Notes under the pieces: model-generated
Told to the model about the DNA's origin: nothing
The model's database searches: none
The model's input: the letters and a program-made list of their open reading frames with translations, nothing else
Source: an uncultured Holophaga sp.
GTDB taxonomy: Bacteria > Acidobacteriota > Holophagae > Holophagales > Holophagaceae
Reading direction: 5' to 3'
DNA length: 64,000 nt
Assembly (NCBI GenBank): GCA_963664825.1
Contig: OY761614.1
Coordinates: forward strand, 544,001 to 608,000
In this document: positions 1-64,000 of the stretch, piece after piece
How positions within the stretch are numbered: position 1 is the stretch's first letter
How the letters are laid out: each line of letters starts with the position of its first letter
Position numbers and translations under genes: made by a program

Positions 1-1
1 C

Positions 2-1615
2 TGGTGGCACAAGGCGGCGGAAGCCGTGCGCAGCGGACGCACGCGACGCTTTGGCCTCATCACCACCAATAGCCTGACCCAGACATTCAACCGGCGCGTC
101 ATCGCCCACCATTGCGGCGCGAAGAAACAGCCCCTCAAGCTCCTCTGGGCCATCCCCGATCATCCCTGGGCCGACGAGGGGGCCGCCGTTCGCATCGCCA
201 TGACCGTGGGCGGGCGCGAGGGCAAGCCTTGGCTGGGGCACGTGGTGGAGGAGCGCAGCGCGGACACACCTGAGGCCGAAGCGGAGGCCGTGAGGGTGGA
301 AGGGCACGGCGTGGAGGTCATCCACGAGGACCTGAGTGCGGGCGTGAACGTAACTTCCGCACTTCCCCTTCTCGCCAACGGCGGCTTGTCCAGTCGGGGC
401 ATGATCCCTTACGGCGAAGGCTACTTGGTCTCCTCGGAGCAGGCCGCCGCATGGAAGCAGCCGCAGATCTTGAAGCCTTACTGCAATGGGAAAGACCTTA
501 CCGACAAACCACGCGGGGCATGGATTATCGACTTCTTCGGCATGACGGAGAAGGAAGCCAGGGATGCTGCTCCTGCCGCCTTTCAGCACCTCTATGAGAC
601 CGTCAGAATCCAGCGGGCGAGTGCGGGGACGAAGGGGGTTGCGGACAATTGGTGGGCCTTCTGGCGGCCACGTTCGGAACTGCGTTTGGCGTTGAGGGAG
701 GTTCGGCGTTACATCGTCACTCCGCAGGTGGCCAAACATCGTGTCTTCCAATTCCTCGCCGGCGACGTTGTTCCCGACGACAAACTCATCGCCATCGCTC
801 TGGATGACGCGTGGTCCCTTGGCATCCTGGAATCCGGGGTTCACAAGGCTTGGGCCACTGCCAACCGAGGAAACATGGGCGTTGGCAACGATCCCGTCTA
901 CAACAAGACCTCCTGCTTTGACGCGTTCCCCTTCCCGGAAACCAGCGAGGCGCAGAAGGCGGCCATCCGCGATCTCGCCGAGCGTCTGGACGCTCACCGC
1001 AAGGCGGCCCAGGGCCGGGGCGTGACGATTACGCAGATGTACAACCTCCTCCAGAAGCTCCGCGCCGGGGAGGCCTTCACGCCCAAGGAACGCGATCAGC
1101 ACGGCGCGGCCCAGACGGAGATCCTGCGCCAGCTTCACGACGAACTGGATGCCGCCGTTCTGGAAGCCTACGACTGGCCCGCCGGGATGGAGGACGCCGA
1201 GATCCTGGAGCGCCTCGTGACCCTCAACCAAGAGCGGGCCCAGGAGGAGAAGCTCGGCCTCATCCGCTGGCTTCGTCCCGAATACCAGGCCCCCGAAGCC
1301 GCCATTCCCCTGGTCCAGCCCATGCTGGAGACCGAACCGGCCGCAGATTTTGAGTCTATTGCCTCGACCGTGCCCGTTGAGGCCCAGCCCTGGCCCAAGG
1401 AACTCAAGGCCCAGCTCGCCGCCTTGCGGGACCTGTTCCAGGCCTCCGACCGCCTCTGGGACCTGGAGGGCATCGCCAGCGCCTTCAAGAGCCGGGGCCG
1501 CTACCGGGAGAGCATCAAAACCCACCTGGATCTCCTGGCCGATCTGGGCATGGTGCACCGGGTGGATACCCCCGCGGGCCCCAGGTGGTGTAGGCCCCAG
1601 GCGGTGGGGGCATGA
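2..1615 (+). CDS. MmeI-like type IIL restriction-modification enzyme, C-terminal part (end of MTase, target recognition domain); 5'-partial
   Basis: Frame open from the window edge (WWHKAAEAV...FGLITTNSLTQ). Motifs RYIVTPQVAKHRVF, CFDAFPFP, LHDELDAAVLEAYDW and IRWLRPEYQ are typical of the MmeI-like family. Confidence 0.85.
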   Translation, partial: WWHKAAEAVRSGRTRRFGLITTNSLTQTFNRRVIAHHCGAKKQPLKLLWAIPDHPWADEGAAVRIAMTVGGREGKPWLGHVVEERSADTPEAEAEAVRVEGHGVEVIHEDLSAGVNVTSALPLLANGGLSSRGMIPYGEGYLVSSEQAAAWKQPQILKPYCNGKDLTDKPRGAWIIDFFGMTEKEARDAAPAAFQHLYETVRIQRASAGTKGVADNWWAFWRPRSELRLALREVRRYIVTPQVAKHRVFQFLAGDVVPDDKLIAIALDDAWSLGILESGVHKAWATANRGNMGVGNDPVYNKTSCFDAFPFPETSEAQKAAIRDLAERLDAHRKAAQGRGVTITQMYNLLQKLRAGEAFTPKERDQHGAAQTEILRQLHDELDAAVLEAYDWPAGMEDAEILERLVTLNQERAQEEKLGLIRWLRPEYQAPEAAIPLVQPMLETEPAADFESIASTVPVEAQPWPKELKAQLAALRDLFQASDRLWDLEGIASAFKSRGRYRESIKTHLDLLADLGMVHRVDTPAGPRWCRPQAVGA

Positions 1616-1641
1616 ACCGCGATTCATTCTGAAGGATCATC

Positions 1642-2604
1642 ATGACTGATCAGCTGCTATTCCGCCTTACGCCAACGGGAGCCTCTTCCATCAAGGGATC
1701 CACCGAGCCCCTCGAGAAGCCCCTCCAAAAGCTCATCGAGGCCAACCTTTACACCCTCCTGGGCGTTTACTTCCTGGCCTCCGAGTTCACCACAGGAAAA
1801 CTACACGGAGGCCGGATCGATTCCATCGGCATCGATGAGAACGGTTGCCCCGTCATCCTGGAATACAAGGCTCGGAGGGACGAGAACGTCATCAGCCAGG
1901 GCCTCTACTACCTGAACTGGCTCATGGATCATCAGGGGGATTTCCAGGTCCTGGTGGAAGATCGCAGGAAGGCCGGAGCCCTTCCGCCCCGCTTCGAAAA
2001 GATCGAGATTGATTTCAAGGCCTCCAGGGTGCTCTGCATCGCAGGGGACTTCACCAAATTCGACGTTCACGCCGTGCAGCAGATCAACCGGAACCTGGAA
2101 CTGATACGGTATGTCCGCTTCGGGGAGGACCTGCTTTCCCTGGAGCTGATCAACGGCGAGGAACTCAGCCAGCCGACCCCGGAAGCGTCCGCACCGCCTC
2201 CGCCTGGGATTGATGCCTTGCCCGGCCAGGAGGGTGGCGCGCACACAGCGACAACGGTGAGCCAATATATGGCGTCGGCTCCCCAGGAGCTTATCGCCTT
2301 GTACGAAGCCTTAAGGGAGCACCTGCTTGGGATTGCCGAGGATGTGAAAGAGAAAGTGAACCTCGATTACATCGCCTTCAGGCGGCTGAAGAATTTTGCC
2401 TGCGTCGAGGTTCACCCCCAGACGAAACGCATTCTGGTATTTCTGAAAGTAGACCCGGCTGTGCTTGCACTGGAAAAGGACTTCTCCCGGGATGTGCGGA
2501 AGATCGGCCATTTCGGAACGGGCGACCTTGAACTCAGCCTCCGCTCTATGGAGGATCTGGAAAAGGCCAAAAGCCTCATTCAGCAGAGCTACGACGCCAG
2601 TTAG
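1642..2604 (+). CDS. NucS/DUF91-like PD-(D/E)XK nuclease fused to C-terminal DUF5655
   Basis: GRIDSIGIDENGCPVILEYK...QGLYY nuclease motif; C-terminal YIAFRRLKNF...RDVRKIGHFGTGDLE. Confidence 0.75.
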   Translation: MTDQLLFRLTPTGASSIKGSTEPLEKPLQKLIEANLYTLLGVYFLASEFTTGKLHGGRIDSIGIDENGCPVILEYKARRDENVISQGLYYLNWLMDHQGDFQVLVEDRRKAGALPPRFEKIEIDFKASRVLCIAGDFTKFDVHAVQQINRNLELIRYVRFGEDLLSLELINGEELSQPTPEASAPPPPGIDALPGQEGGAHTATTVSQYMASAPQELIALYEALREHLLGIAEDVKEKVNLDYIAFRRLKNFACVEVHPQTKRILVFLKVDPAVLALEKDFSRDVRKIGHFGTGDLELSLRSMEDLEKAKSLIQQSYDAS

Positions 2605-2616
2605 AAGTGGCCGAGG

Positions 2617-2900
2617 GTGCAGGCCGCGAACCAGGACCGCGCCACGCTGCGCTTCGAGACGCCTCCGGGGCGCCAGATGCAGATCTATTTCGGGGAGAAG
2701 CGGATCGAGGTAGCCAGGGATCGGACGAAGGCGTTCGTGTTCGTGGCGACGCTGGGCTACTTGCGTCGGACCGATGTCCAGGTGTTTCCGGCCATGGAGC
2801 AGCGCCACTGGCTGGAGGGTCTGGAGGGCGCACTGCACCACTTCGGCGGGGTGCCGGAGACCGGCCTCGTAGACAAGGCCCGCAGCGTTTTCGACCTCAC
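2617..2900 (+). pseudogene. istA: IS21-family IstA transposase internal fragment
   Basis: RFETPPGRQMQIYFG...FVATLGYLRR...HFGGVPETGLVD matches the IstA core. First catalytic Asp appears replaced by Tyr; no N-terminal HTH and no istB. End coordinate approximate. Confidence 0.8.
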
Positions 2901-2978
2901 AGAGAAGAAACGCCAGGAGGCACCGACCATGCCTCCCTTTAATACCGATTCGCATTCAATAATCGAGAATGTAGTCGG

Positions 2979-3096
2979 GCGTTCGAAGTCGCTCCGCATC
3001 GCAGCCTCGGCCCTCGTCGCACCCCCTTCGGGGGCAGGCCGGTCTGCGCTGCTGCGCTTGACGCGCTCTGCTTCGCAGATCGCTAGCTTCGAACGC
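2979..3096. repeat. Multi-branched palindromic element
   Basis: Outer 10-bp IR gcgttcgaag/cttcgaacgc; inner hairpins cccc-ttcg-gggg and tctgc-ttc-gcaga. Confidence 0.6.
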
Positions 3097-3201
3097 ACCC
3101 TGATATAAGCGCTGTAGGACACCGATAGCACAATAGTTTGATAAATATCGTATCAACACAGCATCCATGGAATACCCTGGTGGAGTTCCCCTTCCATCGG
3201 A

Positions 3202-6200
3202 ATGTCCATGCTAGAAACAGCGCCTACTCAAAAATCCATCGAGCTAGTCCATGACCCAGTGATCTGTTGGGCAGCAGAACACTGTGGAATCCCGTTGATC
3301 CGTTCTTGCCGAATCACCAACGTCACCGGAACCCTTCTGGTCGAAGCCATAGCCCACATCCAACTTCTGCCGGACCTGGGAGAGGCGCTATTGGTCCCCC
3401 TGCCCCAATTGGCGGCAGGAGAAACCTTCGACCTCGGGCGAATTGATTACCGCCTGCCACCGGGAAGCCTTCGCCAAGTGGTGGAGCTGGAACGAGCCGA
3501 GTTCCAGATCCGGATCATGAAGGGTAGTGAGACGATTGCGGATTATCGCTCACCCGTTGAGGTGCTTCCATGCCACCAGTGGCCGGGGATGCGCATGCCG
3601 ACGGGCTTGCTCACATCCTTCATCACCCCCAACCAGCCTGTTGTCTCGCAGATTCTCAAACGCACTTCGGATCGACTCCGCCAGGTTGAAGGTAGTGCCG
3701 CCATTCTTGGCTATCAGGCGAAAAATCCCAACTCGGTACGCGCCCAGGTAGTGGCCCTAATCCAGACCCTCCAGTCCCTGGGACTGAGCTACATAGGCAT
3801 CCCAGCGAGCTTTGAACGGAGCGGTCAAAAGGTTCGTTTCCCTGACATGATCCTGCGCGATCAGATGGCCAACTGCCTCGATATGACGCTGCTGGCGGCA
3901 GCTTGCCTGGAGCAGATGGAGCTGCGCCCCCTCGTAATCTTCATCGAAGGGCATGCTTTCCCCGGTGTATGGCTGGTGGAGGACCGTTTCCCCGAGGGGG
4001 TGGTTGAAGACGCGGCACGACTTCGCAACCTCATGGCCCTCGACCAGATTCTCGTCTGGGATTCAAGTGCCACCATGGAGCAACCACCGGCATCCTTCGC
4101 CCAAATTCAAGCCTTGGCTGAGAAAAACCTGGCCACAGACGAGAAGTTTGGGTTTGCTCTCGATGTCCGGGTCATGCGATTGGAGCGATTCCTACCGCTC
4201 CCCTTGCGCGAGGCGTTTCAGGACCAGCAGCCTCCTGCACGATCAGCTGGAGAGGGAATGCCTGCGAGGGACGAGCTGAGGGAACTTCTCGCAGCAGTGG
4301 CCCGAGAGGGTGCGCGATGCGAGGAACCTGAAATTGCCGTCACGGCTCCCCAAATCGTTGGGCGCTGGCAGCGATGGAAGGATCGCCTGCTCGACCTTTC
4401 CTTGCGGAACCGCCTTCTTAATTTCAGGCCCGCCGGGGCCTCGGCTTTGCCACTCGAAGTTCCGGACGTTTCGAAATTTGAGGACCTCCTTGCGGACAAC
4501 AAGGTCTTTGAGCTACTCGCGAAACCTCCTCAGGACAGCCGAGACGAGCGAGATCTGAGACTGCTGGCCCAGCGCGAGGACACCGATGGCTGGAAGGCTC
4601 AGCGGATGGCCGACCTCAACGGACGTATCCTCCACAGCAGTCTCACACCAGGAGAATTCATCAAGCATGCCAAAGACTTGGAAACCCTCGCTCGCACCGA
4701 TCTGGAAGAGGGTGGAGTCTGCACGGTTTTCGTCGCAGTGGGCCTGCTCCGCTGGTTCGAACCCGGAGTTCTCAAGGAACGATTCGCTCCACTAATGCTT
4801 TACCCAGTGCAAATTCTCTTCAACAGACAGCTTCGTCGTGTGTGCCTCCAGCGACTTCCCGAGGATCCAATCCCGAATGTGACCCTCGTAGAGAAGATGC
4901 GCCGAGACTTCAACGTGGATCTGTCCTTCCTGGCCTCACTGGAATCGGACGATTCCGGCCTCGACATCCCTCAGATGCTCCACCGATGCCGGGAGGCCAT
5001 CCAGAGGATCCCGCGATGGGAAATCCTGGAGGACGCCCACCTCGGCCACTTCACCTTCGCCAAATTTCTCATGTGGAAGGACCTGGAGGACAATGCGGAG
5101 GTTCTTCTTAAGAACCCAGTCATTCGGCACCTTGCCACGGATGGCTCCGACGTAATGGCAACCCAGCCAGAAGCCGTTTCCGTCGAGACACTAGAAACCA
5201 TGCCCCCAGGCCAACTGCCTTGCGTGGTCGATGCGGACTCGACCCAGCTATCCGCGGTGGCCTCTGCGCTAGCAGGTCGGAGTTTTGTCCTGCAAGGCCC
5301 TCCGGGAACGGGGAAATCCCAGACCATCGCAAACATCATCGCCTGTGCCCTGGCCAATAACCGTTCCGTACTCTTCGTCTCAGAGAAAATGGCAGCCCTG
5401 GAGGTCGTTCATGCGCGACTTCGGCAGGCGGGCCTGGAGGACTTCTGTCTGGAACTCCACAGCCACAAAGCCCACCGGAAAGGTGTGCTCGAATCCCTAC
5501 AGAAGGTCCTGGAACGAGGGAGTCGGATCTCCCTTAAAGGTTGGGAAGCGCGTGAAACCGAGCTTCAACAACTCCGGGACGAATTGAATCATTACACCGA
5601 AGCACTGCATCGCCCCCGCACCATTGGCTTCAGTCTCTTCGAGGGCAGTTCCATCGCCTACAAGCTTCGCCACAGCGCGGGCTTGACCCTGCATCGGAAC
5701 GATCTTGGCACCCTGGATGGAGAGACCTATAGAAATCTCATGCAGGAAGTGGAAACCTTCGCCCATCGGGCCGAGGCTCTCGGAGTCTGGGCGAACTGCC
5801 CATGGTCAGGCACCGATCCTGGACCATGGAGCTACACAGCACAGGAAGCCGTGGAAGAGCATCTGCGAATCACCCGGCAGGCACTGGCATCCTTGCGCGA
5901 GACAATCCGATCCCTTGGGCAGGACGCAGGCATGGAGTTGCCCACTGCACCCGAGGCGCTTGATGCCTTGACGCTGGTTATCATCCAGTTGGACTCTCAT
6001 CCCATCCCCGAAACGGCTCTTGATCCCATCACCTGGGCTCCCCTTCGGGAAGATTTAGAAAATTATCAAACAGCCGTGAAGAGCCTGAATCATCGGCAAG
6101 ACGCCTTGGGTTCCCATTGGCTTCCTGCCCTGCTGGAGCAAGATCTCTCCCCACTCCAGGCCACCTACCAGCAACACGCGAACACCTTCCCGCTGGTCCG

Positions 6201-9111
6201 ATGGATCTTCCTCTGGGGAGCGGCGAGCCATCTCAAGCCTTTGTCGCGATCCGGGCTTCCCATGCCCCTAACCGTCCTCCGTGATCTCGAGGAGGCCCTG
6301 AGCATCCAGCAGAAGCGCCGACGCGTTCAGGAGATCGGATCTTCCTTGTTGCGAAAGCTGAGACCTGCTCCATGGGAGCGGTTGGACTCGATTCAGAACC
6401 AGGCGACAAGCATCCATAAGGCTTTGGGTTTGCTCCAAATCCACATGACACCAGAACCTGCCGCGGCCCTCCTCCACGTCCTCTGGCGTCTACCCGAGGA
6501 CCGGCGGCACGGCCATCGGGTGCGTTTGACCTCGAATTTAGAGGCCTTCCAGGCGCAGGAAGCCAAGCTCTTCAGCGTCCTCGGTTTGAAGTCCAATCAG
6601 GGTGAATGGAGATGGTCGGAAGCCTCCCATCTGGAACGGCTCGAAAATCGGTTGGATGTCTGGGAGGGAAGCCTCTCCGCCTTTAAGGCGTGGTGCTTCT
6701 ACCGGGAGACCGGGCGGAATCTGGAATCCATGGGCTTTTCGGGGGTGGTGGAGGCACACAGCTCAGGCACCCCTCCCAAGAACCTCCTGGACGCGACCGA
6801 ACGGGCTGTTCTCGAACGTTGGTGTGCGGCCATTCGAGACCAGGAACCTGCACTGCGTGGGTTTGAAGGCAGCCACCATCATCGAAAGATCACCCTATTC
6901 CGTGAACTTGACCAAAATTGGATTCAACTGAGTCGATCCTTTGTCACTCGCCAGCTTGAGGCCCGCCTCCCAATTCAGGGTGGAGGCGTATCCGAAAGTT
7001 CGGAGATGGGCATCCTCTTGAGAGAGATCAAGAAGAAGGCCCGCCATATGGCCATTCGAAGACTCCTTCAGGCCATTCCAACCCTGCTCTCCCGATTTAA
7101 ACCTTGCCTCTTGATGAGTCCCCTTTCCGTGGCTCAGTATCTGCCTGCAGAGGGGAAGCCCTTTGATCTCTTGGTATTTGACGAGGCCTCCCAGATCACA
7201 ACGCACGATGCTATCGGCGCACTGGCCCGAGGCAATCAGGTCATTGTGGTAGGTGACTCAAAACAGCTTCCACCCACGAGTTTCTTCGCACGCAACATGG
7301 ACGAAGAAGTCGCATTGGACGATAACGACGTCACCGAGTTGGAGAGCATTCTAGACGAGGCCACCGCCAAGCAGTTCCCCCAGCAACTCCTAGGCTGGCA
7401 TTACCGCAGCCGGCACCACGCTCTGATCGATTTCAGCAATCGGCACTACTACGACGGCCGTCTTAACGTCTTTCCTGCAGCAGCTCGAAAGGTCGACAAT
7501 CTCGGAATCGCCTGGCACCCAGTTCCAGATGGTGTGTATTTCAGCTCAGGCTGCGAACCCAGGAACTTCGAGCGCACAAACCCCGTCGAAGCGGAGCGCC
7601 TGGTGGACCACCTTGTCCAAACGCTCCGGAAAACCCCCGCTGAAACCCGGACTTTCGGGGTCGTCACCTTCTCCATGTCCCAGCAGCGTCTGATCCAGGA
7701 ACTCCTGGATGAACAGCGGGCTCGTTTCCCGGAAATCGAAACACACTTCCAGAGTGCAGAACCCGTCTTCATCAAGAACCTTGAGAATGTTCAAGGGGAT
7801 GAGCGAGATGAAATTCTCTTCAGTATTGGATATGCGAAGGATCAGAAGGGAAGGCTTCGCATGCACTTCGGCCCGTTGAGCGTCTCCGGTGGTGAGCGCC
7901 GCCTGAACGTAGCCATCACCCGGGCCAGGTGTCAGCTTAGGGTGTTCAGTACGCTCACTCACGACCAGATCGATCTGAGCCGAACGACCGCCCGAGGCGC
8001 CGAGCACCTGCGGGCCTTTCTCCAGTTTGCCGCCCAGCAGGGCTCTCCGGGGATCTCCGACCGACCTCCTGCAAGATTCGCGAGTTCTTTCGAGCAAGAG
8101 ATCGGGGCAGCGGTGGAGGCCATGGGCTTCGAAGTCCACACCCAAATCGGCTGCGGCGAATATCGCATCGATCTCGCGGTGGTAGACCCCAAGCAGGAGG
8201 GGCGCTTCATGCTTGGCATTGAATGCGATGGTCCGGCCTACCGGTCGGCACTGTCTGCAAGGGATCGGGACCGCCTCCGTCACCAAGTTTTGGAGGGACT
8301 GGGATGGCGGTTGCATCGCATCTGGTCCGCGGATTGGGTCGAAGCCCAGCCTAAAGAGATCCAACGACTGCGTGAAGCCCTGGATTCCGCCCGCCAACCG
8401 CTGCCAGCCCCGGTCATCCCTGCCTCTGTTCCTCTCCCAGCACTTTCCCCCGAATTTCCGCAGAAATCGGAAACCGTTGTCTACAATTCCGGTCAAACCC
8501 TCCAGAGGGTTTCTAAGAATGCACCCGTCTATTCAGCCACCCCCACCCTGCCCAGTGGAACGCCCTACCGGGAGGTCGTTCTCGCACCCCTGGACTCAGA
8601 GAGCCCAGAGGGTTTCTACTTGCCCGAAAGCCAGTTCATCACGCGATCTTGTGTCCTGGAGATCCTAGCAACCGAATCGCCCCTTCACAGGGATGATCTT
8701 GATGGGAAGGTCGTACGGAGCTGGGGGTGGTCCGCCCTTACGAAGCGCGGGAGGAGTCAGATGGACCTGATCCTGGCTTGGATGACCTCGATGAAGGAGC
8801 TCAGGTGCCAGGGTGACGTTGTCTGGGGGTACGAACAGGATTCCGCCGCGTTTAAGGGGTTCCGGACACCTGGCCCCTCGGGTCCCCGAGAGGCCGACCG
8901 GATTCCCCCCGAAGAAATAGCCAATGCCATGGCCGTAATCATCCAGGCCAATATCGCCCTGGAGGAAGAACCCCTTCTCAAGGAAACTGCCAGACTGCTT
9001 GGCTACCGTCGGGTCACCAGCAAGACCACCGATGCCCTCAGATCAGGCCTTCCCCTCCTGCTCCGGCAAGGTTCCTTTCTTAGAGATGGGGTCATCATCA
9101 AGCAAGCCTGA
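3202..9111 (+). CDS. DUF4011 + SF1 (Upf1-like) helicase + Vsr/MTES_1575-like nuclease + DUF3320 protein; Hhe-like anti-phage candidate
   Basis: WKDRLLDLSLRNRLLNF (DUF4011), QGPPGTGKSQT, FDEASQ, VGDSKQLPP, HYRS, NVQGDERD, RRLNVAITRA, YRIDLAV...GIECDG...RDRDRLR...LGW. Visibly more A/T-ending codons than the core genes. Confidence 0.85.
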   Translation: MSMLETAPTQKSIELVHDPVICWAAEHCGIPLIRSCRITNVTGTLLVEAIAHIQLLPDLGEALLVPLPQLAAGETFDLGRIDYRLPPGSLRQVVELERAEFQIRIMKGSETIADYRSPVEVLPCHQWPGMRMPTGLLTSFITPNQPVVSQILKRTSDRLRQVEGSAAILGYQAKNPNSVRAQVVALIQTLQSLGLSYIGIPASFERSGQKVRFPDMILRDQMANCLDMTLLAAACLEQMELRPLVIFIEGHAFPGVWLVEDRFPEGVVEDAARLRNLMALDQILVWDSSATMEQPPASFAQIQALAEKNLATDEKFGFALDVRVMRLERFLPLPLREAFQDQQPPARSAGEGMPARDELRELLAAVAREGARCEEPEIAVTAPQIVGRWQRWKDRLLDLSLRNRLLNFRPAGASALPLEVPDVSKFEDLLADNKVFELLAKPPQDSRDERDLRLLAQREDTDGWKAQRMADLNGRILHSSLTPGEFIKHAKDLETLARTDLEEGGVCTVFVAVGLLRWFEPGVLKERFAPLMLYPVQILFNRQLRRVCLQRLPEDPIPNVTLVEKMRRDFNVDLSFLASLESDDSGLDIPQMLHRCREAIQRIPRWEILEDAHLGHFTFAKFLMWKDLEDNAEVLLKNPVIRHLATDGSDVMATQPEAVSVETLETMPPGQLPCVVDADSTQLSAVASALAGRSFVLQGPPGTGKSQTIANIIACALANNRSVLFVSEKMAALEVVHARLRQAGLEDFCLELHSHKAHRKGVLESLQKVLERGSRISLKGWEARETELQQLRDELNHYTEALHRPRTIGFSLFEGSSIAYKLRHSAGLTLHRNDLGTLDGETYRNLMQEVETFAHRAEALGVWANCPWSGTDPGPWSYTAQEAVEEHLRITRQALASLRETIRSLGQDAGMELPTAPEALDALTLVIIQLDSHPIPETALDPITWAPLREDLENYQTAVKSLNHRQDALGSHWLPALLEQDLSPLQATYQQHANTFPLVRWIFLWGAASHLKPLSRSGLPMPLTVLRDLEEALSIQQKRRRVQEIGSSLLRKLRPAPWERLDSIQNQATSIHKALGLLQIHMTPEPAAALLHVLWRLPEDRRHGHRVRLTSNLEAFQAQEAKLFSVLGLKSNQGEWRWSEASHLERLENRLDVWEGSLSAFKAWCFYRETGRNLESMGFSGVVEAHSSGTPPKNLLDATERAVLERWCAAIRDQEPALRGFEGSHHHRKITLFRELDQNWIQLSRSFVTRQLEARLPIQGGGVSESSEMGILLREIKKKARHMAIRRLLQAIPTLLSRFKPCLLMSPLSVAQYLPAEGKPFDLLVFDEASQITTHDAIGALARGNQVIVVGDSKQLPPTSFFARNMDEEVALDDNDVTELESILDEATAKQFPQQLLGWHYRSRHHALIDFSNRHYYDGRLNVFPAAARKVDNLGIAWHPVPDGVYFSSGCEPRNFERTNPVEAERLVDHLVQTLRKTPAETRTFGVVTFSMSQQRLIQELLDEQRARFPEIETHFQSAEPVFIKNLENVQGDERDEILFSIGYAKDQKGRLRMHFGPLSVSGGERRLNVAITRARCQLRVFSTLTHDQIDLSRTTARGAEHLRAFLQFAAQQGSPGISDRPPARFASSFEQEIGAAVEAMGFEVHTQIGCGEYRIDLAVVDPKQEGRFMLGIECDGPAYRSALSARDRDRLRHQVLEGLGWRLHRIWSADWVEAQPKEIQRLREALDSARQPLPAPVIPASVPLPALSPEFPQKSETVVYNSGQTLQRVSKNAPVYSATPTLPSGTPYREVVLAPLDSESPEGFYLPESQFITRSCVLEILATESPLHRDDLDGKVVRSWGWSALTKRGRSQMDLILAWMTSMKELRCQGDVVWGYEQDSAAFKGFRTPGPSGPREADRIPPEEIANAMAVIIQANIALEEEPLLKETARLLGYRRVTSKTTDALRSGLPLLLRQGSFLRDGVIIKQA

Positions 9112-9302
9112 GACCCCTAGCTCTCGTTGAATTTTCGCAGGGACAGCCCTTTCTGGAGCTGGACCTCGTCGCTGGTTGTGCCGTACCTCCACCTCTAATT
9201 GTCAGGAGGCTACGCACATTGCTGATTGACGCTGGTCACTCGTGCCAGCGGGCTTCCGAGAGGAGCGCCGCTATAACATCGCGCCGGGGCAACCACCGGC
9301 GA

Positions 9303-9335
9303 GCTATCGGACAGCACGATGTGCTGTCCGATAGC
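9303..9335. repeat. Perfect 15-bp inverted repeat with 3-nt loop
   Basis: gctatcggacagcac-gat-gtgctgtccgatagc. Confidence 0.85.
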
Positions 9336-9439
9336 CGGGAGGCTCCATCTCTGCGATCCGGCGAAGCCGGGGAGCAGGAGCCCGCATGCGGGCGATAGAT
9401 GGAGGGGCGCAGCCCCTGCCGAGGGGCCTATTTTCGTAC

Positions 9440-9586
9440 AGTGAAACGCCCCGAGGCAGGGGCGTTTCGTGAGGGATGATTTGGCGGGGTTGGTTTGGTG
9501 GGAAGTTTGAGCGGGAGTCCCCGCGTGCGGGAACTGGTTTGAGAGGTGAGACAGAAGGTGGCGGGAAGCCCCCGGAGGGGCACCTC
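9440..9586 (-). ncRNA. Candidate ~145-nt small RNA with repeated UCCC(G/A)C motifs
   Basis: TAGACT -10-like hexamer at 9593-9598 (minus strand), 5' stem GAGGUG/CACCUC, 5-6 motif copies and a terminal hairpin. Prediction only. Confidence 0.35.
9443..9468. terminator. Hairpin, possible bidirectional terminator
   Basis: gaaacgcccc-gaggca-ggggcgtttc between convergent units; U-tracts are weak. Confidence 0.6.
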
Positions 9587-9634
9587 ACGAACAGTCTAGT
9601 CCCCGCTCCCCCCCTGCGCCAGCTTGGATTGGCC

Positions 9635-9994
9635 TCAGTGGCGGCCGTAGACATCCTCGAGGCGCTCGATATCGTTCTCGTCAAAATGACCCAGGCTGAT
9701 CTCCATCACCCGCACCGGCTGGGGCGTCTGGGACGCGCAGCTGAGGCGGTGGACGCTTCCCGCGGGCAGCCAGATCTCGGCGTTCCTGTCGGGGGTAATG
9801 AGCTTCCCGTCCAGTTCGATGATCACGCCCTCGTCCAGGGCCACCCAGAGTTCGGCGCGGTGGCGGTGTTTCTGGAGGCTCAGTTTCTGCCCGGGGGCGC
9901 AGGTGAGGATCTTCACCGTGCAGGTCTCGTTGAGCACGAACTGGTCGAAGGAGCCCCAGGGCTTGTCTACGTGGATTGTCTTTGGCTTTTCCAT
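9635..9994 (-). CDS. Phosphomannose isomerase type II C-terminal cupin domain protein
   Basis: VDKPWGSF...LSLQKHRHRAELW...HRL...EISLGHFDENDIERLEDVYGR. Confidence 0.85.
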   Translation of the reverse strand: MEKPKTIHVDKPWGSFDQFVLNETCTVKILTCAPGQKLSLQKHRHRAELWVALDEGVIIELDGKLITPDRNAEIWLPAGSVHRLSCASQTPQPVRVMEISLGHFDENDIERLEDVYGRH

Positions 9995-10069
9995 GTCGGT
10001 TCTCACTGGAAAGATTGCGTCATCCCGCCGCTCGCCTTGGTTCGCGGGGGGCTCAAGGGACGATACGGC

Positions 10070-11140
10070 TTACAATAGATCCTTGCGGCCCATCTGCTGG
10101 AGCCGCTGGACGATATCCTTCACGCCCTGGGCCTTGTCCCGGTGGCAGATAAGGAGCGCGTCCTCCTCGTCGACCACGATGAGGTCCTTCAGGCCCGAGC
10201 CTCCGATCATGCGGCGGCCGCCGAAGATGGCGCAGTTCGTGGAATCCACCAGCACCGCATCCCCCAGCACCACGTTGCCGTTCTCGTCGGCCTCGTGGAA
10301 TTCCACCACCGCAGGCCAGGAGCCCACGTCCGACCAGCCGAAGCTGGCGGGCACCACCGCCACGTGGTGGGACTTTTCCATCAGCGCGTAGTCGATGGAG
10401 AGCTTGGGCAGCTGGGCGTAGGCCTCGCCGATCGTCTGGGGATCGGCCCCGGCGGCCACCCAAGCATCCAGAGGCGCCAGCACCTCCGGGCAATGGGCCT
10501 GGAGTTCCCGGCGCATATCCGCCAGGGTCCACACGAACATCCCCGCATTCCAGAAGTGGCGCCCCGTCTGGACGTATTCCAGGGCGGTGGCCAGGGGCGG
10601 CTTCTCCCGAAAGGCCTTCACGGCCAGGACCGGGCCCTGGCCTTGGGTCTCGATGTAGCCGTAGCCGGTCTCGGGGTAGGCGGGCCGGATGCCGAAGGTG
10701 ACCAGTTCGTGCTGGTCCCAGGCATGGCGGGCAGCCACCTCGATATCCCGGTGGAAGGCCGGATTGTCGGTGATCCAGTGATCCGCCGAGAGCACCACCA
10801 TCACGCCCTTGGGGTGGCGCGCCTCGATGACGGTCAGGGCCAAGGCCAAGCAGGGTGCCGTGTTGCGACCCTCGGGTTCGATGATGACATTCTCCGCGGG
10901 CAGCTCGGGCAGGAGCCGCCGAGTTTCCGCCGCCAGGTCCTCAGTGGTCACCACGAAGACATTGGCGGGCGCGAAATCCGGGAAGAGCCGCGATACGGTT
11001 TGGTTCAGGAGGGTGGAATCGCCCACCATGGCCAGGAACTGCTTGGGCCGATGGGTCCGAGAGCGCGGCCAGAACCGCGTCCCCCGCCCGCCCGCCATAA
11101 CGACGGCTATTTTTTCGATACCACCAACCGTATTCGACAT
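10070..11140 (-). CDS. manC: Mannose-1-phosphate guanylyltransferase
   Basis: MAGGRGTRFWPRSR...PKQFL, EPEGRNTAP, ETGYGYI, FREKP, SIDYALMEK, WSDVGSW. Confidence 0.93.
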   Translation of the reverse strand: MSNTVGGIEKIAVVMAGGRGTRFWPRSRTHRPKQFLAMVGDSTLLNQTVSRLFPDFAPANVFVVTTEDLAAETRRLLPELPAENVIIEPEGRNTAPCLALALTVIEARHPKGVMVVLSADHWITDNPAFHRDIEVAARHAWDQHELVTFGIRPAYPETGYGYIETQGQGPVLAVKAFREKPPLATALEYVQTGRHFWNAGMFVWTLADMRRELQAHCPEVLAPLDAWVAAGADPQTIGEAYAQLPKLSIDYALMEKSHHVAVVPASFGWSDVGSWPAVVEFHEADENGNVVLGDAVLVDSTNCAIFGGRRMIGGSGLKDLIVVDEEDALLICHRDKAQGVKDIVQRLQQMGRKDLL

Positions 11141-11158
11141 CCTTGTCCTTTCAACCCG

Positions 11159-11245
11159 TTAACGTGCGCGAAGTCTCGGCAGCGCCGCAGGCGATACCGA
11201 AATAACGACAGCTGCTTTTTCGATACCATCAATCGTATTCGACAT
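11159..11245 (-). CDS. 28-aa ORF duplicating the ManC N-terminus (MSNTIDGIEKAAVVISVSPAALPRLRAR)
   Basis: Own AGGAGA RBS; first 44 nt are 39/44 identical to the manC start; TAA stop. May be a remnant. Confidence 0.4.
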   Translation of the reverse strand: MSNTIDGIEKAAVVISVSPAALPRLRAR

Positions 11246-11292
11246 CTGCGCCTCTCCTACCCATTCCTGCGTGCAGTCTGTGCAGCGAAGCA

Positions 11293-12273
11293 TCAGCGGG
11301 CCAGCACGGGCAGCAGACCCGTCAACAGCCCCGGCGGGGCGGGACGGGGATCATGGATCCTCGCCAGGGGAATGGGCACCAGCTCCCCGGCCTGCGCGCC
11401 CAGGTAGAGGCCCTGCTCCCCGGCCGCCAGGCGCTTGACGGCCTCGGCACCCCAGAGGCTGCCCCAGATGCGGTCGGTGGCCGTGGGGCTACCACCCCGC
11501 TGGATGTGCCCGAGCACCACCACCCGCATATCCAGTGCGTAGTCCTGGCGCAAACGCTCGCCCACGACATAGGCGTTCCCCAGCTGCTGATCGCCTTCGG
11601 CGACCACCACGATGCTGCTGCGCTTGCCGCGTTCCCAACCCGCCTTCAGCTGGGCCACCAGATCCTCGTAGGTATCCCTGGCGGCTTCGGGGTAGATCAC
11701 GGCTTCTGCGCCACAGGCGATGGCCGTATGCACGGCAATCATGCCGGAGCTCCGGCCCATGACCTCCACCAGGAAAAGCCGCTCGTGGGAACTGGCGGTA
11801 TCCCGGATGCGGTCCACGGCGCCGACGGCCGTATTGAGGGCCGTATCGAAGCCTAGGGTGAGTTCCGTGCCGGGCAAATCGTTATCGATGGTGCCGGGGA
11901 TGCCGACGCAGGGCACCTCCTGTTCCACATTCAGCAGCTCGGCGCCCGTGAAACTGCCATCCCCGCCGATGATGACCAAGGCATCGATCCCCGCAGCCCG
12001 GAGATCCCGAGTCGCCTGGGCCCGGACGGCCTTCACCCGGAAGGCGTCACAGCGGGCCGTATTGAGGATGGTGCCCCCCCGCTGGAGGATATTGGCGCAG
12101 CTGCGGCTGGAGAGGGGCCGCCAATCCTGGTCCACCAGCCCCTGGAAACCGCGATAGATGCCGTAGACCTCGATACCGAGAAAACTGGCCTGCCTCACAG
12201 CGGCGCGGATCGCGGCGTTCATCCCCGGAGCATCGCCCCCGGAAGTCAGGACGCCGATGCGCTTCAGTGTCAT
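11293..12273 (-). CDS. pfkA: ATP-dependent 6-phosphofructokinase
   Basis: LTSGGDAPGMNAAIR, IGGDGS, PGTIDND, EVMGR, LGHIQRGG. Confidence 0.95.
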   Translation of the reverse strand: MTLKRIGVLTSGGDAPGMNAAIRAAVRQASFLGIEVYGIYRGFQGLVDQDWRPLSSRSCANILQRGGTILNTARCDAFRVKAVRAQATRDLRAAGIDALVIIGGDGSFTGAELLNVEQEVPCVGIPGTIDNDLPGTELTLGFDTALNTAVGAVDRIRDTASSHERLFLVEVMGRSSGMIAVHTAIACGAEAVIYPEAARDTYEDLVAQLKAGWERGKRSSIVVVAEGDQQLGNAYVVGERLRQDYALDMRVVVLGHIQRGGSPTATDRIWGSLWGAEAVKRLAAGEQGLYLGAQAGELVPIPLARIHDPRPAPPGLLTGLLPVLAR

Positions 12274-12692
12274 TTCTTCCTCGCGGCGGATTTCTTGGGG
12301 TGGTGGGCCTTCCCCTTCTTGACGATCACTTTGGATTCCTTGGTGGCCTTGGGTTCCTTGGACCCTTTAGTGGCCTTGGATCCCTTGGTCGCCTCCCCCT
12401 TGGCGGCAAGGGCCCTGCCCTTCCGCCCCTTCTTCGCCACAAGGGCCTTCCCCTTCCGCCCCTTCTTCACGCTCTTCTTGGCGCGGTAGCCCGGCGTGTC
12501 CTTGATGTGCAGTTCGGGCGGGGGGAGGGGCGGAGGTTCCATCACGGTGCGAGGGACAGCCGGGAGATCCTGTTCGCCGCCGGCTTGGGCGCGCTGAGCC
12601 TTGATCTTCATCACGGGGTCTTCGGGGAGCTGTTGGGCCACGAGCAGACCAAGGGTCATCGCGACAATTCCCAGCAGGCGTGGATAGATCAT
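12270..12692 (-). CDS. Exported protein with Pro-rich linker and Lys-rich repetitive tail
   Basis: GGAG RBS before MIYPRLL; signal-like N-terminus; KKGRKG(K/R)AL x2 and ATK(G/E)SK repeats; ATGA overlap with pfkA. Confidence 0.7.
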   Translation of the reverse strand: MIYPRLLGIVAMTLGLLVAQQLPEDPVMKIKAQRAQAGGEQDLPAVPRTVMEPPPLPPPELHIKDTPGYRAKKSVKKGRKGKALVAKKGRKGRALAAKGEATKGSKATKGSKEPKATKESKVIVKKGKAHHPKKSAARKK

Positions 12693-12756
12693 TGCGTGAC
12701 TCCAGCAAGTGTTCCAGCAACAGAGCCAGGATACCTCACTGGCACTTCTGATGAAC

Positions 12757-13272
12757 TCAGGAGCCCTTCGCCTGCTTCTGGATCCGCAGCTTGGCGAAGA
12801 ATTCCGCCACCACGGCATCCGCATCATCCTTGGATTGATCGGCGGCCTGCCCTTCCCGTTCCAGGATATCCCGGCCCGAAGGCGCGTGTTTGGTGGCTTC
12901 TTCCTGGGGAGACAGATTCGCCTGGATGTACTCGGAGACGTCGATGAGCCGGTGGCCTACCTTTTCCAGCTTCTGGCGGACGATATCCTGGTATTGGAAG
13001 AGATCGAAAACCCCCGAGACGTTGTACATGCCATTGTCCGCATGGAGGCCGATATCCTCGATCTTGGCCAGGAGGCTATCCCGTTCTTCGCTGGGGGGCA
13101 CGAGCCGAGCCAGGATTTCGCTGCATTCCTTAGCCAAAATCTGGATTTCCTCGAAGCTGGACTGGACGACCTCGATCTGGGAAATGACGCGCTCGGCCCC
13201 ACCCTCTTGCTCCTGGGCGATCTGCACCAACTGGTCAGGAATGGGCTGGTCCCTTTTCCCCTTGTCTGACAT
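12757..13272 (-). CDS. CheZ-like phosphatase
   Basis: FQYQDIVRQKLEKV resembles the CheZ DxxxQ motif; C-terminal DDADAVVAEFF resembles the CheY-binding helix. Confidence 0.55.
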   Translation of the reverse strand: MSDKGKRDQPIPDQLVQIAQEQEGGAERVISQIEVVQSSFEEIQILAKECSEILARLVPPSEERDSLLAKIEDIGLHADNGMYNVSGVFDLFQYQDIVRQKLEKVGHRLIDVSEYIQANLSPQEEATKHAPSGRDILEREGQAADQSKDDADAVVAEFFAKLRIQKQAKGS

Positions 13273-13326
13273 CCATCACCTCCGGCCATGCTGAGTGCCT
13301 TCAAGATATCGTCCAGAAGGGCCTGA

Positions 13327-15246
<1,920 letters not shown>

Positions 15247-15270
15247 TTCCCTCCTCGCCTTAGATCGTGC

Positions 15271-15326
15271 ATCTGGAATGTTCACTTCGCCGCCTAGGAG
15301 CGGCGGAGTGAATGCAGCATCCAGAT
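15271..15326. terminator. Long hairpin between convergent thiC and kinase genes
   Basis: ttcacttcgccgc-ctagga-gcggcggagtgaa, with outer atctgga/tccagat. Confidence 0.65.
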
Positions 15327-17912
15327 TCAGGACACCAGCTCTGTCACCATCCGCACCAGTTCCTTGATCCGATAGGGCTTGCGGAGGAACCCATCGGGGT
15401 GGAGTTCGTGCACGAGTTCCCCGATCTCCTCTTCCGCGTAGCCGCTGCAGATGATGACCTTCACCGTGGGGTCCAGGCTTCGGATCCGCCGGAAGGCCTC
15501 CAGGCCCCCCATGCGCGGCATATTCAGATCCAGAACCACCAGGGATATCTCCGCACCTCGCGCTTCGAAGAGCTCCAGGGCAGCCTGGCCGTCCTCGGCG
15601 GTGATTACCTGAAAGCCCGCGGGTTCCAGGGCCTCCACCGTCAGATCCCGCAGCAGCTCCTCGTCCTCGGCGACGAGCACCGTGCCTCCCGCCTGTCGCG
15701 AACAGTCCTGGGAAGCGGCCATGGGCGTGGCCAGGGGCTCCTCTGTGGCAGGGAAGTAGAGCTGGATCCGGGTGCCCTGCCCCAGCCCGCTCTCCAGGGT
15801 GATGCCGCCATTGTGAGCCCGCATGATACCCAGGGTCGCCGAGAGACCGAGGCCGCGGCCCGTGGCCTTGGTTGTGAAGAAGGGATCGAAGACCTTCCCC
15901 AACATTTCGGGGTCGATGCCCGGGCCATCATCCTGGATCTCCACGCAGGCCGCAGGCCCCTCCACCAGGGCGCTCCCGGGCACCAGCCTGGAGAGGAGGG
16001 CCCCGTCGGCCCGCACGGGGAAAACGTGCACCTGCACATGGCCCTCGCCCAACCCTAGGGCCTCGGCGGCATTGGTCAAAAGACTGCTGAGGGCCTGCTG
16101 GATGTGCCCCGCGTCGCCCCTCACCCCCGGAACGCCCGATGAGACATGGAAGTCGATCCGGACCCTGCGAGGCATGGCCGCCCGAGCCATCTCGGCCATT
16201 TCGGAGAGAACCTCCCCCAAATCCACGGGCTGGATCAGGAAGGGAGCGCGCCCCGAATAGGCGAGCATCTGCCGGGCCAGATCCGCGGCCCGGAAGGCGG
16301 CGGTCTCGATGCGCGCCAGGTTCTCATGGGCGGGATTGCCCGCCGGTAGGTGATCCCGGGCGAGCTCGGCATTGCCCGAGATGGCCCAGAGCAGGTTATT
16401 GAAGTCGTGGGCGATCCCGCCGGCCATGACCCCCAGGCTCTCCACCTTCTGCTGGAGCCAGGCCCGCTCCTCCATCCGGCGCCGCTCAGTCATGTCCATC
16501 ACTAGGGACAGGACCCCTTCCACCCGGCCCTCGGCGTCGTAGATGGGGCTATTGGTCCATTCGCAGACAATGCGCTGACCATCCTTGCGCAGTGCCTCCT
16601 GGGGGCCACTCCAACTGCGGCCCTCCCGGAGCACCTCCTCCAGCGCAGCCAAGGCCTGCTTGCCCCCTGGGCCCGGTACCCGAATTCCCTCCCCGGAGTG
16701 TTCCACCACCTCCTCGGCACCAAAGCCGAAGATCCTGGCTGCGGCAGGATTCCACCGGCGCACCCGGAGTTCCCCGTCCCATTCCACCACACCTACCGGC
16801 GTGCTCTCGATGAGCATATCCAAGCGCCTCAACATCTCCCGTAGGCCACGAGTGAGATGTTCAGCCAAGCGGCGGGCCCGCTCCTGGGTGCTCGCCAGAC
16901 TCCAGACCACCGCTCCCAGGGATAGGCTCGCCAGCAATCCCACCAGGAGGATATAGGTCACCCGGCTCCGCTGGGCTCCTTCGAAGAAGGCCGGGAGCGG
17001 GCGAGAGGCCAGCCCCCAGGTCCGGCCAAAGACCTCCAGGCGATGGATCTGCGAGGTGGCCCTGAGCTCCCGAAAGCTGGGTCCAACCTTGGGAGAGAGG
17101 CGGATCTCCTGGCCCTCGCTGAGATCAAAGAGGTTCGCCGAGACCGCGTCGTCGCTGCCCTGTTTGATGTCATCGAGAAAGGCATCCATGTAGAGCCCCA
17201 GGCTCACCCAGCCCTTGAGCTGCGCACGCCGCGCTTCCGGGGTGGCAGGCAGGGAGGCGCTGCGATAGATCGGGAAGAAGAGGGCCAGGGAGGTGCGGGG
17301 CACCCCGTCCAATCGGAAGGTGAGGGGTCCCGAGAGGGTCGGTTCCCCGCTCCGAGCCGCCCTCTCGGCGGCTTGGCGCTGATGAAGGCTCGTGCCCACA
17401 TCCATGCCCAGGGCCTTGGAGGCCGTCTCCGAGGGCTCGGCCAGGGTGATCACGAAATGATCAGGCCCTTCTCCGGGCAGGGCGCGATCACTGGGGTCCA
17501 GGCTCTTCACCACGCAGAGCTTTTGGAGGGAATGGCGGGCCTGGAAGGCCGACAGGCCTTCCCGGGGCACACATTCAATGTAGACCAGGGTCTTGAGCCC
17601 CGGGTGCCGGTGGAGGAAGTCCAGGTCCTGGGCATAGGCTCGCCAGACGGGTGCAGCAGGCGCAGGCCCTTGGCGGAGGAAGGCGTGGGCCCCCCGGAGG
17701 AGATCCTCGTAGCTCGAGAGGCGGGATTGAAGGCTCTTAAGGACGCGCTGGGTGTGGCGGTCCAAACGGAGTTGGTCGGCCTTCCGCTGCTGCTGGCGCG
17801 CCTCGTGGGCGACCCAGAGGGTGAGCCCCAGGCCCATCACCAGCGGCAGCAAGGCCCATAGCAAGACCCCCCCGCGAGGGCGCCCCAGACGTCTGAGAGA
17901 CCTTGCATTCAT
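15327..17912 (-). CDS. Hybrid sensor histidine kinase (CHASE-PAS-HisKA-HATPase-REC)
   Basis: Two TM segments flanking a CHASE-like domain (ALGMDV...AARSGEP), PAS (WNPAAARIFG), AGGIAHDFNN, FDPFFTTK, GLGL, C-terminal receiver LDLNMP. Confidence 0.9.
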   Translation of the reverse strand: MNARSLRRLGRPRGGVLLWALLPLVMGLGLTLWVAHEARQQQRKADQLRLDRHTQRVLKSLQSRLSSYEDLLRGAHAFLRQGPAPAAPVWRAYAQDLDFLHRHPGLKTLVYIECVPREGLSAFQARHSLQKLCVVKSLDPSDRALPGEGPDHFVITLAEPSETASKALGMDVGTSLHQRQAAERAARSGEPTLSGPLTFRLDGVPRTSLALFFPIYRSASLPATPEARRAQLKGWVSLGLYMDAFLDDIKQGSDDAVSANLFDLSEGQEIRLSPKVGPSFRELRATSQIHRLEVFGRTWGLASRPLPAFFEGAQRSRVTYILLVGLLASLSLGAVVWSLASTQERARRLAEHLTRGLREMLRRLDMLIESTPVGVVEWDGELRVRRWNPAAARIFGFGAEEVVEHSGEGIRVPGPGGKQALAALEEVLREGRSWSGPQEALRKDGQRIVCEWTNSPIYDAEGRVEGVLSLVMDMTERRRMEERAWLQQKVESLGVMAGGIAHDFNNLLWAISGNAELARDHLPAGNPAHENLARIETAAFRAADLARQMLAYSGRAPFLIQPVDLGEVLSEMAEMARAAMPRRVRIDFHVSSGVPGVRGDAGHIQQALSSLLTNAAEALGLGEGHVQVHVFPVRADGALLSRLVPGSALVEGPAACVEIQDDGPGIDPEMLGKVFDPFFTTKATGRGLGLSATLGIMRAHNGGITLESGLGQGTRIQLYFPATEEPLATPMAASQDCSRQAGGTVLVAEDEELLRDLTVEALEPAGFQVITAEDGQAALELFEARGAEISLVVLDLNMPRMGGLEAFRRIRSLDPTVKVIICSGYAEEEIGELVHELHPDGFLRKPYRIKELVRMVTELVS

Positions 17913-17982
17913 CGGAGCACCTGGATTACCAGATCAGGATAGCGGACCTGGGGTCTGTCAACCTCATTCCTTCACAGGCGAC

Positions 17983-18031
17983 CTTGACAAAATCTTGATG
18001 CTTTCCAGCCGAACCTTGACACCGTCTTGAT
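17983..18031 (+). promoter_or_regulatory. Two putative KdpE operators upstream of kdpF
   Basis: CTTGAC-N5-CTTGAT at 17983-17999 and again at 18015-18031 (11-bp period direct repeats). Confidence 0.65.
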
Positions 18032-18087
18032 GCGGCCTTCCAGAGACTGGAGGCGGACATTCCCGTCCGTCCCACCGGAGGCTTCCC

Positions 18088-18180
18088 ATGACAGGCATGC
18101 AGATCCTGGCCGCCATCCTGGCCCTGGCCCTCCTGGCCTACCTGGGCTTCGCCCTGCTCCAGCCGGAGAAATTCCAATGA
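18088..18180 (+). CDS. kdpF: K+-transporting ATPase subunit F (not in the ORF track)
   Basis: MTGMQILAAILALALLAYLGFALLQPEKFQ carries the YL..AL..PE.F signature; GGAGG RBS; ATGA overlap with kdpA. Confidence 0.9.
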   Translation: MTGMQILAAILALALLAYLGFALLQPEKFQ

Positions 18181-19928
18181 CCGCCAATAGCTGCGCGCAA
18201 TTCGCAGTCTTCCTGATCCTGCTCATCGCGCTCTCGAAGCCTCTGGGCGAATACATGGGCCGGGTCTTCGAACGGGAGCGCACCCTGCTCGATCCCCTGC
18301 TGAGGCCCCTGGAGCGCGGCCTCTACCGCCTGGCCGGCATCACCCCCGACGACCACATGGACTGGAAGGCCTACGCCTGGGCGATTCTGTTCTTCAATGC
18401 CCTGGGGCTCGGCTTCCTCTTCCTGCTGCTGAAGTGCCAGCACCTGCTGCCCCTCAACCCCCAGCACGCCCAAGGGCTACCCACACTCCTGGCCTGGAAT
18501 ACGGCCGTTAGTTTCGTCACCAACACCAACTGGCAGGCCTTCGCGGGTGAAACGACCCTCAGTCATCTCTCCCAGATGCTGGGGCTGACGGTGCAGAACT
18601 TCCTATCGGCGGCCACGGGCATCACGGTGGTGGTGGCCCTCTCCAGGGGCATCCGTCGCCGCAAGGCCACCAACCTGGGCTGTTTCTGGGCCGATCTCAC
18701 GCGCACGACCCTCTACATCCTGCTGCCCCTGGCCTTCATCTTCGCGATCTTCCTCCTCTCCCAGGGGGTGGTCCAGACCCTGGCCCCGCAGGCCGTGGCG
18801 CGATTTTTGACACCTGTGGTGGGGGCGGACGGGAAGACCATCCTGGAACAGATCCTGTCCCTGGGCCCCGTGGCCAGCCAGGAGGCCATCAAGCTCCTGG
18901 GCACCAATGGAGGCGGCTTCTTCAACGCCAATTCCGCCCACCCCTTCGAGAACCCCACGGCCCTCACGAGCTTCCTTCAGGCCCTCAGCATCCTGCTGAT
19001 CCCTGCGGCTCTCTGCCACGCCTTCGGCCGCATGGTGCGGGACCGCCGCCAGGGCTGGGCCCTCCTTGGGGCCATGACGGTCCTCTTCGTCCTGGCCCTG
19101 GGCGCGATCCACGGGGCCGAGCAGAGGAGCAACCCGGGACTGCGAGCCCTGCCCGTCAACCAGAGCGTGGTCGTCACCTCCGGCGCCGAACAGCCCGGAG
19201 GCAACATGGAAGGCAAGGAGATGCGCTTCGGCATCACGGCCACCACCCTCTTTGCCACCGCCTCCACGGGCACCTCCACCGGCGCCGTCAATGGCATGCA
19301 CGATTCCTTCACGCCCCTGGGGGGCCTGGTGCCCATCCTGCTGATGGAACTGGGGGAGGTCGTCTTCGGCGGCGTGGGTTCGGGCCTCTACACCCTGCTC
19401 ATCTTCGCCCTCATTGCGGTCTTCATCGCCGGACTGATGGTGGGGCGCACACCGGAATACCTGGGCAAGAAACTGGAAGCCTTCGAAATCAAGATGGCCT
19501 CCCTGGTCATCCTCATTCCGGCCGCGACCGTGCTGGTCTGCACGGCCCTGGGGGTGATGCTGCCGAGCGCGGTGATGAGCATCTCCAACCCCGGCGCCCA
19601 CGGCTTCAGCCAGGTGCTCTACGCCTTCAGCAGCGCGGCCAACAACAATGGCAGCGCCTTCGCTGGCCTGAACGCCAATACCGTTTTCTACAACACGACC
19701 ACCAGCCTCGCCATGCTATTGGGCCGCTTCGGCACCATGCTGCCGGTACTGGCCATCGCGGGCTCCCTGGGCCGCAAGAAACGGACCCCTCCAAGCGTCG
19801 GCACGCTGCCCACCCACGGTCCACTCTTCATCGCGCTCCTGGTGGCAGTGGTGATTCTCGTCGGCGCCCTCACCTTCATTCCCGCCCTGGCCCTCGGCCC
19901 CATCGCCGAGCACCTCTCCCTGACCTGA
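18177..19928 (+). CDS. kdpA: K+-transporting ATPase subunit A
   Basis: SFVTNTNWQ, LGTNGGGFF, NMEGKEMRFG, GGVGSG, NNGSAF. Confidence 0.96.
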   Translation: MTANSCAQFAVFLILLIALSKPLGEYMGRVFERERTLLDPLLRPLERGLYRLAGITPDDHMDWKAYAWAILFFNALGLGFLFLLLKCQHLLPLNPQHAQGLPTLLAWNTAVSFVTNTNWQAFAGETTLSHLSQMLGLTVQNFLSAATGITVVVALSRGIRRRKATNLGCFWADLTRTTLYILLPLAFIFAIFLLSQGVVQTLAPQAVARFLTPVVGADGKTILEQILSLGPVASQEAIKLLGTNGGGFFNANSAHPFENPTALTSFLQALSILLIPAALCHAFGRMVRDRRQGWALLGAMTVLFVLALGAIHGAEQRSNPGLRALPVNQSVVVTSGAEQPGGNMEGKEMRFGITATTLFATASTGTSTGAVNGMHDSFTPLGGLVPILLMELGEVVFGGVGSGLYTLLIFALIAVFIAGLMVGRTPEYLGKKLEAFEIKMASLVILIPAATVLVCTALGVMLPSAVMSISNPGAHGFSQVLYAFSSAANNNGSAFAGLNANTVFYNTTTSLAMLLGRFGTMLPVLAIAGSLGRKKRTPPSVGTLPTHGPLFIALLVAVVILVGALTFIPALALGPIAEHLSLT

Positions 19929-19929
19929 G

Positions 19930-20013
19930 AAGGGGGGACCGCCTGCTCGCTTCCCTCGCGATGTCCTCCCTTTGACCCCCACGTGGTGGCCAGGCAAAGC
20001 CAGTCCACCACGT
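19930..20013. repeat. Two-hairpin repeat element, copy 1 (intergenic)
   Basis: aaggggggac/gtcctccctt stem, accccc linker, acgtggtgg/ccaccacgt stem; shares aggggggaccgcc with the copy in valS. Confidence 0.65.
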
Positions 20014-20033
20014 CTGCCTTGAAAGCACGGCCC

Positions 20034-22121
20034 ATGCGCAGCTCCAGCACCTTCGGCGAGATCCAACCCCGGCCCCTGTTTGAACCCGCCATCATGAAGC
20101 GGGCCATCCTGGACGCCTTCCGGAAGCTCAATCCCCTTCATCAGATGAAGAACCCGGTGATGTTCACCGTCTGGGTGGGCAGCGTGCTGACGACCCTGCT
20201 CTTCCTCCAGTCCCTCCTGGGCCATGGGGAGGCCCGGCCGGGCTTCATCCTGGCCATCTCACTCTGGCTCTGGTTCACCCTGCTGTTTGCCAACTTCGCC
20301 GAAGCCATGGCCGAAGGCAGGGGCAAGGCCCAGGCCGATAGCCTGCGCAAGTCCAAGAAGGATGTCATCGCCAAGCTGCTGAGAGCGGAAAAATTCGGAA
20401 CGCCCACGGAAGCCATCGAAGCCTACCGCCTGCGCATCGGAGACGTGGTGCTGGTGGAGGCCGGAGACACCATCCCAGGCGACGGGGACGTGATCGATGG
20501 GGTGGCCTCCGTCAACGAGAGCGCCATCACGGGGGAATCCGCACCCGTGATCCGGGAATCCGGCGGGGATCGCAGCGCCGTCACCGGCGGCACCCTGGTG
20601 CTCTCGGACTGGCTGGTGATCCGCGTCGCCTCCAACCCCGGGGATAGTTTCCTGGACCGCATGATCGCCATGGTGGAGGGGGCCAAGCGCCGGAAGACCC
20701 CCAACGAGATCGCCCTGGATATCCTCCTGGCGGCCCTCACCATCATCTTCCTGCTGGCCACGGCAACGCTTCTCCCCTATAGCGCCTTCGCGGTGAAGGC
20801 TACCGGCCACGGCAGTCCCGTCACGCTCACGGTGCTGGTGGCCCTTCTGGTTTGCCTCATCCCCACCACCATCGGCGGCCTCCTCAGCGCCATCGGCATC
20901 GCGGGCATGGATCGCATGGTCCAGGCCAATGTCATCGCCACCTCGGGACGAGCAGTGGAAGCAGCGGGCGACGTGGACGTGCTTTTGTTAGACAAAACGG
21001 GGACCATCACACTCGGAAACCGCCAGGCCGTGGCCTTCGTGCCCGCACCGGAGATTTCCATCGCACACCTGGCCGACGCCTCCCAGCTATCGAGTCTGGC
21101 CGATGAGACCCCCGAGGGGCGCAGCATCGTGGTGCTGGCCAAGGAGGAATACGGCCTGCGGGAACGCGATATCCACGCCATGGGCGCGAAGTTCATCCCC
21201 TTCACCGCCCAGACCCGTATGAGCGGAGTCGATCTCGAGGGTCGGGAGATCCGCAAGGGTGCCGTTTCCGCCATTGAGGATTACGTCCATGGCCAGGGCG
21301 GCGAATTCCCCGAAAAGCTCCGCATCGAAGTGGACCGCATCGCCCGCCACGGCGGCACGCCCCTGGTGGTGGCCGAAGGCGCCAAGGCCCTCGGCGTGAT
21401 CCACCTGAAGGACATCGTGAAGGGCGGCATCAAGGAGCGCTTCGCCGAACTCCGCCAGATGGGCATCAAGACCGTGATGATCACCGGCGATAACCCCCTC
21501 ACAGCCGCGGCCATCGCCGCCGAAGCCGGCGTGGACGACTTCCTGGCCCAGGCCACCCCCGAGGCCAAGCTCAAGCTCATCCGGGACTACCAGGCCGGCG
21601 GACGGCTGGTGGCCATGACGGGCGACGGCACCAACGACGCCCCGGCCCTGGCCCAAGCCGACGTGGCGGTCGCGATGAATTCCGGCACCCAGGCCGCCAA
21701 GGAAGCCGGCAACATGGTGGATCTGGATTCCAATCCCACCAAGCTCATCGAGATCGTCCGCATCGGCAAGCAGATGCTGATGACCCGGGGCAGCCTCACC
21801 ACCTTCAGCATCGCCAACGATGTGGCCAAGTACTTCGCCATCATCCCCGCGGCCTTTGCCGTCACCTATCCCCAGCTGGCCGTGCTCAACGTGATGCGCC
21901 TCCATAGCCCGGGGAGCGCCATCCTGTCGGCGGTGATCTTCAACGCCCTCATCATCGTGGTCCTCATTCCCCTGGCTCTGAAGGGCGTCAAATACCGCCC
22001 CATGGGCGCCGCAGCCCTCCTGCAACGCAACCTCTTCGTCTACGGTCTGGGCGGCGTCCTCGTCCCCTTCGCCGGGATCAAGGTCCTCGATCTGATCCTG
22101 GTCGCCCTCCATCTGGTGTAG
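20034..22121 (+). CDS. kdpB: K+-transporting ATPase subunit B
   Basis: TGES, DKTGT, TGDN, GDGTND. Start placed downstream of the repeat element; alternative GTG at 19983. Confidence 0.95.
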
Positions 22122-22123
22122 CC

Positions 22124-22693
22124 ATGTCCATCATCCGTCCCGCCCTGGTCACCTTCGCCGCCCTCGCGGTCCTCACGGGCTTGGCCTATCCCCTGCTCGT
22201 CACAGGCACCGGCAGGCTCTGCTTCAGGCACCAGGCCCAAGGCAGCCTCATCATCCAGGAGGGTCGCGTTCTGGGCAGCGAACTCATCGGACAGCACACG
22301 GAAGATCCGAAGTACTTCTGGGGTCGGCTTTCGGCCACGGGAGATTTCCCCACCAATGCCGCCAATTCCGGCGGTTCCAACCTGGCCCCCAGCAATCCGG
22401 CCCTGGCTGCCACCGCACAACGACGCATCCAGGTTCTCCGGAAAGCCGATCCCGGCAACACTCAGGCCCTGCCCGTGGATCTCGTCACGGCCTCCGCCAG
22501 TGGCCTGGACCCTCATATCAGTCCTGCTGCGGCGGCCTACCAGGTGGCCCGGGTGGCCCGGGTACGGGGATTACCGGTTTCCAGAGTCCAGGCACTGGTC
22601 AAGCAGCATACCCAGGGCCGCACATTCGGATTCCTGGGGGAACCTCGGGTCCATGTCCTCCAGCTCAATCTCGAGCTGGATGGCCAACGGTAA
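22124..22693 (+). CDS. kdpC: K+-transporting ATPase subunit C
   Basis: GSELIGQ, SGGSNL, VTASASGLDPHIS. Confidence 0.95.
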   Translation: MSIIRPALVTFAALAVLTGLAYPLLVTGTGRLCFRHQAQGSLIIQEGRVLGSELIGQHTEDPKYFWGRLSATGDFPTNAANSGGSNLAPSNPALAATAQRRIQVLRKADPGNTQALPVDLVTASASGLDPHISPAAAAYQVARVARVRGLPVSRVQALVKQHTQGRTFGFLGEPRVHVLQLNLELDGQR

Positions 22694-22725
22694 AGGTCCA
22701 GACAGGATCAGGCCTCCAAGGTCCC

Positions 22726-25494
22726 GTGATCGAGATAAAAAGAAAAGGTATTGGCTATTCCGTGACGGCCCCTAAGCTTGAGATTGTGGAACCTAAACGG
22801 CCTGATCCCGATGCCCTCCTCCGGAAAGTCCAGGAGGATGAAGCGCGACAGGCCCGGGCCAAGCTGAAGATATTCTTCGGCATGGCGCCGGGGGTGGGGA
22901 AGACCTACGCCATGCTCCAGGATGCCCAGGACCGCCTGGATCAGGGCCTGGACGTGATCATCGGCGTGGTGGAGACCCATGACCGCCCGGAGACCGCCGC
23001 CCTGCTCGCGGGACTCAAGACCCTGCCGAAACGCACCCTGCCCTACCGGGGGATCAGCCTGGAGGAGTTCGATCTCCAGAGCGCCATCCTGCGAAAGCCC
23101 CAGCTGATCCTCATGGACGAATTGGCCCACACCAATGTGCAGGGTTCCATCCATGGCAAACGCTGGCAGGACGTGTGGGATCTCCTGGACGCCGGCATCG
23201 ATGTCTACACCACCGTCAACGTCCAACACATCGAGAGCCTCAAGGATATCGTCGCCCAGATCACGGGGGTCATCGTGCGGGAGAGCATCCCCGATACGAT
23301 CCTGGCCCGGGCCGACGAGATCGAACTGGTGGATCTGCCCCCGGAGGAGCTCATCCAGCGCCTGAGGGAGGGCAAGGTCTACGTCCCCGATCAGGCCCGG
23401 CATGCCATCGACCGATTCTTCCGGAAGGGAAACCTCCTGGCCCTGCGGGAACTAGCCCTGCGGCGCACGGCCGACCACGTGGATGCCGATATGCGGCGCT
23501 ACATGTCCGACCAGGGCATCGCCCAGACCTGGGCAACGGACGAGCGCCTGCTGGTCTGCATCAGCCCGGCCCCGGAATCCGCCCGGCTCATCCGCGCCAC
23601 CCAGCGCCTGGCCGAACGCATCAAGGCCAGTTGGATCGCGGCCTACGTGGAAACGGGCCAGTTACGCCACTCGGAGAAGGACCGGGAGCAGATCGAGGAG
23701 CATCTGCGCCTGGTGGAGCGCCTGGGAGGCGAGACCGCCGTCCTCCAGGGGGATCTCTCCCTGGCCGACGATCTGGTGGCGCTGGCCATCACCCGCAACG
23801 CCACGCGGATCCTGGTGGGCAAGCCTGGAGGACCCGCCTGGGCGCGGCTCTTCAGGCCTTCCATCGTGGATAAATTGGTGCGCAGCTGCGGCAGCATCGA
23901 TGTGATGGTCGTTGCCCGGGACCGCAATCCGGAGGCCGTTCCCTCAAGGACGCCGACGCCACGGCCCCATCCCTTTCCCGCCGCGGGGCGCTTCCTCTGG
24001 GCCGCGCTGGTGGTGGCCCTCGCCACAGGCATCGGGCTGCTGATGCAGATGCAGCGCTTCGAATTCGCCGATATTGTCATGGTCTATGTGCTGGGCATCC
24101 TCATCGTGGCCACCCGCGTGGGGCGCTGGCCTTCGGTGGGGGCTTCCCTCCTCAGCGTGGCCGCCCTGGATTTCTTCTTCGTGAGCCCCAAATACTCCTT
24201 CCGGTTTTCCGACGCCAAGCACGCGGGCACCTTCCTGGTGATGCTGGCCGTGGGCATCGTCATCGGCAACCTCAGCGAGCGCATCCGCGCCCAGGTGCGC
24301 CTCGCCCGGGTCCGGGAGCGGCGCACCCACGCCCTCTTCAGCCTGACGGCCGAGCTCACCCGCAGCGGAGGATCGGCCCTCATGGTGCAATCCGCCATCC
24401 ACAATGTGGCCGCCCAGTTCCAGAGCCAGGCTTCCATCCTGCTGCCCAATGCCCAAGGGAACCTCAAACCCCAGACGGAATCCGAATGGTCCGGCGGCTT
24501 CAGCGCCGAGGAGCTGGGCGTGGCCCAGTGGACCTTCGATCACGTCGAGGCCGCGGGCCTGGGCACCGACACCCTGCCTGGTGCAAAGTCCCTGTACCTG
24601 CCCCTGAGGGGTTCCCGGGGCTCCATCGGCGTCCTGGCCATGCGCCCCGAAGGCCCCCCCCATTGGATGGAGCCCGATCAGCGCCATCTGCTGGACGCCT
24701 TCGCCAGCCAGACGGCCCTGGCCCTGGAGCGGGCCCTCCTCTCGGAAAGGAGCACCAAGACCCAGCGCCAGGTGGATCGCGAACAGCTTCGAAACGCCCT
24801 GCTGTCCTCGGTCTCCCACGATCTCCGCACACCCCTGGGCTGCATCCTGGGCGCCGCCAGCACCCTCCTGGAAAGCCAGGCGCAGCTGGGACCGGAGGAG
24901 CGGAAGGAACTGATGGAGACCATCCACGGTGAGGCCCTTCAGCTCCAGCGCCTGGTGTGCAATCTCCTGGACGTGACGCGCCTGGAATCAGGCGTGGTGG
25001 AGGTGAAGAAGGAGTGGGTGCCCGTGGAGGAACTCGTCGGCACGGCCCTGGAACGCCTGAAGCGCGTGCTGGGCTCCCGGGAAATCAAGGTGGAGCTGCC
25101 GCCCAAACTCCCCCTCATCCCCATGGACCCCGTGCTGATGGAACAGGTGCTGGTGAACCTGCTGGAGAATGCGAGCAAATACTCCCCCGCCGATCAGCCC
25201 ATCGAGATCCGGGCCTGGGCCACGGATCGTGCCCTCACCCTCGCCATCGCCGATCACGGCAGCGGCCTCCCCGAGGGACTCGAGGAGAAGATCTTCGATA
25301 AGCTCGTCAAGGCCGCCAATCCCCATGGCCGCCCGGGTGCGGGTCTGGGGCTCGCCATCTGCAAGGGCATCGTGAGGGCCCATGGCGGCTGGATCCAGGG
25401 CAGCAACCGTCCCCAGGGCGGCGCCCAGTTCCTCGTGAGCCTGCCCCTGGAGGCCCCTCCGCCCGAGACCCCGGAAGAAGGCGAGAATGCCTGA
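22726..25494 (+). CDS. kdpD: Sensor histidine kinase KdpD (full length)
   Basis: GMAPGVGKTYAML, DELAHTN, USP domain, 4 TM, GAF, SHDLRTPL. True start may be a GTG up to ~60 nt downstream. Confidence 0.95.
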   Translation: MIEIKRKGIGYSVTAPKLEIVEPKRPDPDALLRKVQEDEARQARAKLKIFFGMAPGVGKTYAMLQDAQDRLDQGLDVIIGVVETHDRPETAALLAGLKTLPKRTLPYRGISLEEFDLQSAILRKPQLILMDELAHTNVQGSIHGKRWQDVWDLLDAGIDVYTTVNVQHIESLKDIVAQITGVIVRESIPDTILARADEIELVDLPPEELIQRLREGKVYVPDQARHAIDRFFRKGNLLALRELALRRTADHVDADMRRYMSDQGIAQTWATDERLLVCISPAPESARLIRATQRLAERIKASWIAAYVETGQLRHSEKDREQIEEHLRLVERLGGETAVLQGDLSLADDLVALAITRNATRILVGKPGGPAWARLFRPSIVDKLVRSCGSIDVMVVARDRNPEAVPSRTPTPRPHPFPAAGRFLWAALVVALATGIGLLMQMQRFEFADIVMVYVLGILIVATRVGRWPSVGASLLSVAALDFFFVSPKYSFRFSDAKHAGTFLVMLAVGIVIGNLSERIRAQVRLARVRERRTHALFSLTAELTRSGGSALMVQSAIHNVAAQFQSQASILLPNAQGNLKPQTESEWSGGFSAEELGVAQWTFDHVEAAGLGTDTLPGAKSLYLPLRGSRGSIGVLAMRPEGPPHWMEPDQRHLLDAFASQTALALERALLSERSTKTQRQVDREQLRNALLSSVSHDLRTPLGCILGAASTLLESQAQLGPEERKELMETIHGEALQLQRLVCNLLDVTRLESGVVEVKKEWVPVEELVGTALERLKRVLGSREIKVELPPKLPLIPMDPVLMEQVLVNLLENASKYSPADQPIEIRAWATDRALTLAIADHGSGLPEGLEEKIFDKLVKAANPHGRPGAGLGLAICKGIVRAHGGWIQGSNRPQGGAQFLVSLPLEAPPPETPEEGENA

Positions 25495-26245
25495 AGGAAA
25501 GGCCCAGCTCCCGGAGGCCGCCGACCCAAAACGGCCTGGACCCGGCTTCGCCCTGGGGTCCCCCCACATCCTCGTCATCGACGACGAGCCCCCCATCCGG
25601 CGCTACCTCAAGGCCACCCTGGAGGCTCAAGGGTACGTCCTCCGGGAGGCCACCACGGCCGCCGAGGGCGAGGCCCTGGCCCTCAGCCATCCCCCGGATG
25701 TGATCCTGCTGGATCTGGGCCTGCCGGACCTGGATGGCATCGAGCTGGCCCGGCGCCTGCGGATGGAGTGCCCCTCGCCCATCATCGTGATCTCGGCCAG
25801 GGGCCGGGAGGCCGACAAGATCCAGGCCCTGGACGCCGGCGCCGATGACTACCTGACCAAGCCCTTCAGCACCGGCGAACTGATGGCGCGGATTCGCGTG
25901 GCCCTGCGCCACGGGAGAAGGGGCGGCAACGCCCCGGAGGAACCCGTCTTCGAACTGGGCACCTGGCGCGTGGACTTGTTGCGCCGGGAGGTCACCCTGG
26001 CGGGCCAGAGCGTCCACCTCACGCCCAACGAATACCGCCTGTTCACCACCCTCATCGCCAACGCAGGCAGGGTCCTCACCCATCGCCAGCTGCTCAAGGA
26101 GGTCTGGGGCGGCGTGGCCGGAGCCCAGCCCCACTACCTCCGTGTCTACATGGCCCAGCTTCGCCAGAAACTCGAAGCCGAGCCCGCCCGGCCCCGGTAC
26201 CTGATCACCGAACCGGGTGTGGGATACCGCTTGAGGGTGGAGTAG
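25487..26245 (+). CDS. kdpE: Response regulator KdpE
   Basis: LLDLGLPDLDG, GADDYLTKPF, HYLRVYMAQLRQKLE, TEPGVGYR. Confidence 0.93.
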   Translation: MPEGKAQLPEAADPKRPGPGFALGSPHILVIDDEPPIRRYLKATLEAQGYVLREATTAAEGEALALSHPPDVILLDLGLPDLDGIELARRLRMECPSPIIVISARGREADKIQALDAGADDYLTKPFSTGELMARIRVALRHGRRGGNAPEEPVFELGTWRVDLLRREVTLAGQSVHLTPNEYRLFTTLIANAGRVLTHRQLLKEVWGGVAGAQPHYLRVYMAQLRQKLEAEPARPRYLITEPGVGYRLRVE

Positions 26246-26247
26246 GC

Positions 26248-27498
26248 CTACCTGGCCAGGGAGATCTTCCCATCCGGGGGCATCTGGGGGGGACGGCCCT
26301 TGGGTGAAGCCACGGGGGGCGCATAGGGGGTGGGAGGCTCCAACAGGCTGCCGCCGGATTCCCGCCCACCACCGGTGGTGATGGACATGCCGCGTTCCAT
26401 GCTGGTGCGGGCCATATCGCCGGTGGCCATGATGCCCTCGAGCTTGAGCTTGAATTCGCCCACATTGGTGGCGCGTTTGAGGGCCTCGTCGATGGTGATC
26501 AGGCCCTCCTGGAGCAGGAAGTAGAGGCTCTGGTCGAAGGTCTGCATACCGTATTGGCTGGTGCCAGTGGCGATGATATCCCGCAGCCCCTTGGTGCGTT
26601 CCTTGTCCTCGATGCAGGCGCGAACGGTTTCCGTGGAGATGAGCACTTCGACGGCGGGCACGCGGCCCTGGCCATCGGCCCGGGGCACCAGGCGCTGGGA
26701 GATGACGGCCTTGAGCACCTGGGCCAATTGCAGGCGGATCTGCTTCTGGTGATGGGGGGGAAAATTGCTGATGATGCGGTTGATGGTCTCCGTGGCGTCC
26801 AGGGTATGGAGGGTCGAGAACACCAGATGGCCCGTCTCGGCGGCGTGGATGGCGGTCTCGATGGTCTCCAGGTCCCGCATCTCGCCCACCAGAATCACAT
26901 CGGGATCCTGGCGCATGGCGGCCCGCAGGGCCGAGGCGAAGCTCTTGCAATCGGCCTCCACCTCCCGCTGGTTGATGATGGAGAGATTGTCCCGATGCAG
27001 GTACTCGATGGGATCCTCGATGGTGAGGATGTGCTCGTTCCGGGTCGAATTGATGAGATCGATCAGGGCGGCCAGGGTCGTGGACTTGCCCGAACCCGTG
27101 GTGCCGGTTACCAGGACCAGTCCGCGCTGTTCTTCGGCCAGCTTATTGAGGACCCGGGGCAGCATCAGATCCTCGATGCTGAAGATGCGCCGGGGGATCA
27201 CCCGTAGCACCATGCCCACGGTGCCGCGCTGATTGAAGATATTGCAACGGAAGCGCCCCAGGGCGGGCACCGAATAGGCCAAGTCGATGTCCATGTTCTC
27301 TTTGAACTTCGCCTTCTGGCGGTCCGAGGACATGATCGAGTAGGCCATGGCGATGGTGTCTTCCTGCACCAGTTTCTTGAACTGGCTCAAGGGCGTCAGG
27401 TGGCCCTTCACGCGGGCGATGGGGAAATTGCCCACCTTGAGGTGGAGATCGGATCCGCCCAGATCCACCACGGTGGTCAGGAGTTCATTGATGTGCAT
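26248..27498 (-). CDS. pilT: Type IV pilus retraction ATPase, PilT/PilU family
   Basis: SDLHL, GTTGSGKSTT, EDPIEY, RQDPDVILVGEMRD, ETGHLVFSTLHT, GMQTFDQ. Confidence 0.88.
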   Translation of the reverse strand: MHINELLTTVVDLGGSDLHLKVGNFPIARVKGHLTPLSQFKKLVQEDTIAMAYSIMSSDRQKAKFKENMDIDLAYSVPALGRFRCNIFNQRGTVGMVLRVIPRRIFSIEDLMLPRVLNKLAEEQRGLVLVTGTTGSGKSTTLAALIDLINSTRNEHILTIEDPIEYLHRDNLSIINQREVEADCKSFASALRAAMRQDPDVILVGEMRDLETIETAIHAAETGHLVFSTLHTLDATETINRIISNFPPHHQKQIRLQLAQVLKAVISQRLVPRADGQGRVPAVEVLISTETVRACIEDKERTKGLRDIIATGTSQYGMQTFDQSLYFLLQEGLITIDEALKRATNVGEFKLKLEGIMATGDMARTSMERGMSITTGGGRESGGSLLEPPTPYAPPVASPKGRPPQMPPDGKISLAR

Positions 27499-27691
27499 GC
27501 ACGGCTCCGGGAGCTTGTTTTCGCCTCATCATACAGCCCCTGAGAGGAGCCTGGGACCCGGGGAATGGAATCTTGCCTCGGAAAAGTTGCCGTACGCTGG
27601 TAAAATCATCGGTTCGGCCCGCCCTTCCTCCTGAACCGGAGGCTCGGGTCCCCTTGAGCCCAGGCCCCAAGCCTCTTGCCCCGAGTCCCCC

Positions 27692-29518
27692 ATGACGCCC
27701 ATCGAAAAATTCCGCAACATCGCCATCATCGCCCACGTGGACCATGGGAAGACCTCCCTGGTGGACGCGATGTTCAAGACCGCCCACGTCTTCCGCGACA
27801 ACCAGCGGGTGGTGGAGCAGGCCATGGACTCCAACGACCAGGAGCGGGAGCGGGGCATCACGATCCTGGCCAAGACCACGGCCATCCATTGGGGCGGCTA
27901 TCGCTTCAATATCGTGGACACCCCCGGCCACGCCGATTTCGGCGGGGAAGTGGAGCGCGTGCTCAGCATGGTGGACTCGGTGATCCTGGTGGTGGATGCC
28001 TTCGACGGCCCCATGCCCCAGACCAAGTTCGTGACGCGCAAGGCCCTGGCCCTGGGCCTCAAGCCCATCGTCGTCATCAACAAGGTGGATCGCCCCGGTG
28101 CACGCCCCATGTGGACCCAAGATGCCGTCTTCGAGCTCCTGATCGAACTGGGGGCCCATGACGATCAGTTGGATTTCCCCACGGTCTTCACCTCCGCCAA
28201 GCTCGGCTACGCGGTCCATGACATCAATGACAACCCCGAGAACATGGACCCGCTCTTCGATACCATCGTGAAGTACTGCCCGAGCCCCAAGGGTAATCCG
28301 GACCAGCCCCTCCAGATGCAGGTCACCCTCATGGACTACAACGATTTCGTGGGCCAGATCGGCGTAGGCCGCATCTTCAATGGCACCATCAAGATCGGCG
28401 ACCAGGTGGCCCTGGTGAAGCGCGATAGCAGCATCCAGCAGCACAAGGTGACCATGCTCTACGGCTTCGAGGGTCTCACCCGGGTGAACCTCACGGAGGC
28501 CAGTGCCGGCAACATCATCGCGCTGGCGGGCATTCCCGATATTCGCGTGGGCGAGACCATCACCAGCCTGGAGAACCCCGTGGGCCTGCCCTACGTGGAC
28601 ATCGACGAGCCGACCATCTCCATGATGTTCATGGTGAACACGGGTCCCTTCTCGGGCCAGGATGGCAAATACACCCAGTCCCGCCGCATCCGCGAGCGCC
28701 TTATGAAGGAGCTGCAGTACAACGTGGCCCTGCGGGTCGAGGACACCGAGAACGCCGATAGCTGGAAGGTCAGCGGCCGCGGCGAACTACATCTCTCCGT
28801 GCTCATCGAGACCATGCGCCGGGAAGGCTTCGAACTCTGCGTGAGCCGCCCCGAAGTCATCACCCACACCAACCCCGAAACCGGGGAGAAGGAAGAGCCC
28901 TACGAGGATCTCCAGGTGGACGTGCCCGACACCTACATGGGTGTGGTCATGGAGAAGCTGGGCTCCCGCAAGGCCGAGATGCAGGACATGGGCAACGAGA
29001 TGGGCCGCGTGCGCCTGCACTTCAAGATCCCCAGTCGCGGCCTCATCGGATACCGGTCGGAGTGCATGACCGACACCCGGGGCGAAGGCATCCTCAATAG
29101 CACCTTCAGCCACTACGGCCCCTATCGCGGCGATATGCCCAGCCGCAAGAACGGCGTGCTCATCAGCATGGACGCCTGCGAATCCGTGGGTTTCGCCATC
29201 ATGAACCTGGAGGACCGCGGCAAGTTCTTCATCCAACCCGGCACCAAGTGCTACGAGGGCATGATCGTCGGCGAGCACTGCCGCGATAACGATCTGGTGG
29301 TCAACGTCGCCAAGGCCAAGAAGCTCTCCAATATGCGCACCAGCAGCAGCGACGAGGCCACGCGCCTCACGCCCCCCCTGGAGCACACGCTGGAGCAGGC
29401 CCTGGAATACATCGACGACGACGAGCTGGTGGAAGTGACGCCCAACTTCATCCGCATGCGCAAGAAGGTGCTCGGCACCGCCGACCGGAAAAAATCAGAA
29501 AAGCGTTCGGACTCTTAG
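27692..29518 (+). CDS. typA: Translational GTPase TypA/BipA
   Basis: [38 protein letters not shown]. Confidence 0.96.
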
Positions 29519-29529
29519 TCGCACAGAGG

Positions 29530-29600
29530 TCTTCGCATCCGCAGGATGCGAAGAGGAACGCGCAAAGGCCCCATGGATCCTCAGGATCCATGGGGCCTTT
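29530..29600 (+). terminator. Tandem hairpins after typA
   Basis: tcttcgcatcc-gca-ggatgcgaaga, then perfect 17-bp IR aaaggccccatggatcc-tca-ggatccatggggccttt. Confidence 0.75.
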
Positions 29601-29839
29601 AGATTAATAGGCCTGATCCAGGCGGCTTGCAAACTACTCAGGTGCCGGGGAGATCGCCCAGGGTCCCTGTCTTCCCCAGGCTGGAGCCCATGGCCGGAGC
29701 CGGAGCCAGGCTCCTGATCGTCGGGGCGATTCGCGGCGAAGCCACCCACGGACTTTGCGGGTTCCCTTGGAGGACAACGCGAGACGTACAACACAAAAGG
29801 CCCAGACAAACCGGGCCTTCGTGAGTCTCGATTGGGTTT

Positions 29840-29969
29840 GCTTAGGCCAGAGCGTTCACCTTCTCGACATCCCCTCCGGGGATATACGAGACTCCACAGA
29901 CAAAGAGCCCAGCTCAAGGCTAGGCTCCCGGTGGTAGCTGCGACCCGCTTACGCCAGAGCGTTCACCTT
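29840..29969. repeat. 23-bp direct repeat of the rpsT 3' end (22/23 identical)
   Basis: gcttaggccagagcgttcacctt (29840-29862) vs gcttacgccagagcgttcacctt (29947-29969). Confidence 0.8.
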
Positions 29970-30212
29970 GAGGGTGAGGCGGGACTTGGCGCGATTGGCG
30001 ACGTTCTTGTGGATGACGCCCTTTCGCACGGCCTTGTCCACGACGCCCAGGGTGGCGGGGAGCAGGGCAGCGGCCTCGGCCTTCTTGCCCGTCGCAACGG
30101 CGCTCAGGAAGATCTTGAGGGTGCTCTTCATGGCCGACCTGTTTGCGCGATTGCGCAGACGGGCCTCGACGTCATGATGGGCTTTTTTCAATGCAGACTT
30201 GTGGTTGGCCAT
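29949..30212 (-). CDS. rpsT: 30S ribosomal protein S20
   Basis: MANHKSALK...RNRANRSAMKS...KGVIHKNVANRAKSRL, 87 aa. Confidence 0.96.
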   Translation of the reverse strand: MANHKSALKKAHHDVEARLRNRANRSAMKSTLKIFLSAVATGKKAEAAALLPATLGVVDKAVRKGVIHKNVANRAKSRLTLKVNALA

Positions 30213-30261
30213 TCGAGGACTCCTGCTTCTGGGAGATTCGGCCCCTGAAGCGCGAAGGTTT

Positions 30262-30289
30262 ATCTTACCTTTGTGGCGTTCAAAGTCAA
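30262..30289 (-). promoter_or_regulatory. Putative sigma70 promoter of rpsT
   Basis: TTGACT-16 nt-TAAGAT on the minus strand. Confidence 0.6.
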
Positions 30290-30381
30290 GGGGAAAGAAG
30301 GCTCTTCCGGGCAATTCTTGGGCTTCCTGAGTCCGCTCATCCAGGGCATCCTAGTCGGAGGCCCCAGGCTTCCGGATAAGG

Positions 30382-33799
<3,418 letters not shown>

Positions 33800-33945
33800 T
33801 TCCTGGAGGGGCCCCGCACTCCGTAACATTCGCAAAAAGTAAGGACTAAGCCCTCAGCCACAGACCTCGTAACATGATGCAGCCCCCGTCCCACACCCTT
33901 GGGTCCGGGCCTTCCTGTTCCGAATATGTGGAAAGGACCCTCGTC

Positions 33946-36198
33946 ATGTCCAAGCCCTCGCCCTTCCCGGTCATCGCGCTGGCCTCCCTGTCCCTGGTCT
34001 CCCTGGAGATCGTGTGGACCCGGATCTTTTCGGCGGAGTTCTACTACATGTTCGCCTTCCTGATCCTGTCCCTGGCGGTGCTGGGGCTGGGCCTCGGAGG
34101 GCTGGCCCTGCGCATCTTCCCGCGCCTTCAAGAGCCTCGGAAGCTGGGGCTGTACCTGCTCCTGACCGCGATACTGGCCCTGGCGAGCCCCATCCTCGTG
34201 CTCCACCTGGGCCTCGAATTCACGCGCGTCTTCTCCGGCTGGGCCATGTTCGGCCGACTGGTATTGACGATCCTCCTGCTCAGTTCGGCCTTCGGCACAG
34301 GGGGTATGGTCCTGTCCCTGCTCTTCCGGGGCCATCACCCGGAGATGCCCCGCCTGTACAGGGCCGATCTCCTGGGGGCCGCCCTCGGCGTCGCCCTCGC
34401 CATCCTGCTCATGAACGGAGTGGGCACCCCCGCCACCACGCTGCTGCTGGCCCTGCCCCTGGCCTTGGCGGCCTTCCTGGCGGGAGGCACCAGGACCAGG
34501 GTCTTGGCCACCCTTGCGGCTCTTAGTGCCATTGCCCTGCTCCCCTATTCGGCCCGCCTCATCGCCAAGCCCCGCCAGAACCACGCCCCCGTCATCTACA
34601 CCCACTGGGATGCCATGGCCCTCATCAAGATCCTGGATTTCCCGGGGGCCCGGGGCATCAATATCGATAACTCTGCCAATACGGCCATCAATGCCTTCGA
34701 CGGGAACGTGGAGACCCTCCGCAGGGAATCCGACCCCTTCATGGTGGATCCCAAGCCCCTGATGGATGCCATGGGTGGCACCTGCACCTTCATGTCCATT
34801 GGTTCCGGTGGCGGCGGCGATGTGCTCATGGCCCTCCAGAACGGGGCCCGGGAGATCCACGCCGTGGAGGTCAACCCCACCATCAATCGCATGCTGACAA
34901 AGGGCGGCATGTACGCAGACTATTCGGGCCGCATCTATGACCGCCCGGAGGTACGGGTCGTCACCGAGGATGCCCGGGCCTATCTGCGGCGCTTCGATGG
35001 CAAATTCGACATCATCTATTCCCTCAGCTCCAACACCTTCGCGGCGCTGGCCAGCGGCGCCTTCGCCCTGGCGGAAAACTACGTCTTCACCTCCGAGGCC
35101 TTCCAGGATTACTACCGGGCCCTGAGCCCTCGGGGCTTCCTGGTGATGGAGCACCAGTTCTACATGCCCCGGGTGGTGAGCGAGGCCCTGGAAGGGATGA
35201 AGCTGAGCGGAGTGACGGATCCCGAAAAGCACATCGCCGTCTATACGCTGCCCGGCCTCCGGCGCCAGGTCCTCGTCCTGGGCAAGGCGCCTCTCAGTCC
35301 GGAGGTCATCCAGGGGGCCTTGAGGGGCCTGGAGACCCGCGATTTCCATAAGATCCACCGGGTCTATCCGAACCCGGATCCCGGGGCCAGCCCCACCATC
35401 TCCCGCATCGTGAAGGAAGGCTGGAGAAAGGTCGGCCGGGATCTGCCCGTGGATATCTCCCCCTCCACCGATGACCGGCCCTTCATCGCCCAACAGGGCC
35501 TCCTGAAGAACGTCCACCTCAAGGCCTTGAAGGCCATCGACCCCATGGAATTCCGGGGCTATCCCCTCTCCAAGCTCATCGTCCTGGCCATCCTGGGGGT
35601 GGTGCTGCTGCTGGTGGTGCCCCTGAACCTGCTGCCCTACCTCCAGAAGGGACCCAAGCTCAAGGCCCGGGGATGGCTGTATTTCTTCGCCATCGGCCTG
35701 GGTTTCATGGCGCTCGAGATCGTCCTGATCCAGCAATACACCCTCTTCATCGGCGCTTCCGCCTATAGCCTGGTGGCGATCCTCTTCACCCTGCTCATCG
35801 GCTCGGGGCTGGGTAGCCGCTTCGCGCCTCGCTTCGGGGGCCGGATCCCATTCCTCGCGATCCTGGCCTGGCTGTTGCTGGATATCCTCCTGTTCGGACA
35901 CATCACCCACGCCGCCGGAACGCTCACGATGCTGCCCCGCATCCTGATCACGGCAATCCTGGTGGCGCCCTTGGGATTTTTCATGGGCATGCCCTTTCCC
36001 CAGGGCGCCTTGCGCGTGGGAGAACTCATCGACTGGGGTTTCGCCGTGAACGGCGCGGCCTCCGTGCTGGGCAGCGCAGCCATCATGCTGGTGAGCTTCA
36101 CCTGGGGCTTCACGGCGGCCCTGGCAGCGGGCGGCGTGGCCTACCTTCTGGCCATGATCCTGGCCACGGGGTCCAATCCATGGGTGCGAGAAGCCTGA
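33946..36198 (+). CDS. Polytopic membrane protein with central spermidine-synthase-like SAM-binding domain
   Basis: N- and C-terminal TM bundles; SIGSGGGGDV, AVEVNP, EDARAYL, ENYVFTSEAF; GAAAGGA RBS before MSKP. Confidence 0.8.
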   Translation: MSKPSPFPVIALASLSLVSLEIVWTRIFSAEFYYMFAFLILSLAVLGLGLGGLALRIFPRLQEPRKLGLYLLLTAILALASPILVLHLGLEFTRVFSGWAMFGRLVLTILLLSSAFGTGGMVLSLLFRGHHPEMPRLYRADLLGAALGVALAILLMNGVGTPATTLLLALPLALAAFLAGGTRTRVLATLAALSAIALLPYSARLIAKPRQNHAPVIYTHWDAMALIKILDFPGARGINIDNSANTAINAFDGNVETLRRESDPFMVDPKPLMDAMGGTCTFMSIGSGGGGDVLMALQNGAREIHAVEVNPTINRMLTKGGMYADYSGRIYDRPEVRVVTEDARAYLRRFDGKFDIIYSLSSNTFAALASGAFALAENYVFTSEAFQDYYRALSPRGFLVMEHQFYMPRVVSEALEGMKLSGVTDPEKHIAVYTLPGLRRQVLVLGKAPLSPEVIQGALRGLETRDFHKIHRVYPNPDPGASPTISRIVKEGWRKVGRDLPVDISPSTDDRPFIAQQGLLKNVHLKALKAIDPMEFRGYPLSKLIVLAILGVVLLLVVPLNLLPYLQKGPKLKARGWLYFFAIGLGFMALEIVLIQQYTLFIGASAYSLVAILFTLLIGSGLGSRFAPRFGGRIPFLAILAWLLLDILLFGHITHAAGTLTMLPRILITAILVAPLGFFMGMPFPQGALRVGELIDWGFAVNGAASVLGSAAIMLVSFTWGFTAALAAGGVAYLLAMILATGSNPWVREA

Positions 36199-36277
36199 TC
36201 GAGGCCCTGCATCATGCGGGGCACAGCCTCGAAGTGCAGGTGGACCTCATGTGGATCGAGGGGGAGGATATCGAGAA
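36192..36277 (+). pseudogene. 86-bp diverged copy of an internal pyrG segment
   Basis: 76/86 identical to 33119-33204; [28 protein letters not shown] vs [28 protein letters not shown]. Confidence 0.85.
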
Positions 36278-36291
36278 TTCGGAAGGCACCC

Positions 36292-36876
36292 TTACAGCTT
36301 CCCTTCCGGCTCGACGCCCTTCCCGATGCTGAACGCCTTACCCAGCGCGCGACCGATCCCGAAATAGTCCTGGTGTGCCGGGTCGAAGATCAGCGGCTGA
36401 ACCTTTTCGAGGTCCGGATTCCCCTTCTCACCGATCACGGATTCCTCCGCCTTCACGTCGAGAATCTCTCCCACGAACAGCGTGTGAAGTCCGATCTCGA
36501 GCGTGTGGAGCAGGCGACATTCCAGGACCAGCGGCGCTTCCGCGACGTATGGCGCGTCCACCAGATCACTGCGCACCGGGTTCAGGTGGCAGGCGGCGAA
36601 CTTGTCCAGGTCGGCCCCGGATGCCATGCCGACGAAATCGGCCATCTTTACCTGCGCTTCCGAGGGGATGCTGAGGGTGAAGGCCTTCCGAGCCTCGATG
36701 GAGGCGTAGCTGTACGTGGCCCTGCGGAGGGAGATGGCGACGCAGGGAGGTTTTCCACAGCAGATCCCTCCCCAGGCCACCGTCATGATATTGGGCTTGC
36801 CCGCCGTATCGAAGGTCCCCACCAGCCAGACGGGAGTCGGCATCGCCAAGGTCTTGGCTCCACAAGATCTTTTCAT
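36292..36876 (-). CDS. Flavin reductase family protein (flavoredoxin-like)
   Basis: PTPVWLVGT...NIMTVAWGG...P, APYVAEAPLVLEC, GLHTLFVGEI. Confidence 0.85.
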   Translation of the reverse strand: MKRSCGAKTLAMPTPVWLVGTFDTAGKPNIMTVAWGGICCGKPPCVAISLRRATYSYASIEARKAFTLSIPSEAQVKMADFVGMASGADLDKFAACHLNPVRSDLVDAPYVAEAPLVLECRLLHTLEIGLHTLFVGEILDVKAEESVIGEKGNPDLEKVQPLIFDPAHQDYFGIGRALGKAFSIGKGVEPEGKL

Positions 36877-36969
36877 TTCAAGTTCTCCTCATGGTCGTGG
36901 CCACCAACAGGGCGGACCAGACTTTAGCATCACGTGGGCCGCCGTGAACGCTGCCTGGATTCGTGGAAA

Positions 36970-36997
36970 CGCCCGGGATTCCTTCGAATCCCGGGCG
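36970..36997 (-). terminator. Intrinsic terminator-like hairpin after the cupin gene
   Basis: cgcccgggattc-cttc-gaatcccgggcg, followed by TTT on the minus strand. Confidence 0.65.
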
Positions 36998-37016
36998 CGA
37001 TGGGGAAACCTCTGGA

Positions 37017-37412
37017 TCAGAGCCAGCTGGGCTTGCCTTCAGCGGGCACACCATCGTTCTGTGTGAACTGGGCCAGGCTCCCCACCTGGGTCTGAATGCA
37101 GACATAGCGGATCGGGCCCTGGGCATCGGCCTTGATGCACCTGGCACCTGCGGGATCCACCCGGATCGCATCGCCTTCGGCCACGAGGAATTCCTCGCCA
37201 TCGAGGTAAAACTGCCCCTTGCCCTTCAGGATGATGTAGACCTCCTCATTCTGCTTGTGGGTGTGGACGAAGGGGACGCTCGCTCCGGCGGGGAGCTCGT
37301 TGATGGAGATCTCGGAGCCTGTGAGTTGCAGCTCGTCATGGAGGGTGACGCGTCCCAGTGTCTGGATATCGCCGATCGAAGTCGTGCCGTAGTTCTTCCC
37401 AGCCTTAGCCAT
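37017..37412 (-). CDS. Cupin domain protein
   Basis: PFVHTHKQNEEVYIILKGKG cupin motif; AGGAG RBS before MAKAG. Confidence 0.85.
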   Translation of the reverse strand: MAKAGKNYGTTSIGDIQTLGRVTLHDELQLTGSEISINELPAGASVPFVHTHKQNEEVYIILKGKGQFYLDGEEFLVAEGDAIRVDPAGARCIKADAQGPIRYVCIQTQVGSLAQFTQNDGVPAEGKPSWL

Positions 37413-37566
37413 GGATTCTCCTATTGGGTTTTGTGAAGTTCGAGACTCATGTCCCGCTGTTTGTTTGGACGAGGCGCGGGGGGCCACTGTGAAGAGGTAT
37501 GGGAAAATTCTTTGGCACTCCGGGCAGCAGGCGATGAGCCTGGCGATGTCTTCCTGGCCAGGGACA

Positions 37567-38436
37567 TCAGCAGCGGCCGCAGTCGCTACATCCATTGCAG
37601 ATGGGGCGGCTGCCGCAGCGCTCGCACCGGGAGCGGTAATGCGGCACGTAGAGTTCCTCGGGCTCCAGCGGCCTTCCCAGTCCATCCCTCAGGATGAAGT
37701 GGATGGGCCTGCCGGGGCAGCTCATGGCGGATTTCCAGGCCATCTCGCTCTGGATCTGCTTGGTGGGCAGGTGGTAGGAGCGCCCATCCTTGATGAATCG
37801 GGTGCCCGTCTCGATGAAGCTGAAACTCACCCGATGCCGCTGACAGCTCTCGCGCAGTGAGCGGATCCAATGGAAGTCGCAGGGGCGGGAGCCATCGTAG
37901 TTCTCGCCCCCCGCGATGATCTGCTCGATCTGCCCGCTCTCCAGGTAGGGATCCAACTCCAGGGGTCCGATCAGGGGGGCAGCCATGATGCCCTTGTGCC
38001 TGAAGGGAAGCCTCAGCAGGACTGGAATCCGCTCGTCGGCCCTCGCCTGGTTCTCGCAACTGACGTTGAAAAAGATGTTTTCCCAGCCATCCCCCCAATG
38101 GGCGGGAAGGCAGTCCCTCACCCGTTCGGGCCGCTTGGTCAGGAGGAAGAAGCGAACATCGCTGCGCTCCTGCATCATGGCCCAGGCCTCTTCCCGCCAG
38201 GGATCGGCCTCCTCCAGGAAGAAGTCCGAGGTCATGCACACACGGATCAGCTCGCCGCTCTGGATCTTGTAGGCTCCCCGGCGATCTCGCTGGACCGGTG
38301 CCCGGAAGCCGGTCCGGGTCCGGTAGATGTCCGCACCATCCCGGTGCCTGAGTCGATCGAGGGAGAACATGTAGCAGTTCTGGCAGCCTTCGCTCACCTT
38401 CCGGCAGCCATGCCAGGGATTCCAGATGTCATGCAT
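37567..38436 (-). CDS. DUF5131 (phage Gp37/Gp68-like) protein with Cys-rich C-terminus
   Basis: WNPWHGCRKVSEGCQNCY, SDFF, LLTKRPER, GGE; tail CERC...CNGCSDCGRC. Confidence 0.85.
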   Translation of the reverse strand: MHDIWNPWHGCRKVSEGCQNCYMFSLDRLRHRDGADIYRTRTGFRAPVQRDRRGAYKIQSGELIRVCMTSDFFLEEADPWREEAWAMMQERSDVRFFLLTKRPERVRDCLPAHWGDGWENIFFNVSCENQARADERIPVLLRLPFRHKGIMAAPLIGPLELDPYLESGQIEQIIAGGENYDGSRPCDFHWIRSLRESCQRHRVSFSFIETGTRFIKDGRSYHLPTKQIQSEMAWKSAMSCPGRPIHFILRDGLGRPLEPEELYVPHYRSRCERCGSRPICNGCSDCGRC

Positions 38437-38451
38437 CCCGGTCCTCGCAGG

Positions 38452-39303
38452 TCATGAGTCCAGGTTCTGATCAAAATGGGGCTCGAGGGAATCGATCAAG
38501 CGTTTGGCGAAATCGATGGAGGAGGCCCGGGGCTGGGTCGTCCGATGCACCTGGAGGGCCCACTGGGCCTTGTCCACCTTCCGGATGATCGCCCGGGTCT
38601 GCTCAAAGGAAGACGCTTTCGCCGCCAAGGTGCAGGCCTCTGCCTGGAGACGGCCCGACTTCAGGGCGCCGGGGACCTGGCGATTGCATCGGCAGGGCGC
38701 CTGGTCCGAGACCAGGCCGCAGTAGGACTTGGTGAAGCGTACAATGGCAGCGCGGGCCAATTGCAGCCGTTTCCGGAACAGCTCCGGTGGGATCTCCAGC
38801 ACCTCGGCGGCCTCCGGCCCAGGCAGCTCCAGGATCTCACCCAGCACGTAAGCCATCCGCTGGGATCGGTCCAGGCACTGGAGCATGCCAAGCGTGCATC
38901 CGACCTTGACCTCCTCAATGAGCAGGGATTGTTCGGATTCCGGCAGCACATCCTGGCTTGGCACTTCGGAGAGGCCCTCGGCCAGGCGTACGAAGCTCAT
39001 GTTGAGCCGCTCCGCCGCGCTCTTCTTCATGTCCAGGATGTAGTTCACCGCCACACGGTAGGCCCAGGTCCGCACGGAGCTTCGGCCATCGAACCGGGAG
39101 AGGCGAGTGACAATCCGGACCAGGATCTCCTGGGTGGCGTCCTCGGCCTCCTCCCGGTTGGCCAACATCCGGAGCGATAGTCCGTAGAGATTCCCCTGGA
39201 GAGCCTGGACGAAGGCATTGACAGCCTCTCGGTCCCCCGCAACGGCGCGCTTGACAGTCAATGCAAGGTCGCTTGCGCCTGGATCGCTTTCATCGGCCTT
39301 CAT
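38452..39303 (-). CDS. ECF sigma factor with Cys-containing C-terminal extension
   Basis: EAEDATQE (region 2), TWAYRVAVN, region 4 HTH, extension YCGLV...CRC. Confidence 0.85.
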   Translation of the reverse strand: MKADESDPGASDLALTVKRAVAGDREAVNAFVQALQGNLYGLSLRMLANREEAEDATQEILVRIVTRLSRFDGRSSVRTWAYRVAVNYILDMKKSAAERLNMSFVRLAEGLSEVPSQDVLPESEQSLLIEEVKVGCTLGMLQCLDRSQRMAYVLGEILELPGPEAAEVLEIPPELFRKRLQLARAAIVRFTKSYCGLVSDQAPCRCNRQVPGALKSGRLQAEACTLAAKASSFEQTRAIIRKVDKAQWALQVHRTTQPRASSIDFAKRLIDSLEPHFDQNLDS

Positions 39304-39453
39304 ATGCCACCTTCTTTCTGCCGCTGGCATCCCCCTTCAGAGGACGGGAACGAGCTCTGGCCAAGATGATAATTGGTCATCGGCGGACTGGAAGGATTCC
39401 CTGTCCCCCTTCCCCCTTTCTTTTGGGAGAATGGAAGATTCTCGAGGTGATTC

Positions 39454-41433
39454 TTGACATTCGCTGCCACCAATCTTGACAAGCTCTGCATCGGCACCAT
39501 CCGCTGCCTCGCCATGGACGCGATCCAGAAGGCCAATAGCGGCCACCCCGGCGCCCCCATGGGCCAGGCTTCTGCGGCCTACGTGCTGTGGACCCAATTC
39601 CTCAAGCACAATCCGCTCAATTCCCACTGGGCCGACCGGGACCGCTTCGTCCTCAGCTGCGGCCACGCCTCCATGCTGGAATACAGCCTGCTGCACCTAG
39701 CGGGCTACGGGCTGGAACTGGAGGACCTCAAGCAGTTCCGCCAGTGGGGCTCCAAGACGCCCGGGCATCCCGAATACGGGCACACGACCGGCGTCGAGAC
39801 CACCACGGGGCCCCTGGGCCAGGGCTTCGGCAACGCCGTGGGCATGGCCATCGCCGAACGCTGGCTGGCGGCGCGCTTCAACCGCCCCGGCCACCGGATC
39901 CTGGACCATCGCACCTACGCCTTCGCGGGCGACGGCTGCCTGATGGAGGGGATCACCTACGAGGCCGCCAGCCTGGCGGGCCACCTGGGCCTGGAGAAGC
40001 TCATCGTCCTCTGGGACGACAACCGGATCACCATCGAGGGCAGCACAGACATCGCATTCACCGAGAATGTGCCCAAGCGCTTCGAGGCGATGGGCTGGCG
40101 CGTGCTGAAGGTCGAGGATGGCGAGGACCTGACGGCCCTCCACGAGGCCTTCCAGACCGCCCAGGAGCCCTGCGGCAAGCCCACCCTCATCGACTGCCGC
40201 ACCATCATCGGCTGGCCCGCCCCCACCAAGCAGAACACCCACAACGCCCACGGAGCCCCCCTGGGAGCCGAAGAGATCAAGGCCACCAAGCGCATCCTGG
40301 GCTTCGATCCCGAGGCCTCCTTCTGTGTACCTGCCGAGGCCCTGGCCCATTGGCGCCAGTGCCAGGACAGGGGCGCGCAGTGGGAGGCCGATTGGAACAA
40401 GCGCTTCGAGGCCTACCGCAAGGCCTTCCCCGTAGAGGCCAAGGAACTCGACGCCTTCCTCAACGGCGAACTGCCCGTGGACTGGGAAGGGGCGCTGCCT
40501 TCATACGCCGTGACCGAGAAGGCGGCCACCCGCGAGACCGGCGGCCAGGTCCTCAACGCCCTGGCTTCGGTGATCCCCAACCTCATCGGCGGCAGCGCCG
40601 ATCTGGCCCCCTCCAATAACACCAATCTCAAGGGGGGCGGAACCTTCAGCCCCACGGAATCCGGACGCAACTTCCACTTCGGCATCCGCGAACACGCCAT
40701 GGGGGCCATCCTCAATGGCATGAGCCTGCACGGCGGCCTGCGCGTCTTCGGCGCCACCTTCCTCATCTTCAGCGACTACATGCGCCCCAGCGTGCGTTTG
40801 GCCTCCCTGATGAAGCAGCCCGTCACCTACGTCTGGACCCACGATAGCATCGGCGTGGGCGAGGACGGTCCCACCCACCAGCCCATCGAGCAGATCATGA
40901 CGCTGCGCATGATCCCGGGCATGACCCTGATCCGCCCCGCAGACGCCAATGAGACCGTGGCGGCCTGGAAGGCCTGCATGACCTCCAAGGGCCCCGTGGG
41001 ACTGGCCCTCACCCGCCAGAAACTGCCCGTACTGGATCCCGCCAAGGCTGTGATGGCCTCCAAGGGCGCCTACATCCTGGAAGAAGCCAGCGCCGCGCCC
41101 AGGCTCATCCTCATCGGCTCGGGCTCCGAAGTGCATCTGGCCGTGGAAGCCCGCAAGGTGCTTGAAGCCCAGGGCATCCCCACCCGGGTCGTCTCCATGC
41201 CCAGCTGGGAGCTCTTCGAGGCCCAGCCCCAGAGCTATCGCCAGGACGTGCTGCCCCCGGCCCTTCAGGCCCGGGTTTCCATCGAGGCCGGCATCACCAC
41301 GGGCTGGCAGCGCTACGCCAGCACCTGCATCGGCCTGGATCACTTCGGCGCCAGCGCGCCGGCCGAGATCCTCTTCGAGAAGTTCGGCCTCACTGTCGAG
41401 AAGGTGGTCGAAGCCGCCAGGCATCTGGTCTAG
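39454..41433 (+). CDS. tkt: Transketolase
   Basis: [50 protein letters not shown]. Confidence 0.96.
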
Positions 41434-41481
41434 CTTCCTTCCCTTTCCCCTGGAGCTTCGAGGCTCCGGGGGGAATGGGAG

Positions 41482-42435
41482 ATGCCCATGCACGCCGCGA
41501 CCCTCGTTCTGTGCCTTGCCGCCCTTACCCTTGGGGCCCAGGAGACGCCCCGCCCCAACCGGGTGGCCTGGCTGGAAGTCTTTCCAGAGCCCCTGCCGGA
41601 TGGCACTCGGCAGATCACCCTGGAGATGACCAGCCAGTTCCTCCGGCCGGACTTCGAACAGAGTGCGGATGGCCGCACGGCCGCCCGCCTGGACGGCGAG
41701 GAATGGCAGCTCATGGAAGACCTCCCCATCGCCCTGGGCCCCGGTATCCTCAATGTCCGCCTCCGGGTCGCCCATCGTAGCGGGGGCGTCGCCGATCAGC
41801 TCCTCCAGTCCTGGCACAGGCTGCTGGGCACGGATACAGGCGGCCGGGATCTGGCGCCCAAGGGGCGCCTGAGCTATGACCTGGAAAGGGATGGCGTGCT
41901 CGTCGCCCGTCTGGATCGCCCCGGCCTCCATCTGCTGGATACCGATATCGCCTATGTCCTGCCCTGGGGGCACCCGGCTTCGGGGGGGCGACTGGGCGTC
42001 TCCCTGCAGCTTCCCACCGGCCAGCGGGAGGACTTCTCCGGCAGCGGAGGCCTGGATGGCACCCTGGGCCTAGCGGCCTGGAAGGCCTTCGGGATCTGGC
42101 GCCTCCATGCTCAGGCCGAACGGGTCGTCATCGGCCTTCCCGAGGGCAGCCCCTACCGCGCCGTCCTGGAACACCGGGCCTTCAACCGCGCCTGGGCCGG
42201 TTTCGGCTTCCAGGGCCGGGGACCGGGATTCTGGAAGGGCCTGGGCCTGGATATCACCCTGGCCTATGAGGCGAGCCCCTACCGGGTGGAAATCCCGCGC
42301 ATCGATCGCGCCGGTTGGCAGCAGCACTGGACCTTCAGCCACACGGCGATGCCGAACTGGCGCCTGGGTTTCAGCGAAGAGGCCGGGACCTACACGGCCC
42401 CCGATATCACGGCCTTCGTCTCGCGCAGTTTTTAA
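41482..42435 (+). CDS. DUF3187-like outer-membrane protein
   Basis: Signal peptide, LDGE, W H..LG, LQLPTG...GSG, terminal Phe. Confidence 0.6.
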   Translation: MPMHAATLVLCLAALTLGAQETPRPNRVAWLEVFPEPLPDGTRQITLEMTSQFLRPDFEQSADGRTAARLDGEEWQLMEDLPIALGPGILNVRLRVAHRSGGVADQLLQSWHRLLGTDTGGRDLAPKGRLSYDLERDGVLVARLDRPGLHLLDTDIAYVLPWGHPASGGRLGVSLQLPTGQREDFSGSGGLDGTLGLAAWKAFGIWRLHAQAERVVIGLPEGSPYRAVLEHRAFNRAWAGFGFQGRGPGFWKGLGLDITLAYEASPYRVEIPRIDRAGWQQHWTFSHTAMPNWRLGFSEEAGTYTAPDITAFVSRSF

Positions 42436-42438
42436 TGT

Positions 42439-43353
42439 TCAGAAGCCCCACAGGGCCAGCCTCGCTTCACCCCAAGCCTTCCAACCACCCGGCAATCTCC
42501 CGCTGGTTTGGCAATGACCCGCACCCGCCACCACGGTGAGGTCCGGGTGATGGCGCGCGATCCGTCTCACACCCTCCAGGGGTGTCTCTGGATCCGCATC
42601 CCCTGTTACCAGGGCGATGGGTGTGCCGAGTGAATCCGCCGCCCGGGCGGGCGAGACTTCGCTGGGATCAAAGGCGGCGAGTCTGCCAGCCCGCCGCAGG
42701 GCCACCCACTCGGCGGGCCTCGCCAGGCATTCGAAGGAGCCCAATACCAGTCTCAGATGGTTCTTGGCTGCCTGGCCGATATCCTCGTACGGGCACTCCA
42801 GCAGCGCACCCGCCAGGGGCGCCCCGGTCTTCTCCAGATCCGAGAGGGCGAGAAGGGCCACGCCGGCGCCCTGGCTCCAGGCCGCAATGAGGACCTGCGA
42901 CCGTGCCACCCCCATGGCCTCCAGACGCTTCACCACCGCCACCACATCCGCGCGCTCCCACCCCCCGAGCGTGCAAGGAACCTCGGGATGTAGGTCCCGA
43001 CCACGAAAAGTGAAGCCCACCGCATCCCATTCCGGAAGCTCCGCGGCCCGGCCGATAGTGCCCCACATGTCATCTCCGAAGCCATGGAGATAGATCACCA
43101 CACCCTTCGGATGCGGACGATGGAGATGCCAGATCTCCAATGCACGTCCCTCGCCACCCTTCAGCTCCGCATGCGTCCAATGGGCCCCTGGCGTGAGGAG
43201 CTTCCCGCGCACATCGTCCCGGTGGGTCTCGCTACGAACAGGCACAGGTGCGTTGAGAAGCATGGGAGGCAGCAGCCAGTGACCCACCGCGACATTGACC
43301 AGGAGCCAGAGGGCGAGAATCGCAGCGGATGAAAGGGCGAGGAGGCGGCGCAT
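42439..43353 (-). CDS. Membrane-anchored alpha/beta hydrolase
   Basis: LHGFG, FRG, nucleophile elbow AWSQG, GDADP, GAGH. Confidence 0.8.
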   Translation of the reverse strand: MRRLLALSSAAILALWLLVNVAVGHWLLPPMLLNAPVPVRSETHRDDVRGKLLTPGAHWTHAELKGGEGRALEIWHLHRPHPKGVVIYLHGFGDDMWGTIGRAAELPEWDAVGFTFRGRDLHPEVPCTLGGWERADVVAVVKRLEAMGVARSQVLIAAWSQGAGVALLALSDLEKTGAPLAGALLECPYEDIGQAAKNHLRLVLGSFECLARPAEWVALRRAGRLAAFDPSEVSPARAADSLGTPIALVTGDADPETPLEGVRRIARHHPDLTVVAGAGHCQTSGRLPGGWKAWGEARLALWGF

Positions 43354-43427
43354 TCCATCGATACGCCCAGCCACCCCATTCGTTTACCTTATTCACCCTG
43401 TCTAAAAACGGCGGATTTTCGCCGTTT

Positions 43428-45548
43428 TTAGATCCCCATGATGGCCCGGTACGCCTCCAGGAAATCACTAGCCTGGGGCAGGATCTCATCCTCCAGGCTG
43501 GGATGGTAGGCGATCCAGGTGTCCTTGGCGCCGATGCGGCGCAGGGGGGCGTCCAGCTCGAAGAACAGCTCGTCGGCGATGCGGGCGGCGAGCTCGGCGC
43601 CGTAGCCCCAGGACTTGCCGTCCTCATGGGCCACGATCACCCGATGGGTCTTCTTCACCGTGCGCTGGATGGCCTCCCAGTCGTAGGGGCTGAGTGTGCG
43701 CAAATCGATGACCTCGACATCGATGCCCTCGGCCTCGGCCAGGCGGGCCGCCTGGACGGCCCGGTAGACGGTGCTGCCGTACGTGATGACCGAAAGGCTC
43801 GTGCCTTCCCGCACCGTGCGGGCCTTCCCGAAGGGGATCATGAAATCCGGGCCGGGCTCGGCGCCCTTGTTGTGGATCTGGCGATAGAGATGCTTGGGTT
43901 CCAGGAAGAGCACGGGATCATCGCAGCGGATGGCCGTGCGCAGCAGTCCCGCGGCATCCAGCGCGGTGCTGGGGTAGACCACCCGCAGCCCAGGGATGTG
44001 GGTGAAGATGCTTTCGCCCGACTGGCTGTGGTAGACGCCGCCCCCCATGAGGTAGCCGCCTATGGGCACCCGCACCACCACGGGCGCCTTGAAGTCGTTG
44101 TTGGAACGCCAGCGGAAATTGGCCAGCTCGTCGCGAAGCTGCTGCATGGCCGGCCAGATGTAATCGAAGAACTGGATCTCCACCACGGGCTTGAAGCCCC
44201 GGCCCGCCAGGCCCAGGGCCCGGCCGATGATGGTGGCTTCGGCCAGGGGTGTGTTGTAGACCCGGTGGCTGCCGAAGGCCCTCTGGAGCCCGTGGGTGGC
44301 CTTGAAGACGCCGCCCTTGCCCTTCACCTCGACAAGGATCTCCTCCCGGCTGGCATCGGCCACATCCTGGCCGAAGACCAGGATCCGGGGATTCCGGGCC
44401 ATCTCTCCCTTCAGGGTGGAATTGATGAGATCGATCATGGTTTTTTGAAGACCCGCCGGATCCGGCGCCGTGTGTTCCGTATCGAAGGCCAGGGAGGTGG
44501 GATCCACATCCTCGCTGTAGAGGTACCTGTAGTAGCTGCCGGAATCCGGCGGAGGGGCGTCCTCGGCCTGCTCCCAGGCCAGATCGATCTCCGTCTGAAT
44601 CTCGGCCTTGAGTTCTTCCAGCCCCGCTTCCGTGAGATCCCCCAGTTCCAGAAGCTTGGCACCGAAGGTGAGGACGGGATCCCGCTTCTGCTCCTCGATC
44701 CTCTGGGCGGCGGTCTTGTAGAGGGCCTCGTCGTCCGAGAGGGAATGGCTGTAGGGCCTTATGGTCCGTGCGCGCACCAGGGCCGGGCCCCGGCGGGCCC
44801 GACAGTGCTCGGCGGCCCGGGCCATGGCGTGGACGGACGCGATGGGGTCGCAGCCATCCACGTCATCGATGACCAACAGCCCATGGGGCTCCCAGCCCTT
44901 GAGCAGGGCGGCCACATCGGCCCCGGCGTACTGGACTTCCGTGGGGGTGGAGATGGCGTATCCGTTATCCTCCACCAGGAAGAGCACGGGAAGCTTCAGG
45001 TTCACGGCGTTGTTCAACGCCTCCCAGAATTCCCCCTGGCTCACGGTGCCGTCCCCGGTGGTGGCCAGGGCGATCTCGTCGGGCCGGGCATCCATTTCAA
45101 GAGCGAGGCCCCCCTGCTCGGCCCGGCGCACGGCCTCCACGCAGCCCACGGCCTGGAGGAACTGGCTGCCCGTGGGGCTGGAGCTGGACCAGATGCGGCG
45201 CTGGGAGCTGCTCCAATGGGTGGGCATCTGGCGACCGCCGGTGGCCGGATCCAGCCTGGAACCCACGCTGGCTAGGAACATCTCCAGGGCCGTCACCCCC
45301 AGGCCATAACAGAGGGCCCGGTCCCGGTAGTAGAGGAAGAACCAGTCGTGGCCGCTCTTGAGCACCATGGCTGCCGCGGCACCGATGGCCTCGTGGCCCA
45401 CGCCATTGATCTGGAAGAAGACCTTGTTCTGGCGCTTGCCGGCGATCTCCCGGTCATCGATCCGGCGGGCGGCATAGATGGTGCGGAAGAGGGCCAGGCG
45501 CTGCCCGCGGGTGAGTTGGGGATCGAGTTCAGGGACTTCTAAGGCCAC
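43428..45548 (-). CDS. 2-oxoacid (probably branched-chain) dehydrogenase E1, fused alpha/beta
   Basis: GHEA, YYRDR, GDG...[11 protein letters not shown] motif, HSLSDD, TPLAE, EIQFFDY, HSQ, DLRTL. Confidence 0.92.
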
Positions 45549-45645
45549 AGGCTCTCCTGAGGGTTAGACAGATGCGGGCTGGAGGCCCGCAGGCAAAGGG
45601 CGACATAGCTTCGATGCCCTTTCTCCGGCTTCGTTCAACGAGAAG

Positions 45646-46995
45646 CTACAATCCCAGCAGTTCCCTCAGCCGAGGCACCGCCCCCCGGCGGACCTTGAGT
45701 TCCAGATGTTCCCCGACCCGTGCCCTGGCGCGTCCCCCGAAGGCCGGTCTGAGGGCCACCACGGTCTCGGGGTGCAGCAGCACATGGCGCTGGATCCGCA
45801 GGAACAGGGTGTGCCGAAAGACCTCTTCCACCTCCCCCAGGTTTCGCCAGGAGGTGCCATAGCGCTTCTCCTGGCACCAAGCCCACACATGGTCATCCCT
45901 TTCCTCGAAATGGGTGGTCTGCTTCAGGTCCAGGGTCAGGCGCCGATCCCCGGACAGGGCGGTATAGGCATCCGGAGGGCTCGGAATCTCGGGCTCGAGA
46001 GGTTTCGGCACCCTGGGTTCCAGCGTCTCCGAAGACTGGATGGGCAGGGAAGGTGCCTTCGGTTTCCCCTTTGCCCTGGGCGATTTAGATTCCTCAAGGC
46101 GTGGCTTCGGTGAGCCCTCCAGACCCACCTCCATCCGGCAGGCGCGGAAGAGGGCCGAGAGATCCTGGGCGCCGAGTCCCTTGGCCTTGGCGGCCTTGAG
46201 CCTCTGAGAGAGGAGATCTGCCATCGGCAAGACGATGCCCATCTCCTCCAAGGCCCGGAAGACCCATTGGGTGCCCTGCATCGCCTGCTCCAGGCTCAGA
46301 TCCGCGGGCTCGAAGGCGTGGCGCACCATCAGGCCGCCATAGGTATCCATCATGGGGGACTTGAAGATCGCGGTATTGAGAAGGCGCAGGAATTCCGCAG
46401 GTGGCAGGCCCGCCTTTTCGCCCAAGGCCAGGACCTCGGCAAGCCCCTCCACCACGACCGCCGTCAGCATATCGCCTCCCAATTTCACGGCGTGGGCCAC
46501 TTCTGGAACGAGGCCCACCCGCGTCAGACCGCGCCCCAACGCGTCAAAGATTCCGAGGCAGCGGGTCACGGGAGCCTCGGCGCCCCCCACCACGATCCAG
46601 AGATGACGGGAGGCCGCCGCGCCGGGCCTGCCGAAGACCGGTGCTGCCACGTATCCCTGGCCCTTCTCACCGTGGGCTGCGGCCAGGTTCCGGGAGGTCT
46701 CCACACCGAGGGTGCTCATGCAGAGATGGATGGCCCCTGGTGGGAGATGGACGAGAAGCCCGGAGGGACCAAAGGTGAGAGCCTCTTCCGCCCCGTCGCC
46801 AGCCACCATGGTGAGGGCGACCTGGGCCTCGCCAACGGCCTCGGCCACCGTCGAGGCGATGCGCCCCACGGTGGAGCCAAGCTCGAGGGCTCGGGCTGGG
46901 GTGCGGTTGTAGAGCGTGACTTGGTGCCCGACCGCGGCAAGGTTACGCGCCATGGGAGCACCCATCCTGCCCAGCCCAAGGACCGCGATGCGCAT
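45646..46995 (-). CDS. Beta-hydroxyacid dehydrogenase family protein fused to C-terminal LytTR domain
   Basis: GLGRMGAPMA, YNRT, APVFG, VKL; C-terminal LGEVEE...FLRIQRHVLLH...LKVRR...LRELLGL. Confidence 0.78.
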   Translation of the reverse strand: MRIAVLGLGRMGAPMARNLAAVGHQVTLYNRTPARALELGSTVGRIASTVAEAVGEAQVALTMVAGDGAEEALTFGPSGLLVHLPPGAIHLCMSTLGVETSRNLAAAHGEKGQGYVAAPVFGRPGAAASRHLWIVVGGAEAPVTRCLGIFDALGRGLTRVGLVPEVAHAVKLGGDMLTAVVVEGLAEVLALGEKAGLPPAEFLRLLNTAIFKSPMMDTYGGLMVRHAFEPADLSLEQAMQGTQWVFRALEEMGIVLPMADLLSQRLKAAKAKGLGAQDLSALFRACRMEVGLEGSPKPRLEESKSPRAKGKPKAPSLPIQSSETLEPRVPKPLEPEIPSPPDAYTALSGDRRLTLDLKQTTHFEERDDHVWAWCQEKRYGTSWRNLGEVEEVFRHTLFLRIQRHVLLHPETVVALRPAFGGRARARVGEHLELKVRRGAVPRLRELLGL

Positions 46996-47119
46996 GGGAC
47001 CTCCGGAAGCCCCCATCCTAGCCCCTCGCCCCCGGAGAATGTCCCTCAAAAATGGACGCCCAAAAAGGCTTCGGCGCCCTAGAAACAGGACGCCGAAGCC
47101 ATCAGAAGAGGGAGGCCGA

Positions 47120-48370
47120 TCAGAGCCCCTGGGGGTAGGCTTCCTCGCCGTGCAGTTCGGCGTCGAGGCCATGTTCTTCGGCTTCCTTGTCCACCCGGAC
47201 AGGCGTGATGCGGTCGATGATCCAGAGCATCCCGTAGGTGAAGCAAAAGGCCCAAATGGAGGAGACCGCCACGGCCACCAGCTGCTTGAAGAAGAAGCTC
47301 GTGCCTCCACCCATGAGGAGACCGTTGGTCACAATGGCGGGGTTCCATTCCTTAGCCGCGAAGAGGCCCAAGAAGATCACGCCGATGAAGCCCCCCACAC
47401 CGTGGACGCCCCAGACATCCAGCGCGTCATCCCAGCCCAGCTTGTTCTTCATGGCCACGGCGTAGAAGCAGATGCAGCCCGCCATGATGCCGATGAGGGC
47501 CGCAACCGCAGGGCTCACGTAGCCCGCACAGGGTGTAATGGTGGCCAGACCCGCCACAGCCCCCGTGAGCAGGCCCACGAGCTTGGGCTGCTTGGCATTC
47601 ATCCATTCGATCATCAGCCAGGTGGCCGCAGCGAAGGAGGCGGCGATATCGGTATTCAGGAAGGCGGAGGCGGTGATGCTATCCACGCGCAGTTCGGAAC
47701 CTGCATTGAAACCGTACCAACCGAACCAGAGAAGGCCCGTGCCCAGTGCGATGAGGGGCACGTTGTGGGGGATGTTTTCGACCACCTTGCGGCGGCCCAC
47801 GTAGAGGATGGAGGCCAGGGCCGCGAGACCGGCTGTGTTATGCACCACGATGCCGCCGGCGAAGTCCAGCACACCCCACTTGGCCAGGATGCCCTCGGGG
47901 CTCCACACCATGTGAACGAAGGGGAAGTAGACGAAGATCAGCCAGGCCGTGAGGAAGAGGAAGTAGGCCTTGAAGGTGACGCGATTGGCGAAGGCACCGG
48001 TGATGAGGGCCGGCGTGATGATGGCGAACATCATCTGGTAGGCCACATGGACGATGAGGGGAATGCCCGCGTCGTTGCCCGTGAACATCGTATGGAGGGT
48101 GATATTACGCAGGAAGGCGTAGTGGCCGGGGTGGCCCACGATGCCGTGCCAGGTGGGGCCAAAGCACATGGAATAGCCGAAGGCGAACCAGAGCACCGTG
48201 GTCCAACCCAGGCTCACGAAGCTCTGGGTCATGATCGTCAGCACGTTCTTGCGGCCCACCAGGCCGCCGTAGAAGAACGCGAGGCCAGGCGTCATCAGCA
48301 TCACGAGGCTGGCGCATATCAGCATGAAGGCGGTATTGCCGAGATTGATCGGCATGGGAGCGGGATTCAC
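47120..48370 (-). CDS. amtB: Ammonium transporter Amt, copy 1
   Basis: MTPGLAFFYGG, DFAGGIVVH, WYGFNAGS, DDALDVWGVHG, GLD..LHGEEAY; GAGGAGG before GTG. Confidence 0.95.
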   Translation of the reverse strand: MNPAPMPINLGNTAFMLICASLVMLMTPGLAFFYGGLVGRKNVLTIMTQSFVSLGWTTVLWFAFGYSMCFGPTWHGIVGHPGHYAFLRNITLHTMFTGNDAGIPLIVHVAYQMMFAIITPALITGAFANRVTFKAYFLFLTAWLIFVYFPFVHMVWSPEGILAKWGVLDFAGGIVVHNTAGLAALASILYVGRRKVVENIPHNVPLIALGTGLLWFGWYGFNAGSELRVDSITASAFLNTDIAASFAAATWLMIEWMNAKQPKLVGLLTGAVAGLATITPCAGYVSPAVAALIGIMAGCICFYAVAMKNKLGWDDALDVWGVHGVGGFIGVIFLGLFAAKEWNPAIVTNGLLMGGGTSFFFKQLVAVAVSSIWAFCFTYGMLWIIDRITPVRVDKEAEEHGLDAELHGEEAYPQGL

Positions 48371-48550
48371 AAAACCTCCTCGGGGGGGTGAAGGAAAGGG
48401 AATGGGATCGGAACGGCGGGATAGAGCTCCCGCCGCTCCCGTTCAAAACCGGAAGCAGCCGGTACATGCGGGACGGGTGAACCCCACCAGGCTTCCAGGC
48501 GCCTGCGCCAGGGCTGGAGGGTCGAAGATATTTAACCCTAGGCCTGGATT

Positions 48551-48590
48551 TTTATGCCATCTTTACGCGTATTTTTACGTGATTTTTACA
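48551..48590. promoter_or_regulatory. Four-half-site OmpR/KdpE-type operator upstream of amtB copy 1
   Basis: TTTATG, TTTACG, TTTACG, TTTACA at 48551/48562/48574/48585. Confidence 0.7.
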
Positions 48591-48649
48591 CCGCTCCCAG
48601 TGGGGAGGGCATGCCTTGGATTGCGGTGCCTCCTCCCCCCAAAAAGGGA

Positions 48650-48679
48650 GGGACCCCAGGCCTGATGACCTGGGGTCCC
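48650..48679 (-). terminator. Terminator-like hairpin after the porin gene
   Basis: gggaccccagg-8 nt-cctggggtccc, with a nearby T-run on the minus strand. Confidence 0.6.
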
Positions 48680-48706
48680 CGCTTTGTCGTGCCTTTGGGA
48701 ACGGCT

Positions 48707-49873
48707 TCAGAAGCTGGTGCCGAAGCTCCACGTGAGGCTGGTGGCGTCCCGGAAGGACTTGAACCCATCGGAAACGCCCGACAGGACGTCCTTATTCAGG
48801 CTATCGCGGCGCACTTCCAGGCGGCTGAAGGTGGCGGCCCATTTTCGTTCCAGGCCGAGGGCCACGGACGTGGCCTTGAGGTTGGCGTTCAGGAGCCCTG
48901 CGAAGGCCGTCCCAGCGGCATTGACCAGGCTCCCATTGATGCTGGGATCGGCCAAGAGGCGGACACCCTTGTCATCCTTCAGATACTCGCCCCGGGCGAA
49001 GAGGGCCCAGCGCTCATCGAGCTGAAGCTTGTAGATGGCACCGAGGCCTGACCAAGCAGCCTTCACATCACCCTGCCCCGCAGCGCCACGGATGGCCTCG
49101 GCAGCGAAGGACTCCTGACCGTATTCCAATTCCCACTGGAGCGTCGACGCTCCCCAAACCCACTGACCCAGAATGCAGGCTCGTTCCCGAGGACGTCCCT
49201 CGGCACCCGTATTGACGCTAGCCTGCTCGACGCCGCGGTAGACCATCAAGGACGCGAATTTGTCCGCAGCTCCTGCATGGTTGTAGGTCAGACCCAGTCC
49301 CAGGGTCTTGCCCTTGTTGTTGTCCCGCACCCGGTCCTCACCGTTGAAAGCCCAGACGTCCGTGCTCCAGGAGGACGTGAAGGCGTGGTGCCAGTTGATC
49401 CCCACCTGGGCAAAGGGATCGGCGTAGGTATAGAGGAGCCCTCGGCTGGCGGTCACATCCTGGGTGTGGTCCACGACCTCCATGCCAAGACTGGTCCACA
49501 TGCGCCCGAGCTTCACCGTGTCATGGCCCCCTGTCCAGATGAGCATGGCCTCCGGATAGGCGATGGAACCCGTCTCCTGGGCGTTGGTGGCGTTCAGGAC
49601 CTTCGCGCTCTGTCCCCCTAGCACCGTGAACTTGGCCGACCAGCCCTGGGCGAGGGTGACGTCGGCGCCGAACTGGAGGCCATCCAGGGCGATCTGGCCC
49701 TCTCCCGCGTCCACACCCCGCAGGAAGAGGCCGTCATCGGTGGTCTGGCGGTCGGAGGCGGCCCCGGAGGCCCACACGGCCCCTCTCCACTTGATGGATG
49801 GGCCCGGTACCGTTTGGGCTACGAGCAGCGCCCCCGTCGAGGCGAGAAGGGTGAGTAGGAGCGGATATCGCAT
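48707..49873 (-). CDS. Outer-membrane beta-barrel porin (BBP2/DUF1597-like)
   Basis: Signal peptide, GRMWTSLGME, SRGLLY...PF, NG...DNNKGK, RGEYLKD, RLEVRRD, terminal Phe. Confidence 0.75.
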   Translation of the reverse strand: MRYPLLLTLLASTGALLVAQTVPGPSIKWRGAVWASGAASDRQTTDDGLFLRGVDAGEGQIALDGLQFGADVTLAQGWSAKFTVLGGQSAKVLNATNAQETGSIAYPEAMLIWTGGHDTVKLGRMWTSLGMEVVDHTQDVTASRGLLYTYADPFAQVGINWHHAFTSSWSTDVWAFNGEDRVRDNNKGKTLGLGLTYNHAGAADKFASLMVYRGVEQASVNTGAEGRPRERACILGQWVWGASTLQWELEYGQESFAAEAIRGAAGQGDVKAAWSGLGAIYKLQLDERWALFARGEYLKDDKGVRLLADPSINGSLVNAAGTAFAGLLNANLKATSVALGLERKWAATFSRLEVRRDSLNKDVLSGVSDGFKSFRDATSLTWSFGTSF

Positions 49874-50060
49874 GGTTTCCTCGAAGGGCAAGGGGTGAAA
49901 GGCGGATCATCGACGGGCCCAGGGGGCTCCCCGAACAGAAGGGCAGACCTCCATCTAGGGGGCGGCGACCCACAGACAGTCTGTTGGCGCATTCTGCCAC
50001 CTTTTGAGCCCCACCGAATCATCGAAGGCCTACCCCTGCGAAGGGCGACATGGTTCTGTT

Positions 50061-50100
50061 TTTATGGAATTTTTGCACGAGCATTTACCTGATTTTTACG
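50061..50100. promoter_or_regulatory. Second four-half-site operator between porin and amtB copy 2
   Basis: TTTATG, TTTGCA, TTTACC, TTTACG at 50061/50072/50084/50095; same 11-12-11 spacing as 48551-48590. Confidence 0.7.
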
Positions 50101-50353
50101 CACATATCCAATTAGCCTTTGGAAGGCCACTCCATGCCTTTGGGGTGTCACCGCTAGAGTTGCTCCCCATGGCCGCAGCCTTTCAATTTTTTTCAATATG
50201 GGGCCTGGCCTAGTGCTGCGATTCGTTCATGCCAATAGTTAAATGTATTGTCCATATTGCGACGTCACTCACACGGAACTCGAAAAGCCTTTTACCAAAA
50301 GGCACCACGAAACCCCTTCACAACCACGGACCTTCATTCCAGAGGAGAACGAA

Positions 50354-51577
50354 ATGACCCCCGCTTTAGACACAGGCAATGTAGCCTTCATGCTAGTTGC
50401 CGCCAGCTTGGTGATGCTCATGACACCCGGGTTGGCCTTTTTCTACGGTGGACTGGTCGGCCGCAAGAATGTGCTGGCGATCATGATCCAGAGCTTCGTA
50501 TCCATGGGCTGGACCACCTTCCTCTGGTGGGCCTGCGGGTATTCCCTCGTCTTCAGCGGCGGGGAGGGCGCCATCATCGGCAACCTCAAACTCGCCTTCA
50601 TGCATGGCGCCATGCCGACGGATATCCATGTCGCCAGCGGGATGCCCCTCTTCGTGGTCTTCGTCTACCAGATGATGTTCGCCATCATCACCCCCGCCCT
50701 GATCACGGGCGCCTTCGCCAACCGGATCAAGTTCTCGGCCTACCTGATATTCCTCACCCTGTGGATGCTCTTCGTCTACTTCCCCATCGCCCACATGGTC
50801 TGGGGCGGAGGCCTCTTCGCGAAGTGGGGCGTGCTGGACTTCGCCGGCGGCACGGCCGTCCATGCCACGGCCGGGTTCGCCGCTCTGGCTTCCGTGATCT
50901 ACGTCGGCAAGCGGAAATTCGCCGACAAGGGTCCCCACAGCATTCCCCTGGCGGCCCTCGGCACGGCCCTGCTCTGGTTTGGCTGGTACGGCTTCAATGC
51001 CGGCAGCGAGATGAAGGTCGATCACGTCACCATCACCGCGTTCATCAACACCGATATCTGCGCCTCCATTGCCGCCATCACCTGGCTGGCCATCGCCTGG
51101 AAGTTCGAGAAGAAGCCCAAGTTCGTGGGCCTTCTCACGGGCGCCGTGGCGGGCCTGGTGGCCATCACCCCCGCTGCGGGCTATGTCAGCATCAATGGGG
51201 CCGTGGTCATCGGCGTAATCGTCAGCGTCATCTGCTACCTGGCCGTAGAGCTCAAGAACAAGATGGGCCTCGATGACGCCTTGGATGTCTGGGGTGTCCA
51301 CGGCGTCGGTGGCGTGGTGGGCTGCATCTGCACGGGCATCTTCGCCACCAAGCTCTGGAACCCCGCCGGGGCCGATGGCCTCCTCCGCGGTGGCACCCAT
51401 TTCTTCTGGATGCAGGTCCTCAGCGTGGCCATCACCGCCGCTTACGCCTTCGTGTTCAGCTACGTGGCCCTCTGGCTCATCAATAAGGTGACCCCCGTAA
51501 AGGTGACCCCCGAGGAAGAAGAAGAAGGGCTCGATACCGCCATGCACGGCGAAGAGGCCTACATCTCCATCGACTAA
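50354..51577 (+). CDS. amtB: Ammonium transporter Amt, copy 2
   Basis: GAGGAG RBS; MTPGLAFFYGG, DFAGGTAVH, WYGFNAGS, DVWGVHG, EEGLD..MHGEEAY. Confidence 0.95.
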   Translation: MTPALDTGNVAFMLVAASLVMLMTPGLAFFYGGLVGRKNVLAIMIQSFVSMGWTTFLWWACGYSLVFSGGEGAIIGNLKLAFMHGAMPTDIHVASGMPLFVVFVYQMMFAIITPALITGAFANRIKFSAYLIFLTLWMLFVYFPIAHMVWGGGLFAKWGVLDFAGGTAVHATAGFAALASVIYVGKRKFADKGPHSIPLAALGTALLWFGWYGFNAGSEMKVDHVTITAFINTDICASIAAITWLAIAWKFEKKPKFVGLLTGAVAGLVAITPAAGYVSINGAVVIGVIVSVICYLAVELKNKMGLDDALDVWGVHGVGGVVGCICTGIFATKLWNPAGADGLLRGGTHFFWMQVLSVAITAAYAFVFSYVALWLINKVTPVKVTPEEEEEGLDTAMHGEEAYISID

Positions 51578-51596
51578 AAGACCCGTTCAGACAGAG

Positions 51597-51629
51597 AGGA
51601 GGGGCGGCGCCCGAGGCGCAGCCCCTCCT
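51597..51629 (+). terminator. Hairpin after amtB copy 2
   Basis: aggaggggc-g-gcgcc-cga-ggcgc-a-gcccctcct. Confidence 0.55.
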
Positions 51630-51718
51630 TCTGCCTAGGGCTCCCTTTCATACACGCGGCCTTCGAGGCCTCCGCCCATGAGATCATCTGAGAAGCAGTC
51701 CTCAGGAGCGAAACCCGG

Positions 51719-53686
51719 ATGAACAACGCGTTCCCGAACGATACCTCGCCCATCCTGGTGGCCCTGGGCTCCGAGGCGCGCACCCTGCGCCTCGTGCATG
51801 TGGGCTTCCGGATGGCCCGGGAACAGGGCCGCCCCTGGGTGGCCGTCCACGTGGAGGTGATGGGCTGGGAGACGGCCGAAGAGGCTGACCAGGCCAGGGT
51901 CTGGCTGCAGGAGGCCCATGAACTCGGGGCCGAAGTGACCTGGGTGAAGGCCTCGAGTGTCGTCAATGGGTTGGTGGTGGAAGTCCGCAGGCGCTTGGCC
52001 TCCACCCTCATCATGGGCAAGAGCGCTCCCCAGGGCCTCTGGGGGCGCCTGGAACACTCCAAGGCCCAGGGCATCCTGCGCCGCACGCCGGATCTCCGCA
52101 TCCTGGCCCTGGCCCTCGACGCTTCCACCCCCAAGGGCGAGGCCTTTCAAAGCCTCGAAGACACCATCGGCATCTACCTGGCCATGGCCGTGCTCCTGGT
52201 AGTCTGCACCATTGGAGCCGCGGCCTTCTCTGCGGCCATCGGATTCCCGGCAATCCCAGCCGTCTTCTCCATGGGCGTAGCCTTCGTGGCCTATCGATGG
52301 GGCCGCCGGATCTCCATTCCCGCCACCCTGCTGAGCGCCCTGTTCTACGACTATTTCCTCGAAAACCGCTTCAGTTTCTTCATTGAAGACTGGCTCAAAT
52401 TCTTCTACTTCCTGGGCACCCTCGTCACCGTGCAGGTGCTGGTGGACCTGGTGCGCCGACTGCATCTCGAGACCCGTGCCGGTCGGCGGCGGGAGGCCGA
52501 AACCGTCCTCCTGATGCTCCTGGGCCGAGCCCTGGCCCGGTGTTCCACGATCCAGGAGGTCTCGGAGGTCCTCTCCCGCCGCTTGCAGAGCCTCTTCCAG
52601 TGCAAGGCCAGCCTGCTGATCCCCGGGGAGGGAGACACCTGGATCCGCATGCCGGAATGCACCAACATCCCGGACTGCCCGCCCCCCAGTGAACTCCTGC
52701 CCGAATTCAGCCACGCCTCCACCCGGGAGGATCCCCTGGAACCCCTGTTCCGGGAGGGGTGTTCCTTCGTCTCCCTGGCCAGCACCGGGGGCACGGAAGG
52801 GCTGCTTCGGATGCGGCTGGCGAACGACGCGAAATTCCCCCAGGAGTCCTGGGGTTCCCTCCAGGCCTTCGCCATCCAGGGCACCCTGGCCCTGGAGCGG
52901 GTGCGCTGGGTGGAGGCCGCCCAGAGCGCCCACCTGGAAAGCGAGACGGAGCGCATGCGCAGTTCCCTGCTCAGCTCCATCTCCCATGATCTGCGCACGC
53001 CCCTGGCCGGGATCCAAGGGGCGGCCAGCAGCCTCCTCCTCCCGGCCACCCTGCCCGAATCCACCCGGCGCGACATGCTCTCCATGATCCACGACGAAAG
53101 CGAGCGCCTGGCCCAGCTCATCGGCAATCTCCTGGATATCACGCGCCTGGAGAGCGGAGCCATCCAGCTTCGCAAGGAATGGCAGCCGTTGGGCGAAGTG
53201 GTGGGAGCGGCCCTGCGGCGGGCCGAATCCGGCAGCGGCCTCCAGAATGTCCGGCTGGATCTCCCCGAAGATCTCCCCCTGGTCCCCCTGGACGCGGTGT
53301 TGGCCGAGCAGCTCCTGATCAACCTCCTGGTGAACGCCCGGCGCCATGCCCCCGAGAGCCCCGTGGAACTGAGGGCTTGGCCCGAATCAGAGAGCCTCGA
53401 ACTGGAGATCGCCGATCGAGGCCCCGGCATTCCCCAGGCCTACCGTGAACGCATTTTCGATAAATTCTTCCGACTCCCGGCCTCGACGGCCGGGGATGGC
53501 GGAGTGGGCCTGGGCTTGGCCATCTGCCATGCCATCGCCAAGGCCCACGGAGGGAGGATCTGGGTCGAGGATCGAAGCGGCGGGGGGGCCTCCTTCCGGG
53601 TCTCCCTCCCCCTCACAGGCACGCCCCCCCCGCCCCCGGATTCCGAGCCCCCCCCCGAAGAGGAGTGTCCATGGCCCTGCCCCTGA
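51719..53686 (+). CDS. KdpD-like sensor kinase lacking the N-terminal KdpD domain (USP-DUF4118-GAF-like-HisKA-HATPase)
   Basis: ILVAL...RLV...WVAVHVE aligns with the KdpD USP domain; 4 TM; SHDLRTPL; NLLDITRLESG; GLGLAIC. Confidence 0.85.
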   Translation: MNNAFPNDTSPILVALGSEARTLRLVHVGFRMAREQGRPWVAVHVEVMGWETAEEADQARVWLQEAHELGAEVTWVKASSVVNGLVVEVRRRLASTLIMGKSAPQGLWGRLEHSKAQGILRRTPDLRILALALDASTPKGEAFQSLEDTIGIYLAMAVLLVVCTIGAAAFSAAIGFPAIPAVFSMGVAFVAYRWGRRISIPATLLSALFYDYFLENRFSFFIEDWLKFFYFLGTLVTVQVLVDLVRRLHLETRAGRRREAETVLLMLLGRALARCSTIQEVSEVLSRRLQSLFQCKASLLIPGEGDTWIRMPECTNIPDCPPPSELLPEFSHASTREDPLEPLFREGCSFVSLASTGGTEGLLRMRLANDAKFPQESWGSLQAFAIQGTLALERVRWVEAAQSAHLESETERMRSSLLSSISHDLRTPLAGIQGAASSLLLPATLPESTRRDMLSMIHDESERLAQLIGNLLDITRLESGAIQLRKEWQPLGEVVGAALRRAESGSGLQNVRLDLPEDLPLVPLDAVLAEQLLINLLVNARRHAPESPVELRAWPESESLELEIADRGPGIPQAYRERIFDKFFRLPASTAGDGGVGLGLAICHAIAKAHGGRIWVEDRSGGGASFRVSLPLTGTPPPPPDSEPPPEEECPWPCP

Positions 53687-54357
53687 TACTACTCATCGAG
53701 GACGAGGCCACCCTCCGCCGCTTCCTGGCCCCCACCCTGCTCAACCAGGGCTACCAGGTCATCCAGGCCACCACCGGAGCCGAGGGGCTCACCATGGCCC
53801 GCAGCTACAACCCGGACTTGGTGCTTCTGGACCTGGGGCTCCCGGATCAGGATGGCCTCAAGGTGCTCGAAGGCATCCGCTCCTGGAGTCGGCGTCCCAT
53901 CCTCATCCTCTCGGCACGCAATCAGGAGCGCGTGAAAGTCCACGCCCTGGACCTGGGCGCCGACGACTACCTCACGAAACCCTTCGGGGCCCCAGAGCTC
54001 CTGGCGCGGATCCGGGTGGCCCTGCGCCACTCCGTGCAGGACCTCAACCCGGAATTGGTCTTCGATCAGGGAGGCCTGCGGGTGGACTTCGAGCGGCGGG
54101 AGGTGAGTCTGGAGGGGCGCTCCATCCATCTCACGGCCCTGGAATACCGTCTGTTGGAAGCCCTCGTCCAGCGCGTCGGCAAGGTGGCCACCCACGCCCA
54201 GCTGCTGGCCGATGTGTGGGGTCCCAGCGGTGAAGGCCAGAACCACTACCTCCGCATCTACATGGCCCAGCTGCGCAAGAAGCTCGAGGCCGACCCCAAC
54301 CGCCCGAGGTTCTTCCTCACGGAACCCGGGGTGGGCTACCGACTGAATGCAGAGTGA
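53671..54357 (+). CDS. KdpE-like response regulator (second paralogue)
   Basis: LLDLGLPDQDG, GADDYLTKPF, HYLRIYMAQLRKKLE, TEPGVGYR. Confidence 0.9.
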   Translation: MALPLILLIEDEATLRRFLAPTLLNQGYQVIQATTGAEGLTMARSYNPDLVLLDLGLPDQDGLKVLEGIRSWSRRPILILSARNQERVKVHALDLGADDYLTKPFGAPELLARIRVALRHSVQDLNPELVFDQGGLRVDFERREVSLEGRSIHLTALEYRLLEALVQRVGKVATHAQLLADVWGPSGEGQNHYLRIYMAQLRKKLEADPNRPRFFLTEPGVGYRLNAE

Positions 54358-54488
54358 GGGGGTTCATACCGGGAGTGCACCTTCATTTACGGGAACTCAC
54401 CGACACGTGGCGTTCCAGCCTCCAGCGCTGGGCGATGAGGGAGGTTTCTACAGAATCCTGGCGCCAAGCAAGGGGGAAAGCCCTCTCC

Positions 54489-54989
54489 TCACCCGAGGAG
54501 ATTCAGGGTGCTGGAGGTCTGGGTAGCCTGAGCCGAGGCAATGGCCGAACTCGCGGAACTATCCGTACTGCTGGAAGTCGTGCTCAGCTGATAGCCGTAG
54601 GCGACCAGGGCCGTGGCGATATTGGAGTTGATCGCCGCACTGGAGAAGCCGAGAAGCCCCTTGGAGGACGATCCCAGGCTTTGGAGGAGGCTGGAGGCCG
54701 AGGAGGAATCCAGCCCTCCGACCGATACAGAGGAGAGATCCAGGCTCGTGGCGGTGGAGCCCTCCGTCACGGAGGCCGAATAGACGCCACTCACCAGGGC
54801 GCTCAGGCTTCCGCTGCTCCCGGCTGCGGTGGAAAGGGCATCGGCTTTGGGCAGGAGATCGCTCACCGAGGAGCCACTCCCACTGTAGGCGGTAGTCAGC
54901 GCCTGCAAGACAGCGCTGGATTGCCCGCTGCTCTTGAGGGTGGTCTGGTAGTTGTAGAGGTTCAGTGCGCTCGCCACTGAGACATCCAT
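54489..54989 (-). CDS. Ser/Ala-rich hypothetical protein
   Basis: GAGG RBS, 166-aa low-complexity ORF MDVSVASALN...LNLLG. Confidence 0.7.
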   Translation of the reverse strand: MDVSVASALNLYNYQTTLKSSGQSSAVLQALTTAYSGSGSSVSDLLPKADALSTAAGSSGSLSALVSGVYSASVTEGSTATSLDLSSVSVGGLDSSSASSLLQSLGSSSKGLLGFSSAAINSNIATALVAYGYQLSTTSSSTDSSASSAIASAQATQTSSTLNLLG

Positions 54990-55125
54990 GGAGGCACCTC
55001 GTGCTTTCTTTATCGGCCGAGGAGGGACATTCCTGGAGTAACAAAGGAGGAAAGCCCAAGGTCCCTTTAGACCTTGGGCTTTCATGGGGCGCCTCCTGGG
55101 ATTCAAGTAAGACCAAGGGCCCCAC

Positions 55126-55710
55126 CTATCGAAGGGAGGATTCCGGCGTGCCCAGGACGACGATCCGGGCCAGGCCTTCGAAGAGCGGCAGGCTGGCCTT
55201 GCGGCTGTACGTGATGCCCGCGGGCAGGTTCACCGTCACCGTGCCGATGTTCTGATCGGTCACCAGCACCTCACCGTTGGTGCCCTCCCCCAGGCAGAAC
55301 ACGGCGCCCTGGGCCAAGGACTTGGGTGTCGTCCCAACCGCAGGGATGCCGCGCTGGGCGAGACTGTGGATGGCCACCGTGGCACCTATGGAACCATCGC
55401 CAGCCATCCGGTCCTTGGGCAGCAGCACCAGGAAGTGGGCCTGATGACTGGCCAGCATCTGAGCGCCCCGCTGGGCTTGGTCGGTGCTACGGATATCGGC
55501 GATCGTGAGGGTGGCCTCGGGCCCCGCGGCCCGGGCCAGATCTTCCACCTGCGCCCGGCTGAACCGGTAATCGCAGATCACGCCGAGATGGGTCTTCTCC
55601 GGCCAGATCGTCTTGGTCACCTGCATCAGGGAGGAGAAGTCTTCGGCCTGGAGGCCCAGGCCCCCGAGGAGCAGCGCTACTGCGCCAAGGGTCTTGGAGA
55701 GGGTGAACAT
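55126..55710 (-). CDS. Exported hypothetical protein (single substrate-binding-like domain)
   Basis: AGGAG RBS, signal peptide ...GLQA, LGVI, IPAVG...GAVF. Confidence 0.65.
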   Translation of the reverse strand: MFTLSKTLGAVALLLGGLGLQAEDFSSLMQVTKTIWPEKTHLGVICDYRFSRAQVEDLARAAGPEATLTIADIRSTDQAQRGAQMLASHQAHFLVLLPKDRMAGDGSIGATVAIHSLAQRGIPAVGTTPKSLAQGAVFCLGEGTNGEVLVTDQNIGTVTVNLPAGITYSRKASLPLFEGLARIVVLGTPESSLR

Positions 55711-55876
55711 GGCATCTCCTGTGGAAAGGCCCTCCGAGTGGAGGGGAGGCTTGGGGAAAAGAGGAAGGCCTCAGGGCCGCACCTCTCGAGCCTTCAGGTT
55801 GGCGCCCCAGGGGGCTTCCACCATGCCTTCGCGCTTATCCGTTCAAACGGCGTTTCCATAGGGCTTACGAAGGCCT

Positions 55877-55906
55877 GATCAGACCCTGGTCATCCCGGGA
55901 TCAGAC
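55877..55906. promoter_or_regulatory. Three 11-bp-period direct repeats, possible wHTH operator
   Basis: gatcagac / ggtcatcc / gatcagac at 55877, 55888, 55899. Confidence 0.4.
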
Positions 55907-56010
55907 TTCAGGTAAAAAGAGACGCCCATAGCTCGAGCACTCCTATATTTCTGGGTGCGTCCAGGACGGCATTCCGGATTCCTGAAGAGGTGGGTCCTGA
56001 TCGCAGATCC

Positions 56011-57951
56011 ATGATGGTCAACACTTCCCAGCATGTTCGCTATCGTTTCGCGGATTTCGAATTGCGCGAGCATTCCGGTGAACTGCGACATGGGGAGGAG
56101 CTCCTCCGACTCCCGGAGCAGGCCTGGGATGTGCTGCTCGCCCTGCTCAGGGCCTCGGGAGATCTGGTCACCCGGGAGGAACTGAGGCAACAATTGTGGC
56201 CAGACCGGACCTTTGGCGATTTCGACGGAGGGCTCAATGCCGCCGTGCGAAAGCTCCGTCGAGCCCTGCATGATGACGGGGCGGAGCCTCATCTCATCGG
56301 GACCCTCCCCAAGCACGGGTATCGGATGCTCGTCACCGTGGAGGCCCAGGAGGAGGCTTCCCCGAGTGCCGCCCCCCTTAGTCCCAGCGCCGAGGATGCG
56401 CCCCCCAGGCCTGCACGCCCCGCCTTCGCCCGTTTCCTGTGGGCCTGGGCAGCCATGCTCGCGGTGGCCTCCGGCCTCGGACTGTGGGCCATTCGCGCTC
56501 AGAACGACCGGAAGATGGCACCCGTCAGGATCCATTCCATCGCGCTCCTGCCCCTGGCCAACCCCAGCGGGGACCCGGCCCAGGATTACCTGGCCTCAAG
56601 CCTCACCGAGCACCTGATCCAGGAGTTGGCCCTGCGCCGCGATATCCAGGTCGCCCCCTTCGCGGCTGTGGCCTCCCTTCGCCAACAGCGGGTGCTCCCC
56701 GGGGAACTCTGTCGCCAACTGGGGGTGGAGGCCTTCGTGGAGGGTTCCGTCCAACGGGAAGGCGGCCGCTTGATCCTCCATCTCAGACTCGTCCCTGCCC
56801 ATTCAGGCCTGGCGACCTGGGCCCAGACCCTCGATATGCCCTGGCAAGATATCAGTGATGTCCCTGCGGCCGGGGCCTCCCAGCTCGCCCGGGGGTTGCA
56901 ATTGCCCTCCAACCCCAGCCGAGTGGCGGGGGGATCCCGGGATGCCGAAGCTACGGCGGCTTACTGGGAGGCTCGCTACGAAGTCTCTCTGCTGAATTCC
57001 AGTGGCATCGAAAAGGCCCTGGCCCTGTACAGGCGGGCCACCCAGAGGGATCCCCGCTTTGCTTCCGCCTACGGAGGCCTGGCCAGCGCGGAACTCTGGC
57101 GGGGGCTCCTGGACAGGTCCGTGACCGATTCGGCCCTGGCGGAATCCTACCGCTACGCCACCCGCGCCCTGGAACTCGAGCCCTCCTGCGGTGAAGCCTA
57201 CCTCGCCCTGGCGTTCATCCACTGGCTCCACGACTGGGATTTCACCGCCGCGGAAGCCAATTTCCAGAAGGCCCTGGAGGCCAATAAGGGTTCGGCCCAG
57301 ATCCACGCAGCCTACGCGTCCTATCTCTTTTCCCGAGGCCGAAGCAGCGAGGCCGAACCCCATCTGGTCCTGGCGCAATCCAACGCCAAGGGCGATCCGG
57401 TCGTGGCCATGGACGTGCTCCGGTGCTACACCCTGGCGAGGCGCCCTCAGGAGGCCATCGCCTTCGGACGTTCCATCCTGGCGGCACGGCCCCACTCGGC
57501 CTGGGCTCAAGGGCACATTTTCGAGGCCTGCGTGGCCACGGGCAAGACAGGAGAGGCCATCGAAGCCAATCTGGCCGCCGTGGCCGATCTGCCGGAACTC
57601 GCGAAGCACCTGAAGGGGCTGCGGCACAACAACGATCTGAAGACAATGCTGCGCCGGGAAGCCACCTGGAACGAGGCCCGCCATGCCCGAGGACGCCCCT
57701 TCGAGGGACCCGGCGTGGTGGCCTACCTGTGGGCCGCCCTGAGGGAGAGGGATCGGGCCCTGCGCTGGCTGGAAAGGGCCGTCGAAGTCAAGGACTACGA
57801 CGCCCTCTTCGTCCTGCGCTACCCCTACTGGGATGCCTTCCAGGGCGATCCTCGCTTCGAGAAGCTCCTCCAGCGCATGGGCATACGAGGAGATGCCCGG
57901 ATCCCGACGCGCAGGGTTCAGGCACCCTGGGCCGCCGAGGGCCAGGGATGA
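56011..57951 (+). CDS. CadC/OmpR-type wHTH - TM - TolB-like - TPR one-component regulator
   Basis: YRFADF, VTREEL...LW, LRRAL.D...IGTLPKHGYR, SIALLPL.N.SGD, TPR repeats, DPRF. Confidence 0.85.
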   Translation: MMVNTSQHVRYRFADFELREHSGELRHGEELLRLPEQAWDVLLALLRASGDLVTREELRQQLWPDRTFGDFDGGLNAAVRKLRRALHDDGAEPHLIGTLPKHGYRMLVTVEAQEEASPSAAPLSPSAEDAPPRPARPAFARFLWAWAAMLAVASGLGLWAIRAQNDRKMAPVRIHSIALLPLANPSGDPAQDYLASSLTEHLIQELALRRDIQVAPFAAVASLRQQRVLPGELCRQLGVEAFVEGSVQREGGRLILHLRLVPAHSGLATWAQTLDMPWQDISDVPAAGASQLARGLQLPSNPSRVAGGSRDAEATAAYWEARYEVSLLNSSGIEKALALYRRATQRDPRFASAYGGLASAELWRGLLDRSVTDSALAESYRYATRALELEPSCGEAYLALAFIHWLHDWDFTAAEANFQKALEANKGSAQIHAAYASYLFSRGRSSEAEPHLVLAQSNAKGDPVVAMDVLRCYTLARRPQEAIAFGRSILAARPHSAWAQGHIFEACVATGKTGEAIEANLAAVADLPELAKHLKGLRHNNDLKTMLRREATWNEARHARGRPFEGPGVVAYLWAALRERDRALRWLERAVEVKDYDALFVLRYPYWDAFQGDPRFEKLLQRMGIRGDARIPTRRVQAPWAAEGQG

Positions 57952-58067
57952 AGGCCTCGGATGGAACGCATCTCCTTTCACCGGTAAACTAGTGGTTTCG
58001 GCTTTCCCAGAGGCGCGAAGCGCGCGCAAGCGCGCCCACCCCTTAGAACTTCTTGATCGGAATCCTC

Positions 58068-60767
<2,700 letters not shown>

Positions 60768-60794
60768 ATTACCTGAACCCCTTGGAGTGGCTCC

Positions 60795-61193
60795 ATGGAA
60801 TTCGTCGAGTGGACCGAACGTTTCAACACCGGCAACCCGCTGGTGGATGCCTATCACCAAGTCTTCTTCCAGATGGTCAAGGAGTTCGGCGCGAGCCTCC
60901 AGCAGGAGAACCCTGCGCCCATGGCCGATCGCATCGCCTTCCTGGTGGACTACACCTTCATGCACTTCGATTCCGAGGAGCGCCTGATGGAGCGCGCCGC
61001 CTACCCGGACCTGGCCGCCCACCGGGAGATCCACGCCCGCTTCAGGGAGCGCGTGGAGGCCGTCCACAGGCAATTCCAGGAAAACCCCAGCACATTCAGG
61101 GCCGAAGAGGTGCTCTCGCTGGTGCAGGACTGGTTCGCCCATCACATCCTGGGCGAGGATATGCGGTTCAAGCCCTGGGTGCTGGGGAACTGA
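60795..61193 (+). CDS. Bacteriohemerythrin
   Basis: D..H, HFDSEE, HREIH, W..HHI..ED di-iron ligands. Confidence 0.9.
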   Translation: MEFVEWTERFNTGNPLVDAYHQVFFQMVKEFGASLQQENPAPMADRIAFLVDYTFMHFDSEERLMERAAYPDLAAHREIHARFRERVEAVHRQFQENPSTFRAEEVLSLVQDWFAHHILGEDMRFKPWVLGN

Positions 61194-61269
61194 AATCGGT
61201 TTCCCTGCCGCCTCAAGGTTTCAGCGCAGGGGGGCAAGCCTCGCAATACAATGGTCGTCGGCCCCTTCC

Positions 61270-63372
61270 GTGAGGATTTCCATGCAACTCCTTGGCACCG
61301 CCGCCCTCATCATCGCCTCCATGACCACTCCCGTATTCGCAGGCCCCACCGCCCCCGTCCACGCGACAGCGAAAGTCGAACTCGGCGCCTCCATGAAGCG
61401 ACTGGAGGGCGAACTGGTGCAGAAGCATGGCGAGGGCCAGCGCCCGCGCATCCAGCGCGGATTGAAGCAGGCCTCGGCCTTCTGGAGCGCCCAGGACGGG
61501 ACGGCGGCCGATTTTGAGGTGTTTGCTCTCGCCCACTTCGCCCCCGAGGGGCCTGCCCTGGATGGCCTCTTCCAGCGCATGGAATTCGCGTTGGAGAGCC
61601 TCAATGGCCACATGGCGGAGATCGGCCGGGACTTCAAGTGGAACTCGGATCTGGATCTGGGACCCATGCTGCCCGTGGACGAGATTCTCTCCGGCTACGA
61701 CGCCAGCTCCCATTTCCTGGATGACGCCTTCGCCAACAAGCTGGCCTTCGCCGTCCTGCTCAACTTCCCCATGTCCACATTGGAAGAGCGCCTGAAGGAG
61801 GGCGAAGGCTGGACGCGCCGCCAGTGGGCCGAGGCGCGGCTCGTGGACCTCTTCGCCAAGCGCATCCCCGCCGAGGTCAATCTCGCCATCGCCGACGCCT
61901 CGGGCCAGGCCGAGCGCTACATCGCCTCCTACAACATCTGGATGCACCACCTCCTCAACGACCAGGGCCAGCGTCTCTTCGAGCCCGGCAAGCGCCTGCT
62001 CTCCCATTGGAATCTCCGGGACGAGCTCAAGAGCCGCTACGCCGAAGGCAAGGGAGGCCTGGAACGCCAGCGCATGATCCAGAAGGTGATGGAGCGCATC
62101 GTCACCCAGACCATCCCCGCTTCCGTCATCGATAGCCCCTTCCTGGACTGGAATCCCTTCACCAACGCAGTCCAGGTGGCCGCCGCGAAGGACACCGACG
62201 CCCCTGCGCCGAAGGATCTTCAGATCAGCAACGCCCCCGAGCCCGATACCCGCTACAAGGTGCTGCTGGACTGCTACAGGGCTGTCCGGAAATCCGATCC
62301 CTACAGCCCCACGGCCCCCACCCACATCTTCCGCAGCTACGAAGAGGGCCGTCAGATCCCCGAGGCCCGGGTGGTGAAGATGCTGGAGGATGTGCTCTCC
62401 AGCCCCCGGGTGAAAGAGGTGGCCAAACTCATCGAGAAGCGCCTGGGCCGCAAGCTGGAGCCCTTCGACGTCTGGTTCAACGGCTTCCGCCCGGGCGCAA
62501 GCCTCGACGAATCCAAGCTGGACGCCCTCACACGCGCCAAATACCCAACGGCCAGCGCCTACAAGAAGGACATGCCAAACCTCCTGAAGGGCCTGGGCTT
62601 TTCAGATGAACGTGCGCAATGGCTGGCCAGCCGCATCGAGGTCGATCCCGCAAGGGGCAGCGGCCACGCGCTGGGCGCCCAGCGCCGGGGCGATAACGCC
62701 CATCTGCGCACCCGGGTGGGCAGGGACGGCATGGACTACAAGGCCTTCAATATCGCCGTCCACGAAATGGGCCACAACGTGGAACAGACCTTCTCCATGA
62801 ACAACGTGGATCACTGGCTGCTCAACGGCGTGCCCAACACCGCCTTCACCGAGGCCCTGGCCTTCGTCTTCCAGGCCCAGGACCTGAGGCTGCTGGGCCA
62901 GCCCGCCCCCAACGCCCAAGCCCTCGCCGAAAAGACCCTCAACGACTTCTGGATGATGTATGAGATCGCGGGCGTGGGGCTGGTGGATAGCGCCGTCTGG
63001 CACTGGATGTACGAACATCCGGAGGCCACGCCGGGACAACTCAAGGAGGCCACGCTTCAGATTTCACGGGAGATCTGGAACCGCTACTACGCCCCCGTGC
63101 TGGGCCAGAAGGACTGTGTGCTGCTGGGCGTCTACAGCCACATGATCCACAGTTTCCTCTACCTGCCCGACTACCCCATCGGCCACATGATCGCCTTCCA
63201 GATCGAACACCAGATCGAGAAGACCGGTCGGCTGGGCGAAGAGTTCGAACGCATGGCCACTCAGGGGCGCCTCACGCCCGATCTCTGGATGATGAAGGCC
63301 ACGGGTCGCCCCGTGGGCCCCGAGGCCCTGCTGGAAGCCACGGAGAAGGCACTGAAGGTCATCGAGAAGTAA
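61270..63372 (+). CDS. Exported protein with gluzincin-type metallopeptidase motif
   Basis: Signal peptide (...VFA); HEMGH followed by TEALA. Start may be 61282. Confidence 0.65.
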   Translation: MRISMQLLGTAALIIASMTTPVFAGPTAPVHATAKVELGASMKRLEGELVQKHGEGQRPRIQRGLKQASAFWSAQDGTAADFEVFALAHFAPEGPALDGLFQRMEFALESLNGHMAEIGRDFKWNSDLDLGPMLPVDEILSGYDASSHFLDDAFANKLAFAVLLNFPMSTLEERLKEGEGWTRRQWAEARLVDLFAKRIPAEVNLAIADASGQAERYIASYNIWMHHLLNDQGQRLFEPGKRLLSHWNLRDELKSRYAEGKGGLERQRMIQKVMERIVTQTIPASVIDSPFLDWNPFTNAVQVAAAKDTDAPAPKDLQISNAPEPDTRYKVLLDCYRAVRKSDPYSPTAPTHIFRSYEEGRQIPEARVVKMLEDVLSSPRVKEVAKLIEKRLGRKLEPFDVWFNGFRPGASLDESKLDALTRAKYPTASAYKKDMPNLLKGLGFSDERAQWLASRIEVDPARGSGHALGAQRRGDNAHLRTRVGRDGMDYKAFNIAVHEMGHNVEQTFSMNNVDHWLLNGVPNTAFTEALAFVFQAQDLRLLGQPAPNAQALAEKTLNDFWMMYEIAGVGLVDSAVWHWMYEHPEATPGQLKEATLQISREIWNRYYAPVLGQKDCVLLGVYSHMIHSFLYLPDYPIGHMIAFQIEHQIEKTGRLGEEFERMATQGRLTPDLWMMKATGRPVGPEALLEATEKALKVIEK

Positions 63373-63408
63373 TCAGGCCCCTTCCCAGCCTGGAAGCCCA
63401 AGGCAGGG

Positions 63409-63999
63409 CTACATCGCCGGATTCCGGTGTTCCGGTTCGGCCATCAGCAGTCTGTTCTTGGGCGTGATATCCCCGGGGATCAGCTGCGTGCAGACCCGGT
63501 ACCCTCGAGCCCGCAGTCGGGATACGCGGGTGACATCCATGGCCAGCGGACCCTCCAGCCATCCCTCCAGGCCGCCGAGATCCCCGGTCTTGAGGTCGTG
63601 GCAGCAGGGCAATACCGCAACGCGGGCCCCCACGTCCACCGCTCGCTCCAGGATCAGATCGGTCAACCCGCCGCAGGCATGCGCCGATACGACCAAGTCA
63701 TCGCGCTGCAGGGACACGTTCCTCAGATCCGTCTCGATGAAGCGAACCCGGTCCCGCAGGCGCGGCCATTCGGCCCCCAGCGCCGCCTCCAGGGTCGCAG
63801 CACTCTTGGGAATTCTCTGATCGACAGCCAGGGCCACCGGAGAGCTATCGTCCAGCAGCAGGAGGATCTGCGCCACCAGACCATGGCCGCAGGCCAGATC
63901 CACGATGCGCCCACCCCTGAAGCGGCGCCGCACCCGCCGCGCGACCTCCCAGGCTTCAAAGAGTTCCTTGCGCGGCAGGCAATGGGCACGGCAGACGGC
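63409..63999 (-). CDS. Class I SAM-dependent methyltransferase (Methyltransf_32-like); 5'-partial
   Basis: VDLACGHG, HACGGLTD, PCC, TPKN; frame open to the window edge. Confidence 0.8.
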   Translation of the reverse strand, partial: AVCRAHCLPRKELFEAWEVARRVRRRFRGGRIVDLACGHGLVAQILLLLDDSSPVALAVDQRIPKSAATLEAALGAEWPRLRDRVRFIETDLRNVSLQRDDLVVSAHACGGLTDLILERAVDVGARVAVLPCCHDLKTGDLGGLEGWLEGPLAMDVTRVSRLRARGYRVCTQLIPGDITPKNRLLMAEPEHRNPAM

Positions 64000-64000
64000 C

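Follow-up and report, generated by a model that had tools for sequence, protein, structure and literature searches.

The locus described here raises the question of how two ammonium transporter genes are controlled that lie beside a sensor kinase and response regulator of the KdpD/KdpE type, and to which signal that control responds. Bacterial ammonium uptake is usually governed from inside the cell by glutamine, 2-oxoglutarate and P-II, and glnK-amtB operons are run by NtrBC/sigma-54, GlnR, AmtR or NtcA. In the window, a 64,000-nucleotide stretch of a 3.47 Mb Holophagaceae genome, five genes (amt1, a BBP2 porin gene, amt2, kdpD' and kdpE') were found at 47120-54357. These and the accompanying features are as follows.

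17983..18031, plus strand: two CTTGAC-N5-CTTGAT boxes before kdpF, for comparison; likely canonical KdpE sites
18088..26245, plus strand: canonical kdpFABCDE, for comparison; KdpD full-length, PF02702 present
47067..47100, minus strand: hairpin resembling an intrinsic terminator, U tract included, past the end of amt1 (z -5.3; 0/200 shuffles fold as well)
47120..48370, minus strand: amt1, ammonium transporter of 416 aa (TIGR00836, 422.6 bits against a cut-off of 343.3)
48528..48534, minus strand: candidate amt1 -10 (TAAATAT), imperfect, read from the sequence with spacing by analogy with other loci
48551..48590, no strand assigned: box A upstream of amt1, KdpE-type half-sites TTTATG, TTTACG, TTTACG and TTTACA with spacing 11, 12, 11, forming two tandem putative dimer sites
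48649..48680, minus strand: terminator-like hairpin after the porin gene, between it and amt1 (z -3.9)
48707..49873, minus strand: BBP2/OmpL-like outer-membrane beta-barrel of 388 aa with C-terminal Phe (PF07642, 103.8 bits against 26.2)
50061..50100, no strand assigned: box B in the divergent porin/amt2 region, KdpE-type half-sites TTTATG, TTTGCA, TTTACC and TTTACG with spacing 11, 12, 11
50354..51577, plus strand: amt2, second ammonium transporter, 407 aa (TIGR00836, 427.1 bits against 343.3)
51589..51634, plus strand: amt2-kdpD' intergenic hairpin lacking a distinct U tract, a candidate weak terminator or RNA stabilizer (z -2.1 for 51578-51718; 7/200 shuffles equal)
51719..53686, plus strand: kdpD', histidine kinase, 33% identical to the canonical KdpD
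53671..54357, plus strand: kdpE', OmpR-family response regulator, 55% identical to the canonical KdpE

The gene content given by an earlier, sequence-only reading of this DNA was confirmed: two intact Amts, a porin, a second KdpD/KdpE pair after amt2 and a complete kdpFABCDE 21 kb away. Amt1 and Amt2 (62% identity) both match PF00909 and exceed the TIGR00836 cut-off. In an alignment to E. coli AmtB, taken from locus L223, the selectivity and twin-His residues are retained, with F107, W148, D160, H168, F215, S219 and H318 (E. coli numbering) read off in both proteins together with the C-terminal G..HG..Y. By profile and site residues both are assimilatory-type Amt/Mep transporters with predicted transport activity; intact twin-His and selectivity residues of an Amt would be expected to exclude K+. 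The NCBIfam AmtB equivalog cut-off was not reached (NF007947, 324 and 355 bits against 657) and no P-II was found in the genome, and an assignment as AmtB equivalog in a glnK-amtB operon was rejected on these grounds. The two are the only Amts of this genome. A quick tree assigns them to separate subclades within a single Amt clade, so they do not stem from a recent duplication. amt1 is the orthologue of the amt that is divergent from kdpD'E' in other Holophagaceae, and the gene order amt2-kdpD' recurs in 5 other genomes.

The sequence-only reading had found no P-II gene beside either amt. In the whole genome (single contig, 96.55% complete) neither P-II nor GlnD was found, and no NtrC match exceeded the cut-off. 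The genome encodes rpoN; the three intergenic regions of the locus gave no match to a sigma-54 motif when scanned with the usual consensus, in agreement with the earlier failure to see such a promoter. The locus shares with glnK-amtB operons an Amt channel with canonical residues, often accompanied by an outer-membrane porin. It differs in that P-II, GlnD and NtrC were not found, in the proposed local membrane sensor kinase and, across Holophagaceae, in glnK, which was present at 0/57 of the kdpD'-linked loci examined.

The porin (PF07642, E 1.5e-29) was found as a single copy in the genome and is 50-61% identical to porins downstream of amt1 in relatives. Of the proposed outer- plus inner-membrane uptake module, the adjacency of porin and amt stands, but a porin occurs at only 21/43 other linked loci and also at 3/10 loci without kdpD'E'. 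The porin thus travels with amt, not with the kinase, which weakens the proposal. What is conserved at the core is the divergent arrangement of amt and kdpD'E', and the porin is optional.

The best NCBIfam profiles of the pair are KdpD and KdpE. KdpD' covers positions 252-886 of the 895 of its profile and therefore has no N-terminal KdpD domain; its order is a Usp-like domain (E 0.002, below cut-off), four TM helices (DUF4118), GAF, HisKA (H423) and HATPase. PF02702, the N-terminal KdpD serine-kinase domain, is absent from KdpD' and present in the canonical KdpD of the same genome. Part of PMC11018627 describes this domain as a KdpB serine kinase. Among solved structures the N-terminal part of KdpD' matched only three KdpD fragments (4QPR, 7JI4, 2KSF), and the best PDB match of the catalytic core was the KdpD 6LGQ. 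The H-box H-D-x-R-T-P is present in 100% of 115 KdpD' sequences. A phylogeny of the kinase against canonical KdpD, a check suggested earlier, placed KdpD' in a monophyletic clade of its own (SH-aLRT 100, quick tree).

Two segments set this clade apart. The periplasmic loop motif P..[TS][FL].[VIFL], corresponding to P466, T469, L470 and V472 of the canonical K+ loop, was found in 3/115 KdpD' sequences vs 51/66 full-length KdpDs, and it is retained in 23/32 other short KdpDs and 16/16 Holophagaceae canonical KdpDs. In the KdpD' of this genome (EN-RFSFFIED) part of the canonical pattern is still present. In the GAF domain, G-T-D-T-L is swapped for D-P-L-E-P (D 84%, P 97%, E 94%, P 99%). The second periplasmic loop of KdpD is given as the external K+ site in part of a bioRxiv preprint, and the remodelled K+-sensing parts of KdpD' fit a changed signal as far as sequence comparison goes.

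KdpE' scored 247 against the NCBIfam cut-off of 325, under which the canonical KdpE of the genome also falls (258). Its recognition helix, HYLRIYM, is the same as that of E. coli KdpE, and R193, T215 and the Arg read as R200 are retained in the alignment. The base-contact position, I194 in E. coli KdpE according to part of PMC3264566, is Ile in 8/8 KdpE' and Val in 11/11 Holophagaceae canonical KdpE.

Boxes A and B, which the sequence-only reading had overlooked, are the only two arrays of four-half-site architecture in the genome; the relaxed two-half-site pattern is not rare (23 genome matches vs 20 in the reversed control). Measured to the candidate amt1 -10, the distance is 39-40 nt for the distal box and 16-17 nt for the proximal one, and no matching -10 was found for the porin or amt2. 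Across the family, TTTAYN-N5-TTTAYN precedes amt1 in 37/38 linked loci (33/34 plus 4/4) and was found in 0/10 amt1 orthologues from genomes without kdpD' and in 0/30 kdpA upstream regions. Genus g5 has the box in 39/39 genomes with the pair and in 1/23 without it, mostly as one copy per genome. The orientation is mostly A-rich, as for M. smegmatis KdpE in part of PMC5401905, and in 27/32 loci with this orientation a [TC]A...T -10-like hexamer follows the box at exactly 39 nt. The E. coli kdpF box TTTATA-N5-TTTACA, taken from part of PMC3264566, has the same pattern.

A neighbourhood survey, also suggested earlier, gave 64 kdpD' matches, spread over 63 of the 133 genomes of the family. An amt of at least 60% identity lies upstream within 8 kb in 60/64 (54 divergent, 6 tandem), and the other 4 matches sit at contig ends; many loci are close relatives (39/63 genomes from one genus), so these counts are not independent. 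The module is carried by Geothrix rubra, G. limicola and G. oryzisoli, and the kinase occurs in Mesoterricola silvestris and M. sediminis. P-II is encoded in 41/63 genomes with the pair, beside canonical amts in the loci fetched. The no-P-II observation is thus true of this genome and its genus but not of all carriers, and the system is not a general P-II replacement.

Conserved linkage, a box that tracks the pair and a different box at kdpF led us to conclude that kdpD'/kdpE' very probably controls amt, rather than acting on kdpF. E. coli KdpD/KdpE, the K+ sensor for kdpFABC, has in common with this pair a Usp-TM-GAF-HisKA-HATPase kinase, an OmpR-type regulator with the HYLRIYM helix, and 6-bp direct repeats 11 bp apart, placed roughly 50-70 bp before the putative start. 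The pair differs by the missing serine-kinase domain, the remodelled K+ loop and GAF motifs, the predicted target (amt, not kdpFABC) and its occurrence alongside a complete KdpDE, for which there is a separate variant of the box. Canonical KdpDE identity was rejected for it (no PF02702, loop motif 3/115, amt-linked 60/64, amt-type box at 0/30 kdpA). Split KdpD, in which separate chains carry the serine kinase and the histidine kinase, is common in Acidobacteriota and Chloroflexota according to PMC11018627. Its histidine-kinase chain likewise lacks the N-terminal KdpD domain, but those chains are part of kdp operons and the other short KdpDs mostly keep the loop motif, whereas KdpD' stands at amt, retains Usp and accompanies a separate full-length KdpD. 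A histidine kinase proposed to read ammonium is also found in Ks-Amt5 of Ca. Kuenenia stuttgartiensis, an Amt-histidine kinase whose Amt domain is an ammonium sensor without transport (PMC5764959). The kinase here is separate and KdpD-derived, and in helix 1 Amt1 is similar to Af-Amt1, a transporter; Amt1 as a sensor of the Ks-Amt5 type was rejected (no fused kinase, no helix-1 Glu or bulky pore residues).

On balance we favor a dedicated KdpDE-derived system that regulates GlnK-independent Amt transcription by ammonium supply. The genes are intact and the kinase H-box is retained. Phosphorylated KdpE' would bind TTTAYN-N5-TTTAYN some 40 nt before the amt -10 and activate amt1, as the comparison of loci strongly suggests, and in this genome a second array lies between the porin and amt2 starts. 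KdpD' no longer has the domain by which the Kdp pump is shut down, and two K+-sensing regions of E. coli KdpD are remodelled in it, which may reflect a new ligand. By analogy with the silencing of KdpD by its transported cation, NH4+ would push KdpD' to phosphatase and NH4+ scarcity would turn uptake on, independently of P-II, GlnD, NtrC and sigma-54. More tentatively, and with slightly less than even confidence, we suggest that the K+ specificity of KdpD' was switched to NH4+ in a family-wide circuit without P-II/NtrC, as one of several unrelated kinases recruited by a GlnK-independent Amt clade, perhaps coupling ammonium flux to K+/pH homeostasis. Against ammonium as the signal, a suggestion in PMC11018627 is that K+ control applies to every KdpD kinase chain that has TM/GAF domains, and P-II in 41/63 pair genomes would make a second nitrogen-limitation circuit partly redundant. 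The Amt clade's repeated ties to Kdp and urease keep K+ and pH alive as signals.

With the same wiring, the signal could be K+ or the K+/NH4+ ratio. At low K+, KdpD' would then induce an Amt that imports NH4+ as a stand-in cation, vents NH4+ leaking in by way of K+ carriers or carries K+. We regard this as fairly unlikely. The KdpD ancestry and the kept TM and GAF domains agree with it, as does the finding that in five separate subclades members of the Amt clade are encoded within or next to loci for K+ uptake (5/103 loci outside Holophagaceae): kdpABC-amt-porin-kdpDE (L205), kdpDE divergent from KimA-like permease-amt-porin (L148), kdpFAB divergent from porin-like gene-amt (L211) and two Bacteroidota-type kdp loci (L183, L258). 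The chance expectation for 5/103 is about 1e-5, a rough value that assumes a Kdp prevalence of 0.7 and 4 Mb genomes; NH4+ also affects Kdp in E. coli and M. smegmatis in the cited part of PMC5401905. However, the other 98/103 loci have no Kdp neighbour, the loop motif is gone in 112/115 KdpD' and the GAF motif replaced while other short KdpDs keep both, the twin-His and selectivity residues of Amt are intact, and with a K+ sensor already there, no new sensor and box would be needed for K+ control of amt. A role in acid or pH homeostasis, in which low pH or a related cue would be read by KdpD' and Amt and porin would move ammonia over both membranes to buffer cell or periplasm, appears quite improbable. 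The Amts that the tree shows as sister to the clade are encoded in enterobacterial urease/yut clusters, and one of these clusters also has the acid chaperones hdeAB; extra acidic residues are conserved in the clade (E220 in 55/55 and D235 in 54/55, E. coli positions), and pH alters E. coli kdpFABC expression in part of PMC5401905. But urease was not found in this genome, ureC was unmatched in 80 metagenome and 57 Holophagaceae loci, and the urease tie, seen at only two loci, could equally reflect nitrogen scavenging.

We give little credence to control of amt through an indirect cue at Usp/GAF, such as a nucleotide, a nitrogen metabolite or the Amt transport state, in place of a free ion. The invariant columns do cluster in the cytoplasmic Usp and GAF (D-P-L-E-P) and the periplasmic loop is variable, other Amts of the clade have cytoplasmic kinases and NarL-type regulators as partners, and in S. 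aureus c-di-AMP is a ligand of KdpD Usp domains according to PMC8534201. Amt1, however, has neither the Glu typical of sensors nor the bulky pore residues that Ks-Amt5 carries in helix 1, and no Amt-KdpD fusion was present among the 120 matches listed of 264 longer Amt proteins, which is weak evidence. It is very improbable that the two genes are a surplus or degenerating KdpDE acting on kdpF or nothing, with amt next to them by chance. Cross-binding is possible since the recognition helices of KdpE and KdpE' are nearly identical, but linkage holds in 60/64, the box follows the presence of the pair and does not occur upstream of kdpA, all 115 KdpD' sequences conserve the H-box, and 9 of the 63 genomes with the pair retain it although kdpA gave no match in them.

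For KdpD in general, the K+ sites have so far been mapped only poorly. If the favored explanation is true, a KdpD offshoot wired to the amt promoter, through a box nearly identical to the E. coli kdpF box, would be a separate route of ammonium-uptake control and a natural experiment in a K+ sensor changing its ion specificity, in which the canonical and derived kinases of one genome mark two segments, loop and GAF, that differ. If K+ remains the signal, the circuit would tie ammonium transport genetically to K+ limitation.

The five genes of the putative ammonium uptake module called in the sequence-only reading were real and intact, as judged from profile matches and alignments. KdpD' and KdpE' denote the second, short KdpD/KdpE pair beside amt.

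Features of the module and the canonical kdp operon
47120-48370, minus strand: amt1, above the TIGR00836 cut-off
48707-49873, minus strand: porin, PF07642
50354-51577, plus strand: amt2, above the TIGR00836 cut-off
51719-53686: kdpD', KdpD profile aligned from position 252 onward, PF02702 absent
18088-26245: canonical kdpFABCDE operon, source of the canonical KdpD used in the comparison

Amt1 and Amt2 share 62% identity and in the alignment both keep the ammonium site, the Phe gate, D160 and the twin His. Identity to the canonical counterpart is 33% for KdpD' and 55% for KdpE'. The genome searched is a single contig of 3.47 Mb that is 96.55% complete, and amt1 and amt2 are its only Amt genes. 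The search identified rpoN and two glutamine-synthetase-family matches; no NtrC match above the cut-off was obtained, and NifH, urease and Kup were not found in the genome. The sequence-only reading saw no P-II gene adjacent to the amts; genome-wide, neither P-II nor GlnD was found in this 96.55% complete contig. At G000:C1:1084510-1087173 (L052, L053) two different glutamine-synthetase-family genes are convergent, with no regulator noted nearby.

Next to the module, the minus strand of the window (45646-47310) encodes a protein resembling 3-hydroxyisobutyrate dehydrogenase that carries a LytTR-like domain at its C-terminus (E 2.6e-5), a fusion that also adjoins amt and porin in same-genus genomes. 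ORFs at 54489-55710 (minus) and 33874-36927 (plus), which include a Ser-rich 205-aa and a 774-aa protein, had no convincing Pfam match. A 1969-aa DUF4011/helicase/REase_MTES_1575 protein at 3202-9111 (plus) is possibly defence-related.

By its named relatives the source genome belongs to Holophagaceae. The short kinase was present in 63 of 133 genomes of this family. A neighborhood survey, as the sequence-only reading had advised, showed that its linkage to amt is conserved: 60 of 64 kdpD' matches had, within 8 kb upstream, an amt with 60% identity or more, and the remaining four were at contig ends. At 54 of the 60 linked loci amt is divergent from kdpD', mostly with a spacing of 130-260 bp, and the other six resemble the window in having amt2 in tandem with kdpD' and a divergent amt1. 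On the basis of this linkage pattern we regard amt divergent from kdpD'-kdpE' as the core. Of 43 other linked loci, 21 have the porin downstream of amt1, as do 3 of the 10 controls, which are genomes with an amt1 orthologue and no kinase; among the loci mapped, the porin stands between two amts in the window only. The kinase subfamily is discrete, with six 50%-identity clusters at 307-570 bits and the next cluster at 190. All taxon-bearing source names among 120 listed of 125 kinase homologues were Holophagaceae, and two matching loci were labelled otherwise in their record titles (Solibacteraceae and Actinomycetes). No P-II was found in the 8 other genomes of the source's own genus, and all six tandem-amt2 genomes lack it. 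The idea of the module as a general P-II replacement was rejected because P-II coexists with the pair in 41 of 63 genomes.

Comparative evidence strongly suggests that the pair would regulate amt. Across the 3.47 Mb genome the strict repeat TTTAC-N6-TTTAC had two occurrences, each inside the module and within one of the only two arrays of four half-sites genome-wide, box A before amt1 (48551-48590) and box B in the porin/amt2 region (50061-50100). A relaxed two-half-site pattern gave 23 genome matches versus 20 in a reversed control; as this pattern is not rare by itself, the weight rests on the cross-genome comparison. Of 34 usable amt1 starts (37 loci), 33 had a box no more than 450 bp away, as had 4/4 further linked loci; the box was present in none of the 10 controls and in two of six unlinked amt copies of pair-bearing genomes. 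These counts overstate independence as the loci are related (39 of the 63 pair-bearing genomes are from one genus). In g5, a genus within Holophagaceae, a tighter pattern was found in 39/39 genomes with the kinase versus 1/23 without it. Since it mostly occurred once per g5 genome, the predicted regulon of the pair points to about one promoter.

The box agrees with the E. coli pattern TTTATA-N5-TTTACA, and the E. coli KdpE site is described in the available text of PMC3264566 as two 6-bp half-sites with a footprint from -72 to -50. At 32 loci the box is A-rich on the sense strand, as reported for the M. smegmatis KdpE site in the accessible part of PMC5401905, and in 27 of these 32 a -10-like hexamer is positioned exactly 39 nt downstream. 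A consensus scan of the region gave no sigma-70 promoter. The proximal dimer site overlaps the -35 region expected here and may contribute activation or shut-off. Because terminators follow both the porin and amt1, the latter would be a separate unit under box A. KdpE' has Ile in 8/8 sequences versus Val in 11/11 family canonical KdpEs at a position that, from what is accessible of PMC3264566, is equivalent to a base-contacting PhoB residue; E. coli KdpE also has Ile. Phosphorylated KdpE' would very probably act at the amt promoter.

The kinase phylogeny suggested in the sequence-only reading grouped the KdpD' sequences as a single clade with a long stem, apart from the canonical KdpDs of the family, in a quick tree in which the attachment point of the stem is not fixed; both kinase and Amt trees were quick searches without bootstrap. 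The first 400 residues of KdpD' matched nothing but the solved GAF, Usp and TM fragments of KdpD, and Usp and GAF were assigned from sequence profiles and predicted secondary structure. An AlphaFold model (mean pLDDT 76, pTM 0.37) had the expected order of elements, and Foldseek gave generic kinase cores among the matches listed. In the GAF domain a conserved D-P-L-E-P replaces G-T-D-T-L, and the H-box is invariant among KdpD' sequences. The second periplasmic loop senses external K+ according to the accessible text of bioRxiv 2023.07.05.547876, and its motif P..[TS][FL].[VIFL] was present in 51/66 full-length, 23/32 other short and 16/16 Holophagaceae canonical KdpDs versus 3/115 KdpD' sequences. 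These comparisons argue that the inputs of KdpD' are rebuilt and its catalytic core is maintained.

With moderate confidence we favor ammonium as the signal of KdpD', since the pair targets an intact ammonium channel, KdpD' no longer has the K+ features and the genome has another K+ sensor. A response to K+ or to the K+/NH4+ balance is rather unlikely. Evidence against rebuilt inputs comes from the window's own KdpD' loop, which retains part of the canonical pattern, and from the available portion of PMC11018627, by which kinase chains with TM and GAF are expected to remain K+-controlled. An acid or pH signal appears improbable, and still more so that KdpD' reads the transport flux or some indirect cue in the cytoplasm; a predicted complex between Amt1 and the N-terminal portion of KdpD' (scores 0.02, 0.34 and 0.01) counts neither way.

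That the pair is a spare Kdp regulator is very improbable. The domain that KdpD' lacks is, in the accessible text of PMC11018627, the serine kinase that inhibits KdpB, and a kinase no longer coupled to the Kdp pump would be expected to lose it. No kdpA match was found in 9 of 63 pair-bearing genomes. Action on kdpF only, the alternative raised in the sequence-only reading, found no counterpart in the kdpA upstream regions, where the amt-type box occurred in 0/30. The kdpF promoter of the source genome has two copies of CTTGAC-N5-CTTGAT, unlike the amt box. A reach of 450 bp upstream of kdpA missed most kdpF boxes; within 1.5 kb of kdpA a variant was present in 19/30, a descriptive count as the pattern was derived from the same sequences. 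Upstream of kdpA (L111-L140) a small ORF for a membrane protein precedes kdpF in many members of the family, and CTAAC/CTTAAC boxes in opposite orientation are present in several.

A quick tree put Amt1 and Amt2 in separate subclades of a single, well-separated Amt clade (55 of the 70 rows, SH-aLRT 100), on which ground a recent duplication was rejected. Diagnostic of the clade versus other Amts are Glu at E. coli position 220 (55/55), Asp at 235 (54/55) and Asn replacing Glu121 (54/55). Amts of its sister group lie in enterobacterial urease clusters. These are urease/yut clusters on plasmids, in Hafnia alvei together with hdeAB (L221:2088-13218) and in Providencia rettgeri together with a gene for an ion channel (L222:11980-25212). 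In the best 80 of at least 601 metagenome matches, two loci had glnK, both next to an additional amt of the canonical kind, and glnK was found at 0/24 other Acidobacteriota loci. Immediate neighbors were mapped for 62 of the best 80 loci: a BBP2 porin was present at 14 of them, and at 8 there was a NarL-type regulator in the same direction; these regulators accompany cytoplasmic or dCache kinases. In the protein collection, P0394, P0395 and P0397 join an Amt to a BBP2 porin; these fusions could be genuine or frameshift artefacts.

K+-uptake genes were present at 5/103 loci outside Holophagaceae (L148, L183, L205, L211, L258), which exceeds a rough chance estimate made with assumed prevalence and genome size and a baseline not taken from canonical amts. 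In the kdp cluster at L205:97-10981, kdpC and kdpD are separated by amt and a BBP2 porin. At L148:334-7358 a short KdpD, which keeps the canonical loop motif, and KdpE are divergent from a series of three genes, for a KimA-like K+ permease, an Amt and a porin.

A cytoplasmic HisKA_3 kinase and a NarL-type regulator adjoin clade amts at L142, L143, L147, L159, L165, L182, L189, L195, L254 and L256-L259. The kinase is conserved in several lineages (motif ERVKELTALH...PPAWQYPE), Pfam gave no convincing match for its N-terminal domain in the single copy scanned, and the pair is a candidate second ammonium-linked two-component system. HAMP-HisKA_3 kinases with a NarL-type regulator upstream of clade Amts (L145:2013-4073, L207:1374-3470, L212:1456-3255), two of them with a weak dCache_1 match, are candidate periplasmic amine or ammonium sensors.

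KdpD'E' would work like KdpDE and differs from it in the serine-kinase domain, the loop motif and the target. The module is neither of the glnK-amtB type nor an Amt-kinase fusion; helix 1 of Amt1 is unlike that of the Ks-Amt5 sensor in the available text of PMC5764959 and is transporter-like instead. No description of a KdpDE paralogue controlling amt was found in the literature covered, with subscription papers and supplements outside that coverage, and the module, which is real and conserved, is apparently undescribed. Since NarL-type regulators and kinases adjoin its amts, the Amt clade tends to carry its own two-component system, of which KdpD'E' would be one recruit.
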